DNA of 62,524 bases from an uncultured Collinsella sp. GTDB taxonomy: Bacteria > Actinomycetota > Coriobacteriia > Coriobacteriales > Coriobacteriaceae. Made by a program: the position numbers and the translations under genes. Shown here one piece after another: positions 1-62,524 of the stretch (position 1 is the first letter of the stretch; each line of letters begins with the position of its first letter). The stretch lies in the NCBI GenBank assembly GCA_902479195.1, contig CABSNT010000001.1:1-62524 (forward strand), written 5' to 3'. Under the pieces are notes generated by a model. The model did no database searches. It saw only the letters and a program-made list of their open reading frames with translations, and was not told the DNA's origin.

Positions 1-88
1 GCGACGGGGGCGAGGCGAATGGCTGAGCGGTATCGATACGCGGGTTCAACGGTATCACATTGGCCACATAGATTTTTAACTTGCATTT

Positions 89-838
89 CTACCCGCCCTT
101 TTCGTAGAGTCGCCGATACGTGCTTAGCGCACCCTCGGCGCGTCCGGCAGGCTTTGCGAAATGGGATCCAGGAGACTTCGGCGCAGCATCATCTTGCGGA
201 ATGCTTCTAATGAGCCTCCCATCCTTCAAAAACAGAATCTCATCGCACAGCCTATCGACCGAATCCAAGATGTGGGATGACATGATGATGCACGTACCAG
301 AATCGGCCAGCTTCCTGAGAATCTCGGAATGCAAGTCCACCCTGCTGGGGTCTAGCGCGTTCATGGGCTCATCTAATAGAAGGTACCGCGCACCCGTCGC
401 ATACGCAATCGCCAGGGTAAGCTGCTGCTTCATGCCCTGGCTCAGAGTGCGGATCCTCATCTTCGCGAACTCGCCTATCTGCGTTTGTTCCACTATCTCT
501 TCGATATCGCGAGCATGCGGCCACATATCGCAAACCATCTTGAGGTGATCTTCCGCACGCAATCCGGGATACAGCAGCGTCCCCTCACCAGGTGCATAGA
601 AGATCATAGAACGGACCTCTCTCGCACCCGTACCCTGCACCTCATCCAGAACGATGCTCCCGTCCACGCGAGGACCCGGCAAACCTGCCATCGCACGCAG
701 CAACGTCGTCTTTCCATGCCCGTTCGGAGCGACGAGACCGTAGACCGTACCCGGGGCAAACTCAGCGTTCACCGAATCTACGAGCACCTTCTTTCCATAA
801 GAGATCGTCAGCGTTTGAAGGTCAATCATCGAGATCAT
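89..838 (-). CDS. ABC transporter ATP-binding protein
   Basis: Walker A APNGHGKTT, signature LSQGMKQ, Walker B LLLDEP, H-loop SSH. Confidence 0.92.
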   Translation of the reverse strand: MISMIDLQTLTISYGKKVLVDSVNAEFAPGTVYGLVAPNGHGKTTLLRAMAGLPGPRVDGSIVLDEVQGTGAREVRSMIFYAPGEGTLLYPGLRAEDHLKMVCDMWPHARDIEEIVEQTQIGEFAKMRIRTLSQGMKQQLTLAIAYATGARYLLLDEPMNALDPSRVDLHSEILRKLADSGTCIIMSSHILDSVDRLCDEILFLKDGRLIRSIPQDDAAPKSPGSHFAKPAGRAEGALSTYRRLYEKGG

Positions 839-3075
839 CCCCTTTCGATCTTTGGAACACTCAGGCGCACCATCAACGGAGATACGGCGCCCAAGACCAC
901 CAGCAGAGCGCCCGATGCGCCGACGACCTCTCCAAAAGGCATCGCGTTCGTCCCTCGCCCAAGGAACCCAATCGTCCCCACCTGGGAAGCGGGATCAAAC
1001 GAGGCGAATGGAGCCAGCAGCGCGACGCCCATGCCCACGCTTTCAACATGAGCGCTCAACGAACCCAACACCAAGAGAACCGCGCAAACCATTCCGGTGA
1101 CAACGGGGTTGCGGCTAATCGCTGCTGTCAACGCAGCGACGACGGAAATCACGCCGTATGCCATGACCAGCAACGGAATACTGCACAACACCGCCTCCCC
1201 CACCATGGACGTTGTCGAAGCTCCCGCCCGAATGAGAGCGACGGGATACTCCGATCCACCCGCACCGTTCTTAATCACGGACACAACGACAGCGGGAACC
1301 ATCGACACCAAAAGCAGCACCAAGCCAAGCAGGAGAGCCAGCGCAACAGCCGTCAGAAAACGCACATGCGCTGTTGCGGGGATCTGGAGAACCAGAAGGG
1401 AACGGCACTGCAGGTGGGTGCACGCGAGCGATGTGACAACCACGGGCAACAGCAAAAATAAGGAGGGAAGCGCTGCCTGGAGATACGAAAGGAGGATTAA
1501 TGGGGGCATCTTCGTACTTAACTCGTAAACCTTGGGGTCCGGCAAGCTCGCGATCGACTCAAGCAGAAGGGCGCGCGCCTCCGCACGAGAAGGAGTCTCC
1601 GGCTCGATTCCGATCGATTGCAGGAGAGTCGCATCTGCCGCGCCCAGCTCACCTCGAGCGCGCTCGTACGTCGCAAGGCTTCGAAACCCCTCCGCAGGCA
1701 TAGGCGCGTACACGAAACCCGAAAGAGCATCCCGCATGTCTTCCAGGGCCGCTTTGCCCTCGACGTCCATATTCGCAGCGTTCTGCTCTAGATACCGATC
1801 TATTGAACGGAGCTCCCCATCCCTAAACCGAACAGCGGAAACGTTATCAGCGTCAGGAAACATCTCGACCAGAGCCGGGGCCAGCATCGTCGTCGACATT
1901 GCAATCGCGCATACGGCGAGGGTAGGAGAACGCAGGAGCAGTTTCCCCATCGTTCTTACGTATGCAACGGCGGAGGCACAAGCGCTCGAACGAGTTGCCG
2001 TTCTCGATGCAGTGAAGGAACCTCTCTCAAGACAAATCGGGGATATCGGGCACGCGCAGCCGCTCTTTCCAGCAACGCAAAGCAGGCTAATTGCCAGCAC
2101 CTCGATCCCGATTGCGCATACGAGGGCAATCGCGCCACGCTCGAAGCAAAGTCCAGGCAGATTCACTATCTGCGTTGTCGGGTACGGGCTATAGGCGCCG
2201 ACGGTCAACTCAGTGTTCGCATACGTAAGGGGATTCAACAGGACGAACTCACGTAAAGCGATGGATCTTCCGTAATACCCGGAAACCATCGTCACCCCCA
2301 TCAGGGCACATACGAACACGATTCCAAGCGTAGGGTTATTGGCAATCTTCACGGCAAGGTGAACGACAAGCGAGATGAACGCTGCCACCAAGAATTGCAA
2401 GATGGCCGTCTGCGCGAACACCAGCCAAGCCGGTTTGATAACCGGAGTCGCATATTGAATGTAGCCTATCGGATAGAACGGCGAGCCCGGGCCATTCTTC
2501 ACAAGCGCGGCGATTATCCCTGGAAGATTGATGGCGAGGACGGCAAGCATTGCAAAAACACTCGCCCATACGCTCGATGCAACAAGTCTACCCAGCTCGC
2601 CCATCGGTGCCTGGATGATGAGCTTTTCACGTTTGTTAAGACGCGCGGCAAGGAACGAGACGGCAACGGCCGTTGCGACCCATAGCAAGTACTCCTTCGA
2701 TCCGTCATAATAGGTGTACTCTCCATCCGATATCTGCAGAAACGGAAGTAGGGGAGAGAGCGGTGCCAAGATAAGACGTCCCGCGGCAAGAGGGTACAGA
2801 AGCGCGGGCATGCTTGATGAAGAGGTATAGACACCGTCCTCCCCCGCATTCACAAGCGCATCCGCATAGGATGCTGACAATTCCTGCTCAACACGGGTTA
2901 TTCCCGACTCGAGGTATTCGACCCGTCCGTCGATGCCAGCCGCGCTCCTGAAGACGGGCAGAGCACAAAGAACCATCAACGCAACAACGACAACACAGAG
3001 CGACCTGGAGGAGAGAAGCGACCTAAAGATCGCCTTCGAGATTTTGAGCATATTCATCGCCAACCTTAACCTCAT
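835..3075 (-). CDS. ABC exporter permease with two tandem membrane modules; start uncertain
   Basis: 746-aa hydrophobic ORF with two similar halves (KNGPGSPFYP / KNGAGGSEYP); overlaps the ATPase start by 4 nt. Confidence 0.7.
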   Translation of the reverse strand: MRLRLAMNMLKISKAIFRSLLSSRSLCVVVVALMVLCALPVFRSAAGIDGRVEYLESGITRVEQELSASYADALVNAGEDGVYTSSSSMPALLYPLAAGRLILAPLSPLLPFLQISDGEYTYYDGSKEYLLWVATAVAVSFLAARLNKREKLIIQAPMGELGRLVASSVWASVFAMLAVLAINLPGIIAALVKNGPGSPFYPIGYIQYATPVIKPAWLVFAQTAILQFLVAAFISLVVHLAVKIANNPTLGIVFVCALMGVTMVSGYYGRSIALREFVLLNPLTYANTELTVGAYSPYPTTQIVNLPGLCFERGAIALVCAIGIEVLAISLLCVAGKSGCACPISPICLERGSFTASRTATRSSACASAVAYVRTMGKLLLRSPTLAVCAIAMSTTMLAPALVEMFPDADNVSAVRFRDGELRSIDRYLEQNAANMDVEGKAALEDMRDALSGFVYAPMPAEGFRSLATYERARGELGAADATLLQSIGIEPETPSRAEARALLLESIASLPDPKVYELSTKMPPLILLSYLQAALPSLFLLLPVVVTSLACTHLQCRSLLVLQIPATAHVRFLTAVALALLLGLVLLLVSMVPAVVVSVIKNGAGGSEYPVALIRAGASTTSMVGEAVLCSIPLLVMAYGVISVVAALTAAISRNPVVTGMVCAVLLVLGSLSAHVESVGMGVALLAPFASFDPASQVGTIGFLGRGTNAMPFGEVVGASGALLVVLGAVSPLMVRLSVPKIERG

Positions 3076-3192
3076 CCAGTCGGAACAGAGGGGCCGAACA
3101 AAATGCTCGGCCCTTATTACTTGCCGGCAAAGTCAATTTAACATAAACTGTTAAAAAGTAACCTGAGTTTTTTAAATTCTTCGGAGGTTATT

Positions 3193-3705
3193 ATGAGTTC
3201 CGACAATCGCACTCCCCGGCTTCATTCCTTCCGCATCGCATGTGCGATAGCCTCTGCGACCCTTTGCGCCACCGCCATCGCACAAGTGGCGTTCTCCTTA
3301 AAGCCAGCAATCGAAGTGCTCGACAACCCTGTAATTGCAGACTCCCCCGCGTATCCAGCCCTTGCGATCTCGACATTGGTCCCTGCCGTCATCGGTATCG
3401 CTACGACCATCCTCAGCGCCGTTCTCGTGTGGACGATCAAGAGCGGAGACCCCTTCAAGAAAGGGTCTGCGACATGCTTGAAGGTGCTCGGCATTCTCTT
3501 CGTTGTTCAAGCTGCCACCAGCCTCTACGCCGGCTCACTCAAAACCTCCGTTTCGATGTTTGGCGGCGAGGGGGCCGTCGGCGCCCAAGAGATCGCTTCA
3601 TCATTCGATTGGACCTCTCTGGTTCTCGGCATCGTCCTGTTCATGCTTTCCCAGCTCTTCTTGTACGCCCGAGAGCTGTACCTCGACTCCGACGAGATTG
3701 CGTAA
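3193..3705 (+). CDS. DUF2975-like membrane protein
   Basis: GGAGG RBS; 4 TM segments; 'GDPF' motif and an 'ARELYLDSDEIA' ending typical of DUF2975; followed by an XRE gene. Confidence 0.75.
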   Translation: MSSDNRTPRLHSFRIACAIASATLCATAIAQVAFSLKPAIEVLDNPVIADSPAYPALAISTLVPAVIGIATTILSAVLVWTIKSGDPFKKGSATCLKVLGILFVVQAATSLYAGSLKTSVSMFGGEGAVGAQEIASSFDWTSLVLGIVLFMLSQLFLYARELYLDSDEIA

Positions 3706-3714
3706 GGAAACGCC

Positions 3715-3966
3715 ATGCCCGTAATTGTTCGCCTCGACAAGATCATGGCCGAGCGAAAGATTTCCTCGAACGAACTTGCCGAAAGGATTGGAACCACGCC
3801 CGTGAACCTGTCCCGTATTAAAAAAGGGCATATTCGCGGCATTCGCTTCAACACACTCGAGCAGCTATGCCTCGCCCTTCGTTGCCAACCCGGAGACCTT
3901 CTCGAAGTCATGAGCGAAGAGGATGCCCGAAAGGAGTTCGGACTCGATTGGTCCGCCGAGGATTAG
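3715..3966 (+). CDS. XRE/YozG-family HTH regulator
   Basis: IVRLDKIMAERK...NLSRIKKG...IRFNTLEQLC..L.CQPGDLL. Confidence 0.9.
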   Translation: MPVIVRLDKIMAERKISSNELAERIGTTPVNLSRIKKGHIRGIRFNTLEQLCLALRCQPGDLLEVMSEEDARKEFGLDWSAED

Positions 3967-4692
3967 AGGGCGGTCGTACTCGCCCTGCACACGGGGATGC
4001 GAATCGGCGAGGTCTGCGGCCTTCGGTGGTGCGATGTGGATTTCGAGACGGGCCTGATCTCGATCAGACACTCGGTGGTGTACGCGAAGGGAATGGGTTC
4101 GTTCATCAAGGACACCAAGACCCATGACGCCAGGGGTATCCCCATCGACCCGGTCGGCCTACTCCCCTTCCTGAAGGAGACCCACGAGATCGACTGCGGA
4201 AAGCTGCGCTTGCGCGGCCTTACCGGGGCGGTCGAGATCGGGGACTGCTACATCCTGTCGGAGCCGGGCGCGACCTTCGCGACGACAAGCTATATCCGCA
4301 GGGCGTTCAAGACGTTCTCGGAGACCAACGGCCTCATGGGCACCAACGACGAGCTGATCACGTTCCACGGCCTTCGCCACACGTTCGCAACGCAGTGGAT
4401 CCGCCAAGGCGGCGATATCAAGGCGTTCCAATCGATCCTCGGCCACAAGGACGCCATGGCGACGCTCAACGTCTACGCCGACATCGAGCCCATCTCCAAA
4501 ATCCATAACATGCTGCGCGCCACGCCGTGCCTTTGGCGCGGGCACCTCGGGCCGAGGGTCGATCCGGGTCCCATGTTCCAACAGAGGATCTAGGAGTCCA
4601 TCGAGACGCTCCAGGCGTTCGGCTACGGCATCACCGAGCCGGACGACCGAAATATCGCCATACGCGACGTGAAGATGAACAGTTGGCTCTAG
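3967..4692 (+). pseudogene. Truncated tyrosine recombinase/integrase (catalytic domain only, internal stop)
   Basis: LALHTGMRIGE, FHGLRHTFAT, LGH and VYA motifs; no N-terminal domain; TAG at 4591-4593 followed by 32 further open codons to TAG at 4690-4692. Confidence 0.8.
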
Positions 4693-5088
4693 CTCACCGA
4701 GTACGCGGCAGTGCTGGGCCCATCCCAACTGAGGTCACGGTGGTCCGATAGGGGCGCCGCCCGCGGCATGCGCCGCGGAGCGGTATCCCCTACCGAAGGG
4801 CGGGGATGCCCTCCGCTTCCAGTTCGGAATCAGCCGTCGGAGGCGTTCGGCTGACTGCGGGAACGGCCTGTCCGCTCAATGTGTTCGGCTGAGATCGGAA
4901 ATCAACCCAACACGAGCCGGACACGCGCCAGACGGCTCTTCCCCGTACGGCCTTCCCCCTTACGCTCATGTTGCAGGCATGTAACGCCGCAGCGAGCGCG
5001 CCTTTTTTGCGCCAGACAGGTACAATGATGAACACTGTACCGTAGCGGAGCGCCCCGCGCGCGCCGCAATCACGCGAAAGGGTTTCCC

Positions 5089-5376
5089 ATGGCCGAGATC
5101 TCGTCCTCCCGTATCGTCATCACCGTCCTTGGCAAGAACCGCCCCGGCATCGTCGCCGGCGTCACCCGTGTCCTAGGCGAGGCCAACGTCGACATCCGCG
5201 ACATCACGCAGTCCATTATCGAGGACATCTTCACCATGACCATGCTGGCCGATACCGCCGAGTCCAAGCTCGACTTCGCCGAGCTGCAGAAGGCGCTGGC
5301 CGAGGCCGGCGAGCTTTCGGGCGTCAACGTGTCCATCCAGCGCGAGGACGTCTTCAACTTTATGTACCGCCTGTAG
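5089..5376 (+). CDS. ACT domain protein (UPF0237-like)
   Basis: ITVLGKNRPGIVAGV...DITQS...QREDVFNFMYRL. Confidence 0.88.
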   Translation: MAEISSSRIVITVLGKNRPGIVAGVTRVLGEANVDIRDITQSIIEDIFTMTMLADTAESKLDFAELQKALAEAGELSGVNVSIQREDVFNFMYRL

Positions 5377-5453
5377 CGAGCAAGCCGCTGGGGATAGCCT
5401 GACGCGCGCATGCCCATGCAAGTCACCCCGATGCGGCCCGGAGAGGAGCGCGC

Positions 5454-6872
5454 ATGGCCTACGACGCCAAGAAAATCTATTACCGCTTCGACGACCACCT
5501 GAGCCGCCTGGTCTTGGATTACGAAGCGAGCCGCCAGATTTCGCCCGAAAGCGAAAATCTCTACTATGGCCTGCCGACTGACCCTTATGACGAGGGCCTA
5601 TTTGTTGAGCACAATGTCAAGCGCGGCCTGCGCAATGCCGACGGCTCGGGCGTGGTCGCGGGCCTCACTCGCATCTCGGATGTGCACGGCTACAACAAGG
5701 TCGACGGCAAAGTTGTGCCCGATCAGGGCAAACTCACGCTTCGTGGCTACAGCATCGAGGACCTGGTCAACAATGCCCAGGCCGAAAATCGCTACGGCTA
5801 CGAAGAAGTCGCCTATCTGCTTATCACGGGTTCGCTACCCAACAAGGAAGAGCTCGGCGGCTTCTGCGAGCGCCTAGGTGCCTTTAGACATCTGAGCGAC
5901 GAGTACGTTAAAGAGTTCCCTATGACCACGGTGTCGTCGAGCATCATGAACGTGCTCCAGCGCGCCGTGCTGCTGCTCTACGCCTTCGATGCCGAACCAG
6001 ACGTGATCACGCCCGAGCACGAAATCGACGTCGCCATTTCCATGCTCGCACGTCTCCCGCGCATCGCCGCCTTCGCACACATGGCCTCGATCGCCAAGCT
6101 TCGCGGCTCCGAGGTTCACGTGCCGCACCCCACGCCCGGTCTCTCCACCGCCGAGACCATCCTACAGGTCCTGCGCGGCGGCATGGCGTTCACCCGCGAT
6201 GAGGCGATGCTGCTCGACGTTATGCTCATGCTGCATGCCGAGCACGGCGGCGGCAACAACTCCACCTTCGCTTGCCGCGTGCTGTCCTCTTCGGCCACCG
6301 ACCCGTATTCCGCCTACGCCGCGGCTATCGGCTCGCTCAAAGGCCCGCGCCACGGCGGCGCCAACGCCAAGGTCGTGTCCATGCACGAGGATATCCGTGC
6401 GCATGTCTCCAATTGGGAGGACGAGGACGAGGTCGCAGCCTACCTGGGCAAGATTCTCGACAAGCAGGCCTTCGACGGCACGGGCCTCATCTACGGTATG
6501 GGCCACGCCGTCTACACCCTGAGCGACCCGCGCGCCGAGGTCTGCCGCCACTACGCACGTTCGCTCGCTGCCAAGAAAGATCTGGGCGAGGAGTTCGCGC
6601 TCATCGAGCGCATCGAGCGCCTGGCCCCGCAGGTGATGCGCGATCACGGCATGACCAAGCCCATCTGCGCCAACATCGACCTGTACACGGGCTTTATCTA
6701 CAAGATGCTCGGCGTGCCCGAGACGCTCTTTACGCCGCTGTTCGCCGTCGCCCGCATGGCCGGCTGGTCGGCGCACCGCATGGAAGAGCTCTTCTGCGCG
6801 CATCGCATCATCCGTCCCGCGTATCGCCCGGTTATCGATCCGCTGGAGTACAAGCCGCTCGCCGATCGCTAA
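5454..6872 (+). CDS. gltA: Citrate synthase
   Basis: HAEHGGGNNSTF, GPRHGGAN, YGMGHAVYTLSDPR and NIDLYTG motifs. Confidence 0.9.
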   Translation: MAYDAKKIYYRFDDHLSRLVLDYEASRQISPESENLYYGLPTDPYDEGLFVEHNVKRGLRNADGSGVVAGLTRISDVHGYNKVDGKVVPDQGKLTLRGYSIEDLVNNAQAENRYGYEEVAYLLITGSLPNKEELGGFCERLGAFRHLSDEYVKEFPMTTVSSSIMNVLQRAVLLLYAFDAEPDVITPEHEIDVAISMLARLPRIAAFAHMASIAKLRGSEVHVPHPTPGLSTAETILQVLRGGMAFTRDEAMLLDVMLMLHAEHGGGNNSTFACRVLSSSATDPYSAYAAAIGSLKGPRHGGANAKVVSMHEDIRAHVSNWEDEDEVAAYLGKILDKQAFDGTGLIYGMGHAVYTLSDPRAEVCRHYARSLAAKKDLGEEFALIERIERLAPQVMRDHGMTKPICANIDLYTGFIYKMLGVPETLFTPLFAVARMAGWSAHRMEELFCAHRIIRPAYRPVIDPLEYKPLADR

Positions 6873-6897
6873 GACGCGGACCGTTATAGAACCCGAA

Positions 6898-6934
6898 CGT
6901 GGCCAGGGCATCACCGCCCTCGGCCACGCTTTTT
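6898..6934 (+). terminator. Intrinsic terminator after citrate synthase
   Basis: CGTGGCCAGGGC...GCCCTCGGCCACG stem followed by a T run. Confidence 0.6.
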
Positions 6935-6959
6935 ATGCCAGTAGAAAGGGCTGCATCAA

Positions 6960-7802
6960 ATGATTGTGTTTTCCGATATGGATGGAACACTGCTGACGAG
7001 TGATAAGCAGATGAGCGATGCCACCTGGGCGATGCTCGACGAGCTTGCGCGCCGCGGTGTTGAGTTTGTGCCCTGCACGGGGCGCCCGCTGTCGGGTATC
7101 TTTGAGCCCATCCTCGCCCACCCCGCCGTACACTACGCGGTCTGCGCCAACGGTGCCAGCGTCTGGCAGCTCGACGACGGTACGCCCACCGATACTTCAC
7201 GCGCTACGCGCATTTTGAGCCGACCGCTCGACCGCGCCATCGCCCACCGCATCCATAGCATCGCCGCCGGCCACGATGTGACCTTCGATATCTTCGCGGA
7301 CGGGCAGTGCTTCCTCCCCCGCTCGCTCTACACGCGCCTGGACGAATTCTGCGGCGGCGATCCCCACATCGCGGCTTCGCTCAAGCGCACACGAACGCCG
7401 ATCGACATGGATATCGACAGCAAGATCGACGAGGTCGAGACGCTCGAACGCATCGCCATGTACTGGCACGACCCGGTCGATCGCGACGCCATCGCAGCGG
7501 AGCTCGACACGCTCGGGGGCATTGAGGTCACGCGTTCGTACGCCATGAATATCGAGGTCATGGGCGAGGGCGCTACCAAGGGGACGGCCCTCACGTGGCT
7601 GTGCGAGCACCTGGGCGAGCGTCTCGCCGACGCCTGGGCGTTCGGCGACAACATCAACGACATCCCCATGCTGCAGGCAGCGGGACACGGCATGGCCATG
7701 ATCAACGCCGAGCCCGAGGACCGCGACGCCGCCGACGCCATCACCGAGTTCGACAACGACCACGACGGCGTCGCCCGCACCATCATGGCCGCCCTCGCCT
7801 AG
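6960..7802 (+). CDS. Cof-type HAD hydrolase
   Basis: DMDGTLL, CTGR, TKG and FGDNINDIPM motifs. Confidence 0.92.
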   Translation: MIVFSDMDGTLLTSDKQMSDATWAMLDELARRGVEFVPCTGRPLSGIFEPILAHPAVHYAVCANGASVWQLDDGTPTDTSRATRILSRPLDRAIAHRIHSIAAGHDVTFDIFADGQCFLPRSLYTRLDEFCGGDPHIAASLKRTRTPIDMDIDSKIDEVETLERIAMYWHDPVDRDAIAAELDTLGGIEVTRSYAMNIEVMGEGATKGTALTWLCEHLGERLADAWAFGDNINDIPMLQAAGHGMAMINAEPEDRDAADAITEFDNDHDGVARTIMAALA

Positions 7803-7894
7803 TCATTGGGGACGTTCTTAAACGACTAGTCATTGGGGACGTTCTTAAACGACTAGTCACTGGGGACGTTCTTAAATGACTAGTCGTTGGGGAC
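7800..7894. repeat. 27-bp tandem repeat (TAGTCATTGGGGACGTTCTTAAACGAC), about 3.5 copies
   Basis: Copies start at 7800, 7827, 7854, with a partial copy at 7881; lies between convergent genes. Confidence 0.9.
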
Positions 7895-7964
7895 ACTCTT
7901 CGCGAAAAAGCTGCAAGGACTGTCCCCGGTTGCCGGCAGAAAAGGAACGTCCCTAACTGCCGGA

Positions 7965-8759
7965 TTAGGCGAGGCTCTCCAGAACACGGCGGAGCTCCTG
8001 CTGGACAGCGTGGTCGCGGTTACGACCCACCACGCTATCGGCCACCGCCTTGAGCGCGGGGCGCGCGTTTTCCATCGCGCAGCCCGTGCCGACAAAGCGA
8101 ATAATCTCATAGTCGTTCATCGAGTCGCCAAACGCCATGACCTCGTCGCGCCCAATGTCGTAATGCTCCGCGAGCTGCGCGATACCCGAGGCCTTCGACA
8201 CACCAGGCTGCATGGCATCAATCCACGCGTTGCCCGAAGGCGCAAAGGTAAAGAGCTGACCAAGTTCGCGCTGCAGTACGTAGGCGCTGTCCATAACGGC
8301 ACCGTCATCGCAAAAGATACTCGCCTTGATGATATTTACGCTGGGATCGGGCAGCTCCCAAATGCGCTCGGCATTGGGAAGGTCCTTATCGACCTCGCGC
8401 ACGAACTTGCACTCGTCATCGAGCAGGAAGGACTTGGTTCGGTCAAAAAGCGCAAGATGCAGATTGGGAAACGTCGCGACGGCCTGGGCGAGCCTTCGAA
8501 TCGCCAGGTGCGAATACACCTCGCGGTCTACCATTTTGCCGTCGGCGTAGACCTGGGCACCGTTAGCTGCGACAAAGTCCATCTTGTCGCGAACGGGCGC
8601 AAAGAACTCGCACAGGCGATCGTAGCGGCGGCCTGACGATGCGGCAAAATGCACGCCATGCTCGCGTAGCGCCAAAATCAGTTCGTAGGTCTCGGGAGGC
8701 ACCTGGCCGTTTTCGTCAAGCAGCGTGCCGTCCATATCGGATGCAATCAGTTTAAACAT
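7965..8759 (-). CDS. Cof-type HAD hydrolase
   Basis: DMDGTLL, SSGR, SKASG and FGDSMND motifs. Confidence 0.92.
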   Translation of the reverse strand: MFKLIASDMDGTLLDENGQVPPETYELILALREHGVHFAASSGRRYDRLCEFFAPVRDKMDFVAANGAQVYADGKMVDREVYSHLAIRRLAQAVATFPNLHLALFDRTKSFLLDDECKFVREVDKDLPNAERIWELPDPSVNIIKASIFCDDGAVMDSAYVLQRELGQLFTFAPSGNAWIDAMQPGVSKASGIAQLAEHYDIGRDEVMAFGDSMNDYEIIRFVGTGCAMENARPALKAVADSVVGRNRDHAVQQELRRVLESLA

Positions 8760-8930
8760 AGAAAAGCTCCCTTCGGGCTTGTTGGAATCGAACGCGTATC
8801 CGATTCCAACGTACCCAAAGGGAGCTCAAATAAGACTCCGCGGGCGTAAACGTTACAAGGACCTGGCAAATAGCTCACACATGCCAGAGGCCCTACGGTC
8901 GCGGCGTCAGGTGACACGCCACCCCGATGG

Positions 8931-10751
8931 CTAGTCGGCGTAGGTGAAGGTTGTGACGTCGAACATGCCCTCGGGGCGGATGCGGAGCGTCGGGATGACC
9001 GGCAGGGGCAGGAAGATGATGCCCATGATGGGGTCGAGCGGCGGCTCAATACCCATAGCGCGCGCCTTGACCATAAAGTCGTCGTGCTGCGCTGCGACAT
9101 CCTCGGCCGTGCCCTCGCTCATCAGGCCACCAAGCGCTAGCGGAATGCGCGCCACGACCTCGCCGTTGCGCACCAGCACGTGGCCGCCCTGTCCCACGGC
9201 CTCAACAGCAGTCATCATATCGGCAGCGTTGTCGCCCACCACGCACACGTTGTGCGAGTCGTGGCCGATCGTGGAGGCAATGGCACCACCGGTGATGGTA
9301 AAGCCACGCACCCAGCCGCGACCGATATGCTTGCCAACCAGGCCCAGGCCAGCGGGGCCGTCGCCGTCGACGCCCTCGGCCTGCAGCGACACGCCGCGGC
9401 CATGGCGCTCGATAAGCATAATGCGACGCAAGTCCTCGTCAGTCTCGGGACGAACCATGCCCGTGATAGCCATGCCCGGGATCACATCGATCACGGCCTC
9501 GCCCGGCTTAAAGGCATAGTCGAACACGTCGAGCGATAGCTTCGGCAGCTTAACGGAAGCACGCAGCTCATCGGCAAGGGCCGCAACCTCGGCCATCTCG
9601 GGTGCGATCTCGCCCACAAAGGTGCCGTCCTGCGCCACCAGAGCACCGGCGGCATACACGCAATGCGGAGCCGTGGCAAACGTCAGGTCGTTGAGTACCA
9701 GCAGGTCGGCACGCTTGCCCGGGGCGATGGCGCCACGCAGCTCGTGCGGGTCGCGGCAACCGTGGTCCAGGCCAAACGCCTCGGCCGTGGACAGGGACGC
9801 CATAGAGATGGCGACCACGGGGTCAATACCGGCCTCAATAGCTACGCGGCAGGCATTGTCGATCATGCCGGTCGAAAGAGCATCGGAGGGAGCGCGATCG
9901 TCGGTCGCAAAGCAGCAGCGGCGGGCGCGGGCAGGATTCTCCAGCAGCATCGGGGACAAATTGGCCAGGTCGTGGCTGCACGTGCCCTCACGCAGCATCA
10001 CATACATGCCGCGAGACAGCTTGTCGAGCGCCTCCTCGGGAATCGTCGACTCGTGGTCGGCGATAATACCTGCTGCGGCATAGGCGTTGAGGTCCTTGCC
10101 GGCAACGAGCGGCGCGTGGCCGTCGACCTGTTTGGACGGCGTCTGATTGGCAGCGTCAATGCGAGCGCAGGTCTCGGGATCGGCCATAAAGACGCCCGGC
10201 AGGTTCATCATCTCGCCCAGACCAAAGACATCGCCCGGATGCTCGGCAAAAAACGCCTGCATATCGGCAGCGGTGATGACGGCACCGGCCTGCTCGTCTG
10301 GCAGGGCTGGCACGCACGAGGGCATCATGTACTTGATGGAGATGGGTGCGCGGCGACCGTCCTCGATCATAAAGCGTAGGCCGTCGAGACCGGCAACATT
10401 GGCAATCTCGTGGCTGTCGGCAATGGCGGTGGTGGTACCGCGCGTCGCCGCCATGCGAGCATACTCGGCGGGGCGGATGTTCGAAGACTCAATATGCAAG
10501 TGTCCGTCAATAAAACCGGGGGCAAGATAGCGACCCTGGCAGTCAATGACCTCGGTCGCCTCGTAGGTGCCGGCGGCATCGTCGCGACCGTCGTAGAGCA
10601 CGCCGACGATTACACCGTCCTTGACGGCAACGCTACCGGGCGCCACACGCTGGCCATACACGTCGACAATCTGCGCATTGGTAAACAGCGTGTCGACGGG
10701 CACGCGCCCCCCGGCAGCATCGATCACAGACCTCATGACCTCAACGGACAT
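8931..10751 (-). CDS. ade: Adenine deaminase
   Basis: HLHIESS, EMMN, DGHAP, DHE and GHDSHN motifs; AAGGAG RBS before the ATG at 10751. Confidence 0.93.
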   Translation of the reverse strand: MSVEVMRSVIDAAGGRVPVDTLFTNAQIVDVYGQRVAPGSVAVKDGVIVGVLYDGRDDAAGTYEATEVIDCQGRYLAPGFIDGHLHIESSNIRPAEYARMAATRGTTTAIADSHEIANVAGLDGLRFMIEDGRRAPISIKYMMPSCVPALPDEQAGAVITAADMQAFFAEHPGDVFGLGEMMNLPGVFMADPETCARIDAANQTPSKQVDGHAPLVAGKDLNAYAAAGIIADHESTIPEEALDKLSRGMYVMLREGTCSHDLANLSPMLLENPARARRCCFATDDRAPSDALSTGMIDNACRVAIEAGIDPVVAISMASLSTAEAFGLDHGCRDPHELRGAIAPGKRADLLVLNDLTFATAPHCVYAAGALVAQDGTFVGEIAPEMAEVAALADELRASVKLPKLSLDVFDYAFKPGEAVIDVIPGMAITGMVRPETDEDLRRIMLIERHGRGVSLQAEGVDGDGPAGLGLVGKHIGRGWVRGFTITGGAIASTIGHDSHNVCVVGDNAADMMTAVEAVGQGGHVLVRNGEVVARIPLALGGLMSEGTAEDVAAQHDDFMVKARAMGIEPPLDPIMGIIFLPLPVIPTLRIRPEGMFDVTTFTYAD

Positions 10752-10936
10752 ACATACTCCTTTAACCGTAGAAAACAGCTGCGGAGCGGACGGGCCTTCA
10801 CCGCAGCAAGCTAATAGCCATTGTATGCCCAAACGATGGGCCAACAATACGCCCCTCCGCTTAACGGCACACGCCGCTCAGCGCAATGGGGGCAGGTTAC
10901 TTTGCACCAATGGCAAGGAGTGTCCCAAAGTGCCGG

Positions 10937-10984
10937 CACAAAAGGAACGTCCCCAAGTGCCACAAAAGGAACGTCCCCAAGTGC
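10937..10984. repeat. 24-bp tandem duplication (CACAAAAGGAACGTCCCCAAGTGC x2), same family as the 7800 repeat
   Basis: Exact copies at 10937 and 10961; reverse complement contains TTGGGGACGTTC. Confidence 0.85.
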
Positions 10985-11051
10985 CAACAACGGAAGCGCC
11001 GATGTTTTGGCATCGCCAGCGAGCGGGTCGCATTTGAGACAAGGTGTCGTG

Positions 11052-11087
11052 AAACGAAAGGGCGCTGACCTTCTGGTCGCGCCCTTG
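11052..11087 (-). terminator. Intrinsic terminator after tyrS
   Basis: AAGGGCGC-GACC..GGTC-AGCGCCCTT stem then TTTCGTTT on the minus strand. Confidence 0.6.
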
Positions 11088-11160
11088 AAGTTGAACGTCA
11101 GATTGTCCAAATGCGGCCCGCGCAGCGTCGGCCGGTCCGCCGTTCGTTAGAACGGCGGAA

Positions 11161-12372
11161 CTAAATCAACTTGAAGCCCTTGCGCTTACCCACAGAAAGG
11201 GTGTCGCCCAGCTTGAGGGCGCTGGAATCGATGTTATAGCTCTTGGGAGCCACGGCCTTGCCGTTGATTTTGACGCCGCCGCCGTCGATATCACGACGAG
11301 CCTGGCCGGCGCTCGCCGAAAGACCCAGGTCCTTGAGCAGGCCGGCGAGGTAGATCTGGCCCTCGTCGTTGACGGTCAGCTCGACATGCTTCTCGGGGAA
11401 GTCGGCGAGCTGGCCCTCCTTGAATACGCGGTCGAACTCGGCCTGAGCCTCGTCGCCGGCGCCGGCGCCGTGGTAGGTGTCGCACAGGTCGCGGCCCAGA
11501 GCGCGCTTGAGCTCGTAGGGGTCGGCAGAGCCATCGGCCAGGGCGGCGTCGATCTTGTCGACCTCGGCCGGGGTGAGCGAGCTGGCCAGACGGTAGTACT
11601 TGCCGATCATCTCGTCGGGGATGGACATGGTCTTGCCGAACATATCCTTGGGCGCGTCGGTCAGGCCGATGTAGTTGCCATAGGACTTGGACATCTTGCG
11701 CACGCCGTCGGTACCCTCGAGCAGCGGCATGGTGAGCGCGATCTGGGGCTCCATGCCCATCTTCTCCATGAGCTCACGGCCAGCGAGCAGGTTGAAGAGC
11801 TGATCGGTGCCGCCCATCTCGACGTCGGCCTTGATCTGCACGGAGTCGAAAGCCTGCATCACGGGATACAGGAACTCATGCAGGGCGATCGGCGTCTGAG
11901 ACTGGTAGCGCTTGGTAAAGTCATCGCGCTCAAGAATGCGGGCGACGGTGAACTTGGAGCACACCTGCAGCAGACCGGCCAGATCCATCGACAAGATCCA
12001 GTCACCGTTGTGCACGATGGTGGTCTTCTCGGGATCCAGGATCTTCATGGCCTGGCTCACGTAGGTCTCGGCGTTGGCCTCGATCTGCTCCTGCGAAAGC
12101 TGCGGACGGGTGGAATTCTTGCCCGAAGGGTCGCCAATCAACGCGGTACCGTTGCCGATGATGAGGGTGACGTTGTGGCCCAGGTCCTGGAACTGACGCA
12201 TCTTGCGCAGGGGCACGGCGTGGCCCAGGTGCAGGTCGGGGCTGGTGGGATCGACGCCGAGCTTGATGTTGAGGGGCTCGCCCTTCTCAAGCTTCTTGCG
12301 AAGGTCGGCCTCGGGAACGATCTGCGCGGCGCCCGAGGTGATGATACGCATTTGCTCGTCAACAGACAGCAT
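11161..12372 (-). CDS. tyrS: Tyrosine--tRNA ligase
   Basis: HLGH and KMSKS motifs, GGTDQ, C-terminal S4-like domain. Confidence 0.97.
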   Translation of the reverse strand: MLSVDEQMRIITSGAAQIVPEADLRKKLEKGEPLNIKLGVDPTSPDLHLGHAVPLRKMRQFQDLGHNVTLIIGNGTALIGDPSGKNSTRPQLSQEQIEANAETYVSQAMKILDPEKTTIVHNGDWILSMDLAGLLQVCSKFTVARILERDDFTKRYQSQTPIALHEFLYPVMQAFDSVQIKADVEMGGTDQLFNLLAGRELMEKMGMEPQIALTMPLLEGTDGVRKMSKSYGNYIGLTDAPKDMFGKTMSIPDEMIGKYYRLASSLTPAEVDKIDAALADGSADPYELKRALGRDLCDTYHGAGAGDEAQAEFDRVFKEGQLADFPEKHVELTVNDEGQIYLAGLLKDLGLSASAGQARRDIDGGGVKINGKAVAPKSYNIDSSALKLGDTLSVGKRKGFKLI

Positions 12373-12468
12373 TGGGTATCCTCCTTTTTCTATAGCACCC
12401 TCGCCGAAAACGGCGGTGCTGGAAGTCCATAAACTCTCTTATGATAACAAACTGACGCGACGCGGCAC

Positions 12469-14454
12469 CTACGACAGGAAAATCCTCGTCCTGCCGCATG
12501 CGTCAATGGCAACTGGCAGACGTGTACCGTCACGCTCGACCAGATAGCGTACCTGCCGACGACGCAAGCAGTCGCGGCAACGAACCTGTCCCGTCGCATC
12601 GGTGGCGCAGACGCCCTCGGCGGTCAGCAGGCAGTGCTCGCACACCATAAGCTCGGGACGGTCGGCGTCGACCGGACCCAAGACGCCGGGTTCAGCAGCC
12701 AGCTCGGCAATACGCTCCGCATCATTGCCGAGCAACTCGGCCGGCAAGTACACCCGCCCCGCACCGAATCCGCGCAGCCAGGTAAGCGTGGCCCGATTCG
12801 CGCAGAACACCGGCGCCGCCACGTCAAACGTCACGCCCAGCTCGCGAGCGATCGCCACCTGCCCCAGGTTGCGGCAGACGATGCGCCCGGCACGCTGCAT
12901 CAGTGAGCGGGTCCAGTCAGCGTCACTCGCGCGGCACACCTCGTCAAGCACCACAACGGCGTCGGACAAATCGAGTTCTCCGCGCGGGTCGGCATCCATC
13001 AGCTGCCAAGCAAAAACCATGCGAGTGGGAACCGCGCACTCCACCAACTCCGTCGATGCACCGCCATCCACCGCAACGCCCTCAAAGGGCAGCACTTCAA
13101 CGGCACGCTCAACGGGCGCAATCGCATCCGCCTCGGCCCGCATGCGCTCCAACACCGCCGCCGTCTGATCCAACACGCCGGCGCTGCGAATCAGGTACAC
13201 CTCGCAGCCCGCGTCCACCTTACGCTTGCAATGCACGACGATGCGCTTCCCCGCTGCTGCATCCACCGGGCAGGGCACCTGCGGCCAGCGCTTGGGCACA
13301 TCGGGACGCGCGTCGACACCCGGATAGAACCGAATCTCGAGCGTGTCACCCGCCGCCACGGCGGCGTCGAGCTCAACGGTCACCTCTTCGTGGCCCACAG
13401 CGACCAAACGCCCCACGCGCACGCCCTGGTTAATTGCGCGCTCAAAGCTCATCAGCTCGGCACCCGAACGCCCTCGCAGATGCGCATCGGTAAACCCACG
13501 GTTAAACGACCTCCCCAGCTCGCGCTCAAGCTCTTCCACGGCATCGGGGTCCCACGCGCCGTCGCGCAGCATATCGAGTGCCCGGCGCCACACCCGCACC
13601 ACGTTGAATACGTAATCGGGGTTCTTCATGCGCCCCTCGATCTTGAGCGACGCCACGCCGGCATCTACAAGCTCGGGCAGATGCGCAATACCCAGATAGT
13701 CGCGCGGGCACAGCAGGCGATCTCCCTCGACGGCGACAACGCTCTGCCCAGCCTCGTCCACCAGGTCGTACGCCAGACGACACGGCTGCGTGCAGTCGCC
13801 GCGCATCGCCGAGCGCCTACGCCGCAGGGCCGAGAACTCGCACGCCCCCGAATAGCCGATGCAAATCGCACCGTGGCAGAATACCTCGATGGGCACGCCC
13901 GTGGCACATAGCGCCGCAATCTCGTCGACCGTCAGCTCGCGTGCCGTCGTCACGCGCTCGACCCCCAGCCCATCGGCGGCAAGCCGCACGGCGCCTTCGC
14001 TATGAGCGCCCGCCTGCGTGGACAGGTGAATCTCGACCCCGGGAATCGCCGCGCGCAGCGCGCAGGCCAACCCGGCATCGGCGACAATCAAAGCATCGGC
14101 GCCCAGCTCCAGTGCATGAGCTCCCAACGCCACCGCGTCGGATAACTCATCGTCAAACACGAACACGTTGAGCGTCACGTACACGCGCACGCCATGGGCA
14201 TGCGCCACGGCGCAGCCGCGCGCAAACTCGTCATCCGTAAAGCCATGCGCGCTCACGCGGGCGTTAAAGCCGCCCAACCCCGCATAGATGGCATCGGCAC
14301 CCGCGGCGATGGCCGCAAGCATCTGGTCGAGTCCGCCCGCCGGCGCCAGCAGTTCGGGCAGCGCCGCACCGGCAGCATCCAATCCAGTCTCGTATTGTCC
14401 GCTCGGCCCCATCGCCCGAATCGCCATCGACAAACTCCTTACCAAGGTATGCAT
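12469..14454 (-). CDS. Peptidase U32 family protein (short paralog); start uncertain
   Basis: PELLAPAG, HLSTQ, HGAICIGYSGAC, CTQPCR and KIEGRMK motifs. Confidence 0.85.
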   Translation of the reverse strand: MHTLVRSLSMAIRAMGPSGQYETGLDAAGAALPELLAPAGGLDQMLAAIAAGADAIYAGLGGFNARVSAHGFTDDEFARGCAVAHAHGVRVYVTLNVFVFDDELSDAVALGAHALELGADALIVADAGLACALRAAIPGVEIHLSTQAGAHSEGAVRLAADGLGVERVTTARELTVDEIAALCATGVPIEVFCHGAICIGYSGACEFSALRRRRSAMRGDCTQPCRLAYDLVDEAGQSVVAVEGDRLLCPRDYLGIAHLPELVDAGVASLKIEGRMKNPDYVFNVVRVWRRALDMLRDGAWDPDAVEELERELGRSFNRGFTDAHLRGRSGAELMSFERAINQGVRVGRLVAVGHEEVTVELDAAVAAGDTLEIRFYPGVDARPDVPKRWPQVPCPVDAAAGKRIVVHCKRKVDAGCEVYLIRSAGVLDQTAAVLERMRAEADAIAPVERAVEVLPFEGVAVDGGASTELVECAVPTRMVFAWQLMDADPRGELDLSDAVVVLDEVCRASDADWTRSLMQRAGRIVCRNLGQVAIARELGVTFDVAAPVFCANRATLTWLRGFGAGRVYLPAELLGNDAERIAELAAEPGVLGPVDADRPELMVCEHCLLTAEGVCATDATGQVRCRDCLRRRQVRYLVERDGTRLPVAIDACGRTRIFLS

Positions 14455-14589
14455 TCACTCTGAAAAATGCCGTCTTCCAGCATACACGAGGCCTCGCGCG
14501 CCCCGTTTGGTTTATCGTGTAATAACTTATGTCCATCCTGCCCCGACGGCACATCCACCGTCCGGCACGACATACCTGGAGGTCAATAT

Positions 14590-16806
14590 ATGGGTCCTCG
14601 CCAACGACAGGGACGCAGCCGTTCAAAGACGCATGCTCTGCCCATAATCCTGCTCTCATTTTTGGGCTTTTTGCTTATCGCGGGCGTCGCGTTTGGCATC
14701 GGCATGGTCGGCAACGTCAACCGCTGGCTGTCCGATCTGCCCGACTACACCGACGCCAACGCGTATCTGGTGAGCGAGCCCACCGAGATCGTCGACTGCA
14801 ACGGCAACAAGATCGCGAGCTTCTACACGCAAAACCGCAAGTCCATCACCAAGGACGAGGTCTCCCCCTACGTGCTGCAGGGCACCGTTGACGTCGAGGA
14901 CGAGCGCTTCTACGAGCACGGCGGTATCGACCTGTGGGGTATCGCGCGTGCTGCGGTGGCAACCCTCGGCGGCGGGCACGAAGGCGCCTCGACTATCACC
15001 CAGCAGCTGGTGCGCAACACCATCCTGCAGGAGGAGCAGTTCGACTCGACCATCGAGCGTAAGGTGCGCGAGGCCTACATCGCCGTAAAGATGGAGGACA
15101 TGTACTCCAAAGACGAGATCCTCATGATGTACCTCAACACCATCTATTACGGTCACGGCGCCTACGGTATTGAGGCCGCCGCCGAGACCTACCTGTCCAA
15201 GAGCGCCGCAGACCTCACCCTGAGCGAGGCCGCGCTGTTGATCGGCCTTCCCAACTCGCCCTCGCAGTACGACCCCACGGTCAACCCCGACCTGGCGCTG
15301 TCCCGTCGCAACAAGGTCCTCGACAACATGCTGCGCCTGGGCCACATTACGCAGGAGGAGCACGATGCCGCACAGGCCGAGCCCATCACCCTCAACGTGA
15401 CCGAAATCTCGGGCAGCGGCGTTGACGTATACTCGCAGCCCTACTTTGTCGCCTATGTTAAGCAGCTGCTGGAGCAGGAGTTCTCGACCGACGTGCTCTT
15501 TAAGGGCGGCCTGACCGTCAAGACCACCATCGACCCCACGATGCAGCAGGTGGCAGAGAATGCCGTTCGCGAGCAGCTCGACACGCTCTCGCTCGACGGC
15601 CTGGACATGGGCATGGTCGTCGTCGACCCCAAGACCGGCTACATCAAGTGCATGGTGGGCGGCTACGACTACAACGCCGACGAGAACCACGTAAACCATG
15701 CCACGGCCAAGCGTCCCGTCGGCTCCACCTTTAAGGCCTTTACGCTGGCAACTGCCATCCAAAACGGCATGAACCCCAACGTCACCCTCAACTGCAACTC
15801 GCCGCTCAAGGCCAAGGGCACCACGACCGAGGTCCAAAACTACGCCAACCATAGCTATGGCAACATCACGCTTAAGCAGGCGACGGCATACTCCTCCAAC
15901 ACCGGCTACATCCAGGTGGCGGAAGCCGTCGGCAACAGCAAGATCATCTCGCTCGTCAAAAAGCTCGGCATCGATCCCGCCAAGGACAACATCGAGGACG
16001 TTCCCGTCATGACCCTCGGCACCGGCTCGATCTCGCCGCTCGAGATGGCCGCCGCCTACGCGACGTTTGCCAACGGCGGCTACTATCGCCAGCCGATCGC
16101 CATCACCGAGATTGACTCTCGTACCGGTTCGGTGCTGTACCAGCACACCGACAATCCCTCACAGGTACTTACCGAGGGCGAGGCCGCCGCGGTCACCGAT
16201 GTTCTGTCCGGCGTCATGAAGGGCGGCGGTACGGGTGCTGCCGGCGCCCTGAGCGTCAACCAGCCCTATGCCGGCAAGACGGGCACCACCGACAACACCA
16301 CCAACCTGTGGTTCTGCGGCTATACCCCGCAGCTGGCGTGCGCCCTGTGGACCGGCTATTCCGCGGGCGAGATTCCCATCCAAAAATACGGCACAGACCT
16401 GCTGGGCGACAGCACCAACCTGCCTGTCTTTAAGCGGTTTATGAACACCGTTCTGACCGGTACCGAGCGCGAGGAGTTTGCGACCGGAACGGCGCCCACC
16501 TACAAGAACAACAGCGTCTGGAAGTTCTACGGCACCAACAACACCAAGAAGACGGAGAACGACGACAAGGACGAGAACGAGGACGAAGAGGAAACCACCA
16601 CAACGACTACCACGACGACCACGACCACCGAGACCACGGGCGGCGACACCACCGGCGGCACCGGTACGACCGGTGGCTCGACGGGCGGCTCCACTGGTGG
16701 TTCGACCGGCGGCGATGGCGGCACGCCTACGCCTACGCCTACGCCTACGCCTACGCCTACACCCACTCCCGACCCCTCGCCCACGCCTGACGATACGGTT
16801 GGCTAG
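14590..16806 (+). CDS. Class A penicillin-binding protein (transglycosylase/transpeptidase) with T/G/P-rich tail
   Basis: EDERFYEHGG, GASTITQQL, RKVRE, STFK, SSN and KTG motifs; GGAGG RBS. Confidence 0.93.
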   Translation: MGPRQRQGRSRSKTHALPIILLSFLGFLLIAGVAFGIGMVGNVNRWLSDLPDYTDANAYLVSEPTEIVDCNGNKIASFYTQNRKSITKDEVSPYVLQGTVDVEDERFYEHGGIDLWGIARAAVATLGGGHEGASTITQQLVRNTILQEEQFDSTIERKVREAYIAVKMEDMYSKDEILMMYLNTIYYGHGAYGIEAAAETYLSKSAADLTLSEAALLIGLPNSPSQYDPTVNPDLALSRRNKVLDNMLRLGHITQEEHDAAQAEPITLNVTEISGSGVDVYSQPYFVAYVKQLLEQEFSTDVLFKGGLTVKTTIDPTMQQVAENAVREQLDTLSLDGLDMGMVVVDPKTGYIKCMVGGYDYNADENHVNHATAKRPVGSTFKAFTLATAIQNGMNPNVTLNCNSPLKAKGTTTEVQNYANHSYGNITLKQATAYSSNTGYIQVAEAVGNSKIISLVKKLGIDPAKDNIEDVPVMTLGTGSISPLEMAAAYATFANGGYYRQPIAITEIDSRTGSVLYQHTDNPSQVLTEGEAAAVTDVLSGVMKGGGTGAAGALSVNQPYAGKTGTTDNTTNLWFCGYTPQLACALWTGYSAGEIPIQKYGTDLLGDSTNLPVFKRFMNTVLTGTEREEFATGTAPTYKNNSVWKFYGTNNTKKTENDDKDENEDEEETTTTTTTTTTTTETTGGDTTGGTGTTGGSTGGSTGGSTGGDGGTPTPTPTPTPTPTPTPDPSPTPDDTVG
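16723..16758 (+). repeat. (ACGCCT)6 coding hexamer repeat (Thr-Pro)
   Basis: Six exact copies. Confidence 0.9.
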
Positions 16807-16829
16807 AAATTCATCCGGCCATTAGCAAC

Positions 16830-16870
16830 AAGGCCCCCGAGCAGCTTATTAAAGTGCTCGGGGGCCTTTT
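16830..16870 (+). terminator. Intrinsic terminator after the PBP gene
   Basis: AAGGCCCCCGAGCA...TGCTCGGGGGCCTTTT. Confidence 0.8.
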
Positions 16871-16995
16871 AGTTTAAAGCGACCTGGTGGACGGCCTTTA
16901 TACCGGCAAACAATATAGGGGGTACCGACCAACGTCGATACCCCCTTACAAGCCACCATGTCACGCACACAGTGCCGAGCGCACGACCCGCACGC

Positions 16996-17433
16996 CTACT
17001 TGCGAGAATTGCTCAGCTTATTGATCAGCGCCTCGAGACGCTCGCCGTCCTCGGCCGTCTGGGCAATAACCAAAATCGTATCGTTGCCGGCAAGCGAGCC
17101 AAGCACATCGGGCAGCTCTGCCGCATCAACGGCGGCGGCAATGCCGGAAGCCGTACCAGGCTGAGCCTTGATCATGACCAGATTATCGGTGCGCAGAACG
17201 CCCGTTACGAGCTCGGAAACCATACGCTGCAGGTGCAGGTCCTCTGCCAGAACATAGATGCCCTCAGGGAGCTTACGCAGCCCCATATCGGCAATATCGC
17301 GAGAGACAGTCGCCTGCGTGCAATCAAAGCCCATAGCGCGGAGCTCATCGACCAGCACGCGCTGCGTACGGACGTCCTTATTGCGCACAATATCTCTAAT
17401 GGCATCCTGGCGCCCATTGCGTTTTTTAGCCAT
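16996..17433 (-). CDS. argR: Arginine repressor
   Basis: TQATVSRDI and GSLAGNDT motifs. Confidence 0.93.
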   Translation of the reverse strand: MAKKRNGRQDAIRDIVRNKDVRTQRVLVDELRAMGFDCTQATVSRDIADMGLRKLPEGIYVLAEDLHLQRMVSELVTGVLRTDNLVMIKAQPGTASGIAAAVDAAELPDVLGSLAGNDTILVIAQTAEDGERLEALINKLSNSRK

Positions 17434-17507
17434 ACAAACCCTCTCTCCAAAAGATGGCGGAGACAATCAATCAGTGACTGAATAGTTTAACGCTATTTGA
17501 AGGCTTT

Positions 17508-17525
17508 TGTGTATAAGAACGCATT
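17508..17525. promoter_or_regulatory. Possible ARG box upstream of argR
   Basis: TGTAT-AAGA-ACGCA, 2 mismatches to TGCAT-N4-ATGCA. Confidence 0.35.
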
Positions 17526-17565
17526 TCGAAACAATTCTATGCAAATTTGTTTCGAAATGAGCCGT

Positions 17566-18606
17566 TTAGGCGGTTTTTGCGCCCGTCCGGTTAAGAAAAG
17601 CTGCCAGATGCGTACACATCACGCAGCGCGCGGGCTTGGCGCTGGCGATCGGCCCAAACAACAAACCGAGTCCCCGATGGTTATCCTTGAGCGCGGCGAC
17701 CATCTGACGGGTTCGAGGCGCCTCGAGCATATCACGCATGCGGGCGGAACGCTCGATTGACGACACTCCATGCGGGCTAAGACACAAATTCTCGATGCAG
17801 GCGACCAGTCCGGCAAAGTAGAACTTTTGGCTTGCCAGCTTGAGCCGACCACCGCTATCTGCTTCCGAGAGTGAGTCCGCAAGCTCGTCGAGCGCTCGAG
17901 TGTCATCGGATATCCTGGCATACATGGTGGGATCAAAGGCATCTGTAAGCTTAGGTGCCACCGCGTGGAAACAAGCGTCGCCGCAGCCGGACACGAATCG
18001 TGCCTGCGAGAGCGCATAAGCCATAAACTCAACCGTACGGTACGCCTTGCCGCGCGACAGGCATGCCTCAAACAGCGGACGGCTATACATCACGCCAGAG
18101 GTCTGAGCGACTAGGCCGCCCAAAATCAACTGGGGCAGCCCAGTCACCATAGAAGACTCGTCTTCTATGGCAATAGAGGCAGCATCCAAGACGCGCGAAT
18201 GGCGTTCTCGATGTGCATCATAGCGGTCGAGCGACACCGTGGGGAACACTATGTCTGCCGCAGTATCGCACGCGATATCGACCATCTTGGAAAGGGACTG
18301 CGGAGCAAACCACTCATCGGCGTTCATAGCGATGATTTGAGAGCCGCGCGAGACAGCAAAACCGGCACGAAGGCAAGCGCCGCGCTTCGCGTCCTCGACG
18401 TCAATCAAATCAATATGAATGTCCCTGTCGGCAGCAACTTGAAGCGAATGGCGCACACCGGGCGCAGCATCGCGGCAAACAACGACAATCTGCAAATCGT
18501 AGAGGTCTTGGTTCTGGATACTCTCGAGCGCACGCATCGCATAGCTGGGCGAACCTTCTACCACAAGGATCACCGAAAGTCGCGGATGCGAGCCACGTCG
18601 AACCAA
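17566..18606 (-). CDS. Glycosyltransferase family 2-like protein (divergent)
   Basis: PRLSVIL...ALESIQNQ...IVVV N-terminal pattern; TTG start with GAGGA RBS. Confidence 0.6.
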   Translation of the reverse strand: MVRRGSHPRLSVILVVEGSPSYAMRALESIQNQDLYDLQIVVVCRDAAPGVRHSLQVAADRDIHIDLIDVEDAKRGACLRAGFAVSRGSQIIAMNADEWFAPQSLSKMVDIACDTAADIVFPTVSLDRYDAHRERHSRVLDAASIAIEDESSMVTGLPQLILGGLVAQTSGVMYSRPLFEACLSRGKAYRTVEFMAYALSQARFVSGCGDACFHAVAPKLTDAFDPTMYARISDDTRALDELADSLSEADSGGRLKLASQKFYFAGLVACIENLCLSPHGVSSIERSARMRDMLEAPRTRQMVAALKDNHRGLGLLFGPIASAKPARCVMCTHLAAFLNRTGAKTA

Positions 18607-18767
18607 GTTATCCGTCCTCTCGACAGCAATGAATCAAACCGTGGTTCATGGTACACCCCGGCAATAAAAGCAATGAGACACCGGTTGTATTGCACGCCAA
18701 GAACAGATGTTGCACACGCGCAGCCCACAGATAATGGGTGTCGACGCACGACGCGTCGAGCCCTCCC

Positions 18768-19592
18768 CTAGTCGAGCACGACGAGCTCGGCGGGATCGTA
18801 ATCCACGCCCATAAACGTAAGGCCGCAGGCAGGAGCCGTGGGGCCCGCAGCGGTACGGTCGCAAGCATCGATGACCTCGCGCATCCACTCGGGTTCACGG
18901 CGATGCATGCCAATCGCGACAAGCGTGCCAACGATCGTACGGACCATCGAATGCAGAAACGCATTGCCCTCGATGGTAAACGTCAGGATGTCCTCGCCAA
19001 ACGCAACCTCATGGCCAAACTCGGCGCGCATTACGCAGCGGTGCGTAGGTTTGCCCACGGCAGAAGCAACCTTGCAAAAGCTTTTAAAGTCCTGCTCGCC
19101 CAGCAGCGCGGGGCAGGCAGCAGACATAGCCTCAACATCCAAGGGATAGCGATGCCACCACACCGCACCGCGGGACAGCACGGGGCGCGCATCTCGATCG
19201 GCAATACGGTACGTATACGTACGGGAACGCGCGTCAAAACGTGCAGAAAAGCCTTTACGGGCCTTGTAGACCTCGTTGATGGCGATATCTTTGGGCAGCA
19301 GGGCATCCATAGCCCGCAGCCACCTACGGCGCGTTAGGGCGAGCTCAGCGTCCGTTACGGGCACGCTGATGTACTGAGCCACGGCATGCACGCCGGCATC
19401 GGTGCGACCCGCGCACGTCAGATCGATCGGACGGCGAAGCAGCGTCTCGATGGCTCGACGCAGCTCACCCGCAACCGTCGTCTGTCCCGGCTGCTCGGCA
19501 AAGCCGCTATAGGACGAGCCATCGTATGCCACGCGGAAAACGAGCGTGGCATCGAGCTCTGGAATCGAATTGAAATCAGACGGCGCGGTCAT
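18768..19592 (-). CDS. truA: tRNA pseudouridine(38-40) synthase
   Basis: YDGS, AGRTDAGVHA and FLHSMVR motifs. Confidence 0.96.
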   Translation of the reverse strand: MTAPSDFNSIPELDATLVFRVAYDGSSYSGFAEQPGQTTVAGELRRAIETLLRRPIDLTCAGRTDAGVHAVAQYISVPVTDAELALTRRRWLRAMDALLPKDIAINEVYKARKGFSARFDARSRTYTYRIADRDARPVLSRGAVWWHRYPLDVEAMSAACPALLGEQDFKSFCKVASAVGKPTHRCVMRAEFGHEVAFGEDILTFTIEGNAFLHSMVRTIVGTLVAIGMHRREPEWMREVIDACDRTAAGPTAPACGLTFMGVDYDPAELVVLD

Positions 19593-19627
19593 GGGCGCTC
19601 CCAACAAACAGGCAATGGCATTTCGAC

Positions 19628-19658
19628 AAAAAAAGAGGGGTACGCGAACGTACCCCTC
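19628..19658 (-). terminator. Intrinsic terminator after rplQ
   Basis: GAGGGGTACG-TTCG-CGTACCCCTC plus T7 on the minus strand. Confidence 0.85.
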
Positions 19659-19684
19659 GAATATAGCCTATGCAGACGGATTGT

Positions 19685-20152
19685 CTACTCAGCGGTCTCC
19701 TCAGCAGGAGCCTCCTCGGCAGCCTCGACCTTCTTGGGAGCAGCGGCCTTCTTGGGGGCCGGAGCAGGCTTCTTGGCCTTAGGCGTGCAAGGCTCGGTGA
19801 CGAGCTCCATGATAACGATGGGAGCATTGTCGCCCTTGCGGTTACCGAGCTTCATGATGCGGGTGTAACCGCCGTTGCGGTCCTGCCACATACCCTGGGC
19901 AGCCTTGTCGAAGATCTCGGCAACGAGCTGCTTATCGCCGAGCTTGGCGATAGCCAGACGACGAGAGTGCAGGTCGCCCTTCTTGGCCCAGGTGATGATC
20001 GGATCGACGACCGAACGCAGCGCCTTAGCGCGGGTCTCGGTGGTCTTGATGCGGTCGTTCTCGAAGAGGGCCTTAGCAAGGCTCTTCTTCATGGCCTTGG
20101 TGTGGCTCGCATCGGTGCCGAGCTTCAGGCCCTTCTTAACGTTGTGACGCAT
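19685..20152 (-). CDS. rplQ: 50S ribosomal protein L17
   Basis: MRH...IKTT..RAK...RNGGYTRI...RKGDNAP. Confidence 0.97.
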   Translation of the reverse strand: MRHNVKKGLKLGTDASHTKAMKKSLAKALFENDRIKTTETRAKALRSVVDPIITWAKKGDLHSRRLAIAKLGDKQLVAEIFDKAAQGMWQDRNGGYTRIMKLGNRKGDNAPIVIMELVTEPCTPKAKKPAPAPKKAAAPKKVEAAEEAPAEETAE

Positions 20153-20182
20153 GGTCTAGTTTCTCCTCAAATATGCGAAGCA

Positions 20183-21124
20183 TTAAGCCTTCAGGCTCAG
20201 GCCCATGGACTCAAGCTTGTCCTTCACTTCCTCGATCGACTTAACACCGAAGTTACGGATGTTGAGCAGATCGTTCTCCGAGAACTCAACGAGCTGACGG
20301 ACCGAGTGAATGCTGGCGCGCTTAAGGCAGTTGTAGGAACGGACGGAAAGGTCCAGATCCTCGATCTGCTTGTCCAGCTCGGCGTTGTCGTTGGTGACCT
20401 CGGGAGCGAAGATCGAAGCCTCCTCCTCGACCTCGGGGGTCTCGGCAAGGTTCATAAAGGCGGCCATATGCTGGTTGATGATATTGGCAGCCTGGACCAC
20501 GGCGTCGCGCGGGGCGATAGAGCCGTTGGTCTCGATCTCGAGGACAAGGCGGTCGTAGTCGGTGTGCTGACCGACACGGCAAGCCTCAACGAGCTTGGCG
20601 CAACGGGAAACCGGCGAGTACAGCGAGTCGACGTGGATCACACCGATGGGATCGTTGTCGCGCTTGTTGGCCTCGCCAGAAACATAGCCGCGGCCATAGC
20701 CGATGCGCATGCTCATGGTGAGATGGCCACCCTCGGTGAGCGTTGCGATGTGCTGCTCGGGGTTGACCAGCTCAAACTCGGACGGAATAAAGAAGTCCGC
20801 ACCGGTGACCTCGCAGGGGCCGTCAACCGAGATGGTGGCGGTCGCCTCGTCGGTCGTGCCGAGAGCCCTGAAGACAAGACCCTTGACATTCAGGACGATG
20901 TCGGTGACATCCTCGACCATGTTAGGGATGGTCATGAACTCGTGCTGCGCGCCATCGATCTGAATAGCCTCGACGGCGGCACCCTCGAGCGAGGACAGAA
21001 GAACGCGACGAAGGGAGTTACCCAGCGTATCGCCGTAGCCACGCTCGAGCGGCTCGACGGAGACACGAGCAGACGTCTCGTTGATCTCTTCGACCTGAAC
21101 CTGAGGCCTAATGAATTCTGACAT
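20183..21124 (-). CDS. rpoA: RNA polymerase alpha subunit
   Basis: EPLERGYG.TLGNSLRRVLLSS and LSVRSYNCLKR motifs. Confidence 0.98.
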   Translation of the reverse strand: MSEFIRPQVQVEEINETSARVSVEPLERGYGDTLGNSLRRVLLSSLEGAAVEAIQIDGAQHEFMTIPNMVEDVTDIVLNVKGLVFRALGTTDEATATISVDGPCEVTGADFFIPSEFELVNPEQHIATLTEGGHLTMSMRIGYGRGYVSGEANKRDNDPIGVIHVDSLYSPVSRCAKLVEACRVGQHTDYDRLVLEIETNGSIAPRDAVVQAANIINQHMAAFMNLAETPEVEEEASIFAPEVTNDNAELDKQIEDLDLSVRSYNCLKRASIHSVRQLVEFSENDLLNIRNFGVKSIEEVKDKLESMGLSLKA

Positions 21125-21156
21125 GTATTACCTCCAGCCTCAGCAGCCCGGATGGA

Positions 21157-21753
21157 CTACTTAGAGTAGAGCTCGACGATGAGCTGCTCGTTGATATCAC
21201 CGCTGATCTGCTCACGCGTCGGCAGAGCGAGCACGTTACCAGACAGCTTCTCGATATCGACCTCGAGCCAGCCAGGGACCTCAAAGCGCTCGGAGGAAAT
21301 CAGGGCCTCCTTGATGGGGAGGAGGTCACGGAACTTCTCGCCGACAGCGACGACGTCGCCGGCCTTGACGCGGTAGGACGGGATGTCCACGCGCTTGCCG
21401 TTCACGGTGAAGTGACCGTGACGGACGGACTGACGAGCCTCTTTGCGGGTGCGGGCGAAGCCAAGACGGAAGACGACGTTGTCGAGGCGAGACTCAAGAA
21501 TGATCATGAGGTTCTCACCGGTGACGCCGTTCATCTTACGGGCCTTGTTGAAGTAGCCGTGGAACTGCTTCTCCAGAACGCCATAGATGAACTTGACCTT
21601 CTGCTTCTCGCGCAGCTGCATGCCGTACTCAGATTCCTTGCGACGGCGCTTGGGCTGACGGATAGATTCCTTCTTGCTGCTGTAACCGAGCTCAGCGGGA
21701 TCGATCCCGAGCTGACGGCAGCGCTTAAGAACAGGAGTCCTGTCGATTGCCAT
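21157..21753 (-). CDS. rpsD: 30S ribosomal protein S4
   Basis: SEYGMQLREKQK, LESRLDNVVFR and IVELYSK motifs. Confidence 0.98.
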   Translation of the reverse strand: MAIDRTPVLKRCRQLGIDPAELGYSSKKESIRQPKRRRKESEYGMQLREKQKVKFIYGVLEKQFHGYFNKARKMNGVTGENLMIILESRLDNVVFRLGFARTRKEARQSVRHGHFTVNGKRVDIPSYRVKAGDVVAVGEKFRDLLPIKEALISSERFEVPGWLEVDIEKLSGNVLALPTREQISGDINEQLIVELYSK

Positions 21754-21772
21754 ATTGATACGATCCTTTCAG

Positions 21773-22177
21773 TTACACGCGGCGACGCTTCTTGGGGCGG
21801 CAGCCGTTGTGCGGAATGGGGGTCTTGTCCTGGATGCTCGAGACCTCGAGGCCAGCAGCCTGGAGGGAGCGGATGGCGGTCTCACGACCGGAGCCGGGGC
21901 CCTTGACGAAGACGGAAACCTTCTTCATACCGTGCTCCATGGCCTGCTTGGCAGCAGCCTCGGCAGCCATCTGGGCAGCGAACGGCGTGGACTTACGGGA
22001 GCCCTTGAAGCCCACCTGGCCAGCCGACTTCCAGGAAATGACGTTGCCCTGGGGATCGGTGATCGAAACGATCGTGTTGTTGAACGTAGAACGAATGTGA
22101 GCCTGGCCCACGGAAATGTTCTTACGGTCCGCGCGCTTCAGACGGGCAGCGCGAACGTTCTTCTTAGCAGTAGCCAT
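21773..22177 (-). CDS. rpsK: 30S ribosomal protein S11
   Basis: [15 protein letters not shown] and PHNGCRP motifs. Confidence 0.98.
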
Positions 22178-22191
22178 CTATCTAGCGCTCC

Positions 22192-22566
22192 TTATTTCTT
22201 CTTCTTAGCACCGATCTGACGCTTCGGGCCCTTGCGGGTACGAGCGTTAGTGTGGGTGCGCTGGCCGCGGACCGGGAGGCCCTTGCGGTGACGAAGGCCG
22301 CGGTTGCAGCCGATGTCCATAAGGCGCTTGACGTTCTGGTTGCGCTCACGGCGGAGGTCGCCCTCAACCATGATCTGGTTCTTATCGATATAATCGCGGA
22401 TGGCGTTAACCTCATCCTCGGTGAGGTCCTTAACGCGCGTATCCACGTTAACGTTGCACTCGACGCAAATCTTCGTCGCAGTGGTGCGGCCGATGCCGTA
22501 AATGTAGGTCAGACCGATCTCAACGCGCTTCTCACGCGGGAGGTCGACACCATTAATACGGGCCAA
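22192..22566 (-). CDS. rpsM: 30S ribosomal protein S13
   Basis: ARINGVDLP and [18 protein letters not shown] motifs; TTG start. Confidence 0.98.
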
Positions 22567-22580
22567 CGTAGTCTCCTCTC

Positions 22581-22694
22581 TTAACCCTGACGCTGCTTAT
22601 GACGGGGGTTCTCGCAAATGACGAGGACCTTGCCATGGCGCCTAATGATTTTGCACTTATCGCACATCTTCTTGACCGAAGGACGTACCTTCAT
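22581..22694 (-). CDS. rpmJ: 50S ribosomal protein L36 (not in the ORF track)
   Basis: Manual translation [37 protein letters not shown]. Confidence 0.97.
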
Positions 22695-22844
22695 CGTTCT
22701 TCCTTTCGGTAGCGCTCAAACTACTTCCCTACTATCTACTCGCCCAGCCGCAGGCGTTTAAAACTATGGCTGGTCTTCACACACAATCCGACCGTAGGTT
22801 GAGCTAAGCCTGCAGTCGGAAATGGAGTGCGTGTATGCGTGCCG

Positions 22845-23063
22845 CTATTTGTAGCGATAGGTGATGCGGCCGCGGGTCAGGTCGTACGGGGAAAGCTCCA
22901 CGACAACCCGGTCACCGGGGAGAATACGGATGTAATTCATTCGGATCTTGCCAGAAATGTTGCACAGAACCGAATGACCGTTCTCGAGCTCGACCTTAAA
23001 CATGGCGTTGGGCAACGGTTCCTTTACCGTACCCTCGAGCTCAATTGCGTCTTCCTTCTTCAC
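22845..23063 (-). CDS. infA: Translation initiation factor IF-1
   Basis: KEDAIELEG...LPNAMF...[18 protein letters not shown] start. Confidence 0.97.
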
Positions 23064-23295
23064 AAGCAATCATCTTTCTCTAGAAAACGACAGCGATTGA
23101 GTATTCTACAACACGTATGCACGCATCGTAATAACTTCGTAATGGCTCCACAACTAAGTGGAACTTGTTGCATTTGAAATGTGAAACAAAGCCGTTCCCT
23201 GATGCCCAAGATCGCCTTGAAATGAGAAGGCATAGACCTTGAGGTCATGCCTTTGAAATTGAAAGGCGAGGTTGGGCATCAGGGGGCGGCGACTT

Positions 23296-24084
23296 TTACA
23301 TTTCACCGCCTTGGAGCGAACACCAAGCACCTTGGGCATCCGTGGTGAGAATCACCGGACCGTCATTGGTAATGGCGACGGTGTTCTCGTAGTGCGCGGC
23401 GGGCAGGTGATCGTTGGTCGTAACAATCCAACCGTCGGAGGCCGTGCTCACATGGTTGGAACCCATCGTAACCATCGGCTCGATGGCAATGACCATGCCG
23501 GCCTGGAGGCGAACGCCCCTCCCCTTCTTTCCATAGTTAGGAACGTTGGGGTCCTCGTGCATCACGCGGCCAATGCCATGGCCTACATAATCACGAAGCA
23601 CACCGTAACCGTGAGACTCGGCGAGGGACTGAACGGCATAACCGACGTCCCCGATATGGTTACCGGGAACAGCCTGCTCGATGGCAGCCTTAAGGCAATC
23701 GCGCGTGACCTCGCACAAAGCCTTGGCTTCGGGCGTGGGGGTGCCGACGAAAAACGTCCAAGCGTTATCGCCGACCCAACCGTCGACAACGGCTCCCGTA
23801 TCGATGGAGATGATATCGCCATCGCGCAGGATCATGTCGGGGTTGGGAATACCGTGGACCACGGCATCGTTGATCGATGCGCAAATGGTCCCCGGGAACC
23901 CGCCGTAACCCTTAAAGGCCGGGGTGCCGCCATGCATGCGGATAATCTGCTCCGCAAGCTGATCGAGCTCAAAGGTGGAAACGCCGGGGCGCACCATGGC
24001 TCCAACGTGGCGGAGCGCCATCTTAGATAGCGCTCCTGCCTTCTTCATCTGCTCGATTTGCGTTGCAGACTTAATCTTGATCAT
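23296..24084 (-). CDS. map: Methionine aminopeptidase type I
   Basis: VVHGIP, GHGIG..MHEDP, IEPM and AHYENT motifs. Confidence 0.96.
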   Translation of the reverse strand: MIKIKSATQIEQMKKAGALSKMALRHVGAMVRPGVSTFELDQLAEQIIRMHGGTPAFKGYGGFPGTICASINDAVVHGIPNPDMILRDGDIISIDTGAVVDGWVGDNAWTFFVGTPTPEAKALCEVTRDCLKAAIEQAVPGNHIGDVGYAVQSLAESHGYGVLRDYVGHGIGRVMHEDPNVPNYGKKGRGVRLQAGMVIAIEPMVTMGSNHVSTASDGWIVTTNDHLPAAHYENTVAITNDGPVILTTDAQGAWCSLQGGEM

Positions 24085-24707
24085 AGACCGAGAGCCTCTT
24101 TGACATCCCCGTACACGGTCTCGCGAGCCTGGTCACCGTTGACCGACTTGAGCAGACCCTGGCCACGATAGTAGTCGACGAGCGGGCTCGTGGACTTCTC
24201 GTAGACGTCGAGACGGTTCTTGATGGTCTCGGGCTTGTCGTCGTCGCGCTGATACATCTCGCCGCCACACTTGGGGCAGGTAGCATCGGCAGCGGTGCCG
24301 GTGTAACCGCATGCGCGGCAGGTGCGACGCGAAGACAGACGATCGATAATGACCTCGGGGGCCACATCGACCAGAAGGGCGCAGTCGATCTCGCGACCCA
24401 TGGCGGAGAGCTCGGAATCGAGCGTCACAGCCTGGGCAGTGTTGCGCGGGAAGCCGTCGAGGATGAAGCCCTGCTGGGCGTCATCGGCGGCAAGGCGCTC
24501 CTTGACAAGGTCGATCACGAGCTGGTCGGGAACGAGCTCGCCAGCGTCCATGTACTTCTTAGCCTGAATACCAAGCTCGGTGCCACCCTTGACGGCAGCA
24601 CGCAGCAGGTCGCCCGTGGAAATGTGGGCGACGCCAAACTCGGCGACGAGCTCCTGTGCGACGGTGCCCTTACCGGCACCCGGAGCTCCGAGCAATACGA
24701 GGTTCAT
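24081..24707 (-). CDS. adk: Adenylate kinase
   Basis: GAPGAGKGT, HISTGD, LDGFPR motifs and a zinc lid. Confidence 0.97.
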   Translation of the reverse strand: MNLVLLGAPGAGKGTVAQELVAEFGVAHISTGDLLRAAVKGGTELGIQAKKYMDAGELVPDQLVIDLVKERLAADDAQQGFILDGFPRNTAQAVTLDSELSAMGREIDCALLVDVAPEVIIDRLSSRRTCRACGYTGTAADATCPKCGGEMYQRDDDKPETIKNRLDVYEKSTSPLVDYYRGQGLLKSVNGDQARETVYGDVKEALGL

Positions 24708-24725
24708 GAGCAATCCTCCTCTAGC

Positions 24726-26012
24726 CTATTTAAAGAATCCATCGTAATCATACATCTTGATCTGGCCTTCGAGCTTATCGACCGTGTCGAGCACGACGCC
24801 GACCATGATGAGGATGGACGTGCCGCCAAATGCCTGGATCAGATGGTTACCCGTGAAGGAGAAGATGATCGAAGGCACGATGGCGATGAGCGCCAAAAAG
24901 ACAGCGCTGGGAAGCGTGATCTTGTTGAGCGCGTTCTTGATGTAGGCCGCGGTAGCCCTACCCGGACGCACGCCCGGAATAAAGCCGCCCTGCTTCTTAA
25001 GGTTATCGGCCGTGTCATCGGGGTTGAACACCATGGAGGTGTAGAAGTACGCGAAGAACACGATGAGGACAACGTTAAGCACCCAGTTGAGCCAACCGGT
25101 CGAAAGCGCGGAGGCAACTGCCTGAATCCAGCCGATGCCGGGGAAGAACACGGCAATCTGAGCCGGGAAGTACAGCAGCGCCGAAGCGAAGATGATCGGC
25201 ACGACACCCGCGGTGTTGACCTTGATGGGCAGGTAGGTGGTCTGGCCACCCATCATGCGACGGCCCACGACGCGCTTAGCGTAGGAGACCGGGATGCGGC
25301 GCTGGCCGCGCTCAAGGAAAACAATCAGCGGGATAACCAGCAGGATGATGGCGCAGATGATCACCATGGTGATGATGCCACCGGCATTGCCCTCGGTGCT
25401 GGAGAAGATAGCCTGCGGCAGACCGGCCATGATGTTCGCGAAGATGATCAGCGACATGCCATTGCCGATACCGCGCTGGGTGATGAGCTCACCAATCCAC
25501 ATGATCAGCATGGCGCCCGCGGTGAGCGTACCGACGATCATGAGGTCGAAGATGATCTCGGGAGCGCCGGCGCCATTGAAGCTGATGCCGAAGCTCTTAA
25601 AGAGGAAGAGGTAACCCACGGAGTTGAGGATTGCCAGAGCCAGGGTGAGGTAACGCGAATACTGCGTAATCTTGGTCTGACCGACCTCGCCCTCGCGGGC
25701 AAGCTCATGCAGGGAAGGCACGACGGCCTGGAGCATCTGGAGGATGATCGAGCTGGTGATGTAAGGCATGATGCCCAGCGAAAACACCGACACATAGCTC
25801 AACGCGCCGCCAGAGAAAAGATTCAGGAGGGCCATAGCACCTGCGGCGACCGAATTGTTATCGGTCGAGAAAAGGCCCAGCATCCCCTGGAAGGGAATGC
25901 CGGGCACAGGAACGTGCGCACCAATGCGGTACACGACGAGCATAGCTATGGTAAAAAGAATCTTTTCGCGCAATTCTTTGATGCGGAAAGCATTCTTAAG
26001 ACCATTTAGCAC
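24726..26012 (-). CDS. secY: Preprotein translocase SecY
   Basis: [28 protein letters not shown] and GGTSILI motifs. Confidence 0.98.
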
Positions 26013-26455
26013 GGCAGCTCGACCTTTCCGCCGGCGGCCTCGATCTTAGCCTGCGCAGAAGCGCTGACCTTGTCGACCTTGACCGTGAACTTCTTGGTGA
26101 GCTCACCATTGCCGAGCACCTTGACGGGCTCGAACTCGCTCTTGGTGATGCGAGCGGCCTTAAGAGCGGCACCGTCGATCACAGCGCCGTCCTCGAACTT
26201 ACGCTCGAGACGCTCAACGTTAACAGCGGTGTACTCGATACGACGGGGGTTACGGAAGCCCGGAAGCTTGGGCAGGCGCATAGCCAGCGGAGTCTGGCCA
26301 CCCTCGAAGCCGGCACCCTTGGTGCCGCCAGAGCGGGAACCCTGGCCCTTCTGACCGCGGCCAGAAGTGGTGCCGTGACCCGAAGAATTGCCACGGCCGA
26401 CGCGCTTGCGGTTCTTGGTGGAACCGGGCGCGGGAGTAAGATCGTGAAGCTGCAT
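26006..26455 (-). CDS. rplO: 50S ribosomal protein L15
   Basis: [14 protein letters not shown] motifs. Confidence 0.97.
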
Positions 26456-26458
26456 TTG

Positions 26459-26641
26459 CTACTCCTCTACAATCTCGACAAGGTGCTTGACCTTGAAGAT
26501 CATGCCGCGGACGGACTCGTTGTCAGCAATCTCGCGAACCTCGCGGATCCTGTGGAGACCGAGGGCACGGACAGTACGGACCTGGTCCTGCTTGCAACCG
26601 TTGGTGCTGCGGACCTGCTTGATCTTGATGGTGTCAGCCAT
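26459..26641 (-). CDS. rpmD: 50S ribosomal protein L30
   Basis: IKQVRS...RALGL...GMIFKVKHLV. Confidence 0.95.
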   Translation of the reverse strand: MADTIKIKQVRSTNGCKQDQVRTVRALGLHRIREVREIADNESVRGMIFKVKHLVEIVEE

Positions 26642-26643
26642 GC

Positions 26644-27168
26644 TTAGTTCTCCTTACCGACGAACATCTCGGAGACCGTCAGGCCACGGCGAGCCGCGAC
26701 GTCCTCAGGGCTGGAGAGCTCCTTGAGGCCCTCGACAGCAGCCTTGATGATGTTGAGACCGTTGTCGGTACCGAGGGACTTGGACAGGACGTTCTTGATG
26801 CCAGCAAGCTCAAAGAGGGGACGCACAGCGCCGCCGGCGATAACGCCGGTACCCTCGACAGCGGGCTTGATGATGATGCGACCGGCACCAAAGTGGCCGA
26901 GAACCTCGTGCGGGATGGTGCCCTGATCGGTCACCGGCACGTGGAACATGTTCTTCTTGGCATCGAGAGACGCCTTGGAGATGGCCATGGGCACCTCAGC
27001 GGACTTGCCCATGCCAACGCCGACGTTACCCTTGCCGTCGCCAACGACGACGAGAGCGACGAGGCTCATGCGACGACCACCCTTGACGGTCTTCGACACG
27101 CGGTTGATGTAAACGACGCGCTCCTCGAACTCGGAGGCCTCGCGCTGCTGCTTCTGATTACGAGCCAT
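26644..27168 (-). CDS. rpsE: 30S ribosomal protein S5
   Basis: [12 protein letters not shown] and GTGVIAGG motifs. Confidence 0.97.
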
Positions 27169-27182
27169 GTGCTACATACCTC

Positions 27183-27551
27183 CTAGAACTCGAGACCGGC
27201 GGCACGAGCACCGTCGGCGAGGGCCTTGACGCGGCCATGGTAGATACGGCCACCGCGATCGAAGGCGACCTTGGTGATGCCGGCCTCGATGGCGCGCTTG
27301 CCAACGAGCTGACCGACCTTCTCCGCAGCCTCCTTGTTCGAGGTGTGGGTGCCCTTGAACTCGGCCTCGAGGGTCGAGGCAGAGACGAGCGTCAGGCTGG
27401 AGCCCTTGCTGTCGTCGATGATCTGGGCATAGATGTTGGCGTTAGTACGGGTCACGCGAAGACGCGGACGCTCGGAGGTACCCGAGACCTTGCCGCGAAC
27501 ACGACGCTGACGACGCTTGAGGCCTTCCAGCTTCGCCTTATGCTTGTTCAT
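27183..27551 (-). CDS. rplR: 50S ribosomal protein L18
   Basis: RPRLRV and [14 protein letters not shown] motifs. Confidence 0.97.
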
Positions 27552-27626
27552 ACGTAAACTCCTAAAAAGGTTGATCTTGCCAGCACCTGACGGGGTGCTG
27601 GTCTTATGCGAGTGAGTCGGTTACGA

Positions 27627-28163
27627 CTACTTGGCGGCCTTACCCAGCTTGCGGCGGATGTGCTCGCCAACGTAGTGGATACCCTTGCCCTTGTAAGGCT
27701 CGGGAGGACGATGGCCGCGGATCTCAGCGGCGATCTGACCGACCTGCTGCTTGTTGATACCCTTGACGTTCACGTGGGTGTTGTCGGGAACCTCGAAGGT
27801 GATGCCCTCGGGAGCCTCGACGATCACGGGGTGCGAGAAGCCCAGGGAGAACTCGAGGTTCTTGCCCTTCTGCTGCACGCGGTAACCGACGCCGGCGAGC
27901 TCGAGCTTCTTCTCGAAGCCCTCGGAAACGCCAACAACCATGTTGTGGATGAGGGCGCGGGTGAGGCCGTGGCGGGCACGGGTCTCACGCTCGTCGTCGG
28001 GACGGGAAACGGTGAGGACGTTGTCCTCGACGTTGATAGCGAGCTTCTCAAAGACATCGAGCTCGAGCTGGCCCTTGGGGCCCTTGACGACAACGTTGTT
28101 GCCGTTGACTGCCACTTCGACTCCGGCGGGAATCTGGACAGGCTTATTACCGATACGAGACAC
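27627..28163 (-). CDS. rplF: 50S ribosomal protein L6
   Basis: MSRIGN and PEPYKGKGI motifs. Confidence 0.97.
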
Positions 28164-28196
28164 GGTGATCTCCTTTCCTTCTACCTACCGAGCGAA

Positions 28197-28595
28197 TTAC
28201 CAGACGTAAGCGATGATCTCGCCGCCGACGTTGTGCTTGCGAGCATCGCGGTCGGTCATGACGCCATGGCTGGTGGAAATAATGGCGGTACCAAGGCCAC
28301 CGCGGACGCGGGGCATGTCGGCAACGCCGGTGTACTTACGCAGGCCCGGCTTGGAAATGCGGCGGATGCCGTTGATGACCTTAGCCTTCTTGGGACCATA
28401 CTTAAGCGTGATGTGCAGAGTCTTCTGGGGAACGGTGTCCTCGACATCGTAGCCCTCGATGTAGCCCTCCTCGTGCAGAACACGAGCGATCTCGACGAGC
28501 TTCTTGCTGCTCGGCATGGAGACCGTGGCCTTGTTCACAGAGTTAGCGTTACGGATGCGCGTAAGCATATCTGCGATCGGGTCTGTAAGGTTCAT
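28197..28595 (-). CDS. rpsH: 30S ribosomal protein S8
   Basis: [13 protein letters not shown] and ISKPGLR motifs. Confidence 0.97.
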
Positions 28596-28714
28596 ACAGA
28601 TTCTCCTTCGTTCTTGATGAACACGTGCTCTTGGTTCTTCGCCGCCCTTAACGGCAAAGCCTTTTTAGCGCGTTTTCCCTGTTCCAAACTGATGCTTGAA
28701 ACGCTGGTAGTGAC

Positions 28715-28900
28715 TTACCAGCTGGCCTTCTTAACGCCGGGAAGCTCGCCCTTGAGTGCAAGCTCGCGGAAGCAGACACGGCACAGGCCGAACTTGCGGT
28801 ACACAGAGTGCGGACGGCCGCAGCGCTGGCAGCGCGTGTACTCACGAGTAGAGAACTTCTGCTTGCGATTGCACTTGACGATCATCGATGTCTTAGCCAC
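28715..28900 (-). CDS. rpsN: 30S ribosomal protein S14 (zinc, type Z)
   Basis: 61 aa with CQRCGR...LCRVCFRE. Confidence 0.96.
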
Positions 28901-28979
28901 TTATATCCTCCTCACATAGAGTATTGTTCGCCCCAAGCGCCGCCCCCTTGTGGGAACGGCGCTTATAGGGCAGGTGAAC

Positions 28980-29537
28980 CTATTTCTTGAACGGGAAACC
29001 AAAGGCGTCCAGAAGGGCCTTGGCCTCCTCATCGGTATTGGCGGTGGTCACGAAAGTGATGTCCATACCGCGCTGGTGATCGACGGAGTCGAAGTCGATC
29101 TCGGGGAAGATGAGCTGCTCGGTGACGCCCATGGAGAAGTTACCACGGCCGTCGAAGCTCTTGGCGGAGATGCCGCGGAAGTCGCGGATACGGGGGATCG
29201 CGACGGAGGTCAGACGATCGAAGAACTCCCACATACGGTCGCCACGCAGGGTAACCTTGCAGCCGATCGGCATACCAGCGCGCAGGCGGAAAGTAGCGAT
29301 GGACTTGCGGGCACGGGTGATCATCGGCTGCTGGCCGGTGATGGCGCGCAGGTCGCGCACGGCACCGTCGATGGCCTTGGAATCGGTAGCGGCCTCGCCG
29401 ACACCCATGTTCACGACGATCTTCTCAAACTTGGGGATCATCATGACGTTCTCGTACTGGAACTTGTCCTGAAGCTGCTGCTTGACCTCGTTGTTGTACT
29501 TGGTCTTCAGACGCGGCACATACTTCTCTTCTGCCAT
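28980..29537 (-). CDS. rplE: 50S ribosomal protein L5
   Basis: [17 protein letters not shown] and FDGRGN motifs. Confidence 0.98.
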
Positions 29538-29674
29538 TGTTCACTCCTTCTTGGGGTTTTAAGCACGGGGCGTGGCCACGATGGGTTGTCCTCGTGCCTC
29601 CTGGCTGCATCCGCGCCGCTCATGGCATTTTGCGGTTTGGACTCGACGCAGCAGGAGCCGACAAAACAATCGGT

Positions 29675-29703
29675 ACTATACGCGCATCGGGAGCGTATTT
29701 CCA
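29675..29703 (-). promoter_or_regulatory. Putative sigma70-type promoter for rplE
   Basis: Minus strand TGGAAA-17 nt-TATAGT. Confidence 0.5.
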
Positions 29704-29764
29704 GAAAAACCTCGTCTGCCTGCACAACTCCACAACTCCCCCGCACAAATGGGTCCCAAAAAGC

Positions 29765-29831
29765 AGTTGCGGTGAAATAGGGACTGTTGGGCGGCCTAAC
29801 AGGCTTAAACAATCCGTATTTCACCGCAACT
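29765..29831. repeat. Palindromic REP/MITE-like element, copy 1
   Basis: AGTTGCGGTGAAATA...TATTTCACCGCAACT. Confidence 0.8.
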
Positions 29832-29849
29832 TAATTGGTGGGGATGCGA

Positions 29850-30893
29850 TTAGCGCTTGCGGGGGACGAGTTTGGTGCGGCGCAGGTGGATCATCTCGGC
29901 GGCGATGGAGATGGCGATCTCCTCGGGGTCCTCGGCCTCGATGGCAACGCCGATCGGAAGGTGCAGCTCGTCGATCTGGTCCTGCGTAAAGCCTTCCTGC
30001 TCCAGGCGGGCACGCACAAAGGCCGTCTTGCGGCGCGAGCCCAGACAGCCCAGGTAGGCAGGCTTGGCGCGCATGGCCTGAATCACCACGTCGATATCGG
30101 ACTTGTGACCCGCCGTGGCGACGACCACCAGGTCGCGCGGGCCGATGGGGCACAGCTCGCTCAGGTTCTTGTAATCGACCAAGCGACGATCGTAGACACC
30201 GGGCACCCAATCGGGGGTCAGCGTGCCGGGGCGGTCGTCGCACGCCACGACGGCAAAGCCCGCCGCCGTGAGCACCCGCGCCGTCGCGGCGCCCACGTGG
30301 CCGCAGCCAAAGATATAGGTCAGGCCCTCGGGGCAGAGCGTCTCGATGTGCGCCGCGGGAATCTCGGAGGCGGCGTTGGTGTAGGTGACCTTACTCCCCT
30401 CCTCCACCAGCGAAAGCTCGGGGCAGCCGGCAATGGTATGGCGCGATGCCTCGCCATGGTACTCGACCACATCGCCCTCCAGGGCCTGAATGACAAACGG
30501 TTCAAAGTCGATGACGAAGTCGCCGATACGTCGATACGTCAAGACGTCGGCAATTTCCTGAAACAACGGTGCCTGGATCGCATCCAGATGCAGATAGCAC
30601 AGGCAGATGGCTCCGCCGCAGATCATACCGGTATCGGAGTTCTCGCCGCCCATGGTGTAGCGGACCAGATGCGATTGCCCCGCGGCCAGCAGCTCTCGCG
30701 CCTCGTCCAGCGCAAAAAGCTCGATCTTGCCGCCGCCGATGGTGCCCGCCTGGCTACCGTCGGCAAAGACGGCCATCCAGGCGCCCACGCCGCGCGGCGA
30801 CGACCCCGCCGTGCCGGCCACGACCACGAGCTCGCACGTCTCGCCAGCACGCAGGGCGACAAGCGCCGCATTCACAACATCGAGCTTTTCCAT
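29850..30893 (-). CDS. xdhC: XdhC/CoxI-family Mo-cofactor maturation factor
   Basis: GSSPRG, GTIGGG, GMICGG, FGCGHV and LPIG...PEEIAISI motifs. Confidence 0.92.
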   Translation of the reverse strand: MEKLDVVNAALVALRAGETCELVVVAGTAGSSPRGVGAWMAVFADGSQAGTIGGGKIELFALDEARELLAAGQSHLVRYTMGGENSDTGMICGGAICLCYLHLDAIQAPLFQEIADVLTYRRIGDFVIDFEPFVIQALEGDVVEYHGEASRHTIAGCPELSLVEEGSKVTYTNAASEIPAAHIETLCPEGLTYIFGCGHVGAATARVLTAAGFAVVACDDRPGTLTPDWVPGVYDRRLVDYKNLSELCPIGPRDLVVVATAGHKSDIDVVIQAMRAKPAYLGCLGSRRKTAFVRARLEQEGFTQDQIDELHLPIGVAIEAEDPEEIAISIAAEMIHLRRTKLVPRKR

Positions 30894-30902
30894 TGCCGCC
30901 TT

Positions 30903-31697
30903 CTATCCTCTAAAGATATCGGTGAGCATAGCGAGTGCCTCGAGCACGCCGCCGCCGACCGACGTCGCCTTGTCCGAAATGTAGTTGATATAGCTGGCAT
31001 CGCCGCGCGGATCGACATCGGCGCATTTAAAGCCCTCAGTCACCTGCACGCCGTTCGCCAAAAGCCCGCGCAGACAGCCATCGATCTGCGTGCACATGGG
31101 CGAATCGCCCGCGTAGCCAATCACGTCTCCGGCGCTCACGATGTCGCCGATCGCGCGGTCGGACCGAAACACGCCGGCGGCGGGGCTGTGGATAACGCGC
31201 TCTCTGCCATAGCCAGCGATAATGCCCGGCACGCCCGTGTTGGGTTGGGGCGAACCCTGGGTAATGACACGGCCCAGGAAATGCCCGCGCATGGTTTCGA
31301 CCACGGCGTCGCAGTCAACCGGCGCGGTAAAGCCCGGCCCCACGGCGATGACGGCAGGCGCCATGTCGCGCGTGGTACCCAGGTTGCGCTTAGCCAGAAT
31401 CGCGTCGACCACGGCAGCGGGTTTCAGCTCGCCGAGCATCTTGGCCTGGGGGTCCACCACAACGGCGACGTCTCCAGCCTCGGTAATTGCAAGCGCCTCT
31501 GCCGGCGTCTGTGCCAAGCGAGCGCGAATGCCCTCGACCTCGACCTCGCCCAAGCGAATAGCCTCGCAAAAACTGATTGTGCGGCGGATGCACGTGGGAA
31601 CCGCGATATCGGCCATAACGACCGACACGCCGGCGCGCACCAAGCGAGCAGCGACGCCCGTGGCGATATCGCCGGCGCCGCGAACATAAACGAGCAT
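30903..31697 (-). CDS. yqeB: Selenium-dependent Mo-hydroxylase accessory protein YqeB
   Basis: VRGAGDIATG, DAILAKRNLGT, ETMRGH and DVDPR motifs. Confidence 0.92.
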   Translation of the reverse strand: MLVYVRGAGDIATGVAARLVRAGVSVVMADIAVPTCIRRTISFCEAIRLGEVEVEGIRARLAQTPAEALAITEAGDVAVVVDPQAKMLGELKPAAVVDAILAKRNLGTTRDMAPAVIAVGPGFTAPVDCDAVVETMRGHFLGRVITQGSPQPNTGVPGIIAGYGRERVIHSPAAGVFRSDRAIGDIVSAGDVIGYAGDSPMCTQIDGCLRGLLANGVQVTEGFKCADVDPRGDASYINYISDKATSVGGGVLEALAMLTDIFRG

Positions 31698-31802
31698 TCC
31701 CGGGACACCTCCCTGTGCTACGGTTTGAGCAGAGCAAATGCGGTTCGACCGCTACTCCTCTGATGATTATTTATTATCACAGTATTATACGGCGGTGAAC
31801 AG

Positions 31803-32537
31803 ATGGAAACGGTTAGCGGCAATCTTGCCTCGGCGCTCAGGATCGAGCCGGGCATTACCGCGATTATCGGCAGCGGCGGCAAGTCGACCTTGCTAAAGAC
31901 GCTGGGTCTTGAGCTTATGCGCGCTGGCGGCCGCGCGCTCCTCTGCACCACCACGCATATGTTCCCCGTCGCCGGCGTGCCGTGGGACGGGTCGAGCCGT
32001 CGCCTGGACGCCGCGCCTTGGAAGCCGGGCGCCTCGCATGTCCCCGGTTGCACCTGCGAGGCATGCGCGGGCATGAGCCGCGGAAGTATCTGCCAGGCGG
32101 GTGTTTTGGACCCGGAGACGGGCAAACTCTCCTCCCCTGCCGAGCCGCTCGACCAGCTGGCGCAACGCTTTGACTACGTCCTGGCCGAGGCGGACGGCAG
32201 CAAGCGGCTCCCGCTCAAGGCCCACGCCGCCTGGGAGCCGGTGATTCCCTCTGGCACGGCCAACATCGTCTGGATCGTCGGCGCCTCAGGGCTCGGCAAG
32301 CCCATCAACGAAGCCGTCCACCGCCCCGAGCTCTTTTGCGAGCGTTGCGGCTGCGAGCCCACCGACATCGCCACACCCGAGCGCGTCGCCCAGGTGCTCA
32401 ATGCCGAGATGCAGGCGCTGGGACTCAGCACCGCACGCATCATGCTCAACCAAGTCGGCACGCTCAGCGACCCCACGATGGCCGACCGCTTCGAGGCAGC
32501 TCTCGACCGCCCCGTCGTCGCCAGCAGCCTCAAGTAG
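31803..32537 (+). CDS. yqeC: Selenium cofactor biosynthesis protein YqeC
   Basis: GSGGKST, TTTHM and EADGSKRLPLKA..WEPVIP motifs. Confidence 0.92.
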   Translation: METVSGNLASALRIEPGITAIIGSGGKSTLLKTLGLELMRAGGRALLCTTTHMFPVAGVPWDGSSRRLDAAPWKPGASHVPGCTCEACAGMSRGSICQAGVLDPETGKLSSPAEPLDQLAQRFDYVLAEADGSKRLPLKAHAAWEPVIPSGTANIVWIVGASGLGKPINEAVHRPELFCERCGCEPTDIATPERVAQVLNAEMQALGLSTARIMLNQVGTLSDPTMADRFEAALDRPVVASSLK

Positions 32538-32547
32538 CCGGCCCCAT

Positions 32548-32626
32548 CTCCTCAGTTGCGGTGAAATACGGACTGTTTGGCCGCCCGACGGCCGCAAACA
32601 GTCCGTATTTCACCGCAACTGAGGAG
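32548..32626. repeat. Palindromic REP/MITE-like element, copy 2 (perfect 32-bp arms)
   Basis: CTCCTCAGTTGCGGTGAAATACGGACTGTTTG, 15-nt loop, exact reverse complement. Confidence 0.9.
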
Positions 32627-32646
32627 GGGACACGGCATCTTTGCTG

Positions 32647-34014
32647 CTAGCGGGGCACGTAGCGACCGGGCTGGGCTCCGGTGGGCTCGCCATCGCGCGC
32701 CACCAGCACGCCGTTCACAAACACGGCCTTGGCGCGGCCATGTGCCTCAAAGCCCTCGAGCGGCGTGTAGTCCACGGCCTGATGCTGCGTCGCGGCGCTG
32801 ATCGTCCAACGCGCGCAAGGATCCCACACGCACACGTCGGCATCGGCACCCTCGGCAAGACAGCCCTTGCGCGGATACATGCCAAAGACGCGCGCCGGGT
32901 TCTCGCTCATCAGGCGGCAGAGGTCCTCGGGGCCCAGCTGTCCCTCAAAGCTCGTAGCGATCGCGACGGGACGATGCTCCACACCGGGTCCGCCGTTGGG
33001 AATCGCGCGGAAGTCGTCGCGCCCGCGGTCCTTTTGCCCGTGCAGGTTAAAGCTGCAGTGGTCGGTCGCGATCGTATCGATCTCGCCGGCCACAAGCGCC
33101 TCGCGCAGTGCCGCACGGTCGCCCGCATGGCGCAGCGGCGGGCTCATCACATATTTGGCGCCCGCAAAGCCGTCCTCGCCCTGCTCCAAATAGCACGTAT
33201 CGTCGAGCATCAGATACTGAGGGCAGGTCTCGACATAGATATTCTTCTGCCCGCGCGCCTTGGCGGCACGAATGGCCTCGAGCCCCAGCTTGGTCGAAAG
33301 GTGCACCACGTTGACCGGAGCGTCCCCGGCCAAGTGCGCCAGATACAGCAGGCGGCTCACGGCCTCACCCTCGCACACGTCCGGACGGCTGAGCGCATGC
33401 CCCTCGGGCCCGTGGATGCCCCGCTCAAACACGCGCTTCTGCAGCTCATTCACCAGCGTACCGTTCTCGCAATGCACGCACAGGATACCGCCCACGCGCT
33501 TGAGCTCCTCCAGCACCTCGAGTGTCTCGGCATCGTCCAAGCGCAGGTGGTCATAGGCAAAGTAGGTCTTAAACGACGATACGCCCGCCTCGCGCATAGC
33601 CGAAAGATCGGCGCGATTGCGCTCATTCCACTCGGCGAGTGCCATATGAAAGGCGTAGTTTGCCGTGCAGGTGCCGTCGGCGCGATGATGCCACTCGGCC
33701 AAGGCATCGGGCATGGTCACGCCGCGATCGGCCGTCGCGTAGTCCACGATGGTCGTCGTACCGCCGCAGGCAGCCGCGCGCGTGCCGGTCTCAAAGCTAT
33801 CCGCTGTCCAATCCATGCCGGTCCAGCACTGCATGTGCGTGTGGCCGTCGATAAAGCCGGGAAACACCCAGCAGCCCGTGGCATCCTCGACGGTATCGCC
33901 CTCGGCCGGCTCAATCGCCGCGGCGATCCGCGCGATCTTATCGCCATCCATGGCAAGATCGGCACGGCGAAGCCCCTGTGGCGTCACGAGCGCGCCGTTT
34001 TTGATGATGATCAT
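32647..34014 (-). CDS. hydA: Dihydropyrimidinase/hydantoinase (HyuA-like)
   Basis: PGFIDGHTH, VHCENG, VETCPQYL, SPPLR and TDHC motifs. Confidence 0.92.
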   Translation of the reverse strand: MIIIKNGALVTPQGLRRADLAMDGDKIARIAAAIEPAEGDTVEDATGCWVFPGFIDGHTHMQCWTGMDWTADSFETGTRAAACGGTTTIVDYATADRGVTMPDALAEWHHRADGTCTANYAFHMALAEWNERNRADLSAMREAGVSSFKTYFAYDHLRLDDAETLEVLEELKRVGGILCVHCENGTLVNELQKRVFERGIHGPEGHALSRPDVCEGEAVSRLLYLAHLAGDAPVNVVHLSTKLGLEAIRAAKARGQKNIYVETCPQYLMLDDTCYLEQGEDGFAGAKYVMSPPLRHAGDRAALREALVAGEIDTIATDHCSFNLHGQKDRGRDDFRAIPNGGPGVEHRPVAIATSFEGQLGPEDLCRLMSENPARVFGMYPRKGCLAEGADADVCVWDPCARWTISAATQHQAVDYTPLEGFEAHGRAKAVFVNGVLVARDGEPTGAQPGRYVPR

Positions 34015-34022
34015 GTTGCTCC

Positions 34023-34637
34023 TTATCGATTCATACAGTTGGCCACGCGATCAAAATACGAGCAGGCCGCGATATGCTCCGCTATGCGTCGCTGTCCCTT
34101 GACGGTATCGACGTCCCACAGCTCGTAGGCACGCGCTTCGACCAGCGTAACGTCGACGCGACCTTTGAGAATCGAGCCCCCGCCGTCCTTGCCCTCAAGA
34201 CACATAAGTGCATCGAACAGTTCCGCCGGAAAGAGCACCGGACTCGAAGGCTCACCGTTGCACGCAAGACGCACCGGATGTTTGCGGCCACGCTCGTCAA
34301 ATGCACGAACCATAGCCTCAAAAGAATCCGAACTCACGAGCGGCTGGTCGCCCGGCAAAAAGAGGCAACCTTTCCAGTTGCGTTCGACTCCCCACGAAAG
34401 GCCCGCACGGACGCTTTCGCTGCGCAGTTTGCCATCGTGCAGCACGCACGGGCAATGCTTGTCCTCGCAAATCTGAGCGACCTCGGGCCAACGCGTCGAA
34501 ACCACGACGTCAAAGCCCCGGGGAACCGAATCGATGGTCCGGGCAATCAGCGGCTCGCCATAGATATCGGCAAGCATCTTGTTAGAGCCAAACCGCTTGC
34601 CCTCGCCCGAAGCCATAATGACGCATCCAAGTTTCAT
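34023..34637 (-). CDS. mocA: Mo-cofactor cytidylyltransferase-like (MocA/YgfJ)
   Basis: MASGEGKRFGSNK, GDQP and DVDT motifs; GGAGG RBS. Confidence 0.8.
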   Translation of the reverse strand: MKLGCVIMASGEGKRFGSNKMLADIYGEPLIARTIDSVPRGFDVVVSTRWPEVAQICEDKHCPCVLHDGKLRSESVRAGLSWGVERNWKGCLFLPGDQPLVSSDSFEAMVRAFDERGRKHPVRLACNGEPSSPVLFPAELFDALMCLEGKDGGGSILKGRVDVTLVEARAYELWDVDTVKGQRRIAEHIAACSYFDRVANCMNR

Positions 34638-34724
34638 GGTGATACCTCCCCTGAAACCATCGTACCCATAACTCGCGCCGCGGGTATCCACATCGAAAGC
34701 GCTTATCCCGCACGCCCGCGATGC

Positions 34725-34760
34725 AAAATAGGGGCACCCCGCCAGTTGGCAGAGCGCCCC
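34725..34760 (-). terminator. Intrinsic terminator after ygeW
   Basis: GGGGCGCTCTGCCA-AC-TGGCGGGGTGCCCC-TATTTT on the minus strand. Confidence 0.65.
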
Positions 34761-34787
34761 CTTTACATGGCTTACCTCAGCCCGGCT

Positions 34788-35990
34788 TTAGGCCTGGAGC
34801 CAACGGGCGGTGTTGCGCTCGTCGAGGGCCTTGAGGGTAGCGGCGGGATCGGCAACCTTCTGCAGGAACATCATGGCAGCGATGGCGTACGGCTTGTAGC
34901 TGGCCTCCTTGTACATGCCCACGCGGTGCATGTCGAAGACGTCGGCGTTAACCTCGCCGTGCTCGCAGGAGACACCGGAGATGTCGGCGGGCAGCGGGTG
35001 CATAAAGATGGTGTCCTGGCCGTTGGCAGTCTTCTCCATGAGCTCGGTCGTGGAGCACCAGTCCTGATGGGTGGCGTTCTGGGCGAGCAGCTCCTTCTCG
35101 AGCGCTGCGATGCCGGCGTCGTCGCCCTCGGCGTACAGGTTGGTACGCTTCTCCATGGCGGCAAACGGAGCCCAGCTCTTGGGGATCACGATGTCGGCGC
35201 CCTCGAAGGCCTCGGCCATGGTGTTGACCTGCTTAAAGGTGGTGCCGGACTCGGCGGCATAGCCCTTGGCGCGCTCGACGACCTCGGGCATGAGGTCGTA
35301 GCCCTCGGGGTGAGCCAGGGTGACGTCCATGCCAAAGCGGGGCAGCAGGCTGATCAGCGACTGCGGGCAGGACAGCGGCTTGCCGTAAGAGGGCGAATAG
35401 GCCCAGGTGACGGCAACCTTCTTGCCCTTGAGGTTCTCGAGGCCGCCAAACTCGTTGATGAGGTAGAGCATGTCGGCAGAGGACTGCGTGGGGTGGTCGG
35501 AATCGGACTGCAGGGAGATGAGCGTGGGACGGTGATCCAGAACGCCGTCCTCGTAAGCCTGCTGGACAGACTCGGAGACCTCGGCCATGTAGGCGTCGCC
35601 CTTGCCGATGTACATGTCATCGCGGATGCCGATGACGTCGGCCATGAAGGAGATCATGGTAGCGGTCTCGCGGACGGTCTCGCCGTGAGCGATCTGGGAC
35701 TTCTTCTCGTCCAGGTCTTGCAGCTCAAGGCCGAGCAGGTTGGCGGCCTTAGAGAAGGAGAAGCGCGTACGGGTGGAGTTGTCGCGGAACAGGGAGACGG
35801 CCAGACCCGAGTCGAAGATCTTGGACGAGACGTTGTTCTCGCGCAGCTCGCGCAGGGCGTCGGCGACGATGTAGAGAGCCTTGAGCTCATCGGTAGTCTT
35901 GTCCCAGGTGTGCAGGAAGTCGCTGCCGTACATACCCTTAAAATCGAGGCCGTTCAGCTGCTCGACGAGCTCGGTAAACTTAGCGTCCAT
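34788..35990 (-). CDS. ygeW: Knotted carbamoyltransferase YgeW
   Basis: FRDNSTRT, DHPTQ, WAYSPSYGKPLS and MHPLPAD motifs. Confidence 0.95.
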   Translation of the reverse strand: MDAKFTELVEQLNGLDFKGMYGSDFLHTWDKTTDELKALYIVADALRELRENNVSSKIFDSGLAVSLFRDNSTRTRFSFSKAANLLGLELQDLDEKKSQIAHGETVRETATMISFMADVIGIRDDMYIGKGDAYMAEVSESVQQAYEDGVLDHRPTLISLQSDSDHPTQSSADMLYLINEFGGLENLKGKKVAVTWAYSPSYGKPLSCPQSLISLLPRFGMDVTLAHPEGYDLMPEVVERAKGYAAESGTTFKQVNTMAEAFEGADIVIPKSWAPFAAMEKRTNLYAEGDDAGIAALEKELLAQNATHQDWCSTTELMEKTANGQDTIFMHPLPADISGVSCEHGEVNADVFDMHRVGMYKEASYKPYAIAAMMFLQKVADPAATLKALDERNTARWLQA

Positions 35991-36191
35991 GGAAATGTCC
36001 TTTCTAAAGATGAAACGATCGCAGTGAGTAGATGTGCTCCGGCATGCGCGTGTGGCTAGAACATGCAGAGCACCATGACGAGGACCCGCCACCGTTGAGG
36101 AAGCATGGGAGATAACGACCGCGGGCCCCAAGTCAACAGGGGGTGCCGGGGACACGAGCGGCCCCCGGCTCAACAAAATCGAGGAATGGGA

Positions 36192-37577
36192 CTAATCGAT
36201 CTTGTTGTTGGTCAGACCGGCGCGGAACACGGTGGCGTCGCCATCGGCCTGGCTCGGATCGTAGAGGTTCAGGGCAGCCACGTACATGGCAGCAGCGGTG
36301 ACCAGGTCGTCCTTGTAGGTGACCTCGTTGGGAGCATGAGCCTGAGACTCGGCACCCGGGCCAAAGCCCACGCAGGGGATGCCGTAGCGGCCCTGGATGG
36401 AAACGCAGTTCGTGGAGAAGGTCCACTTGTCGCACAGCGGGCGACCGGTGCGCTTGTCCATGCTGGGCTCGCAGCCGATGCGCTCGTCACCGAACATGGC
36501 CTTGTGGGCGTCGACGAGAGCCTTGACGTGCGGAGCGGTCTCCTTGTTGATCCACGTGGGGAAGTAAGCCTCGGTCTCGTAGACCTCTCCGGTCCAGGAC
36601 GGACGGTCGTACATGTACATGGAGACCTTCACGTCGTCGCCGTACTTCTTGGCGGCCGGCAGGTTACGGATCTCGTCCAGGCAGGACTCCCAGGTCTCGC
36701 CGGCGGTCATACGACGGTCGATGGAGATGGCGCAGGAGTCAGCGACAGCGCAACGGCTGGGGCTGGTGTAGAAGATCTGGCTGACGGTGCAGGTGCCGCG
36801 GCCCAGGAAGCGGGCATCCTCGAAGTGCTCGGGATTGTACTTGGGGTCGAGCATCTTGACGAGGCCCTTGATGTCGGTCGACTCGTCGCAGCCGTTGTTG
36901 TTGAGGGCGCGGACGTCGGCGATGATGTCGGCCATCTTGTAGATGGCGTTGTCGCCGCGGTCGGGAGCGGAGCCGTGGCAGGAGGTACCGTGAACGTCGA
37001 CGCGGATCTCCATGCGACCGCGGTGACCGCGATAGATGCCGCCGTCGGTGGGCTCGGTGGAAATGACGAACTCGGGCTTAATGCCGTCCTTGTTGTAGAT
37101 GTACTGCCAGCACATGCCGTCGCAGTCCTCTTCCTGGACGGTGCCGACGACCATGATCTTGTAGCCCTCGGGGATGAGGCCCATGTCCTTCATCATCTTG
37201 GCAGCGTAGGTAGCAGAAGCCATGCCACCCTCCTGGTCGGAGCCGCCGCGGCCGTAGATGATCTCGTCGGTCTCGTAGCCCTCATAGGGATCGGCATCCC
37301 AGTTCTCGATGTTGCCGATGCCGACAGTGTCGATGTGGGAGTCGATGGCGATGATCTTGTCGCCCTCGCCCATAAAGCCCATGACGTTGCCCAGGCCGTC
37401 GACCTTGACCTCGTCATAGCCAAGGCTCTCCATCTCGGCCTTGATGCAAGCGACAACCTCACCCTCCTCGCAGGACTCAGAGGGATGGCTGATCATAGCG
37501 CGCAGGAAGCGAGTCATATCAGCACGATGGGACTCAGCAGCAGCCTTGATAGCGTCGAAATCGAGTTCTTTAGCCAT
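36192..37577 (-). CDS. ygeY: M20 hydrolase YgeY
   Basis: [25 protein letters not shown] and KWTFSTN motifs. Confidence 0.93.
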
Positions 37578-37651
37578 TGTTCATAACCTTTCAAACTAAG
37601 GAATCTACCTGTAAGGTGGCGGAGCGATACCTATTTACTCCGCCCCAACGA

Positions 37652-38866
37652 TTAGCAAGTGGGGTATTCGCCTTCCCAGACGATGCGACGGTACTGATCC
37701 GGATCGGTGTCACCTTCCGTGGAGAAGCAGAGCACGGAGCTCGTCTTATCCAGGCCGATGAGCTCTTTGAGCTCGGCGTACTCAGGATCGAGCATGAGGG
37801 TCTCGACCAGGCCAGTGGTCACCGCGCCGGACTCGCCGGAGATGACGCGCGGGTCGCCCTTCTCGGGGGCGCCCAGGGTGCGCATGCCGCGAGCGGTGAC
37901 CCAGTCGGGGCAGGACACGAAGGCGGTGGCATGGTTGCGCAGGATATCCCAGGCCAGGATGTTGGGCTCGCCGCAGCACAGACCGGCCATGATGGAGGGC
38001 ATGTCACCGTCCACGATACGCGGATCGCCGTCGCCGGCGGCAGCGCCCTTGTACAGGCAGGCGGCCGGAGCGCACTCGACCACGACGAAGGTGGGCGGGT
38101 TATCGGGATACAGGTTGGTGAAGTAGCCCACCACGGCGCCGGCGAGCGAACCCACGCCAGCCTGGACAAACACGTGCGTCGGGCGGTTGATGGCCATCTC
38201 GCGCAGCTGCTCGGCAGCCTCGGAAGCCATGGTGCCGTAGCCCTCCATGATCCAAGACGGGATCTTCTCGTAGCCCTCCCAGGCGGTGTCCTGAACGATG
38301 ACGCCGCGCTCGCAGGCGTCGGCCTCGGCGGCGGCCATGCGCACGCACTCGTCGTAGTTGACCTCTTCGATGGTCACCGTTGCGCCCTCGGCGGCGATGT
38401 TATCGAAGCGGGGCTTGGTGGAACCCTTGGGCATGTGAACGACGGCCTTCTGGCCCAGCTTGTTGGCAGCCCATGCCACGCCGCGGCCATGATTGCCGTC
38501 GGTAGCGGTAAAGAAGGTGGCCTGGCCAAAGTCCTTGGCAAGCTGATCGGAGGTCAGGTAATCGAAGGTGCACTCGGCAACGTCCTTGCCGGTCTCGTCG
38601 GCAATGTAGTTGGCCATGGCAAACGATCCGCCCAGAACCTTAAAGGCGTTGAGGCCAAAGCGATAGCTCTCGTCCTTAACGCACAGGTTGGACAGACCCA
38701 AGCGCGCAGCCTGACCGTCCAGGCGGGCAAGCGGGGTAACGGTATATTGAGGGAACGACTGGTGGAAGGCGCGGGCCTTCTTCACGTGGTCGAGGCTCAT
38801 GATTCCCAAGTGCTTGTCATCGCTCTTGGGCATCGTGTTGCCCGCCCACTGGATCTTATCGGCCAT
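37652..38866 (-). CDS. dpaL: Diaminopropionate ammonia-lyase (YgeX)
   Basis: KDESYRFGLNAFKVLG, TDGNHG and QAGVGS motifs. Confidence 0.96.
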   Translation of the reverse strand: MADKIQWAGNTMPKSDDKHLGIMSLDHVKKARAFHQSFPQYTVTPLARLDGQAARLGLSNLCVKDESYRFGLNAFKVLGGSFAMANYIADETGKDVAECTFDYLTSDQLAKDFGQATFFTATDGNHGRGVAWAANKLGQKAVVHMPKGSTKPRFDNIAAEGATVTIEEVNYDECVRMAAAEADACERGVIVQDTAWEGYEKIPSWIMEGYGTMASEAAEQLREMAINRPTHVFVQAGVGSLAGAVVGYFTNLYPDNPPTFVVVECAPAACLYKGAAAGDGDPRIVDGDMPSIMAGLCCGEPNILAWDILRNHATAFVSCPDWVTARGMRTLGAPEKGDPRVISGESGAVTTGLVETLMLDPEYAELKELIGLDKTSSVLCFSTEGDTDPDQYRRIVWEGEYPTC

Positions 38867-38956
38867 ACGGTGAACTCCTTAAGTCCTCTCTTGCCGGCCC
38901 CCGCATACGCGTTTCAGCCCATTCCCATTCATGCGACTGAACTTTTATGTGGATGC

Positions 38957-39026
38957 CAAACAAAAATTTTGTTAGCACTGTTCTATCACACTTTTTGATT
39001 GGCAAACCTAACAAATTGTTTGTTGC
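38957..39026. promoter_or_regulatory. Two candidate operators CTAACA-N7-TGTTAG
   Basis: CAAACA-AAAATTT-TGTTAG (38957) and CTAACA-AATTGTT-TGTTGC (39008) in the divergent promoter region. Confidence 0.5.
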
Positions 39027-39143
39027 CGTAATCGGTACTTTTTCGCCGCCGAACGGTCATGAATTGCCTTGTTGATGGATTTATTTGCGAACAGATGTGG
39101 TTTATGGCAAAGTGTGCCCAAACTAATTTTTAGGAAGGCACCC

Positions 39144-39797
39144 ATGACCCCCGCACAGATTGAGTTTTACAAGCGCCTCGCACACGGCCTGGCGCTCCAA
39201 TTTGGCCCCAACTGCGAAGTCGTCGTCCACGATCTGGAGACCGAGGACGTGGACCACTCCATCGTAGTGATCGAAAACGGCCACGTCAGCGGGCGCAAAC
39301 TGGGTGACGGCCCCAGCCATATTGTGTTTGAGTCCATGCACGAGGGCAGCACCGACGTACACGACCGCGAGCCGTACCTCACTAAAACCACCGATGGCAA
39401 GCTGCTCAAGTCCTCGACCATCTTTATCCGCAACGACGAAGGCAAGCCCGTCGGCATTTTGGGCATCAACTTTGACATTACGCTTATGAAGGCTTTTGAG
39501 CGTTCGCTCGACGCCTTTACCGGCACCGGCGGCACGGGCTATACCGAGCCCGAGCCCATTACCAAGAACATCGGCGACCTGCTCGAGGACCTGCTGCACG
39601 AGTGCGAGCAGTTTGTGGGCAAGCCCGCGGCACTCATGACCAAAGACGAGCGCATTCGTGCCATTGGCTACCTCGACCGTCGCGGCGCCTTCCTCATTTC
39701 CAAGTCGAGCGAGCGCGCCTGCGAGTTCTTTGGCATCTCCAAATACAGCTTCTATAGCTACCTCAATGAGGCCAAGGCGGCGGCCGGCGACAAGTAG
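39144..39797 (+). CDS. YheO-like PAS + HTH transcriptional regulator
   Basis: CEVVVHDL, NGHVSGRKLG, LKSST and GAFLI...ISKYSFYSYL motifs. Confidence 0.9.
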   Translation: MTPAQIEFYKRLAHGLALQFGPNCEVVVHDLETEDVDHSIVVIENGHVSGRKLGDGPSHIVFESMHEGSTDVHDREPYLTKTTDGKLLKSSTIFIRNDEGKPVGILGINFDITLMKAFERSLDAFTGTGGTGYTEPEPITKNIGDLLEDLLHECEQFVGKPAALMTKDERIRAIGYLDRRGAFLISKSSERACEFFGISKYSFYSYLNEAKAAAGDK

Positions 39798-39920
39798 GCA
39801 CTCGCCTGGATTGCCCCTCCCCTTTTGGGTGCGAGTTCTGGAAAGCACGAATCCAAGACCGGGCCGCTTGGGAAGTTCCATATAATCGATGTCATTAGTA
39901 TTTCGAAAGGATGGAACAGA

Positions 39921-40907
39921 ATGGCGTTGAGCAAGGCATCATGCACCGGTCGCGGATTGATTCCGGCAATTGGTGGACATGTGCACCGCATGTTCGATGA
40001 GGGTGAAGACGACCTGTTTTCGCTAAGCCTTGACGACGTGATGGATGATCGCCCGTGGACCGCCGACGAACTCATGGGCGGCGGGGCTCGCCCGTCAAGC
40101 CCCGATCCCACACTTGCGCCTAAGCCCGCATCTGCGCCGACTCCTGCGCAGTCGCCTGTTTCGACGCCCGCGCCTACGCCCGCACCCACTTCGGCGCCCA
40201 CGCCCGCTCCCCGCCCCGCAAGCGACCCGTCCGAGACGGCGGCATTTCTCGCTGCAGCGACGCAGGGCAAATCGGCCGACAGCACCGTTATGTACAGCGC
40301 CCAGCAGTTGCCTGTTCCTGCGGCACGCAAGCCTCCGGTCGCAAGGCTCGATGAGCCCGTTGCCCATCAGGTTGCCTACGATTCCTGGGCTGCAGCCGAT
40401 CTGGATGAGACCTCTACCGGCATGCCGGCGCTCGACGTTCCAGTTAATCCGCTTTTTGCCGCCAACACGAGCGCCGCGGACTATGAGGGCGGTGCGGCAT
40501 ATTCCGATTATTCCGATGGCTATGCTGGCACCAGTCGCATCGAGACCGAGGATTATGGCACCGCACCGAGCGATTATCTCAACGATCCGTACGCTGCCAC
40601 GCGTGCACCGGAATATGACCCGGAGGCCGCGTCCGCACCGGCGTACACCAAAAGCACGGGCGAAGAACGCTTCGCCGATTATTACGCCGAGGAAAAGGCA
40701 CTGCGTTTCTCGGAATTTCCGCAGGCAGTCAAGATTGCCTTTCTCGCCATTGTCATTGCCCTGTTCGGCGTCATTGCGTTTGAGGGATTCCAGCTGTTCC
40801 GCGGCCCCACCCAAGCGGAGTCGGAGACCCAGCAAAAAGAGGACGATAACCAGTACCTGGACATCAACACCCTCAAGGGCGACCCCAACGACGGAGACGA
40901 TGAGTAG
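39921..40907 (+). CDS. Hypothetical Pro/Asp-rich protein with a single C-terminal TM; start uncertain (39921 or 39990)
   Basis: Long ORF, PAPT repeats, TM segment IAFLAIVIALFGVIAF. Confidence 0.6.
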   Translation: MALSKASCTGRGLIPAIGGHVHRMFDEGEDDLFSLSLDDVMDDRPWTADELMGGGARPSSPDPTLAPKPASAPTPAQSPVSTPAPTPAPTSAPTPAPRPASDPSETAAFLAAATQGKSADSTVMYSAQQLPVPAARKPPVARLDEPVAHQVAYDSWAAADLDETSTGMPALDVPVNPLFAANTSAADYEGGAAYSDYSDGYAGTSRIETEDYGTAPSDYLNDPYAATRAPEYDPEAASAPAYTKSTGEERFADYYAEEKALRFSEFPQAVKIAFLAIVIALFGVIAFEGFQLFRGPTQAESETQQKEDDNQYLDINTLKGDPNDGDDE

Positions 40908-40977
40908 CGGGAGCTGAAGGCGGCCGCAGGATCCCGCATCCAGCGCCGGCTTCTAAGTGCTGTTTTGTCATCCAGCC

Positions 40978-41054
40978 ACACTTTTCCGAAGTTTTAAGGT
41001 GCCTATTTCGACACTTTTCCGTACTTTTACACGGCTGATTTCGACACTTTTCCG
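40978..41054. repeat. Three direct repeats ACACTTTTCCG at 33-bp period
   Basis: Copies at 40978, 41011 and 41044. Confidence 0.8.
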
Positions 41055-41287
41055 GATGAAAGCCGAATAATCACTTGGGAAACCAGCGCCATCCGCGCGT
41101 CATTTCGCGGATGGCGCTTGATTTCTGTCCGTACACGTTGAGTCCGTACACGTTGATAGACTTCCTCTTGCCCGCAAGGAGCGGGCACGTTTTATCCAGA
41201 GTCGGGGTAGAGAGTTGGCTCCACGATCCCGACGCCAACCGGCCAAAAGGCACGGTGGCCCTGCCAACATCGATGAAAGGAGTCCGT

Positions 41288-41710
41288 ATGGACAATTTCT
41301 CTGTGCGCAGCGAGCGCAACTTCCACAACCTGGCAGCCAAGCCAAAACGAATGCATCTTCTGGACAAGCAGAACGGCTACGCCTCGGCCATGGTCAAGAG
41401 CAGCCTCTCCCACCAGATGCGCTTCACGGTGCAAAAGCTCGAGAAAGAGTTCTGCGTTGCCGGCGACCCGCATGTGTTGCAGATCAAACTGTCCGGAGAC
41501 GATTCGCGTGAGCCGTCTAGCTGGGAGCGGTTTGCCGATGGCGCGTGCGTTGCGGGCGGGTCGGGCATCTTTGCCCGCGAGTGCTTCTGCGAGGGCGCCG
41601 AGGTATTCCTGGATCTGTGCCGCGACGCCGTACGCGCGGCCGAGCTGCGGCAGTGGAGCGAAAGGGAGTACGAGCTGTTGAGTGCGGCCCGCGGGATTGC
41701 GATGGTGTAG
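41288..41710 (+). CDS. Hypothetical protein (140 aa)
   Basis: AAAGGAG RBS before the ATG; high GC3. Confidence 0.65.
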   Translation: MDNFSVRSERNFHNLAAKPKRMHLLDKQNGYASAMVKSSLSHQMRFTVQKLEKEFCVAGDPHVLQIKLSGDDSREPSSWERFADGACVAGGSGIFARECFCEGAEVFLDLCRDAVRAAELRQWSEREYELLSAARGIAMV

Positions 41711-41820
41711 GCAGACAGACCAGACAGCTCGTCATACTGGTTGACGCTTCGATTCAAACAGCAGTGCGAAGTCGCGCTTACAGCCCTGCCATGCCAAACC
41801 GAATGGCGTTCTCAAAAGGC

Positions 41821-42555
41821 CTACCTCCCCTCCGCCTTCAGCCTCAGCAGCAGGTCGCCCAGCTCGGGGCACTTGCTGGAAAGGCGCGTCTGGGCTCGCT
41901 CGCCCACCCCCCACCGCTGGCGGACTTCCTGGACGTGCGGGCTCACGCGGTAGCCCCCATCCATCACCTGCTTGAGCAGCTTGGCGGTCACGCGCGCATC
42001 GGCTAAGGCGCTGTGGGCGTGACCCGTCGACTCGTCGAACTCGATGCCAAACCACGTTGCCGCGTCACTCAAAGAGACGCACCCGTGGCTGCCCACGTCC
42101 ATGATCGAAGTGTAAAACGCCTGCAGGTCGGCCCAGTCCGTAGGAAATGCGGAAAGGTCCATGTGCTTTGCCTGGCACTCGGTCATAAGCTGTCGATGAT
42201 CCGCCCCGCTCCAGCAAACTATCTGGGCGGAGTAGCGACCGATCCAATCGCTGAGTCTTTTGATCACCACATAGAGCGGATCAGCCATCGCGGTGTCCAC
42301 GGCCGATATCCCCGTAAGCTCGCGGACGGGAAACGCAACGCCTTCGGTAAATTCCGTCTGCACAAACTGCGAGAACTCACCCATAACGTTGCCGTGGTAA
42401 TCGAGCTTGACGGCGCCGACCTCGATAATCTCGTTGCGCAGTCCACGACGCTGGCGCTGCTTTGGCACCGGCGCAAACTCAAAGTCCAGCACAATCTGGC
42501 GCGCAAAGTTCGTCGTATCGATAGCCGAGATACACGGCGTCTTTTCAGCTGACAC
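41821..42555 (-). CDS. DEDDh 3'-5' exonuclease
   Basis: ExoI LDFEF, ExoII WSGAD, ExoIII HSALADA; GTG start with GAAAGG RBS. Confidence 0.85.
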   Translation of the reverse strand: MSAEKTPCISAIDTTNFARQIVLDFEFAPVPKQRQRRGLRNEIIEVGAVKLDYHGNVMGEFSQFVQTEFTEGVAFPVRELTGISAVDTAMADPLYVVIKRLSDWIGRYSAQIVCWSGADHRQLMTECQAKHMDLSAFPTDWADLQAFYTSIMDVGSHGCVSLSDAATWFGIEFDESTGHAHSALADARVTAKLLKQVMDGGYRVSPHVQEVRQRWGVGERAQTRLSSKCPELGDLLLRLKAEGR

Positions 42556-43128
42556 GGTTATGGCCTTTCTCCGTCGCCTGCCGCCTGCTACATAGCTACA
42601 TAAGCGGCTACATTGCCGTAAGGATAGGCGCCCGTGCGGACATGAAGGCGGGACGCAATGCCACGCGCGCCAGGCACACGCCATGTAGACCGCCCCAAGA
42701 GAGTCGCCCGCTCTACTCAAATGCATGAAAAAGTTTAGGCCCGGTGACTTGAATCAGCGGTCATCCCGGGCCCATCAGAGCTCACAGAGCTCTTGGTTGC
42801 TTTGGTCTCGCTCTTCACGGCGCTTATCGAACTTTCCGAGGCACTCAAGCAGCATTCGAAGCATAACAAGTCACTGCCATTAAGGCGCTGACCTCTTGAC
42901 CAAGCAACGGCGCTGCCCAGCTCTTCACCACTTGGGCTGCCGTCGACTTTATTCTATCCGCGAGCATCTGGTTTACCAAATGGATTTTCGGTAAAGGAAG
43001 CACGGCACGCCCGCAAAACCACTACGCCCCAAGTGCCGCCATGGGGATCACCGCCACGCCGTCGTCGTGTGTGCAGGCAATGCTTCCCTTTCCAACCACA
43101 ACCGCCAAAAACGCCGGCGCGGTATTCT

Positions 43129-43424
43129 AAGACGCGCTTTCCACTTGAAGCCATGTCGATTCTGGGACACAGTTTCCGCTTGAAGCCCATCCGGAAAGCA
43201 CGTCCCATTCCGAGGCTTGAATCCGGGACGCAGTTTCCACTTGAGCTCCTGACGGGAAAGCACGTCCCACTCTGAAGCTCGATTCCGGAATACAGCTTCC
43301 GCCAGAGACCTCAACCGGAAACGGCATCCCACTCTGGAGCCAGAATCCGGGACGCATCTTCCTCTTGAGGACCGATCCGGAAAGTGCGTCCCAGTCTGAG
43401 CGCTCATTCCGGGATGCAATTTCC
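43129..43424. repeat. Array A: 62-bp-period alternating inverted 14-mers
   Basis: GGGACRCAGTTTCC-type at 43164/43225/43287/43349/43411; GGAAAGYRCGTCCC-type at 43193/43255/43317/43379. Confidence 0.9.
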
Positions 43425-43506
43425 GCTGGCAGCCAGTACGACAACAGAGGGCCCCGTTCCAGCCATTCGAGGACAGGCTTTACCCCCGAGCAGCGTTATC
43501 CCGCCC

Positions 43507-44886
43507 TCACATCTCGGCAAACGAGATCAGCTTGACGTCTCCCCTATTCTCCGCGGCATCCCGACATCCCTGCGTAAAGCCGCTTTTTGAGAAAAGTGCA
43601 TAGCTTTTTCGTTGCCGTCTAAAGAGCTCGCTTCGGTGCACGAGCTTTTGCAGCACGTCTTCGCCCGCCGGTTCATTGCGCCATTTGCACTCCGCAAACA
43701 GCGCAGCGCCCTCGCCATCGTCAACAATCAAGTCGATTTCTTCCTGCGTATGCGTGCGATTATCCGTCCCCCACCAGCGCCCGACACTCGCCGGAACCAC
43801 ATCGAGCTGGCCCGCGCGCGCGAGTTCGTACACGTATTGTCTGCATATAATCTCAAAGACCGTACCCATGTAATCCGATACGTGCGGCTCAATGCGCTCA
43901 TACGCCATCTCGGCCATATCGTTTTGAATCAGCCCGATGTTCTGCGGCACAAACTTGTACCAGAACCTAAACATCTGATCGCTCAGCAGATACACGGCTC
44001 GCTTATTGCTCGTCTCGTTTAGGGGCAGCTCGCGCTCGACAATCCCAAGCGACGCCAGCTTATCCACATAGCTCTTTACGTTGCTCGCAGGGATTCCCGT
44101 AGAGCTCGCAATCTCCGAGATCTTCGAGCGCCCCTGAGCAATTGCTTGCACGATCGCATCATATTGCTCGGGATTGCGGCACTCCTGCAATAGCAGGTTA
44201 CTCGGCTCCTCAAAGAGATAGCCCGTAGGAGTAAGAAAAAGACGTTTGATGTTGTCCTTGAGCGGTGCGGCAGGATCGACTTTCTCGATATATGCAGGAA
44301 TGCCGCCCGTCATGCCATAGCAAACCGCAGCATCTTCGCGACCCATGCTCTGCCACAGGCCGAGGGTCGTCGTAAAATCGAGCGGCATGATCTTAAACTG
44401 GGCCGTACGCCTACCGTATAGCGGACTCTCGTAGCCCAACACCTGCTCTTCCATAAACGAAAGCGACGACCCGCACAGGATAAGCATAAGCTTGGTCTCT
44501 TTGTACAAGTGATCGATCTTGTCTTGCAGCAACGAGCTGATCTCGGGATTCGATTGGGCGAGATAAGGATACTCGTCGATCACGACAATCAAACGTTCCG
44601 TGCGAGCCATGGTAGCCAATGCATCGAACGCCTCGTCAAAACTACGAAACGACACGCCTGCAGCACCAACCGAACCCGCGAGTATCGCCTGGCTAAAGCC
44701 GTGCAGGTTTGCCTCCGCATTGGTACGACGAGCTTGAAAGTAAATAGCCTTCTTGCCTTGGATGAACTCTGTGATAAGGCGCGTTTTACCCACACGACGG
44801 CGGCCGTAAATCACAGGCATCTCAAAGGAGCCCGTGCCATACAGTCGATTGAGCTCGGACGTTTCCGCTGTTCTTCCGATAAACAT
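43507..44886 (-). CDS. AAA ATPase (ATPase_2 type) + wHTH + DUF234 PD-(D/E)XK domain
   Basis: MFIGR..E, YGRRRVGKT, IDEYPY, GGIPAY and EEIDLIV...FAECKW motifs. Confidence 0.9.
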   Translation of the reverse strand: MFIGRTAETSELNRLYGTGSFEMPVIYGRRRVGKTRLITEFIQGKKAIYFQARRTNAEANLHGFSQAILAGSVGAAGVSFRSFDEAFDALATMARTERLIVVIDEYPYLAQSNPEISSLLQDKIDHLYKETKLMLILCGSSLSFMEEQVLGYESPLYGRRTAQFKIMPLDFTTTLGLWQSMGREDAAVCYGMTGGIPAYIEKVDPAAPLKDNIKRLFLTPTGYLFEEPSNLLLQECRNPEQYDAIVQAIAQGRSKISEIASSTGIPASNVKSYVDKLASLGIVERELPLNETSNKRAVYLLSDQMFRFWYKFVPQNIGLIQNDMAEMAYERIEPHVSDYMGTVFEIICRQYVYELARAGQLDVVPASVGRWWGTDNRTHTQEEIDLIVDDGEGAALFAECKWRNEPAGEDVLQKLVHRSELFRRQRKSYALFSKSGFTQGCRDAAENRGDVKLISFAEM

Positions 44887-44901
44887 AGGGCCATCCTTCC
44901 C

Positions 44902-44957
44902 TTACGTTATAGCTAGCTATATTATACCTTCCTATAATATAGCTAGCTATAACGTAA
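44902..44957. promoter_or_regulatory. Perfect 25-bp inverted repeat carrying divergent TATAAT hexamers
   Basis: TTACGTTATAGCTAGCTATATTATA-CCTTCC-TATAATATAGCTAGCTATAACGTAA. Confidence 0.75.
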
Positions 44958-45011
44958 TTCGACAAGCGGCGCACGCAAAAGGGCGGTATACCACCGCACG
45001 TGAACCGTTCC

Positions 45012-45366
45012 GGAAAATGTATCCCGTTCTGGAGCCAAAAACTGGGCCGTAGTTTCCGCCAAACATGCCATCCGGAAAGCGCGTCCCGTTCTGAGCCTGA
45101 ATTCTGGGATGCATTTTCCGCTGAAGCTTCTACCGGAAAATGCTTCCCATTCTGAGGCTTGAATCCGGGACGCAGCTTCCGCTTGAAGGCCGACCCGGAA
45201 AGTGCGTCCCAGTCTGAGCGCTCATTCCGGGATGCAGTTTCCGTTTGAGGCCCGATCTGGAAACGGCATCCCGCTCTGGGACCGAAATCTGGGACACAGT
45301 TTCCGGTTGAGGGCTGTTCCGGAAAGCGCGTCCCATTCCAAGCGGCGATTCCGGGTCACAGCTTCC
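45012..45366. repeat. Array B: 62-bp-period alternating inverted 14-mers
   Basis: R units at 45012/45074/45135/45197/45259/45321; F units at 45044/45106/45167/45229/45291/45353. Confidence 0.9.
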
Positions 45367-45661
45367 GCCGGCACAGACGACGATCCGCCGCCTTTATCAC
45401 ATGCCTTCAAATATGCGATCCAGAAACACAAAACAGCAGATAGAATGCTCTTTTTCAAAAAGTACACGTCCCGAAACTTACCAAGGTTTCATATCTAGCT
45501 ACCGTTCACGGTCGCCGATTACCGCCCACCGATTCAAACAAGAAATATGTCGCCAAAAGCAGGTCATCTACCTGCATGGTTAGATTTTGGTCAGCTTTTG
45601 GTCAGCTGAGCGGCAAGTTCCAGCTGATACGTTTTTGCTACCCAAAAGGAGGCGGTAGCTC

Positions 45662-46660
45662 ATGACCCATTGCAATGACCAGCTCATCGACCAACTGCTC
45701 ACTCAAGCCGAACAAGAGGGGCGCTGTCTGATTCCCCCGAGCACGGCGATCCGAAAAGCGCTCCTTCGGCGCACCGGCGGCACGGTTGTCTCGCCCATGC
45801 CGGGGTTGTTTGCGCGAAAAACGCGCTGGGATGAACTCAACCGAGCGCAACGCCATTGCGAGATTATCCGCGCCCTTGCGATCATCCATCCCGATTGGAC
45901 GTTCTGCTCGTTTTCGGCAGCTTGCCTGCTGGGGCTCGAGGTCTCGTGGCGGCACCTGAACGTCGTGCATGTTTGCAGCTCGACAAAGCCGTCGGCTCGT
46001 CCGGGCTCACATATTCAGCGGCACCAGATCGAGCCGGCCGGAGCAATACGCAGAGCCGGCATATCGGTAACGCCGCCCATCCAAACGGTCACAGATTGCC
46101 TGCTGCAAACTGGTTTTGCCGACGGCATGCCCATTGCCGATTCGGCGATCTTAAAGCTCGGCCTTGCACGGGAACAGCTGATGGAGGCCGTTGAGCAACG
46201 AGCGACTGCCCGCAATGGTCGCGCAATTCGCACCGCCCTCACAACGCTTCGATATGCCGACGCCCGCGCCGAGAGCGGCGGGGAATCGGTCGCCCGAGCC
46301 GTCATGATCGAGACGGGCTTTGCGCCCGACTGGCTTCAATACGAGCTGACGGACCCCTTCGATTCGGCCAAGCCCATACGAACGGACTTTGCCTGGGAGC
46401 GCCAGGCGCGGGAACTCACGCTGGGCGAGCTCGACGGGCTCATCAAATATACCGACCAGACCATGCTGGCCGGACGCACCACCGCCGAGGCGCTCGTTGC
46501 CGAACGACAGCGCGAGGCGCACCTATCGCTCTACGGCCACCCTCTGCTGCGCTTTACCATGAACGAGGTCCGCTCGGCAGGAATGCTCGCCAAAAAGCTG
46601 CAGACGGCAGGCATCCGGCAGACCGCGCTGCCGACATGGCTCAACGAGGTGGACCTGTAG
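45662..46660 (+). CDS. AbiEi-like N-terminus + DUF559/Vsr-like nuclease-fold C-terminus
   Basis: FCSFSAACLLGL, VTPPIQTVTD, AESGGES..R, RTDFAW, GELDG..KY and ERQRE..L..G..LLR motifs; GGAGG RBS. Confidence 0.75.
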   Translation: MTHCNDQLIDQLLTQAEQEGRCLIPPSTAIRKALLRRTGGTVVSPMPGLFARKTRWDELNRAQRHCEIIRALAIIHPDWTFCSFSAACLLGLEVSWRHLNVVHVCSSTKPSARPGSHIQRHQIEPAGAIRRAGISVTPPIQTVTDCLLQTGFADGMPIADSAILKLGLAREQLMEAVEQRATARNGRAIRTALTTLRYADARAESGGESVARAVMIETGFAPDWLQYELTDPFDSAKPIRTDFAWERQARELTLGELDGLIKYTDQTMLAGRTTAEALVAERQREAHLSLYGHPLLRFTMNEVRSAGMLAKKLQTAGIRQTALPTWLNEVDL

Positions 46661-46703
46661 GAGCTGTTAGGCCAAGCATCGCCGAATCGCATTCCCCCTA
46701 TCT

Positions 46704-47026
46704 GGGCCGCGTTTTCCCAACGGCCACGCCAACGGAAAGCGCGTCCCAGCCTGGACGCTCAAAACGGGACGCACTTTCCGGATGGCGGGCCTGGCGGAAA
46801 GCGTGTCCCGGAATCAGGTCTCGGAACGGGTCGTGCTTTCCGGTTGAGTCCTTCAGCGGAAACCGCATCCCGGAATAAACGCTCAAACTGGGATGCACTT
46901 TCCAAACGGCCGGCCAGCGGAAAACACATCCCATTCTGAGGCACGATTCCGGGACGCAGTTTCCGCATGCGGCCCCGTTGGGAAAGTTCATCCCGTTCCG
47001 GGGCTGGATTCCGGGACGCAGCTTCC
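46704..47026. repeat. Array C: 62-bp-period alternating inverted 14-mers
   Basis: F units at 46704/46766/46828/46890/46951/47013; R units at 46734/46796/46858/46919/46981. Confidence 0.9.
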
Positions 47027-47047
47027 GCATGCGGAGGCGCTCCAAAC

Positions 47048-47079
47048 AAAAGGCCCCGGCTCGCGATGGAGCTGGGGCC
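47048..47079 (-). terminator. Intrinsic terminator after xdh
   Basis: GGCCCCAGCTC..GAGCCGGGGCC-TTTT on the minus strand. Confidence 0.7.
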
Positions 47080-47142
47080 AAAGGCGCAGCATATGCAGTT
47101 GGTGTTGAACGCGGACAGCCCATCGCAATGGCCGTCCGCACC

Positions 47143-49920
47143 CTACCCGCGGTGACGGGCGCGACTGTACGGGGTATCCACCATGGGCAGATCCGGACGC
47201 AGCTTGCCGTCAAATGCGCGGTAGGCATTCTGCACGGCAGGCGCTGTGGGGATCGTTGCGATCTCGCCGATGCCCTTGCCGCCGTATGCCACGGGCAGCA
47301 GCTCGTCCTTTTCCACGTAGATGGCATGGATATCCGGAATCTCGGGCGCGCGGAACAGCCCGAGCGTACCGTACCTTGCCTGGGGCACGCAGTCCTTGAG
47401 CGGCCAGTCCTCGGTAAGCGCATAGCCCATACCCATGAGCACGCCGCCTTCGATCTGACCCTGGATGGAGATGGGGTTGACCACCTTGCCGGAATCATGC
47501 GCGGCATAGACCTCGCTCACGCGGCCGTCATCGTCCAAAATGACCACATGCGTGGCAAAGCCGTAGCAGATGTGGCTCTTGGGGTTGGGAACGTCGGCGC
47601 CCAGTTTGTCGGTCGGCTCCAAGTACACGTAGCCAAACTCGCATCCCTCGAGTGCCTTGATGGCGGCCACAGGATCCTGAGGATGCATACCCTGGCCGGC
47701 GACGAGCTCCTGCGTGTGCAGCTGATAGGCGCGACCGTCGTCGTACTCGATCTTGACGCCGTCGCCATGCGCATTCACGGGAGCGGCGGGCGCAGACTTG
47801 CCGGCCTCGATGTCAAGCATGGCATCGCGCAGCAGGAAGGCGGCACCGCGCACGGCCTCGCCGGTCACGACCGTCTGACGCGAACCAGACGTGGTGCCGG
47901 AGTCGGGAGCGTTCTCGGTGGAGCACTCGCCGTTGGCAATGCAACGAAGCGGCAGGCCACATGCCTCGGCAACGTCCTGCAAAAAGACGGTGTTGCAGCC
48001 CTGGCCGATGTCGGACGTGGCGGCATAGACCACGGCGCGGCCATCCTCGATGCGAATCTTGCAGCGGCCGGCATCGGGCAGGCCCACGCCCACGCCGGCA
48101 TTCTTCATGGCGCAGGCGATACCGGCGTGTCCGGGATGCGCGTAGTAGGCATCCTTGACCTCGAGCAGCGTCTCCTTAAGCGCCGTGGAGCAGTCGGCGA
48201 TCTGGCCGTTGGGCAGAACCTCGCCCGGCTCGATGGCATTACGGTAACGAATCTCCCACGGGTCCAGGCCGACCTTCTCTGCCAGCAAGTCGATCAGGCT
48301 CTCGAGCGCAAACTCGGACTGGCAAACGCCAAAGCCGCGGTACGCGCCGGCGGGCGGGTTGTTGGTGTAGTAGCCAAAACCGCGAATGTCGGTGTTCTGG
48401 TACTTGTAGGGGCCGACGGCATGCGTGCAGGCGCGCTCGAGCACCGGGCCGCACAGCGACGCGTAGGCGCCGGTGTCAAAGTTGATCTCGCAGTCCAGAC
48501 CGGTAAAGTTGCCCTCGGCGTCGCAGCCCAGCGTAAAGGTACCGTCCATGGCATGGCGCTTGGGATGGAACGCGAGCGACTCGGCACGCGTGAGCTTGCA
48601 CTTCACGGGACGCTGGAACTTATATGCGGCGAGCGCGGCCAGATGCTGGATGGACACGTCCTCCTTGCCGCCAAAGCCGCCACCCACAAGCATGGTCTCG
48701 ACGACCACACGCTCGGGTTCGTTGTCCCAGCCAAACATATGGGCGCACTCTTTGCGCGTGTCGTAGGCACCCTGGTCGGTCGACTGCACCTTGACGCCAT
48801 TCTTGTACGGGAAGGCGACGGCGCACTCGGGCTCCAAGAAGGCATGCTCGGTAAAGGGCGTGGTAAAGCGCTGCGTCACGGTAAACGCGCTCTCCGCCAG
48901 CGCCTTGGCGGCGTCGCCGCGCGTCACGTGACGGCTCTGGCACACGTTGTCCTTGAGCTCCACCGTGTTGCCGAAGGCAAAGAAGCTGTCGTGCAGGCGC
49001 GGGGCGTCGGCAGCCCTGGCCTCGACAATGTTGCGCACGGGCTCCAGCGGCTCGTAATCGATCTTTACGAGCTTCTTGGCCTTCTCGAGTGTCGCTTCGT
49101 CCTCGGCGACCACCAGCACGATGGCGTCACCCACGCAGCGGGTGATATCGCCCTGGGCGATCATGACATCCCAGTCCTGGATAAGGTGGCCGACCTGGTT
49201 GACCGGCACGTCCTCGGCGCGCAGGATGCCCACCACACCGGGCAGGGCCTCGGCCTTGGAGGTGTCGATGGAGAGCACACGGGCGCGCGGATACTTGGAG
49301 CGCACGGCGCTGGCATAGGTCAGGCCCGGCTGATCGAGCTCGTCGATGTCGTCGGGATACTTGCCCTCGCCGAGCACCTTCTTGCGCACGTCAATACGGA
49401 AGGCGCGCTTGCCCACGCCGTAGTCATCGCCGCGCTCCAGGTCCTCGTCGATCTGCTTTTCGCCGCGGAGCACCGCAGCGGCCAGCGAGATGCCCTCGAT
49501 AATCTTTTTGTAGCCGGTGCAGCGGCAAACGTTACCGCGAATGGCGTACTTAATCTGCTCCTCGGTGGGCTCGGGGTCCTCGGCGATGAGCGCTGCGCCC
49601 GCCATGACCATGCCGGGAATGCAAAAGCCGCACTGCACGGCGCCCACGGCGCCAAAGGCGTACACAAAGGCCTCGCGCACGTCCTCGGGCAGGCCCTCGA
49701 CGGTCACGATGTTGCGACCGGCGGCAAGAGCGGTGGTCAGCACGCACGCCTTGACGGCCGCACCGTCCACATGGATGGTGCAGGTGCCGCACGCGCCCTC
49801 GGAGCAGCCGTCCTTGGCGGAATGGATATGCAGGTCGTCGCGCAGGTAGCGCAGCAGCGGTTTGTTTTGGGTCGTCGTGCGCTCGACGCCGTTAACGGTA
49901 AAAGTGAATTCCTGTGCCAT
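47143..49920 (-). CDS. xdh: Selenium-dependent xanthine dehydrogenase-family Mo-hydroxylase (2Fe-2S + Mo domains)
   Basis: GCSEGACGTC, QCGFC, CRCTGY, GGGFGGK, AYRGFG and KGIGE motifs. Confidence 0.92.
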   Translation of the reverse strand: MAQEFTFTVNGVERTTTQNKPLLRYLRDDLHIHSAKDGCSEGACGTCTIHVDGAAVKACVLTTALAAGRNIVTVEGLPEDVREAFVYAFGAVGAVQCGFCIPGMVMAGAALIAEDPEPTEEQIKYAIRGNVCRCTGYKKIIEGISLAAAVLRGEKQIDEDLERGDDYGVGKRAFRIDVRKKVLGEGKYPDDIDELDQPGLTYASAVRSKYPRARVLSIDTSKAEALPGVVGILRAEDVPVNQVGHLIQDWDVMIAQGDITRCVGDAIVLVVAEDEATLEKAKKLVKIDYEPLEPVRNIVEARAADAPRLHDSFFAFGNTVELKDNVCQSRHVTRGDAAKALAESAFTVTQRFTTPFTEHAFLEPECAVAFPYKNGVKVQSTDQGAYDTRKECAHMFGWDNEPERVVVETMLVGGGFGGKEDVSIQHLAALAAYKFQRPVKCKLTRAESLAFHPKRHAMDGTFTLGCDAEGNFTGLDCEINFDTGAYASLCGPVLERACTHAVGPYKYQNTDIRGFGYYTNNPPAGAYRGFGVCQSEFALESLIDLLAEKVGLDPWEIRYRNAIEPGEVLPNGQIADCSTALKETLLEVKDAYYAHPGHAGIACAMKNAGVGVGLPDAGRCKIRIEDGRAVVYAATSDIGQGCNTVFLQDVAEACGLPLRCIANGECSTENAPDSGTTSGSRQTVVTGEAVRGAAFLLRDAMLDIEAGKSAPAAPVNAHGDGVKIEYDDGRAYQLHTQELVAGQGMHPQDPVAAIKALEGCEFGYVYLEPTDKLGADVPNPKSHICYGFATHVVILDDDGRVSEVYAAHDSGKVVNPISIQGQIEGGVLMGMGYALTEDWPLKDCVPQARYGTLGLFRAPEIPDIHAIYVEKDELLPVAYGGKGIGEIATIPTAPAVQNAYRAFDGKLRPDLPMVDTPYSRARHRG

Positions 49921-49932
49921 GGTGATTCCCTT

Positions 49933-50412
49933 CTACACGCCGGCGGCGATGCCGGTGCGGTCGTGGATGGCGCCATGAGGGCAGACGACGGCGCACATGC
50001 CGCACGACAGGCAGTCCACGCCGTCGATATGGGCGCAGTTGTCCTCGATGCGGATAGCGCCGGCAGGGCACTTTTTGGCGCACATACCGCAACCGATGCA
50101 GCTCGTGTCGCAGACCTTGCGCGCAATGGCGCCCTTATCGGTGTTGTTGCAGCGCACCAGAATGTTCTGGTAGCCGGGGACGAAAGCAATCACGCACTGC
50201 GGACACGCCATGCCGCACAGGCCACAGCCCGTGCACTTGGAGCGATCCACGCGGGCGATGCCATCGACCAGCGCAATGGCACCGTGGGGGCAGGCCGTGA
50301 CACAGGCGCCACAGCCAATGCAGCCTTCGCTGCAGCGGGCGTCGCCGCCTGCGGAGGCGCAACCGCTTCCGCAGGCAACGTAGGCCACGTTATGTTGAAT
50401 GGATTTGGCCAT
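49933..50412 (-). CDS. Poly-4Fe-4S ferredoxin (RnfB C-terminal-like)
   Basis: Four CxxCxxCxxxCP motifs. Confidence 0.85.
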   Translation of the reverse strand: MAKSIQHNVAYVACGSGCASAGGDARCSEGCIGCGACVTACPHGAIALVDGIARVDRSKCTGCGLCGMACPQCVIAFVPGYQNILVRCNNTDKGAIARKVCDTSCIGCGMCAKKCPAGAIRIEDNCAHIDGVDCLSCGMCAVVCPHGAIHDRTGIAAGV

Positions 50413-50423
50413 AAGAGACTCGC

Positions 50424-53423
50424 CTATTTCTTAAGAAGGTACGAATAGTTGTCGCGCACAGCCCTGATGGTCAGGCGGACGGCCTCGGGAAGACCGGTGT
50501 TGACGGCATCGACCGAGACGGTGCGGACCGTGCCGGCGACGCGGACCTTAAAGTGGTCATCATCCACGGCCAGGAAGCCCTCGTTCTCGGAGTTCTCCAT
50601 GTCCTGCTCCCTCCAGAACAGGGTGAGCTTGTCCTTGTAGGGACGACCCTCCTGGTAGGGGCAGAACACGGCGCAGTTACCGCACTCGTTGCACATGCCG
50701 TCGACATGGACGACCTGATGCTTGGCCAGGCCCGGCACCTTAATTGCCACGTTGGCGCGGTTGGGGCACACGTCGCAGCAGACCTCGCACACCGAGCCGC
50801 AGCCCAGGCAGCGGGTCTTGGTGCAGTTGCGCTTGTCGCGGCACAGCGACCCCTTGCGCTCGTAGCAGGCGTCCTCGCGATCGGCCTGAGCATTCTGGTC
50901 GGCGTACTTGTTAAAGTCCACGCCGGCAATGGCACGGGCGACTTCGGCGGCATCGGCAATAGCCTCGACCACGGTGGCAGGACCGCGGCGGCAGTCGCCC
51001 GCAGCCCAGACGCCCTCGACGCCGGTGGAGGTGGCGGCAAGGCGGCCGCGACGGTCGTGCTCGACGCCCGCGGCATCGTACAGGCTGGCATCGATGCCCT
51101 CGCCCACGGCGCAGATCACCGTGGTGGCGGAAAGCTCGACGGTCTCGCCCGTGGCGACAGGGCTGCGACGGCCGCTTGCATCCGGCTCGCCAAGCTCCAT
51201 AACGTCGCAGGTCAGCACGGCGCCGTTGAGTGCCTTGGGCGCCAGCAGCTCGCAGAGCTCAACGCCGTCGGCAAGAGCAAGATCGAGCTCTTCCTCGTCG
51301 GCGGGCATCTGCTTCTTGGTGCGGCGATACACCAGGCGCACGTTCTTCACGCCAGCCAGACGCTTGGCCACGCGGGCCGCGTCCATGGCGGTGTTGCCGG
51401 CGCCAATGACCACGACGTCCTCGCCCAGCTCGAGTTTCTCGCCCTTCTTGGCGGCCTCGAGGAACTCCAGCACATCGAGCTCGGCACCCTCGCCCAGGCC
51501 CGCAGAGCCGGGCATCCAGGCACCGGTGGCCACGACCACGTCGGTAAAGCCCTGGTCCTTGAGCTCGTCAATGGAATCAACGCGAGCGTTGAGCTGCACC
51601 TTGGCGCCAAAGGCTAGGCAGAGCTCGGCATCGTGGGAGATATCGTCGCTCGCGATACGGAACTCGGGAATCACGTGACGGACCACGCCGCCGAGAGAGT
51701 CGCGGGCCTCGAAGATGGTGACGGGCACGCCGGCACGCGTCAGGAAGAACGCCGTCGCCAGGCCGGCCGGGCCGCCGCCGATAACGGCAACGTTGTGCTC
51801 GCCGTCGTTGGCGATGGCCTGGGCGCGCAGCTTGGGCAGCACGGCAGTCATGGCCTCGCGGGCGGCCTTGAGCTTACTGGCGCGAATCTGGGCGCCCTCG
51901 GGCTCGTAGAACGCACGCTCGCAGGCACGGCCGCAGGGATGCGGGCAGATGGTGCCGGTAATGAACGGCAGGGCGTTGCGCTCGATGATGATGTTGAGTG
52001 CGTCCTCGTAGCGGCCCTCGTCAACGGCCGCCAGGTAGGCGGGAATATCCTGCTGGATGGGGCAGCTCGTGCGGCACGGCGTGGTAAAGCAGTCGGAAAG
52101 CGGGCTCTTGCCGGCGACCTTACGGTCGGGCAGCGGGCGCAGCGGCTTCTTGTAGAGCGGGTTGGTGAGTGAGTCGGTCTGGATCGCAGTCACAGCCTCG
52201 AGAGAGACGCCCGCGAACGGCTTGCCATCCAGGTCGGTAAACTCGCCGGCCATCTGGCTAAAGCGCTCGTAGCCACCAGGCTTGAGCACGTCGGTCGCCA
52301 GGGTGACGGGCCAAATGCCGGCATCGTACAGGGCGCGGATGTTGTAGACCGTGGCACCGCCGGAGTAGCTGATGCGCAGCTTGCCATCAAACTGCTCGGT
52401 AATGCGACGGGCGGCCTCGATGGTCAGCGAGAACAGCGAACGGCCGGACATGTACATCTCGGTGGAGGGCAGCTCGTTTCTCGTCACGTCGACGGGGAAC
52501 GTGTTGGTCAGCTTGACGCCAAACTCCAGGCCGCGCTCGGCGCACAGGGCAATCAGGCGCTCGAACATGGGCACGGCATCGGCCCACTGCAGGTCCTCGC
52601 GGAAGTGCGTGTCATCGAAGACGATGTAGTCAAAACCCAGCTCGTTCAGACGCTGGCGGGCAAACTCATAGCCCAGCAGCGTGGGGTTGCACTTGATGTA
52701 GGTGTTGAGGCCCTTCTCGGTGATCAGATAGGTCGCGATGCGCTCGATCTCCGCCGGCGGGCAGCCATGCAGCGTGGACTCGGTAATGGAGTTGGAGACG
52801 CACGCCGGGATGGACTCGACAAACGCGGCATCGACATGCTCAAACTTGTCCAGGTTAGCGAGCGCCCACGTGCGGCACTCGTTCCAAACCTCGGAGCCGC
52901 TGGCGTCCTTCATGCCCTCGATGTACGCATCGACCTTGGGGCTCTTAATACCCTCGAGGTCATAGCCCACCGACATGTTGAAGACAAAGCCGTCCGGGCT
53001 GCCCAGACCGTACTCGCGAGCGATCAGGTGGCAGGCAAACCATGCCTTCACGTACTCGGCAAAGGCCTGCGGAACCTCGAGCTCGGTCGACCACTCGCAG
53101 TTGTAGCACTCGTCCTGCGCCACGATGCAGGGCTTGTTGACGCACTTGGAGAGCTCCTCGCCGTCCATAACCTGAACGGTCTTGAGCTCAAAGAAGCGGG
53201 AACCGGCCACATAAGAGGCCACGATGTTCTGGGCAAGCTGCGTGTTGGGACCGGCGGCCGGGCCAAACGGAGTCTCGATGCGCTCGTCAAAAATGGGAAG
53301 CGCACCCTCCTGGTTGGTCGTGACCATCTTGCGCACGCCAAAGACGGCGCCCTGAGTCTTGTGCTCCTCGATGATCCAGTTCATCAGCTGCGAAAACGGG
53401 ATCGGCCTCATGATGTCGCTCAT
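50424..53423 (-). CDS. ygfK: Fe-S flavoprotein oxidoreductase YgfK
   Basis: MSDIMRPIPF, GPAAGPNTQ, KLTNTFPV, GGGPAG and CVCPNRAN-type clusters. Confidence 0.93.
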   Translation of the reverse strand: MSDIMRPIPFSQLMNWIIEEHKTQGAVFGVRKMVTTNQEGALPIFDERIETPFGPAAGPNTQLAQNIVASYVAGSRFFELKTVQVMDGEELSKCVNKPCIVAQDECYNCEWSTELEVPQAFAEYVKAWFACHLIAREYGLGSPDGFVFNMSVGYDLEGIKSPKVDAYIEGMKDASGSEVWNECRTWALANLDKFEHVDAAFVESIPACVSNSITESTLHGCPPAEIERIATYLITEKGLNTYIKCNPTLLGYEFARQRLNELGFDYIVFDDTHFREDLQWADAVPMFERLIALCAERGLEFGVKLTNTFPVDVTRNELPSTEMYMSGRSLFSLTIEAARRITEQFDGKLRISYSGGATVYNIRALYDAGIWPVTLATDVLKPGGYERFSQMAGEFTDLDGKPFAGVSLEAVTAIQTDSLTNPLYKKPLRPLPDRKVAGKSPLSDCFTTPCRTSCPIQQDIPAYLAAVDEGRYEDALNIIIERNALPFITGTICPHPCGRACERAFYEPEGAQIRASKLKAAREAMTAVLPKLRAQAIANDGEHNVAVIGGGPAGLATAFFLTRAGVPVTIFEARDSLGGVVRHVIPEFRIASDDISHDAELCLAFGAKVQLNARVDSIDELKDQGFTDVVVATGAWMPGSAGLGEGAELDVLEFLEAAKKGEKLELGEDVVVIGAGNTAMDAARVAKRLAGVKNVRLVYRRTKKQMPADEEELDLALADGVELCELLAPKALNGAVLTCDVMELGEPDASGRRSPVATGETVELSATTVICAVGEGIDASLYDAAGVEHDRRGRLAATSTGVEGVWAAGDCRRGPATVVEAIADAAEVARAIAGVDFNKYADQNAQADREDACYERKGSLCRDKRNCTKTRCLGCGSVCEVCCDVCPNRANVAIKVPGLAKHQVVHVDGMCNECGNCAVFCPYQEGRPYKDKLTLFWREQDMENSENEGFLAVDDDHFKVRVAGTVRTVSVDAVNTGLPEAVRLTIRAVRDNYSYLLKK

Positions 53424-53572
53424 AATGAGCTCCTCTCTGTAACGCCCGGCGAGACCGCGCGACGGGCGCAAATACGGTGTAGCGCTAGCACAGCGCCGGC
53501 GACCCCGCGGAGGCCGCCTATGCGCGCGCCGGATGCGGCGAAACATCCGACGCGCGCGAATCTACTTGTGAA

Positions 53573-54928
53573 TTAGTAGGTGCGATCGTTGAGCGTGCTC
53601 CAGAGCTTCTTGGACTCGGCCATGGTCCACGCGTTGATCTTTTCCTCATCAATGCCAACGAACTCGCGATCCTTGTACAGGACGCGGCCGTTGATGATGG
53701 TGGTGCGGCAGTTTTTGCCCATCATGCCAAAGAGCATGTGGCCGTCGATATTCTCCTCGCTCAGCGGCGTAAAGGGCTTGTAGTCCATAACGATAACGTC
53801 GGCGGCAGCGCCGGCCTCGAGCACACCGAGCTTGCGATCGAAGTACTTGCTCGCCATCTTGGCGTTGTTCTCGAACAGCATGGTCATGGCCTCACACCAG
53901 CCCACGTTGGGCATGGCGGCGTTGTGGCGCTGAATGATCAGGAAGACCTTAAGGCTCTCGAGCATATCGTGGGTATAGGCGTCGGTGCCCATGCACACGG
54001 GGATGCCGCGGCGGAAGAATTCGAGCACGGGGGCGCAGCCCACGGCGTTGCCCATATTGGATTCGGGGTTGTTGACGAGCCAGGTGCCGGACTCCTTGAC
54101 GATATCCATCTCGGCAGGCGTCACGTGGATGCAGTGGCCGAGCATGGTGTCGGGACCCAGCAGGTTGTGCTGCAGCAGGCGCTCGACCGGGCTGATGCCA
54201 CCGCGGTTGAGGCGGGAATCCCACACGTCATTCATGCCCTCGCACACATGGATGTGGAAGCCGGTCAGGCCGTTGTTGGCCTCGGCCATCTTGTCCATGG
54301 TCTCGTCCGACAGCGTAAAGGTGGCGTGACCGCCAAACATGGCGGCGATCATGTGGTTATCGTTATCGCGACGCTCCTTGGCGGCCCACTGGGCAAACTC
54401 GGCGTTCTCGGCAATGGCCTGGTCGCATTTTTCCTGGCCGCGGCGATCAGAGACCTCGTAGCACAGGCACGAACGCATGCCCAGCTCCTGAGCTGCATCC
54501 TTAATGGTGAAGAGGCTTCCCGGGATCTCGCAGAAGCTCGCATGGTGATCGAAGATCGTGGTGACGCCATCGCGGATGGAGTCAAGAATCGTGGCATAGG
54601 CGCTGGCCTTGGTGCCGTCGAGCGTCAGGTTGTCGTCGATCTTCCACCACTGCTGCTCAAGATTCTCCAGGAAGTTGGTGGGGTTGCAGCCCTTAATGGC
54701 AAGGCCGCGGGCCAGACCCGAGTAGATGTGGGTGTGGCAGTTGATAAGTCCGGGCATGATGAGGTTGCCCTGGGCGTCGACGTACTCGGCATCCGGGTAC
54801 TTGGCCTTGAGCTCGCACTCGGGCCCCACTTCGACGATCGTATCTCCGTCAATGGCGACCGCACCGTTTGGAATGAACGGGGTCTGAGCGTTGCGAGTAA
54901 AGACGGAACCGTTAGCGACCAGAAGCAT
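53573..54928 (-). CDS. ssnA: Amidohydrolase SsnA
   Basis: HTHIYSGLARG, DHHAS and NNPESNMGNAVG motifs. Confidence 0.93.
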   Translation of the reverse strand: MLLVANGSVFTRNAQTPFIPNGAVAIDGDTIVEVGPECELKAKYPDAEYVDAQGNLIMPGLINCHTHIYSGLARGLAIKGCNPTNFLENLEQQWWKIDDNLTLDGTKASAYATILDSIRDGVTTIFDHHASFCEIPGSLFTIKDAAQELGMRSCLCYEVSDRRGQEKCDQAIAENAEFAQWAAKERRDNDNHMIAAMFGGHATFTLSDETMDKMAEANNGLTGFHIHVCEGMNDVWDSRLNRGGISPVERLLQHNLLGPDTMLGHCIHVTPAEMDIVKESGTWLVNNPESNMGNAVGCAPVLEFFRRGIPVCMGTDAYTHDMLESLKVFLIIQRHNAAMPNVGWCEAMTMLFENNAKMASKYFDRKLGVLEAGAAADVIVMDYKPFTPLSEENIDGHMLFGMMGKNCRTTIINGRVLYKDREFVGIDEEKINAWTMAESKKLWSTLNDRTY

Positions 54929-55123
54929 GGATGCTCCCTTCAACATCAGGGGCGGGGTTTGACACCTCTGACATGGCGGAGTGCGAAGCGCCGGCCTACA
55001 CCGGAAACGGGCCCTCTCCCGTCAACGCTTCACCAAAGGGACAAACCCTTTGAAGTGCGGCTTGGCGCCGCATGGCGTCGGCGGACGAGGCGATGCGTCC
55101 GCCGACGAATAGCACCGAATTGG

Positions 55124-56518
55124 TTACTTCTTGCTCTCGGGCAAGACCAGATCCACGGCAGCGTCCTTGGCAGCATCGATGTGCTGAGCCACGACCGGCG
55201 TCTGCGGAAGGATCAGGTTAAGGACAATGGCCATGATGGCGGTGGGGGTTACGGCATTGGAGCCGATGACGGTGGACACCCAGGCGGGCATACCCTCGCC
55301 GGCAAGGCAACCGCTGGCCATCCAGATACCCAGGCCAAAGACGACGGAGGTGCCGACGATAGTGGTAGTGCGCTGCGTGAGGCCCTCGCGGGTGAACATG
55401 CGCACGCCGTTCATGGTGATGGTGCCAAAGACGCCGACGGTCGCGCCGCCGATGACGGGCTGCGGGATAGCGGAAAGGACGGCAGAGAGCTGCGGGAACA
55501 GACCGGCGATGGCAAAGACGGCCGCGATGATCACAAAGACCCACTTGTTGACGACCTTGTTGGAGCAGATGATGCCCACGTTCTGGCCAAGGGCGCTGGT
55601 GGGAAGACCGCCCAGCAGGCCGCCGACCATAGAGGTGAGGCCCTGGGACACGATAGCGCCGGAGAGCTCGCGCTCGGTGGGCATACGGTCGATGGAGCCC
55701 AGGCAGGCGGCGGAGACGTCACCGATAACCTGGATGGCAACCATGGGGAACACGACGGCGAGGGTAATGCAGACCTCGGGATCAAACTCGAGCGCGTAGG
55801 GCATGAGCTTGGGAAGGGCGAAGACCTGAGCGGTGGCGACGCTGGAGAAGTCGATCATGCCAAAGGGGATGGAGACGATCATGCCAACGATCATGCCAAA
55901 GAACACGGATCCCAGCTTGAGCGTGCCCTTGCCAAAGTTGGCGAGCGCAAAGACCACGGCGAAGGTGATAAGAGCGACGCACCAGGCCTGCGGGGTGCCC
56001 CACAGCGGCGTACCCATACCGCCGGCCATATACTTGACGGCCGTGGGATACAGCGAAACGCCGATGGAGAAGATGACCGTACCGGTCACGACGGGCGGGA
56101 ACAGCCACTTGATCTTGCTGTAGGCCAGACCAAAGAGGACCGCGACGGCGCCGCCGACGATCTCGCCGCCCAGCAGTGCACCAAAGCTAAAGCCCGAGGC
56201 GCCCATGGCCTGCAGGGCCGGCAGGAACGCGAACGAAACGCCCATGACGATGGGCAGGCCGCCGCCGATGCGACGGAAGGGAGCGAAGGCCTGAAGGGCC
56301 GTATCGATCGCCGAAAGAATGAGCGCGACCTGGATGATGTCGGTGCTCTGCTGGCTATTAAAGCCGTAGACGCCGGCCATGATGACCGCCGGGGTAATGA
56401 TGCCGGCAAACGATGCCAGTACGTGCTGAAGGGCACACGGGATCATTTCCTTAACGGGAGGCATGCCTTCGCGAGTGAACAGGGCTTCAGTGCCGTTCGT
56501 AACCGTCTCCTGGGTCAT
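55124..56518 (-). CDS. NCS2 (uracil/xanthine/urate) permease
   Basis: ALQHVLA, FPPVVTG, signature QNVG and IPQPVIGG motifs. Confidence 0.92.
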   Translation of the reverse strand: MTQETVTNGTEALFTREGMPPVKEMIPCALQHVLASFAGIITPAVIMAGVYGFNSQQSTDIIQVALILSAIDTALQAFAPFRRIGGGLPIVMGVSFAFLPALQAMGASGFSFGALLGGEIVGGAVAVLFGLAYSKIKWLFPPVVTGTVIFSIGVSLYPTAVKYMAGGMGTPLWGTPQAWCVALITFAVVFALANFGKGTLKLGSVFFGMIVGMIVSIPFGMIDFSSVATAQVFALPKLMPYALEFDPEVCITLAVVFPMVAIQVIGDVSAACLGSIDRMPTERELSGAIVSQGLTSMVGGLLGGLPTSALGQNVGIICSNKVVNKWVFVIIAAVFAIAGLFPQLSAVLSAIPQPVIGGATVGVFGTITMNGVRMFTREGLTQRTTTIVGTSVVFGLGIWMASGCLAGEGMPAWVSTVIGSNAVTPTAIMAIVLNLILPQTPVVAQHIDAAKDAAVDLVLPESKK

Positions 56519-56870
56519 TTGACCACCAATCCTCGAAGTAGTTGTTTTCGCATCTAACGCTCTATTGTGACGCAGTGCGGGGTTGAGGTTGTGCCTTCAT
56601 TGCATATCGTATTAAAGATGATTCTCATTCTCAATAATAATTTTTTGTTATCAGACTATTCTTCAGCTGAAATAACGCATTTCCGCAGGTCAGGAAAGTG
56701 TCTGGTCAAAATAACATCTAACATTTCTTTTGGTCAACCGTTTACCGCTAAATTCCTACCGTTCGTCTGCATTACGCAATGTACCTGCGGATATACGAGA
56801 TGATGGGCAGCGTGTTACCATGAGAAAAAATTGTTATGAACATTTCCGATTTCACCCAAAGGAGTTGCCC

Positions 56871-57527
56871 GTGAACGAGACCGTACGTCGCTTTTTGCCG
56901 ATGGTCGATTTTCTGGAGCAGATACTCGGCAAAAACAGCGAAATCGTGCTGCACGATTTCTCGGATCCCGACCACGCCATCGTCGATATTCGCAACGGCA
57001 TCGTGAGCGGCCGCAAGGTCGGCGGTCCCGCCACCGATCTGGCACTCAAGATCATGCACGACGCCAAGTATCGCGACCTGCCGTTTATTACGGGCTACGA
57101 GGGGCGCGGTGCCGGCGGCAAGACGTTGGAGTCAGCGACGTACTTTATCCGCGAGAATGATGAGATCGTCGGTATGCTCTGCGTCAACACCGACCTCTCG
57201 ACCGTGCGCTCCATCAACGCCATGGCGCAGCAGCTCATGGCGTGCTTCGACGCGGCGCCGACGCGCACGGAGCCCGCCCCTATCGAGGTCGAAAGCCTTT
57301 CGGAGTCTACACAGGAGCTCATCGACCGCAGCATTGCCGAGTTGCTGAGCGCGCGTGGGCTGGATGTAGCGTCGCTTGGTCAGAGCGACCGCGTGGACGT
57401 CATTCGCCACCTCAACGGCAACGGGGTGTTCATGCTCAAGGGCGCTGTTGCCTGCGCCGCCACCGCGCTGGGCATCTCGGAGCCCAGCGTCTACCGCTAC
57501 CTGCAAAAAGTTCGCAAGGAAGGCTAA
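56871..57527 (+). CDS. YheO-like PAS + HTH transcriptional regulator (second paralog)
   Basis: SEIVLHDF, NGIVSGRKVGGP and GVFMLKGAV...ISEPSVYRYL motifs; GTG start with GGAG RBS. Confidence 0.9.
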   Translation: MNETVRRFLPMVDFLEQILGKNSEIVLHDFSDPDHAIVDIRNGIVSGRKVGGPATDLALKIMHDAKYRDLPFITGYEGRGAGGKTLESATYFIRENDEIVGMLCVNTDLSTVRSINAMAQQLMACFDAAPTRTEPAPIEVESLSESTQELIDRSIAELLSARGLDVASLGQSDRVDVIRHLNGNGVFMLKGAVACAATALGISEPSVYRYLQKVRKEG

Positions 57528-57571
57528 CGAGCAAAATGGAGCGCGGCTCCACAAGCGATCCATCACTTGAC

Positions 57572-57610
57572 AAAAGACCCTGCAGCTCGCACGCGCTGCA
57601 GGGTCTTTTT
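57572..57610. terminator. Bidirectional terminator
   Basis: AAAAGACCCTGCAGC...GCTGCAGGGTCTTTTT. Confidence 0.85.
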
Positions 57611-57639
57611 GCATGTCATGTTTAGTTGTGGCCAACGCC

Positions 57640-58017
57640 TTAGAGAGCGGCGATGACCTCGATCTCGACCAGACCGCCAGCCGGAAGGGCGGCAACCTGG
57701 AAGGCGCTGCGCGCGGGGAACGGGGCCTCGAACTTGGAGGCGTAGATCTCGTTCACGGCGGCGAAGTCGGCGATGTCGGCCAGGTAGACCGTGGTCTTGA
57801 CGACATCGGCAAAGGTGGCGCCGGCAGCGGTCAGCAGGGCCTCGACGTTGGCGAGGGACTGCTTGGCCTGGGCCTCGACGCCCTCGGGCATCTTGCCGGT
57901 CGCGGGATCGATGCCCAGCTGGCCGGACAGGAACACCTTGTTGCCGGCCTGGATACCGGGGGAATACGGGCCGATGGCTGCGGGTGCGTTATCGGAAGAC
58001 ACGACGGTCTTGCTCAT
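57640..58017 (-). CDS. ridA: RidA family 2-iminoacid deaminase
   Basis: APAAIGPYS, SGQLG and PARS...LP..GLVEIE motifs. Confidence 0.92.
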   Translation of the reverse strand: MSKTVVSSDNAPAAIGPYSPGIQAGNKVFLSGQLGIDPATGKMPEGVEAQAKQSLANVEALLTAAGATFADVVKTTVYLADIADFAAVNEIYASKFEAPFPARSAFQVAALPAGGLVEIEVIAAL

Positions 58018-58317
58018 GTTTTTCTCCTTACGATCAATTGAGAGAGCGTGAGCGCGGTGTTCACACCGGGAGGCACAGTTCGGTCTGAACACCGCGCTTG
58101 ATTGGGATAGTACTCAAGGTTTCCGCGCGATGCAAGATTATTATCACGTTGCGAGAATATTTTATCGCCCAACGGTTTCCCCGAACCGCTGAACGGTTCT
58201 CATGTGGAGCAGCCAGTCCAAGCTGCTGAAGACTTTGTCCTGCTTAGGCTGCGGGCGTCGCCCACCGCAGCGACGCCACTATACTTTTGGATATCTGAGC
58301 ATTTTGAAAGGCAGGAT

Positions 58318-60810
58318 ATGACCGCAACCGCCAGTCGAACCACCAACCGCAGACCCGAGCTTTTAGCGCCCGCCGGAGGACCCGAGCCCTTTGCCGCCGC
58401 ACTCGCCGCTGGCGCTGATGCCATCTACTGCGGCATGGGCAGCTTCAACGCCCGCCGCAAGGCCACCAACTTTACCGACGAGGCCTTTGAGCAAGCCTGC
58501 CGCGCCGCGCATCTAGCCGGGTCGCGCGTCTACGTCACGGTCAACATCGTCATCAAGCAGTCCGAGATGGGCGATGCACTGCAGCTCATCCATCGCTGCT
58601 CCACGCTGGGCGCCGACGCCTTCATTATCCAGGACTGGGGCCTGTTCTTTGAGGTCAAGCGCACGATGCCCGGCATCGAGACGCACATCTCGACCCAAGC
58701 AAACATCCACGACGACCGCGGAACCCTTTGGTGCCGTGAGCAGGGCGCCGACCGCGTGACCCTCTCGCGCGAGCTCTCCATCGACGAGATTGCTGCCATC
58801 CACGACGCCGCGCCCGACGTTGACCTGGAGGTCTTTAGCCACGGTGCCATCTGCTTTTGCTACTCGGGCCTATGCCTGCTCTCGAGCTTTGCCATGGCGG
58901 GCCGCTCGGCCAACCGCGGCATGTGCGCCCAGCCCTGCCGCCTGCCCTACGAGCTGATCGACGAAAACGGTCGCGCTCTCTCCCCCGCCGGCCGCGAGCG
59001 CGCGCTGTGCCCGCGCGACACCAACACATCGCAGCTTGTTCGCCGTCTGTATGACGCCGGCGCCGCATCGCTCAAGCTCGAGGGCCGCATGAAGGCTCCC
59101 GATTACGTGTACTCCATCGTCGATGTGTATCGTCACGAAATTGACGACATGCTATCCGGAGCCGCCGTTGCCAAGGACGAGGAAGCCGCCCGCCAGCGCC
59201 AGCTCAAGCGCTGCTTCAACCGCGACTTTACGCACGCCTATCAGGACGGCACCTCGGGCGACGAGATGATGAGCTATGAGCGTTCCAACAACCGCGGCCA
59301 GATCGTGGGCACGGTGCTGGGCAGCCGCCCGGCCAACCGCGATGTGCGCGGCCTCAAGCCCGACGACCGCCGTCGCCGCGCCGCCATCGCCCGCATTGAG
59401 CTGTTTGAGCCCGTGGGCAAAGGCGACCTGCTGGAGCTTCGCCACGATAACGAGTTTGACCAGTTCCTGACCACCATTGCCGCCGATGATGCCGCCGCCG
59501 GTGACATCATTGAGTGCCGCGTGCCCCGCAGCATGCCTGAGGGCTGCCGCGTCCGCGTGATTCGCAGTCAGCGCGCCATCGACGCCGCCGGCGCCGCACT
59601 CAAGCGCGATGTGCTGCGCCGCCGAGCTGTTGACGTGTCCGTCGTGGCGCGCCTGGGCGAGCCGTTTACTGTCACACTCACCTGCTGCGATGATCCTTCG
59701 CTTGCGGCCACGGCCACGGGCTTTACCGTCGAGGCTGCTAAGACCCGCGCCGTTGAGGCGGCAGACCTGGTTGAACATGTGGGCCGCATGGGCTCCTCGC
59801 CCTTTGAGGCTGCGAGCTTTGATGTGACACTCGATGAGGGCTGCGGCATGGGCTTCTCCGCCGTGCACAAGGTGCGCGCCGCCGCCTGCAAAGCATTGGA
59901 GGAGGCCATTCTGGCGCCGTACGAGGAGCGCGCGAAAACGCTCGAGCTGCCGGTACTCGACAAATGTACGCGCGCCATGCCCGAGCATTACCGCGATGAG
60001 CCGCAGATCTGCGCCGCCGTCACCACACTCGAAGCCGCCGAGGCGGCTCGTGCCGAGGGCGCCACGCGCATCTACATGACCACCGATGCGCTCGATGCTG
60101 TCGGACTCTCCCCTGCCGATGCATTTGAGCAGGGTATCGTGCCCGTACTCGACGAGGTCTGCCGCGCCGTCGACCACGAGCGCGTCGACCCGTGGGTTGT
60201 TGCCGGCGCCACGGTCGCTATCGGCAACATCTCTGAGCTTGCCCTGGCCGCCCAGGTTGGCGCCACGGCCGAGATTCGCTCTTGCCTGCCGGTGCACAAC
60301 ACGCCCTGCATGGAGGCGCTTGCCGAGCGCGGAGCCGGTGCGTTTTGGCTCTCGCCCGAGATCACACTCGACGAGATTGTCTCGCTCGGCGCCGCCGCGC
60401 CCGCGGCTCTGGGCATCACCGTCTTTGGCCGCCCGCGCGTTATGACGAGCGAGCACTGCATCCTGCAGGTGGCCAATGGCTGCATCCACGATTGTGCCAG
60501 CTGCCGTCTGCGCGCCCGCAAGCTGTCGCTCAAGAATATCGACGGCAAGGTCATGCCGGTGCGTACCGACATCCACGGCCGCTCACGCTTGTACGACGCC
60601 TACCCCATCGACCTCACGCCTCAGGTTCCACAGTTACTCGATGCCGGCGTGCGCCGTCTTATGGTCGACGGAACCCTGCTCGAGGCCGATGAGATCGCCC
60701 GTGCCGTCGCTCGCGTCCGTCGCGCCGTCGAGGCGGCTCAAGCCGGCCGCAAGCCCGCCGCCCGCCTGCGCGGGGCGACCTCGGGCTGCATGTTTGTGGG
60801 AATCAGCTAA
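58318..60810 (+). CDS. Peptidase U32 family with DUF3656-like region (RlhA-like RNA hydroxylase)
   Basis: PELLAPAG, HISTQ, HGAICFCYSGLC, GRSANRGMCAQPCR and KLEGRMK motifs. Confidence 0.88.
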   Translation: MTATASRTTNRRPELLAPAGGPEPFAAALAAGADAIYCGMGSFNARRKATNFTDEAFEQACRAAHLAGSRVYVTVNIVIKQSEMGDALQLIHRCSTLGADAFIIQDWGLFFEVKRTMPGIETHISTQANIHDDRGTLWCREQGADRVTLSRELSIDEIAAIHDAAPDVDLEVFSHGAICFCYSGLCLLSSFAMAGRSANRGMCAQPCRLPYELIDENGRALSPAGRERALCPRDTNTSQLVRRLYDAGAASLKLEGRMKAPDYVYSIVDVYRHEIDDMLSGAAVAKDEEAARQRQLKRCFNRDFTHAYQDGTSGDEMMSYERSNNRGQIVGTVLGSRPANRDVRGLKPDDRRRRAAIARIELFEPVGKGDLLELRHDNEFDQFLTTIAADDAAAGDIIECRVPRSMPEGCRVRVIRSQRAIDAAGAALKRDVLRRRAVDVSVVARLGEPFTVTLTCCDDPSLAATATGFTVEAAKTRAVEAADLVEHVGRMGSSPFEAASFDVTLDEGCGMGFSAVHKVRAAACKALEEAILAPYEERAKTLELPVLDKCTRAMPEHYRDEPQICAAVTTLEAAEAARAEGATRIYMTTDALDAVGLSPADAFEQGIVPVLDEVCRAVDHERVDPWVVAGATVAIGNISELALAAQVGATAEIRSCLPVHNTPCMEALAERGAGAFWLSPEITLDEIVSLGAAAPAALGITVFGRPRVMTSEHCILQVANGCIHDCASCRLRARKLSLKNIDGKVMPVRTDIHGRSRLYDAYPIDLTPQVPQLLDAGVRRLMVDGTLLEADEIARAVARVRRAVEAAQAGRKPAARLRGATSGCMFVGIS

Positions 60811-60825
60811 CCGAAAGGCTTACAC

Positions 60826-61485
60826 GTGAACGAAGAACCTCAAGTCCTCTACTGCGACGCCTGGCTTATGGCCATCGACAAGCCCGCCGACATGATCGTC
60901 CACGGCGACGGCACCGGCGAGCGCACGCTCACCGACTACGCCAGCGACCTGCTGCTGGCGATGGGCGACGGCTTTGCCGCGACCGACATGCAGCCGCTCA
61001 ATCGCCTGGACCGTGACACCACCGGCGTGGTGCTGTTCTCGCTCGACAAGCAGACGCAGCCCGCCTTTGACCAGATGGTCATCGACCACGCGTTCGAAAA
61101 GCACTACCTAGCGCTCGCCGAGGGCAAGATCGACTGGAACGAAAAGCTCATCGACAAGCCCATCGCCCGCGACCGTCACGACAGCCGAAAGATGCGCGTC
61201 GGCGCCAGCGGCAAGCCGTCTCAAACGCGCGTGAAGGTGCTCAAACGCCTTAAGAGCCGTCGTGGCCTGCCCACGCGCTCGTATATCGATGTCGAGTTAC
61301 TCACCGGCCGCAAGCACCAAATCCGTGTGCATCTGGCAAGCGAGCGCCATCCCCTGGTTGGCGACGACCTGTACGGAACGCCGCGCCCCTGCGGCCTGAT
61401 GCTCCACGCCCACAGCGTGTCCTTCACGCATCCCGTAACCGGCGAGCACATCCACATCGAAGCCCCCTGCCCCTGGGAGCCCTAA
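60826..61485 (+). CDS. RluA family pseudouridine synthase
   Basis: DKPA, NRLDRDTTG, TGRKHQIRVH and GDDLYG motifs. Confidence 0.93.
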   Translation: MNEEPQVLYCDAWLMAIDKPADMIVHGDGTGERTLTDYASDLLLAMGDGFAATDMQPLNRLDRDTTGVVLFSLDKQTQPAFDQMVIDHAFEKHYLALAEGKIDWNEKLIDKPIARDRHDSRKMRVGASGKPSQTRVKVLKRLKSRRGLPTRSYIDVELLTGRKHQIRVHLASERHPLVGDDLYGTPRPCGLMLHAHSVSFTHPVTGEHIHIEAPCPWEP

Positions 61486-61524
61486 ACCACCACAATGGGG
61501 ACAGGCACCTTTGTGGTGGTTTTG
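61485..61524. repeat. REP-like hairpin, copy 1
   Basis: AACCACCACAA-TGGGGACAGGCACCT-TTGTGGTGGTT. Confidence 0.85.
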
Positions 61525-61554
61525 CCGCAATGGCTCAGCCGCGGTCCCAAAACG

Positions 61555-61770
61555 TCTCGATCTGTAACAGTTAGAACCCATTTTCCGGTCTATCTGTTAC
61601 AGATCGAGACATTCGAATCCCCCTCAAGGGAAAATCTCAATCTGTAACAATAACTCGGCAAAATCGGTCCCAGATGTTACAGATTGAGACAAAGGGACGG
61701 CGCGGTTCGGAAGTATCTCAATCTGTAATATCTAACCCACTTTTAACGGTCCAGTTGTTACAGACGTAGA
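61555..61770. repeat. Array of alternating inverted 15-mers (TCTCRATCTGTAACA), about 80-bp period
   Basis: Forward at 61555/61635/61716, reverse at 61595/61675/61756; 25-26-nt spacers. Confidence 0.85.
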
Positions 61771-61787
61771 CAAACCGGTAGACAACG

Positions 61788-61824
61788 AAAGCGGCAACGC
61801 CCGTGATGGACGTTGCCGCTTTTC
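61788..61824. terminator. Bidirectional terminator
   Basis: AAAGCGGCAACG...CGTTGCCGCTTTT. Confidence 0.75.
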
Positions 61825-61854
61825 TATTGAGAAAACTACTCGGTTTCCGTTGCT

Positions 61855-61894
61855 AACCACCACAATGGGGACAGGCCCCTTTGTGGTGGTTTTG
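61855..61894. repeat. REP-like hairpin, copy 2
   Basis: 39/40 identical to 61485-61524. Confidence 0.85.
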
Positions 61895-61915
61895 GCCTTA
61901 GCCCGTCCCCTGCTG

Positions 61916-62524
61916 CTAGACCGTGATGACGTTGTCCATCGACTGGTACTTGGCGGGTACCTCGCCCGCAGTGATGATCGTTGCATCACGAAAGTCCGCG
62001 AACTTGACGGGCGCCACCATGCCGAATTTGCTGGCGTCTGAGATTACGAAGCGTTTGGCGGTATGGCGCATCGAGATACGCTTGACTTGCGCTTCCTCGA
62101 TATCCGGTGTGGTGAGACCTTGCTCGGCGGCGATGCCATTGGAACCCCAAAAGCCGCAGTTGAAGTTATAGCGGTCCAGGGTTGCCAAGGCATCGGGACC
62201 GACGAGCGCCTCGGTCTCGGGCTTGAGCTCGCCGCCCAGCACCACGGTGCGCATGCCGCGCAGAGCGAGATGCTGAGCATGGAGCACGGAGTCGGTCACA
62301 TAGGTGACGCCCTCAAGGCGCGGAAGATGCTCGATGAGCCTAAGCGTCGTGGAGCCCGAATCGATATACACAAAGCTATCGGGCTCCACAAGCGCCGCCG
62401 CACGGGCGCAGATACGCTCCTTGTCGTCGTTATGGAGATCGCTGCGCTCGCTGATCGTTAGGTCGCGCGTCACGTGCGCGCGCTCAAGACTCGTCGCCCC
62501 ACCGTGGACCTTGGCGATGCGGTG
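61916..62524 (-). CDS. DeoR/GlpR (FruR-like) regulator, 5' end outside the window
   Basis: KVHGGA, IDSGSTT, LGGELK and DASKFG motifs. Confidence 0.9.
   Translation of the reverse strand, partial: HRIAKVHGGATSLERAHVTRDLTISERSDLHNDDKERICARAAALVEPDSFVYIDSGSTTLRLIEHLPRLEGVTYVTDSVLHAQHLALRGMRTVVLGGELKPETEALVGPDALATLDRYNFNCGFWGSNGIAAEQGLTTPDIEEAQVKRISMRHTAKRFVISDASKFGMVAPVKFADFRDATIITAGEVPAKYQSMDNVITV

Follow-up and report, generated by a model that had tools for sequence, protein, structure and literature searches.

Intergenic arrays of alternating inverted 14-nt repeats in Collinsella: a genus-wide, low-copy family independent of the ATPase and 332-aa protein genes it brackets

Three arrays of short, alternating inverted repeats in an uncultured Collinsella sp. 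are local representatives of an interspersed, low-copy intergenic repeat family that occurs throughout Collinsella, and they are independent of the ATPase gene and the gene for a 332-aa protein that lie between them. The genus is abundant in the gut and extremely rich in species. We consider it probable that the arrays constitute a genus-specific family of REP/BIME- or MIRU-like repeats, likely recognized as DNA and also acting as a seam for rearrangements; on our best reading, they form neither a guide-RNA module nor a nuclease module. The arrays, designated A, B, and C, occupy 43129–47026 of the window, our term for the whole 62,524-nt stretch of DNA analyzed (contig CABSNT010000001.1), and are arranged with the two genes as follows:

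43129..43424: array A, 10 alternating 14-nt arms with a 62-bp period, two of the arms (43129, 43287) degenerate
43343..43425: array A segment with 92.8% identity to 45161–45243 of array B, the two forming direct repeats that flank the ATPase cassette
43507..44886, minus strand: ATPase_2 + winged HTH + DUF234 gene, 459 aa (Pfam E 1.2e-27, 2.3e-23)
45012..45366: array B, 12 arms (fuzzy matching)
45662..46660, plus strand: gene for the 332-aa protein, which belongs to a large actinobacterial family
46704..47026: array C, 11 arms; the orientation of its 18-nt linkers is mixed

Fuzzy matching finds 33 arms across the three arrays, an F type (GGGACGCAGTTTCC-like) alternating with an R type (GGAAAGCRCGTCCC-like); in the window, F-to-R gaps measure 15–16 nt and R-to-F gaps 18 nt, and TRF reports a period of 62 for arrays A and B. 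A preliminary description of this DNA had counted about 32 alternating 14-mers with two linker lengths and a 62-bp period, which agrees closely, and had given the order of arrays and genes correctly. Each basic module spans 46 bp and consists of an inverted pair, GGAAA-N5-TCCC and then GGGA-N5-TTTCC, separated by an 18-nt linker, and the 62-bp period follows from the spacing of such modules by 15–16 bp. With up to three mismatches allowed, the 14-mer has 30 matches compared to 7.1 ± 2.7 in shuffled sequences (0 of 100 shuffles reach 30), and the dimer patterns have 12 and 16 matches where 0 are expected. Good 14-mer matches are confined to 43129–47026, the remainder of the window having none, and every one of the 34 nhmmer matches to a profile of the 46-bp module lies within 43131–47026. 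As a reference for the nearly 93% identity between the A and B segments, arrays of different loci are typically 70–75% identical.

A pattern scan places such arrays at at least 124 loci in at least 110 assemblies, nearly all of them named Collinsella. The scan pattern needed one well-kept module per locus, the unit finder tolerated up to three mismatches, and the ORFs of fetched loci were called crudely, as the longest non-overlapping frames. Among the matches listed, arrays have 2–19 arms, and 83 arrays in 80 loci fall into at least 57 distinct flank-pair contexts, with neighbors that are mutually unrelated (sulfatase, PTS, CLC channel, PknB, FBPase, hisG, and others). The caveat attached to the preliminary description, that linkers recurring between arrays favor a dispersed repeat family, is borne out. 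Neither the ATPase gene nor the 332-aa gene is present in 78 of the 80 loci having 2-kb flanks among the matches listed; a profile search of the loci listed detected no remote homologue of either gene next to another array; and the other assemblies in which either gene adjoins an array, four among these matches, all represent one syntenic locus. The same kind of bracketing is seen around other gene pairs, at L028/L029 and L037/L038.

The arrays favor the 3′ ends of genes. Among the matches listed, genes turn their 3′ end toward an array in 104 of 154 cases, and where an ORF was called on each side of an array (71 arrays), the setting is convergent for 29, tandem for 38, and divergent for 4. 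All five arrays in the annotated record of C. aerofaciens TSDC17.2-1.1 (899,693 bp) lie at gene 3′ ends, two of them convergent, three tandem, and none divergent. Our estimate of array density per genome, about one per 180 kb, derives from this one 900-kb record, where all nine strict modules fall within the five arrays and the motif outside them occurs at chance level (2 and 4 matches vs. 3.0 and 4.0 expected). Array positions correspond to orthologous intergenic sites in many species.

Within the arrays, outer arm positions are about 99% conserved, and arm positions 5–9 are variable, position 5 being C in 116 and T in 109 of 226 arms. Over the loci listed, neighboring arms form 286 F-15/16-R and 373 R-18-F pairs, and contiguity is nearly complete, with 677 regular neighbor pairs versus 8 single-slot gaps. 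Outside the outer blocks, unit positions have drifted almost to saturation: units differ by a median of 11–12 per 46 positions, and pairs with three or fewer differences number 0 of 346 nearest comparisons within arrays and 1 of 57 across arrays. Such invariance of short blocks and spacing amid saturated drift points to a putative sequence-specific partner. The linkers carry a consensus, and the 18-nt class is of mixed orientation in 45 of 85 arrays, co-oriented with the upstream gene in 66 cases and opposed in 45 (p = 0.057). Orthologous arrays are 94–98% identical between assemblies, and the arrays of relatives differ in whole 62-bp units: array B has 12 arms versus 6 in its nearest relative (L069/L070), a difference of three units, and loci sharing the sulfatase/fn3 context range from 4 to 12 arms. 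This whole-unit variation at orthologous sites could serve strain typing.

Among known repeat systems, the arrays are most readily compared with the REP and BIME elements and REPIN doublets of E. coli, which are likewise extragenic and clustered and in which a short motif recurs in inverted copies joined by linkers of two fixed-length classes. They share with REP and BIME elements a location mostly downstream of genes and a narrow lineage, and they display the BIME mosaic of alternating inverted arms with distinct linker classes; the BIME analogy drawn earlier holds. REPs are short, imperfect extragenic palindromes that occur in many copies; here the modules are extragenic and palindromic over 44–46 bp, and the single 14-nt arm, unlike a REP, is not a palindrome. 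According to the available text of PMC3733652, one end of a REP unit bears an unpaired tag, GTAG or CGTC, whereas the Collinsella arms start with GGG or GGA and contain CGTC solely in their interior, in about half of the copies. Neither that text nor the available text of PMC6006769 mentions 'Actinobacteria.' Also unlike REPs, the arrays number about five per 0.9 Mb with no solitary copies in the C. aerofaciens record, and near-identical copies at different loci are absent. No RAYT or IS200-type Y1 transposase was found among 50 window ORFs or 124 flank ORFs, and in the 900-kb record neither of the two IS200/IS605 tnpA copies has the motif within 400 bp. In MIRU-VNTRs, the mycobacterial interspersed repetitive units, the repeats are direct and frequently prolong short reading frames between the genes of an operon. 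The arrays resemble them in having an actinobacterium as host, in tandem intergenic units measuring some tens of base pairs, in dispersal over a few dozen loci, and in whole-unit copy-number variation between relatives, and depart from them in having inverted arms, a 62-bp period that is no multiple of 3, and linkers that flip. No description of these arrays was found in the available portions of the literature on Collinsella palindromic, intergenic, or tandem repeats.

The combination of fixed blocks, a drifted remainder, no compensatory change, and no strand asymmetry leads us to interpret the arrays, tentatively, as DNA sites. RNAalifold detects 0 compensatory pairs (covariation term −0.01), and pairing reaches 85.9% against 85.3 ± 0.4 in shuffles, 58 of 500 of which equal or exceed it; the invariant blocks are complementary pairs, so that short stems may form, and invariant pairs give no covariation signal either way. 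Wobble pairs are even between the strands (201 vs. 199; 266 vs. 257), and the arrays have no polarity. Arithmetic on the spacings puts the four invariant blocks at separations of about 1, 3, 4, and 6 helical turns, which would place them on the same face of the duplex. The main alternative, which we regard as unlikely, is an RNA-level, REP-like role in which co-transcribed stacks of hairpins in 3′ UTRs would protect mRNA from exonucleases or aid termination. The bias toward gene 3′ ends, without exception in the annotated record, speaks for this role, as do the folding of array B far beyond shuffles on both strands (z = −7.4 and −5.8) and the capacity of the complementary invariant blocks to form 4–5 bp stems. 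However, compensatory changes are absent, G-U pairs are no commoner on either strand, linker orientation has no significant link to the upstream gene, and the 18-nt linkers flip even within single arrays; moreover, the stems are invariant in sequence, beyond mere pairing, and no T-run follows the array hairpins in the window. We think it quite improbable that the arrays are functionless relics of an extinct miniature mobile element, kept by slow deletion. Consistent with such relics, recent copying is not seen and the variable positions are near-saturated, no transposase stands beside the arrays, and neither target duplications nor conserved flanks were detected. Yet motif blocks and their spacing are almost perfectly kept despite the drift of neighboring positions, decayed units almost never interrupt an array, and orthologous arrays persist across many species.

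For the preferred DNA-recognized repeat family, we tentatively propose, with somewhat less than even confidence, that the arrays present phased sequence-specific sites to a putative Collinsella protein or form cruciform-prone DNA. E. coli BIMEs offer sites to gyrase and IHF, and by analogy the phased array sites may be comparable to these. Slippage or unequal exchange between units would account for array growth and shrinkage.

The genes bracketed by the arrays belong to a larger variable segment, whose further features are:

40910..46944: variable island relative to C. aerofaciens TSDC17.2-1.1, right breakpoint inside array C
41821..42726, minus strand: RNase_T-family 3′-5′ exonuclease gene, 301 aa (Pfam), no counterpart in TSDC17.2-1.1
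44902..44957: perfect inverted repeat of 25 nt (gap of 6 nt), immediately upstream of the start of the ATPase gene and overlapping a promoter-like site
45367..45661, plus strand: conserved leader/promoter region preceding the gene for the 332-aa protein; direct repeats TTTTGGTCAGC lie at 45577–45607
47143..49920, minus strand: xdh, selenium-dependent xanthine dehydrogenase gene, 3′ end toward array C; conserved right flank

The ATPase, 332-aa, and exonuclease genes are cargo of this island, the right edge of which lies inside array C. The window and TSDC17.2-1.1 are collinear at about 95% except for the island, and the counterpart region holds an AAA_14-DUF4143 ATPase, AbiEi/AbiEii fragments, IS21, and IS3. 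TSDC17.2-1.1 retains an array at the xdh 3′ end without the ATPase, exonuclease, or 332-aa gene; the last units of array C are orthologous to this xdh-side array, and homology restarts inside array C. In a strain other than that of the window, IS3 abuts the orthologous array. The ATPase gene has a GC content of 51–57% versus 62–67% in its flanks, its homologues are patchily distributed, and its product gives a near full-length HMM match (E 8.9e-62) to the PADLOC defense candidate PDC-S27, with which it shares the ATPase_2 + DUF234 architecture. Judged from these sequence features, it appears to be a low-GC accessory gene and, by the PDC-S27 match, a candidate defense gene; PDC-S27 is a predicted single-gene candidate with no known link to repeats. 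The inverted repeat upstream of the ATPase is a probable operator.

The 332-aa protein had been described as AbiEi/DUF559-like with a PD-(D/E)XK fold; its likeness to these families is weak, and the window protein has no NCBIfam match and no Pfam match even at E 10. Its N-terminal part is weakly AbiEi-like: AbiEi_4 is matched by 2 of 45 family members, the PADLOC AbiEi comparison yields E 0.0014, and AbiEi-type Atlas cluster names are automatic. Its C-terminal part carries what weakly resembles a DUF559/Vsr-like motif (VDF ... GELDG..KY ... RF), with D242, E256, and K262 invariant in the family and an hhalign comparison to E. coli YcjD (E 0.0082, probability 4.9%) that is in register over DF, ELDG, and RF. 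No AbiEii gene lies beside the 332-aa gene, whose neighbors are arrays, the ATPase gene, and xdh.

A single functional module uniting the arrays with both nuclease-like genes is very improbable, whether the arrays serve as binding platform, RNA source, or gene vehicle; this covers a variant in which the 332-aa protein is a RAYT analogue. Such a module would fit the presence of an array on each side of the 332-aa gene in the window, at L069/L070, and at L094/L095, the confinement of both arrays and 332-aa orthologues (at least 86% identity) to Collinsella in the searches made, and the invariant D...E..K motif. At L117, the 1140 bases fetched take in just the downstream array, which lies between the 332-aa gene and xdh. 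All of these cases, however, are one syntenic locus. Most arrays lack both genes, other pairs are bracketed likewise, as noted above, TSDC17.2-1.1 keeps its arrays with no 332-aa orthologue in 900 kb and a 38%-identical paralogue that has no array within 13 kb, and the TTTTGGTCAGC repeats upstream of the 332-aa gene are unlike the array motif. The preliminary description is thus only partly supported as an interpretation: it had proposed a repeat-associated nuclease module, to be contradicted by scattered arrays with no enrichment near either gene family, and this is largely the distribution found. A genome-wide control is needed before gene-bracketing repeats are called a gene-repeat system. 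TIGR arrays, in the available text of PMC12045711, have alternating 8–12-nt repeats, 9-nt spacers, 36-nt units, and an adjoining Nop-domain gene. That the Collinsella arrays are TIGR- or CRISPR-type guide-RNA arrays, with linker cores as spacers, is extremely improbable, the likeness being one of superficial layout, two alternating short repeats and two short intervening stretches per unit. In contrast to that TIGR text, the arrays have 62-nt units, 14-nt inverted arms, 15/16- and 18-nt linkers with a consensus, and many housekeeping contexts. Pfam found no Nop or Cas family in the 50 window ORFs or in the 124 flank ORFs scanned, and the preliminary description had likewise seen neither these nor RAYT. 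Unlike CRISPRs, in which direct repeats separate unique spacers, the arrays combine inverted repeats and consensus-bearing linkers with no cas genes found. The close identity of orthologous arrays and the lack of a match for array B in the phage collection also speak against the suggestion that they are a source of guide RNAs.

Within the preferred reading of a dispersed, DNA-recognized family, unit-to-unit homology would let the arrays act as seams at which cassettes like the low-GC ATPase might be inserted or swapped, an idea based on one island boundary (array C) and one duplicated A/B segment. If the arrays are indeed island seams, they would help in locating accessory and defense genes in fragmented metagenome bins. 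We regard as quite improbable the more ambitious proposal that the arrays are both phased platforms of a putative Collinsella-specific protein and recombination seams for defense or accessory cassettes, anchoring variable islands. Several observations fit it, namely, the boundary in array C, the ATPase between 93%-identical segments, the IS3 abutting an orthologous array, and the invariant motif and spacing, as do an MmeI-type gene about 0.5 kb from the array at L035 and an Abi_2 gene abutting or overlapping the array at L032 and L059. In metagenome bins, many arrays sit at contig ends.

Arrays A, B and C, three runs of alternating 14-nt arms of F and R type, belong to a family of intergenic inverted-repeat modules that is specific to the genus, low in copy number, and found only as arrays; it is vertically inherited, varies by whole units, lies mostly downstream of genes, and is independent of the two genes that the arrays bracket. 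The family is notable for its unusual pattern of conservation and for bordering a variable island. The arrays and their neighboring genes are arranged in the window as follows:

41821-42726, minus strand: exonuclease gene
43129-43424: array A, 10 arms, two of them degenerate
43507-44886, minus strand: ATPase gene
45012-45366: array B, 12 arms
45662-46660, plus strand: gene of a 332-aa protein
46704-47026: array C, 11 arms
47143-49920, minus strand: xdh

Within an array, 15-16 nt separate an F arm (GGGACGCAGTTTCC-like) from the R arm (GGAAAGCRCGTCCC-like) that comes next, and a further 18 nt separate this R arm from the following F arm; Tandem Repeats Finder gives the period as 62 bp. The alternating arrays and the gene order around them, both put forward in a preliminary description, were borne out, with arms, spacing, and period far above chance. 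At three mismatches or fewer the 14-nt motif matches 30 times, compared with 7.1 ± 2.7 times in shuffled sequence, and the dimer patterns match 12 and 16 times where none is expected. The motif is limited to the array stretch within the 62.5-kb window, and a profile of the 46-bp module (R arm, 18-nt linker, F arm) gives 34 matches, all at 43131-47026. A permissive Rfam scan of 42700-47300 returned only chance miRNA-like matches and no family fitting the arrays.

The family extends well beyond this locus. A single scan of species-representative genomes for an R arm followed by an F arm at a distance of 17-19 nt, a pattern that needs one well-kept module per locus, matched at least 124 stretches in at least 110 assemblies. 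The matches listed are almost all named Collinsella, together with a few Coriobacteriaceae, four entries named 'uncultured bacterium', and one 'Ruminococcus' bin, and their arrays carry 2-19 arms. Among them, 83 arrays occupy 57 different flank-pair contexts, with neighbors that are ordinary and unrelated (sulfatase, fn3 protein, patatin, GGDEF, ArsC, GyrI-like, flavodoxin, CLC channel, PknB, PTS components, FBPase, homoserine dehydrogenase, and others), and further gene pairs are likewise bracketed by two arrays, for example at L028/L029 and L037/L038 (L numbers denote array-bearing loci of the scan). These contexts come from crude ORF calls on the retrieved loci, which were then clustered; the 55 + 69 flank ORF representatives scanned yielded no match to transposase, integrase, Cas, or Nop families. 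On these crude calls, 104 of the 154 gene ends that face an array in the matches listed are 3′ ends, and the 71 listed arrays with ORFs on both sides comprise 29 convergent, 38 tandem, and 4 divergent arrangements.

Co-occurrence of the arrays with homologues of the two bracketed genes, the check that the preliminary description had proposed, did not emerge: both genes are missing at 78 of the 80 listed loci with 2-kb flanks. By tblastn over the loci listed, ATPase homologues were found only at L069/L070 and L103 and homologues of the 332-aa protein only at L069/L070, L094, and L117, and a family profile and phmmer over six-frame translations of all listed loci revealed no further relatives of either gene. 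All loci with either gene are one syntenic locus, adjoining xdh or a homologue of window 42788-43022; L069/L070, a single contig, has the three-array layout of the window and an ATPase 97% identical.

Array B had no match in the phage collection and matched one record in the plasmid collection, NZ_OY725717.1 (899,693 bp), filed as 'Collinsella aerofaciens TSDC17.2-1.1 plasmid 6'. Its annotated recA, rpoB/C, and most ribosomal protein operons, which are accompanied by many tRNA synthetase genes, identify it as a chromosome piece mislabelled as a plasmid. Searched with the module profile, it shows only five arrays, or about 1 per 180 kb (a density taken from this single record), and all five face at least one gene 3′ end in the record annotation.

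Arrays in NZ_OY725717.1, with left and right neighbors
426860-427029: hypothetical gene; ArsC (convergent pair)
496212-496371: IS3 transposase; 3′ end of xdh
560394-560563: feoB; 3′ end of a hydrolase gene
691166-691273: GyrI-like gene; MGMT gene (convergent pair)
856662-856769: hisG; 3′ end of a sugar-phosphate isomerase gene

The record has nine strict modules, none of them outside these five arrays; elsewhere the bare motifs number 2 and 4, where base composition would give 3.0 and 4.0. Starting at 4950 and running through its last base, the window is collinear with 452011-511902 of the record at about 95% identity, except at window 40910-46944. Opposite this stretch the record holds an AAA_14-DUF4143 ATPase, an AbiEi/AbiEii fragment pair, IS21, and IS3. 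The ATPase and exonuclease of the window have no counterpart in the record, where the 332-aa protein is represented only by a paralogue (38% identical, at 412 kb) that lies more than 13 kb from any array. Homology picks up again inside array C (window 46888/46945). Thus, the array downstream of xdh is a conserved feature, and the genes belong to the exchangeable cargo of a variable island that ends, on its right, within array C. The earlier interpretation of arrays and genes as one repeat-associated nuclease module, perhaps a source of guide RNAs, is not supported; the genes are such cargo, beside arrays that stand at many unrelated loci.

Defence-type genes also occur near arrays elsewhere, namely, an MmeI-family gene about 0.5 kb from an array (L035:2709-4106), Abi_2 genes that abut or overlap one (L032:1151-1774 and L059:326-949), and an AAA_14-DUF4143 ATPase about 1 kb away (L046:3-941). 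Next to PTS-IID/DUF956, species differ in what lies beyond the array (L020, L035, L057). There are hints that arrays often border variable segments.

The 459-aa product of the ATPase gene carries ATPase_2, winged-helix, and DUF234 domains and gives a weak Mrr_cat match; in PADLOC, its match to candidate PDC-S27 is nearly full length (E 8.9e-62). PDC-S27 is a predicted single-gene defence candidate; for most of these, validation is described as pending (PMC12988326). The GC content of the gene is 51-57%, compared with 62-67% in its surroundings, and its relatives form an unbroken identity gradient from 97% to 50% under few source names (Collinsella, Coriobacteriales, Lachnospiraceae, Peptococcaceae); the picture is that of a presumably patchy accessory gene. 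Directly upstream, a perfect, AT-rich 25-nt inverted repeat with a 6-nt gap (44902-44957) overlaps a promoter-like site and is kept at 89% in L069/L070; the winged helix of the ATPase may bind it as an operator.

The family of the 332-aa protein is large, at 3668 representative clusters with E ≤0.001; in it, Collinsella orthologues are at least 86% identical and the next relatives at most 49%. D242, E256, and K262 are invariant in a 45-member alignment, within 'RVDF.W ... GELDG..KY'. Its earlier label, 'AbiEi/DUF559-like', is weakly supported by several matches: AbiEi_4 is matched by 2 of the 45 members, PADLOC AbiEi matches the protein at E 0.0014, automatic Atlas cluster names point the same way, and hhalign against E. 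coli YcjD (DUF559; E 0.0082, probability 4.9%) is in register over DF / ELDG / RF. The protein has no Pfam or NCBIfam match, and a PDB profile search gave no usable result. The 296 bp upstream of the gene (45367-45661), a putative long leader or regulatory region, hold direct repeats TTTTGGTCAGC and have a mean column identity of 90% among the window, L069, and L095 (the last ending at about window 45602), above that of the arrays on either side.

Across the listed loci, the spacing of neighboring arms is very regular (F-15/16-R, n = 286; R-18-F, n = 373), and arrays are rarely broken, with 8 single-slot gaps compared with 677 regular neighbor pairs. Because F arms dominate the outward array ends (150, compared with 69 R arms), the R-18-F pair is the basic module and the 15/16-nt stretch a joiner. 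Conservation is about 99% at arm positions 1-3 and 10-14 and about 86% at position 4; variation, predominantly by transitions, falls at positions 5-9. Each linker class has a consensus, roughly RYTYYGAGSSYNRATTCY and GSTTGRGGSSCSTTKS; the orientation of the 18-nt linker is uniform in 40 arrays and mixed, mostly with one switch, in 45, a set that counts several copies of the same orthologous array.

The median difference between nearest units is 11-12 of 46 positions. Differences at three positions or fewer occur in 0 of 346 within-array nearest comparisons and in 1 of 57 cross-array comparisons within one genome, the latter being the segment common to A and B; by this measure the units are old. 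Array C is 98% identical to its counterpart at L094 and 94% to that at L069/L070, and arrays of different loci are 70-75% identical; orthologous arrays are inherited. Arm number varies among them: array B has 12 arms in the window and 6 in L069, array A about 10 and 4, and the arrays listed in the sulfatase/fn3 context from 4 to 12. Unit-to-unit homology would explain whole-unit gain and loss and, probably, local rearrangement, which is made probable by the island edge in array C, by the A and B segments, 92.8% identical, that flank the ATPase cassette, and by the IS3 that abuts the orthologous array in C. aerofaciens TSDC17.2-1.1. Hallmarks of a mobile element were sought and not found: the listed loci show no conserved flank or target duplication, the flank ORFs scanned include no transposase beside the arrays, and the two identical IS200/IS605 tnpA genes of NZ_OY725717.1 have no motif within 400 bp.

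Whether the modules act as DNA or RNA can be approached through the pairing of their arms. RNAalifold and pair counts over 145 modules show no compensatory change between arms: RNAalifold retains the invariant outer pairs only, counts 0 compensatory pairs, and puts the covariation term at -0.01; the pairs CG, TG, CA, and TA at arm position 5 of the listed loci (60, 64, 54, and 44) fit independence; paired cells amount to 85.9%, compared with 85.3 ± 0.4 after shuffling (58 of 500 shuffles as high); and mutual information is confined to neighboring columns. A minus-strand bias suggested by the window alone is gone in the larger sample, where G-U and A-C wobble pairs are balanced between strands (201 vs. 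199 and 266 vs. 257). Linker orientation relative to the upstream gene is not significantly skewed (66 vs. 45, p = 0.057; the loci are non-independent). Both strands of array B fold strongly relative to shuffles (z = -7.4 and -5.8), because any inverted repeat must fold so.

The GGGA, TTTCC, GGAAA, and TCCC blocks and their spacing are fixed, and the remainder has drifted. Since the block sequence itself is invariant, pairing as such is not the conserved thing; RNA hairpins in 3′ untranslated regions, with strong folding and 3′ placement on one side and uncorrelated arms on the other, are in our judgment unlikely. That the modules are functionless relics, a reading for which the drifted remainder and the fixed blocks point in opposite directions, seems more improbable still. 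The most economical reading of fixed blocks amid drift would therefore be recognition by a sequence-specific factor. Block centers lie about 9.5, 30.5, 40, and 62 bp apart by arithmetic from the spacings, near whole helical turns, which would place the blocks on one face of the duplex. We tentatively propose that a putative DNA-binding protein may coat the array along this face.

Among known systems, REP/BIME/REPIN elements are the closest in working, having in common with the Collinsella family inverted motifs outside genes, arrays with two classes of linker, and a position at 3′ ends. However, their defining GTAG/CGTC tag is absent here, as is a flanking RAYT gene among the ORFs scanned and beside the tnpA genes of NZ_OY725717.1, and the Collinsella arrays differ in their non-palindromic arms and, in that record, in their lack of solitary copies and low copy number. 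Mycobacterial MIRU-VNTR loci are dispersed tandem arrays that vary by unit, and the Collinsella arrays resemble them in this respect. TIGR and CRISPR identities were both rejected on unit geometry, conserved linkers, housekeeping contexts, and the lack of Nop and Cas genes among the ORFs scanned. In the literature searched on Collinsella repeats, no earlier description of these arrays was found.

Several further features of the window deserve mention. The only island segment that NZ_OY725717.1 also has, 40978-41719 (84.7% identity), includes a 33-bp tandem repeat just inside the left edge (40978-41054; 2.3 copies, 84% matches) and, ahead of a small gene, a SAM riboswitch (41189-41279; Rfam RF00162, 45.7 bits, gathering score 44.4), which lies outside the arrays and is the only Rfam match in the window at gathering score. 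Nothing at the collinear position of the record corresponds to window 1-4949. This stretch, with an ABC ATPase, a 746-aa ORF without Pfam match, and a truncated phage-integrase-family ORF (3997-4593), has the look of another variable region. A second intergenic repeat family, with the core GGGGACGTTC / GGAACGTCCCC, occupies 7799-7966 and 10903-10990 in the form of 27-bp direct repeats (3.6 copies) followed by an inverted copy and of 24-bp repeats; its core looks like a shortened 14-nt arm. Copies stand directly beside F/R arrays in L009, L014, L023, L074, L084, L106, and L108. The stretch 7802-7933 is missing from the collinear NZ_OY725717.1, and at the place matching window 10904-11036 that record carries an IS110-family insertion (458120-459232).
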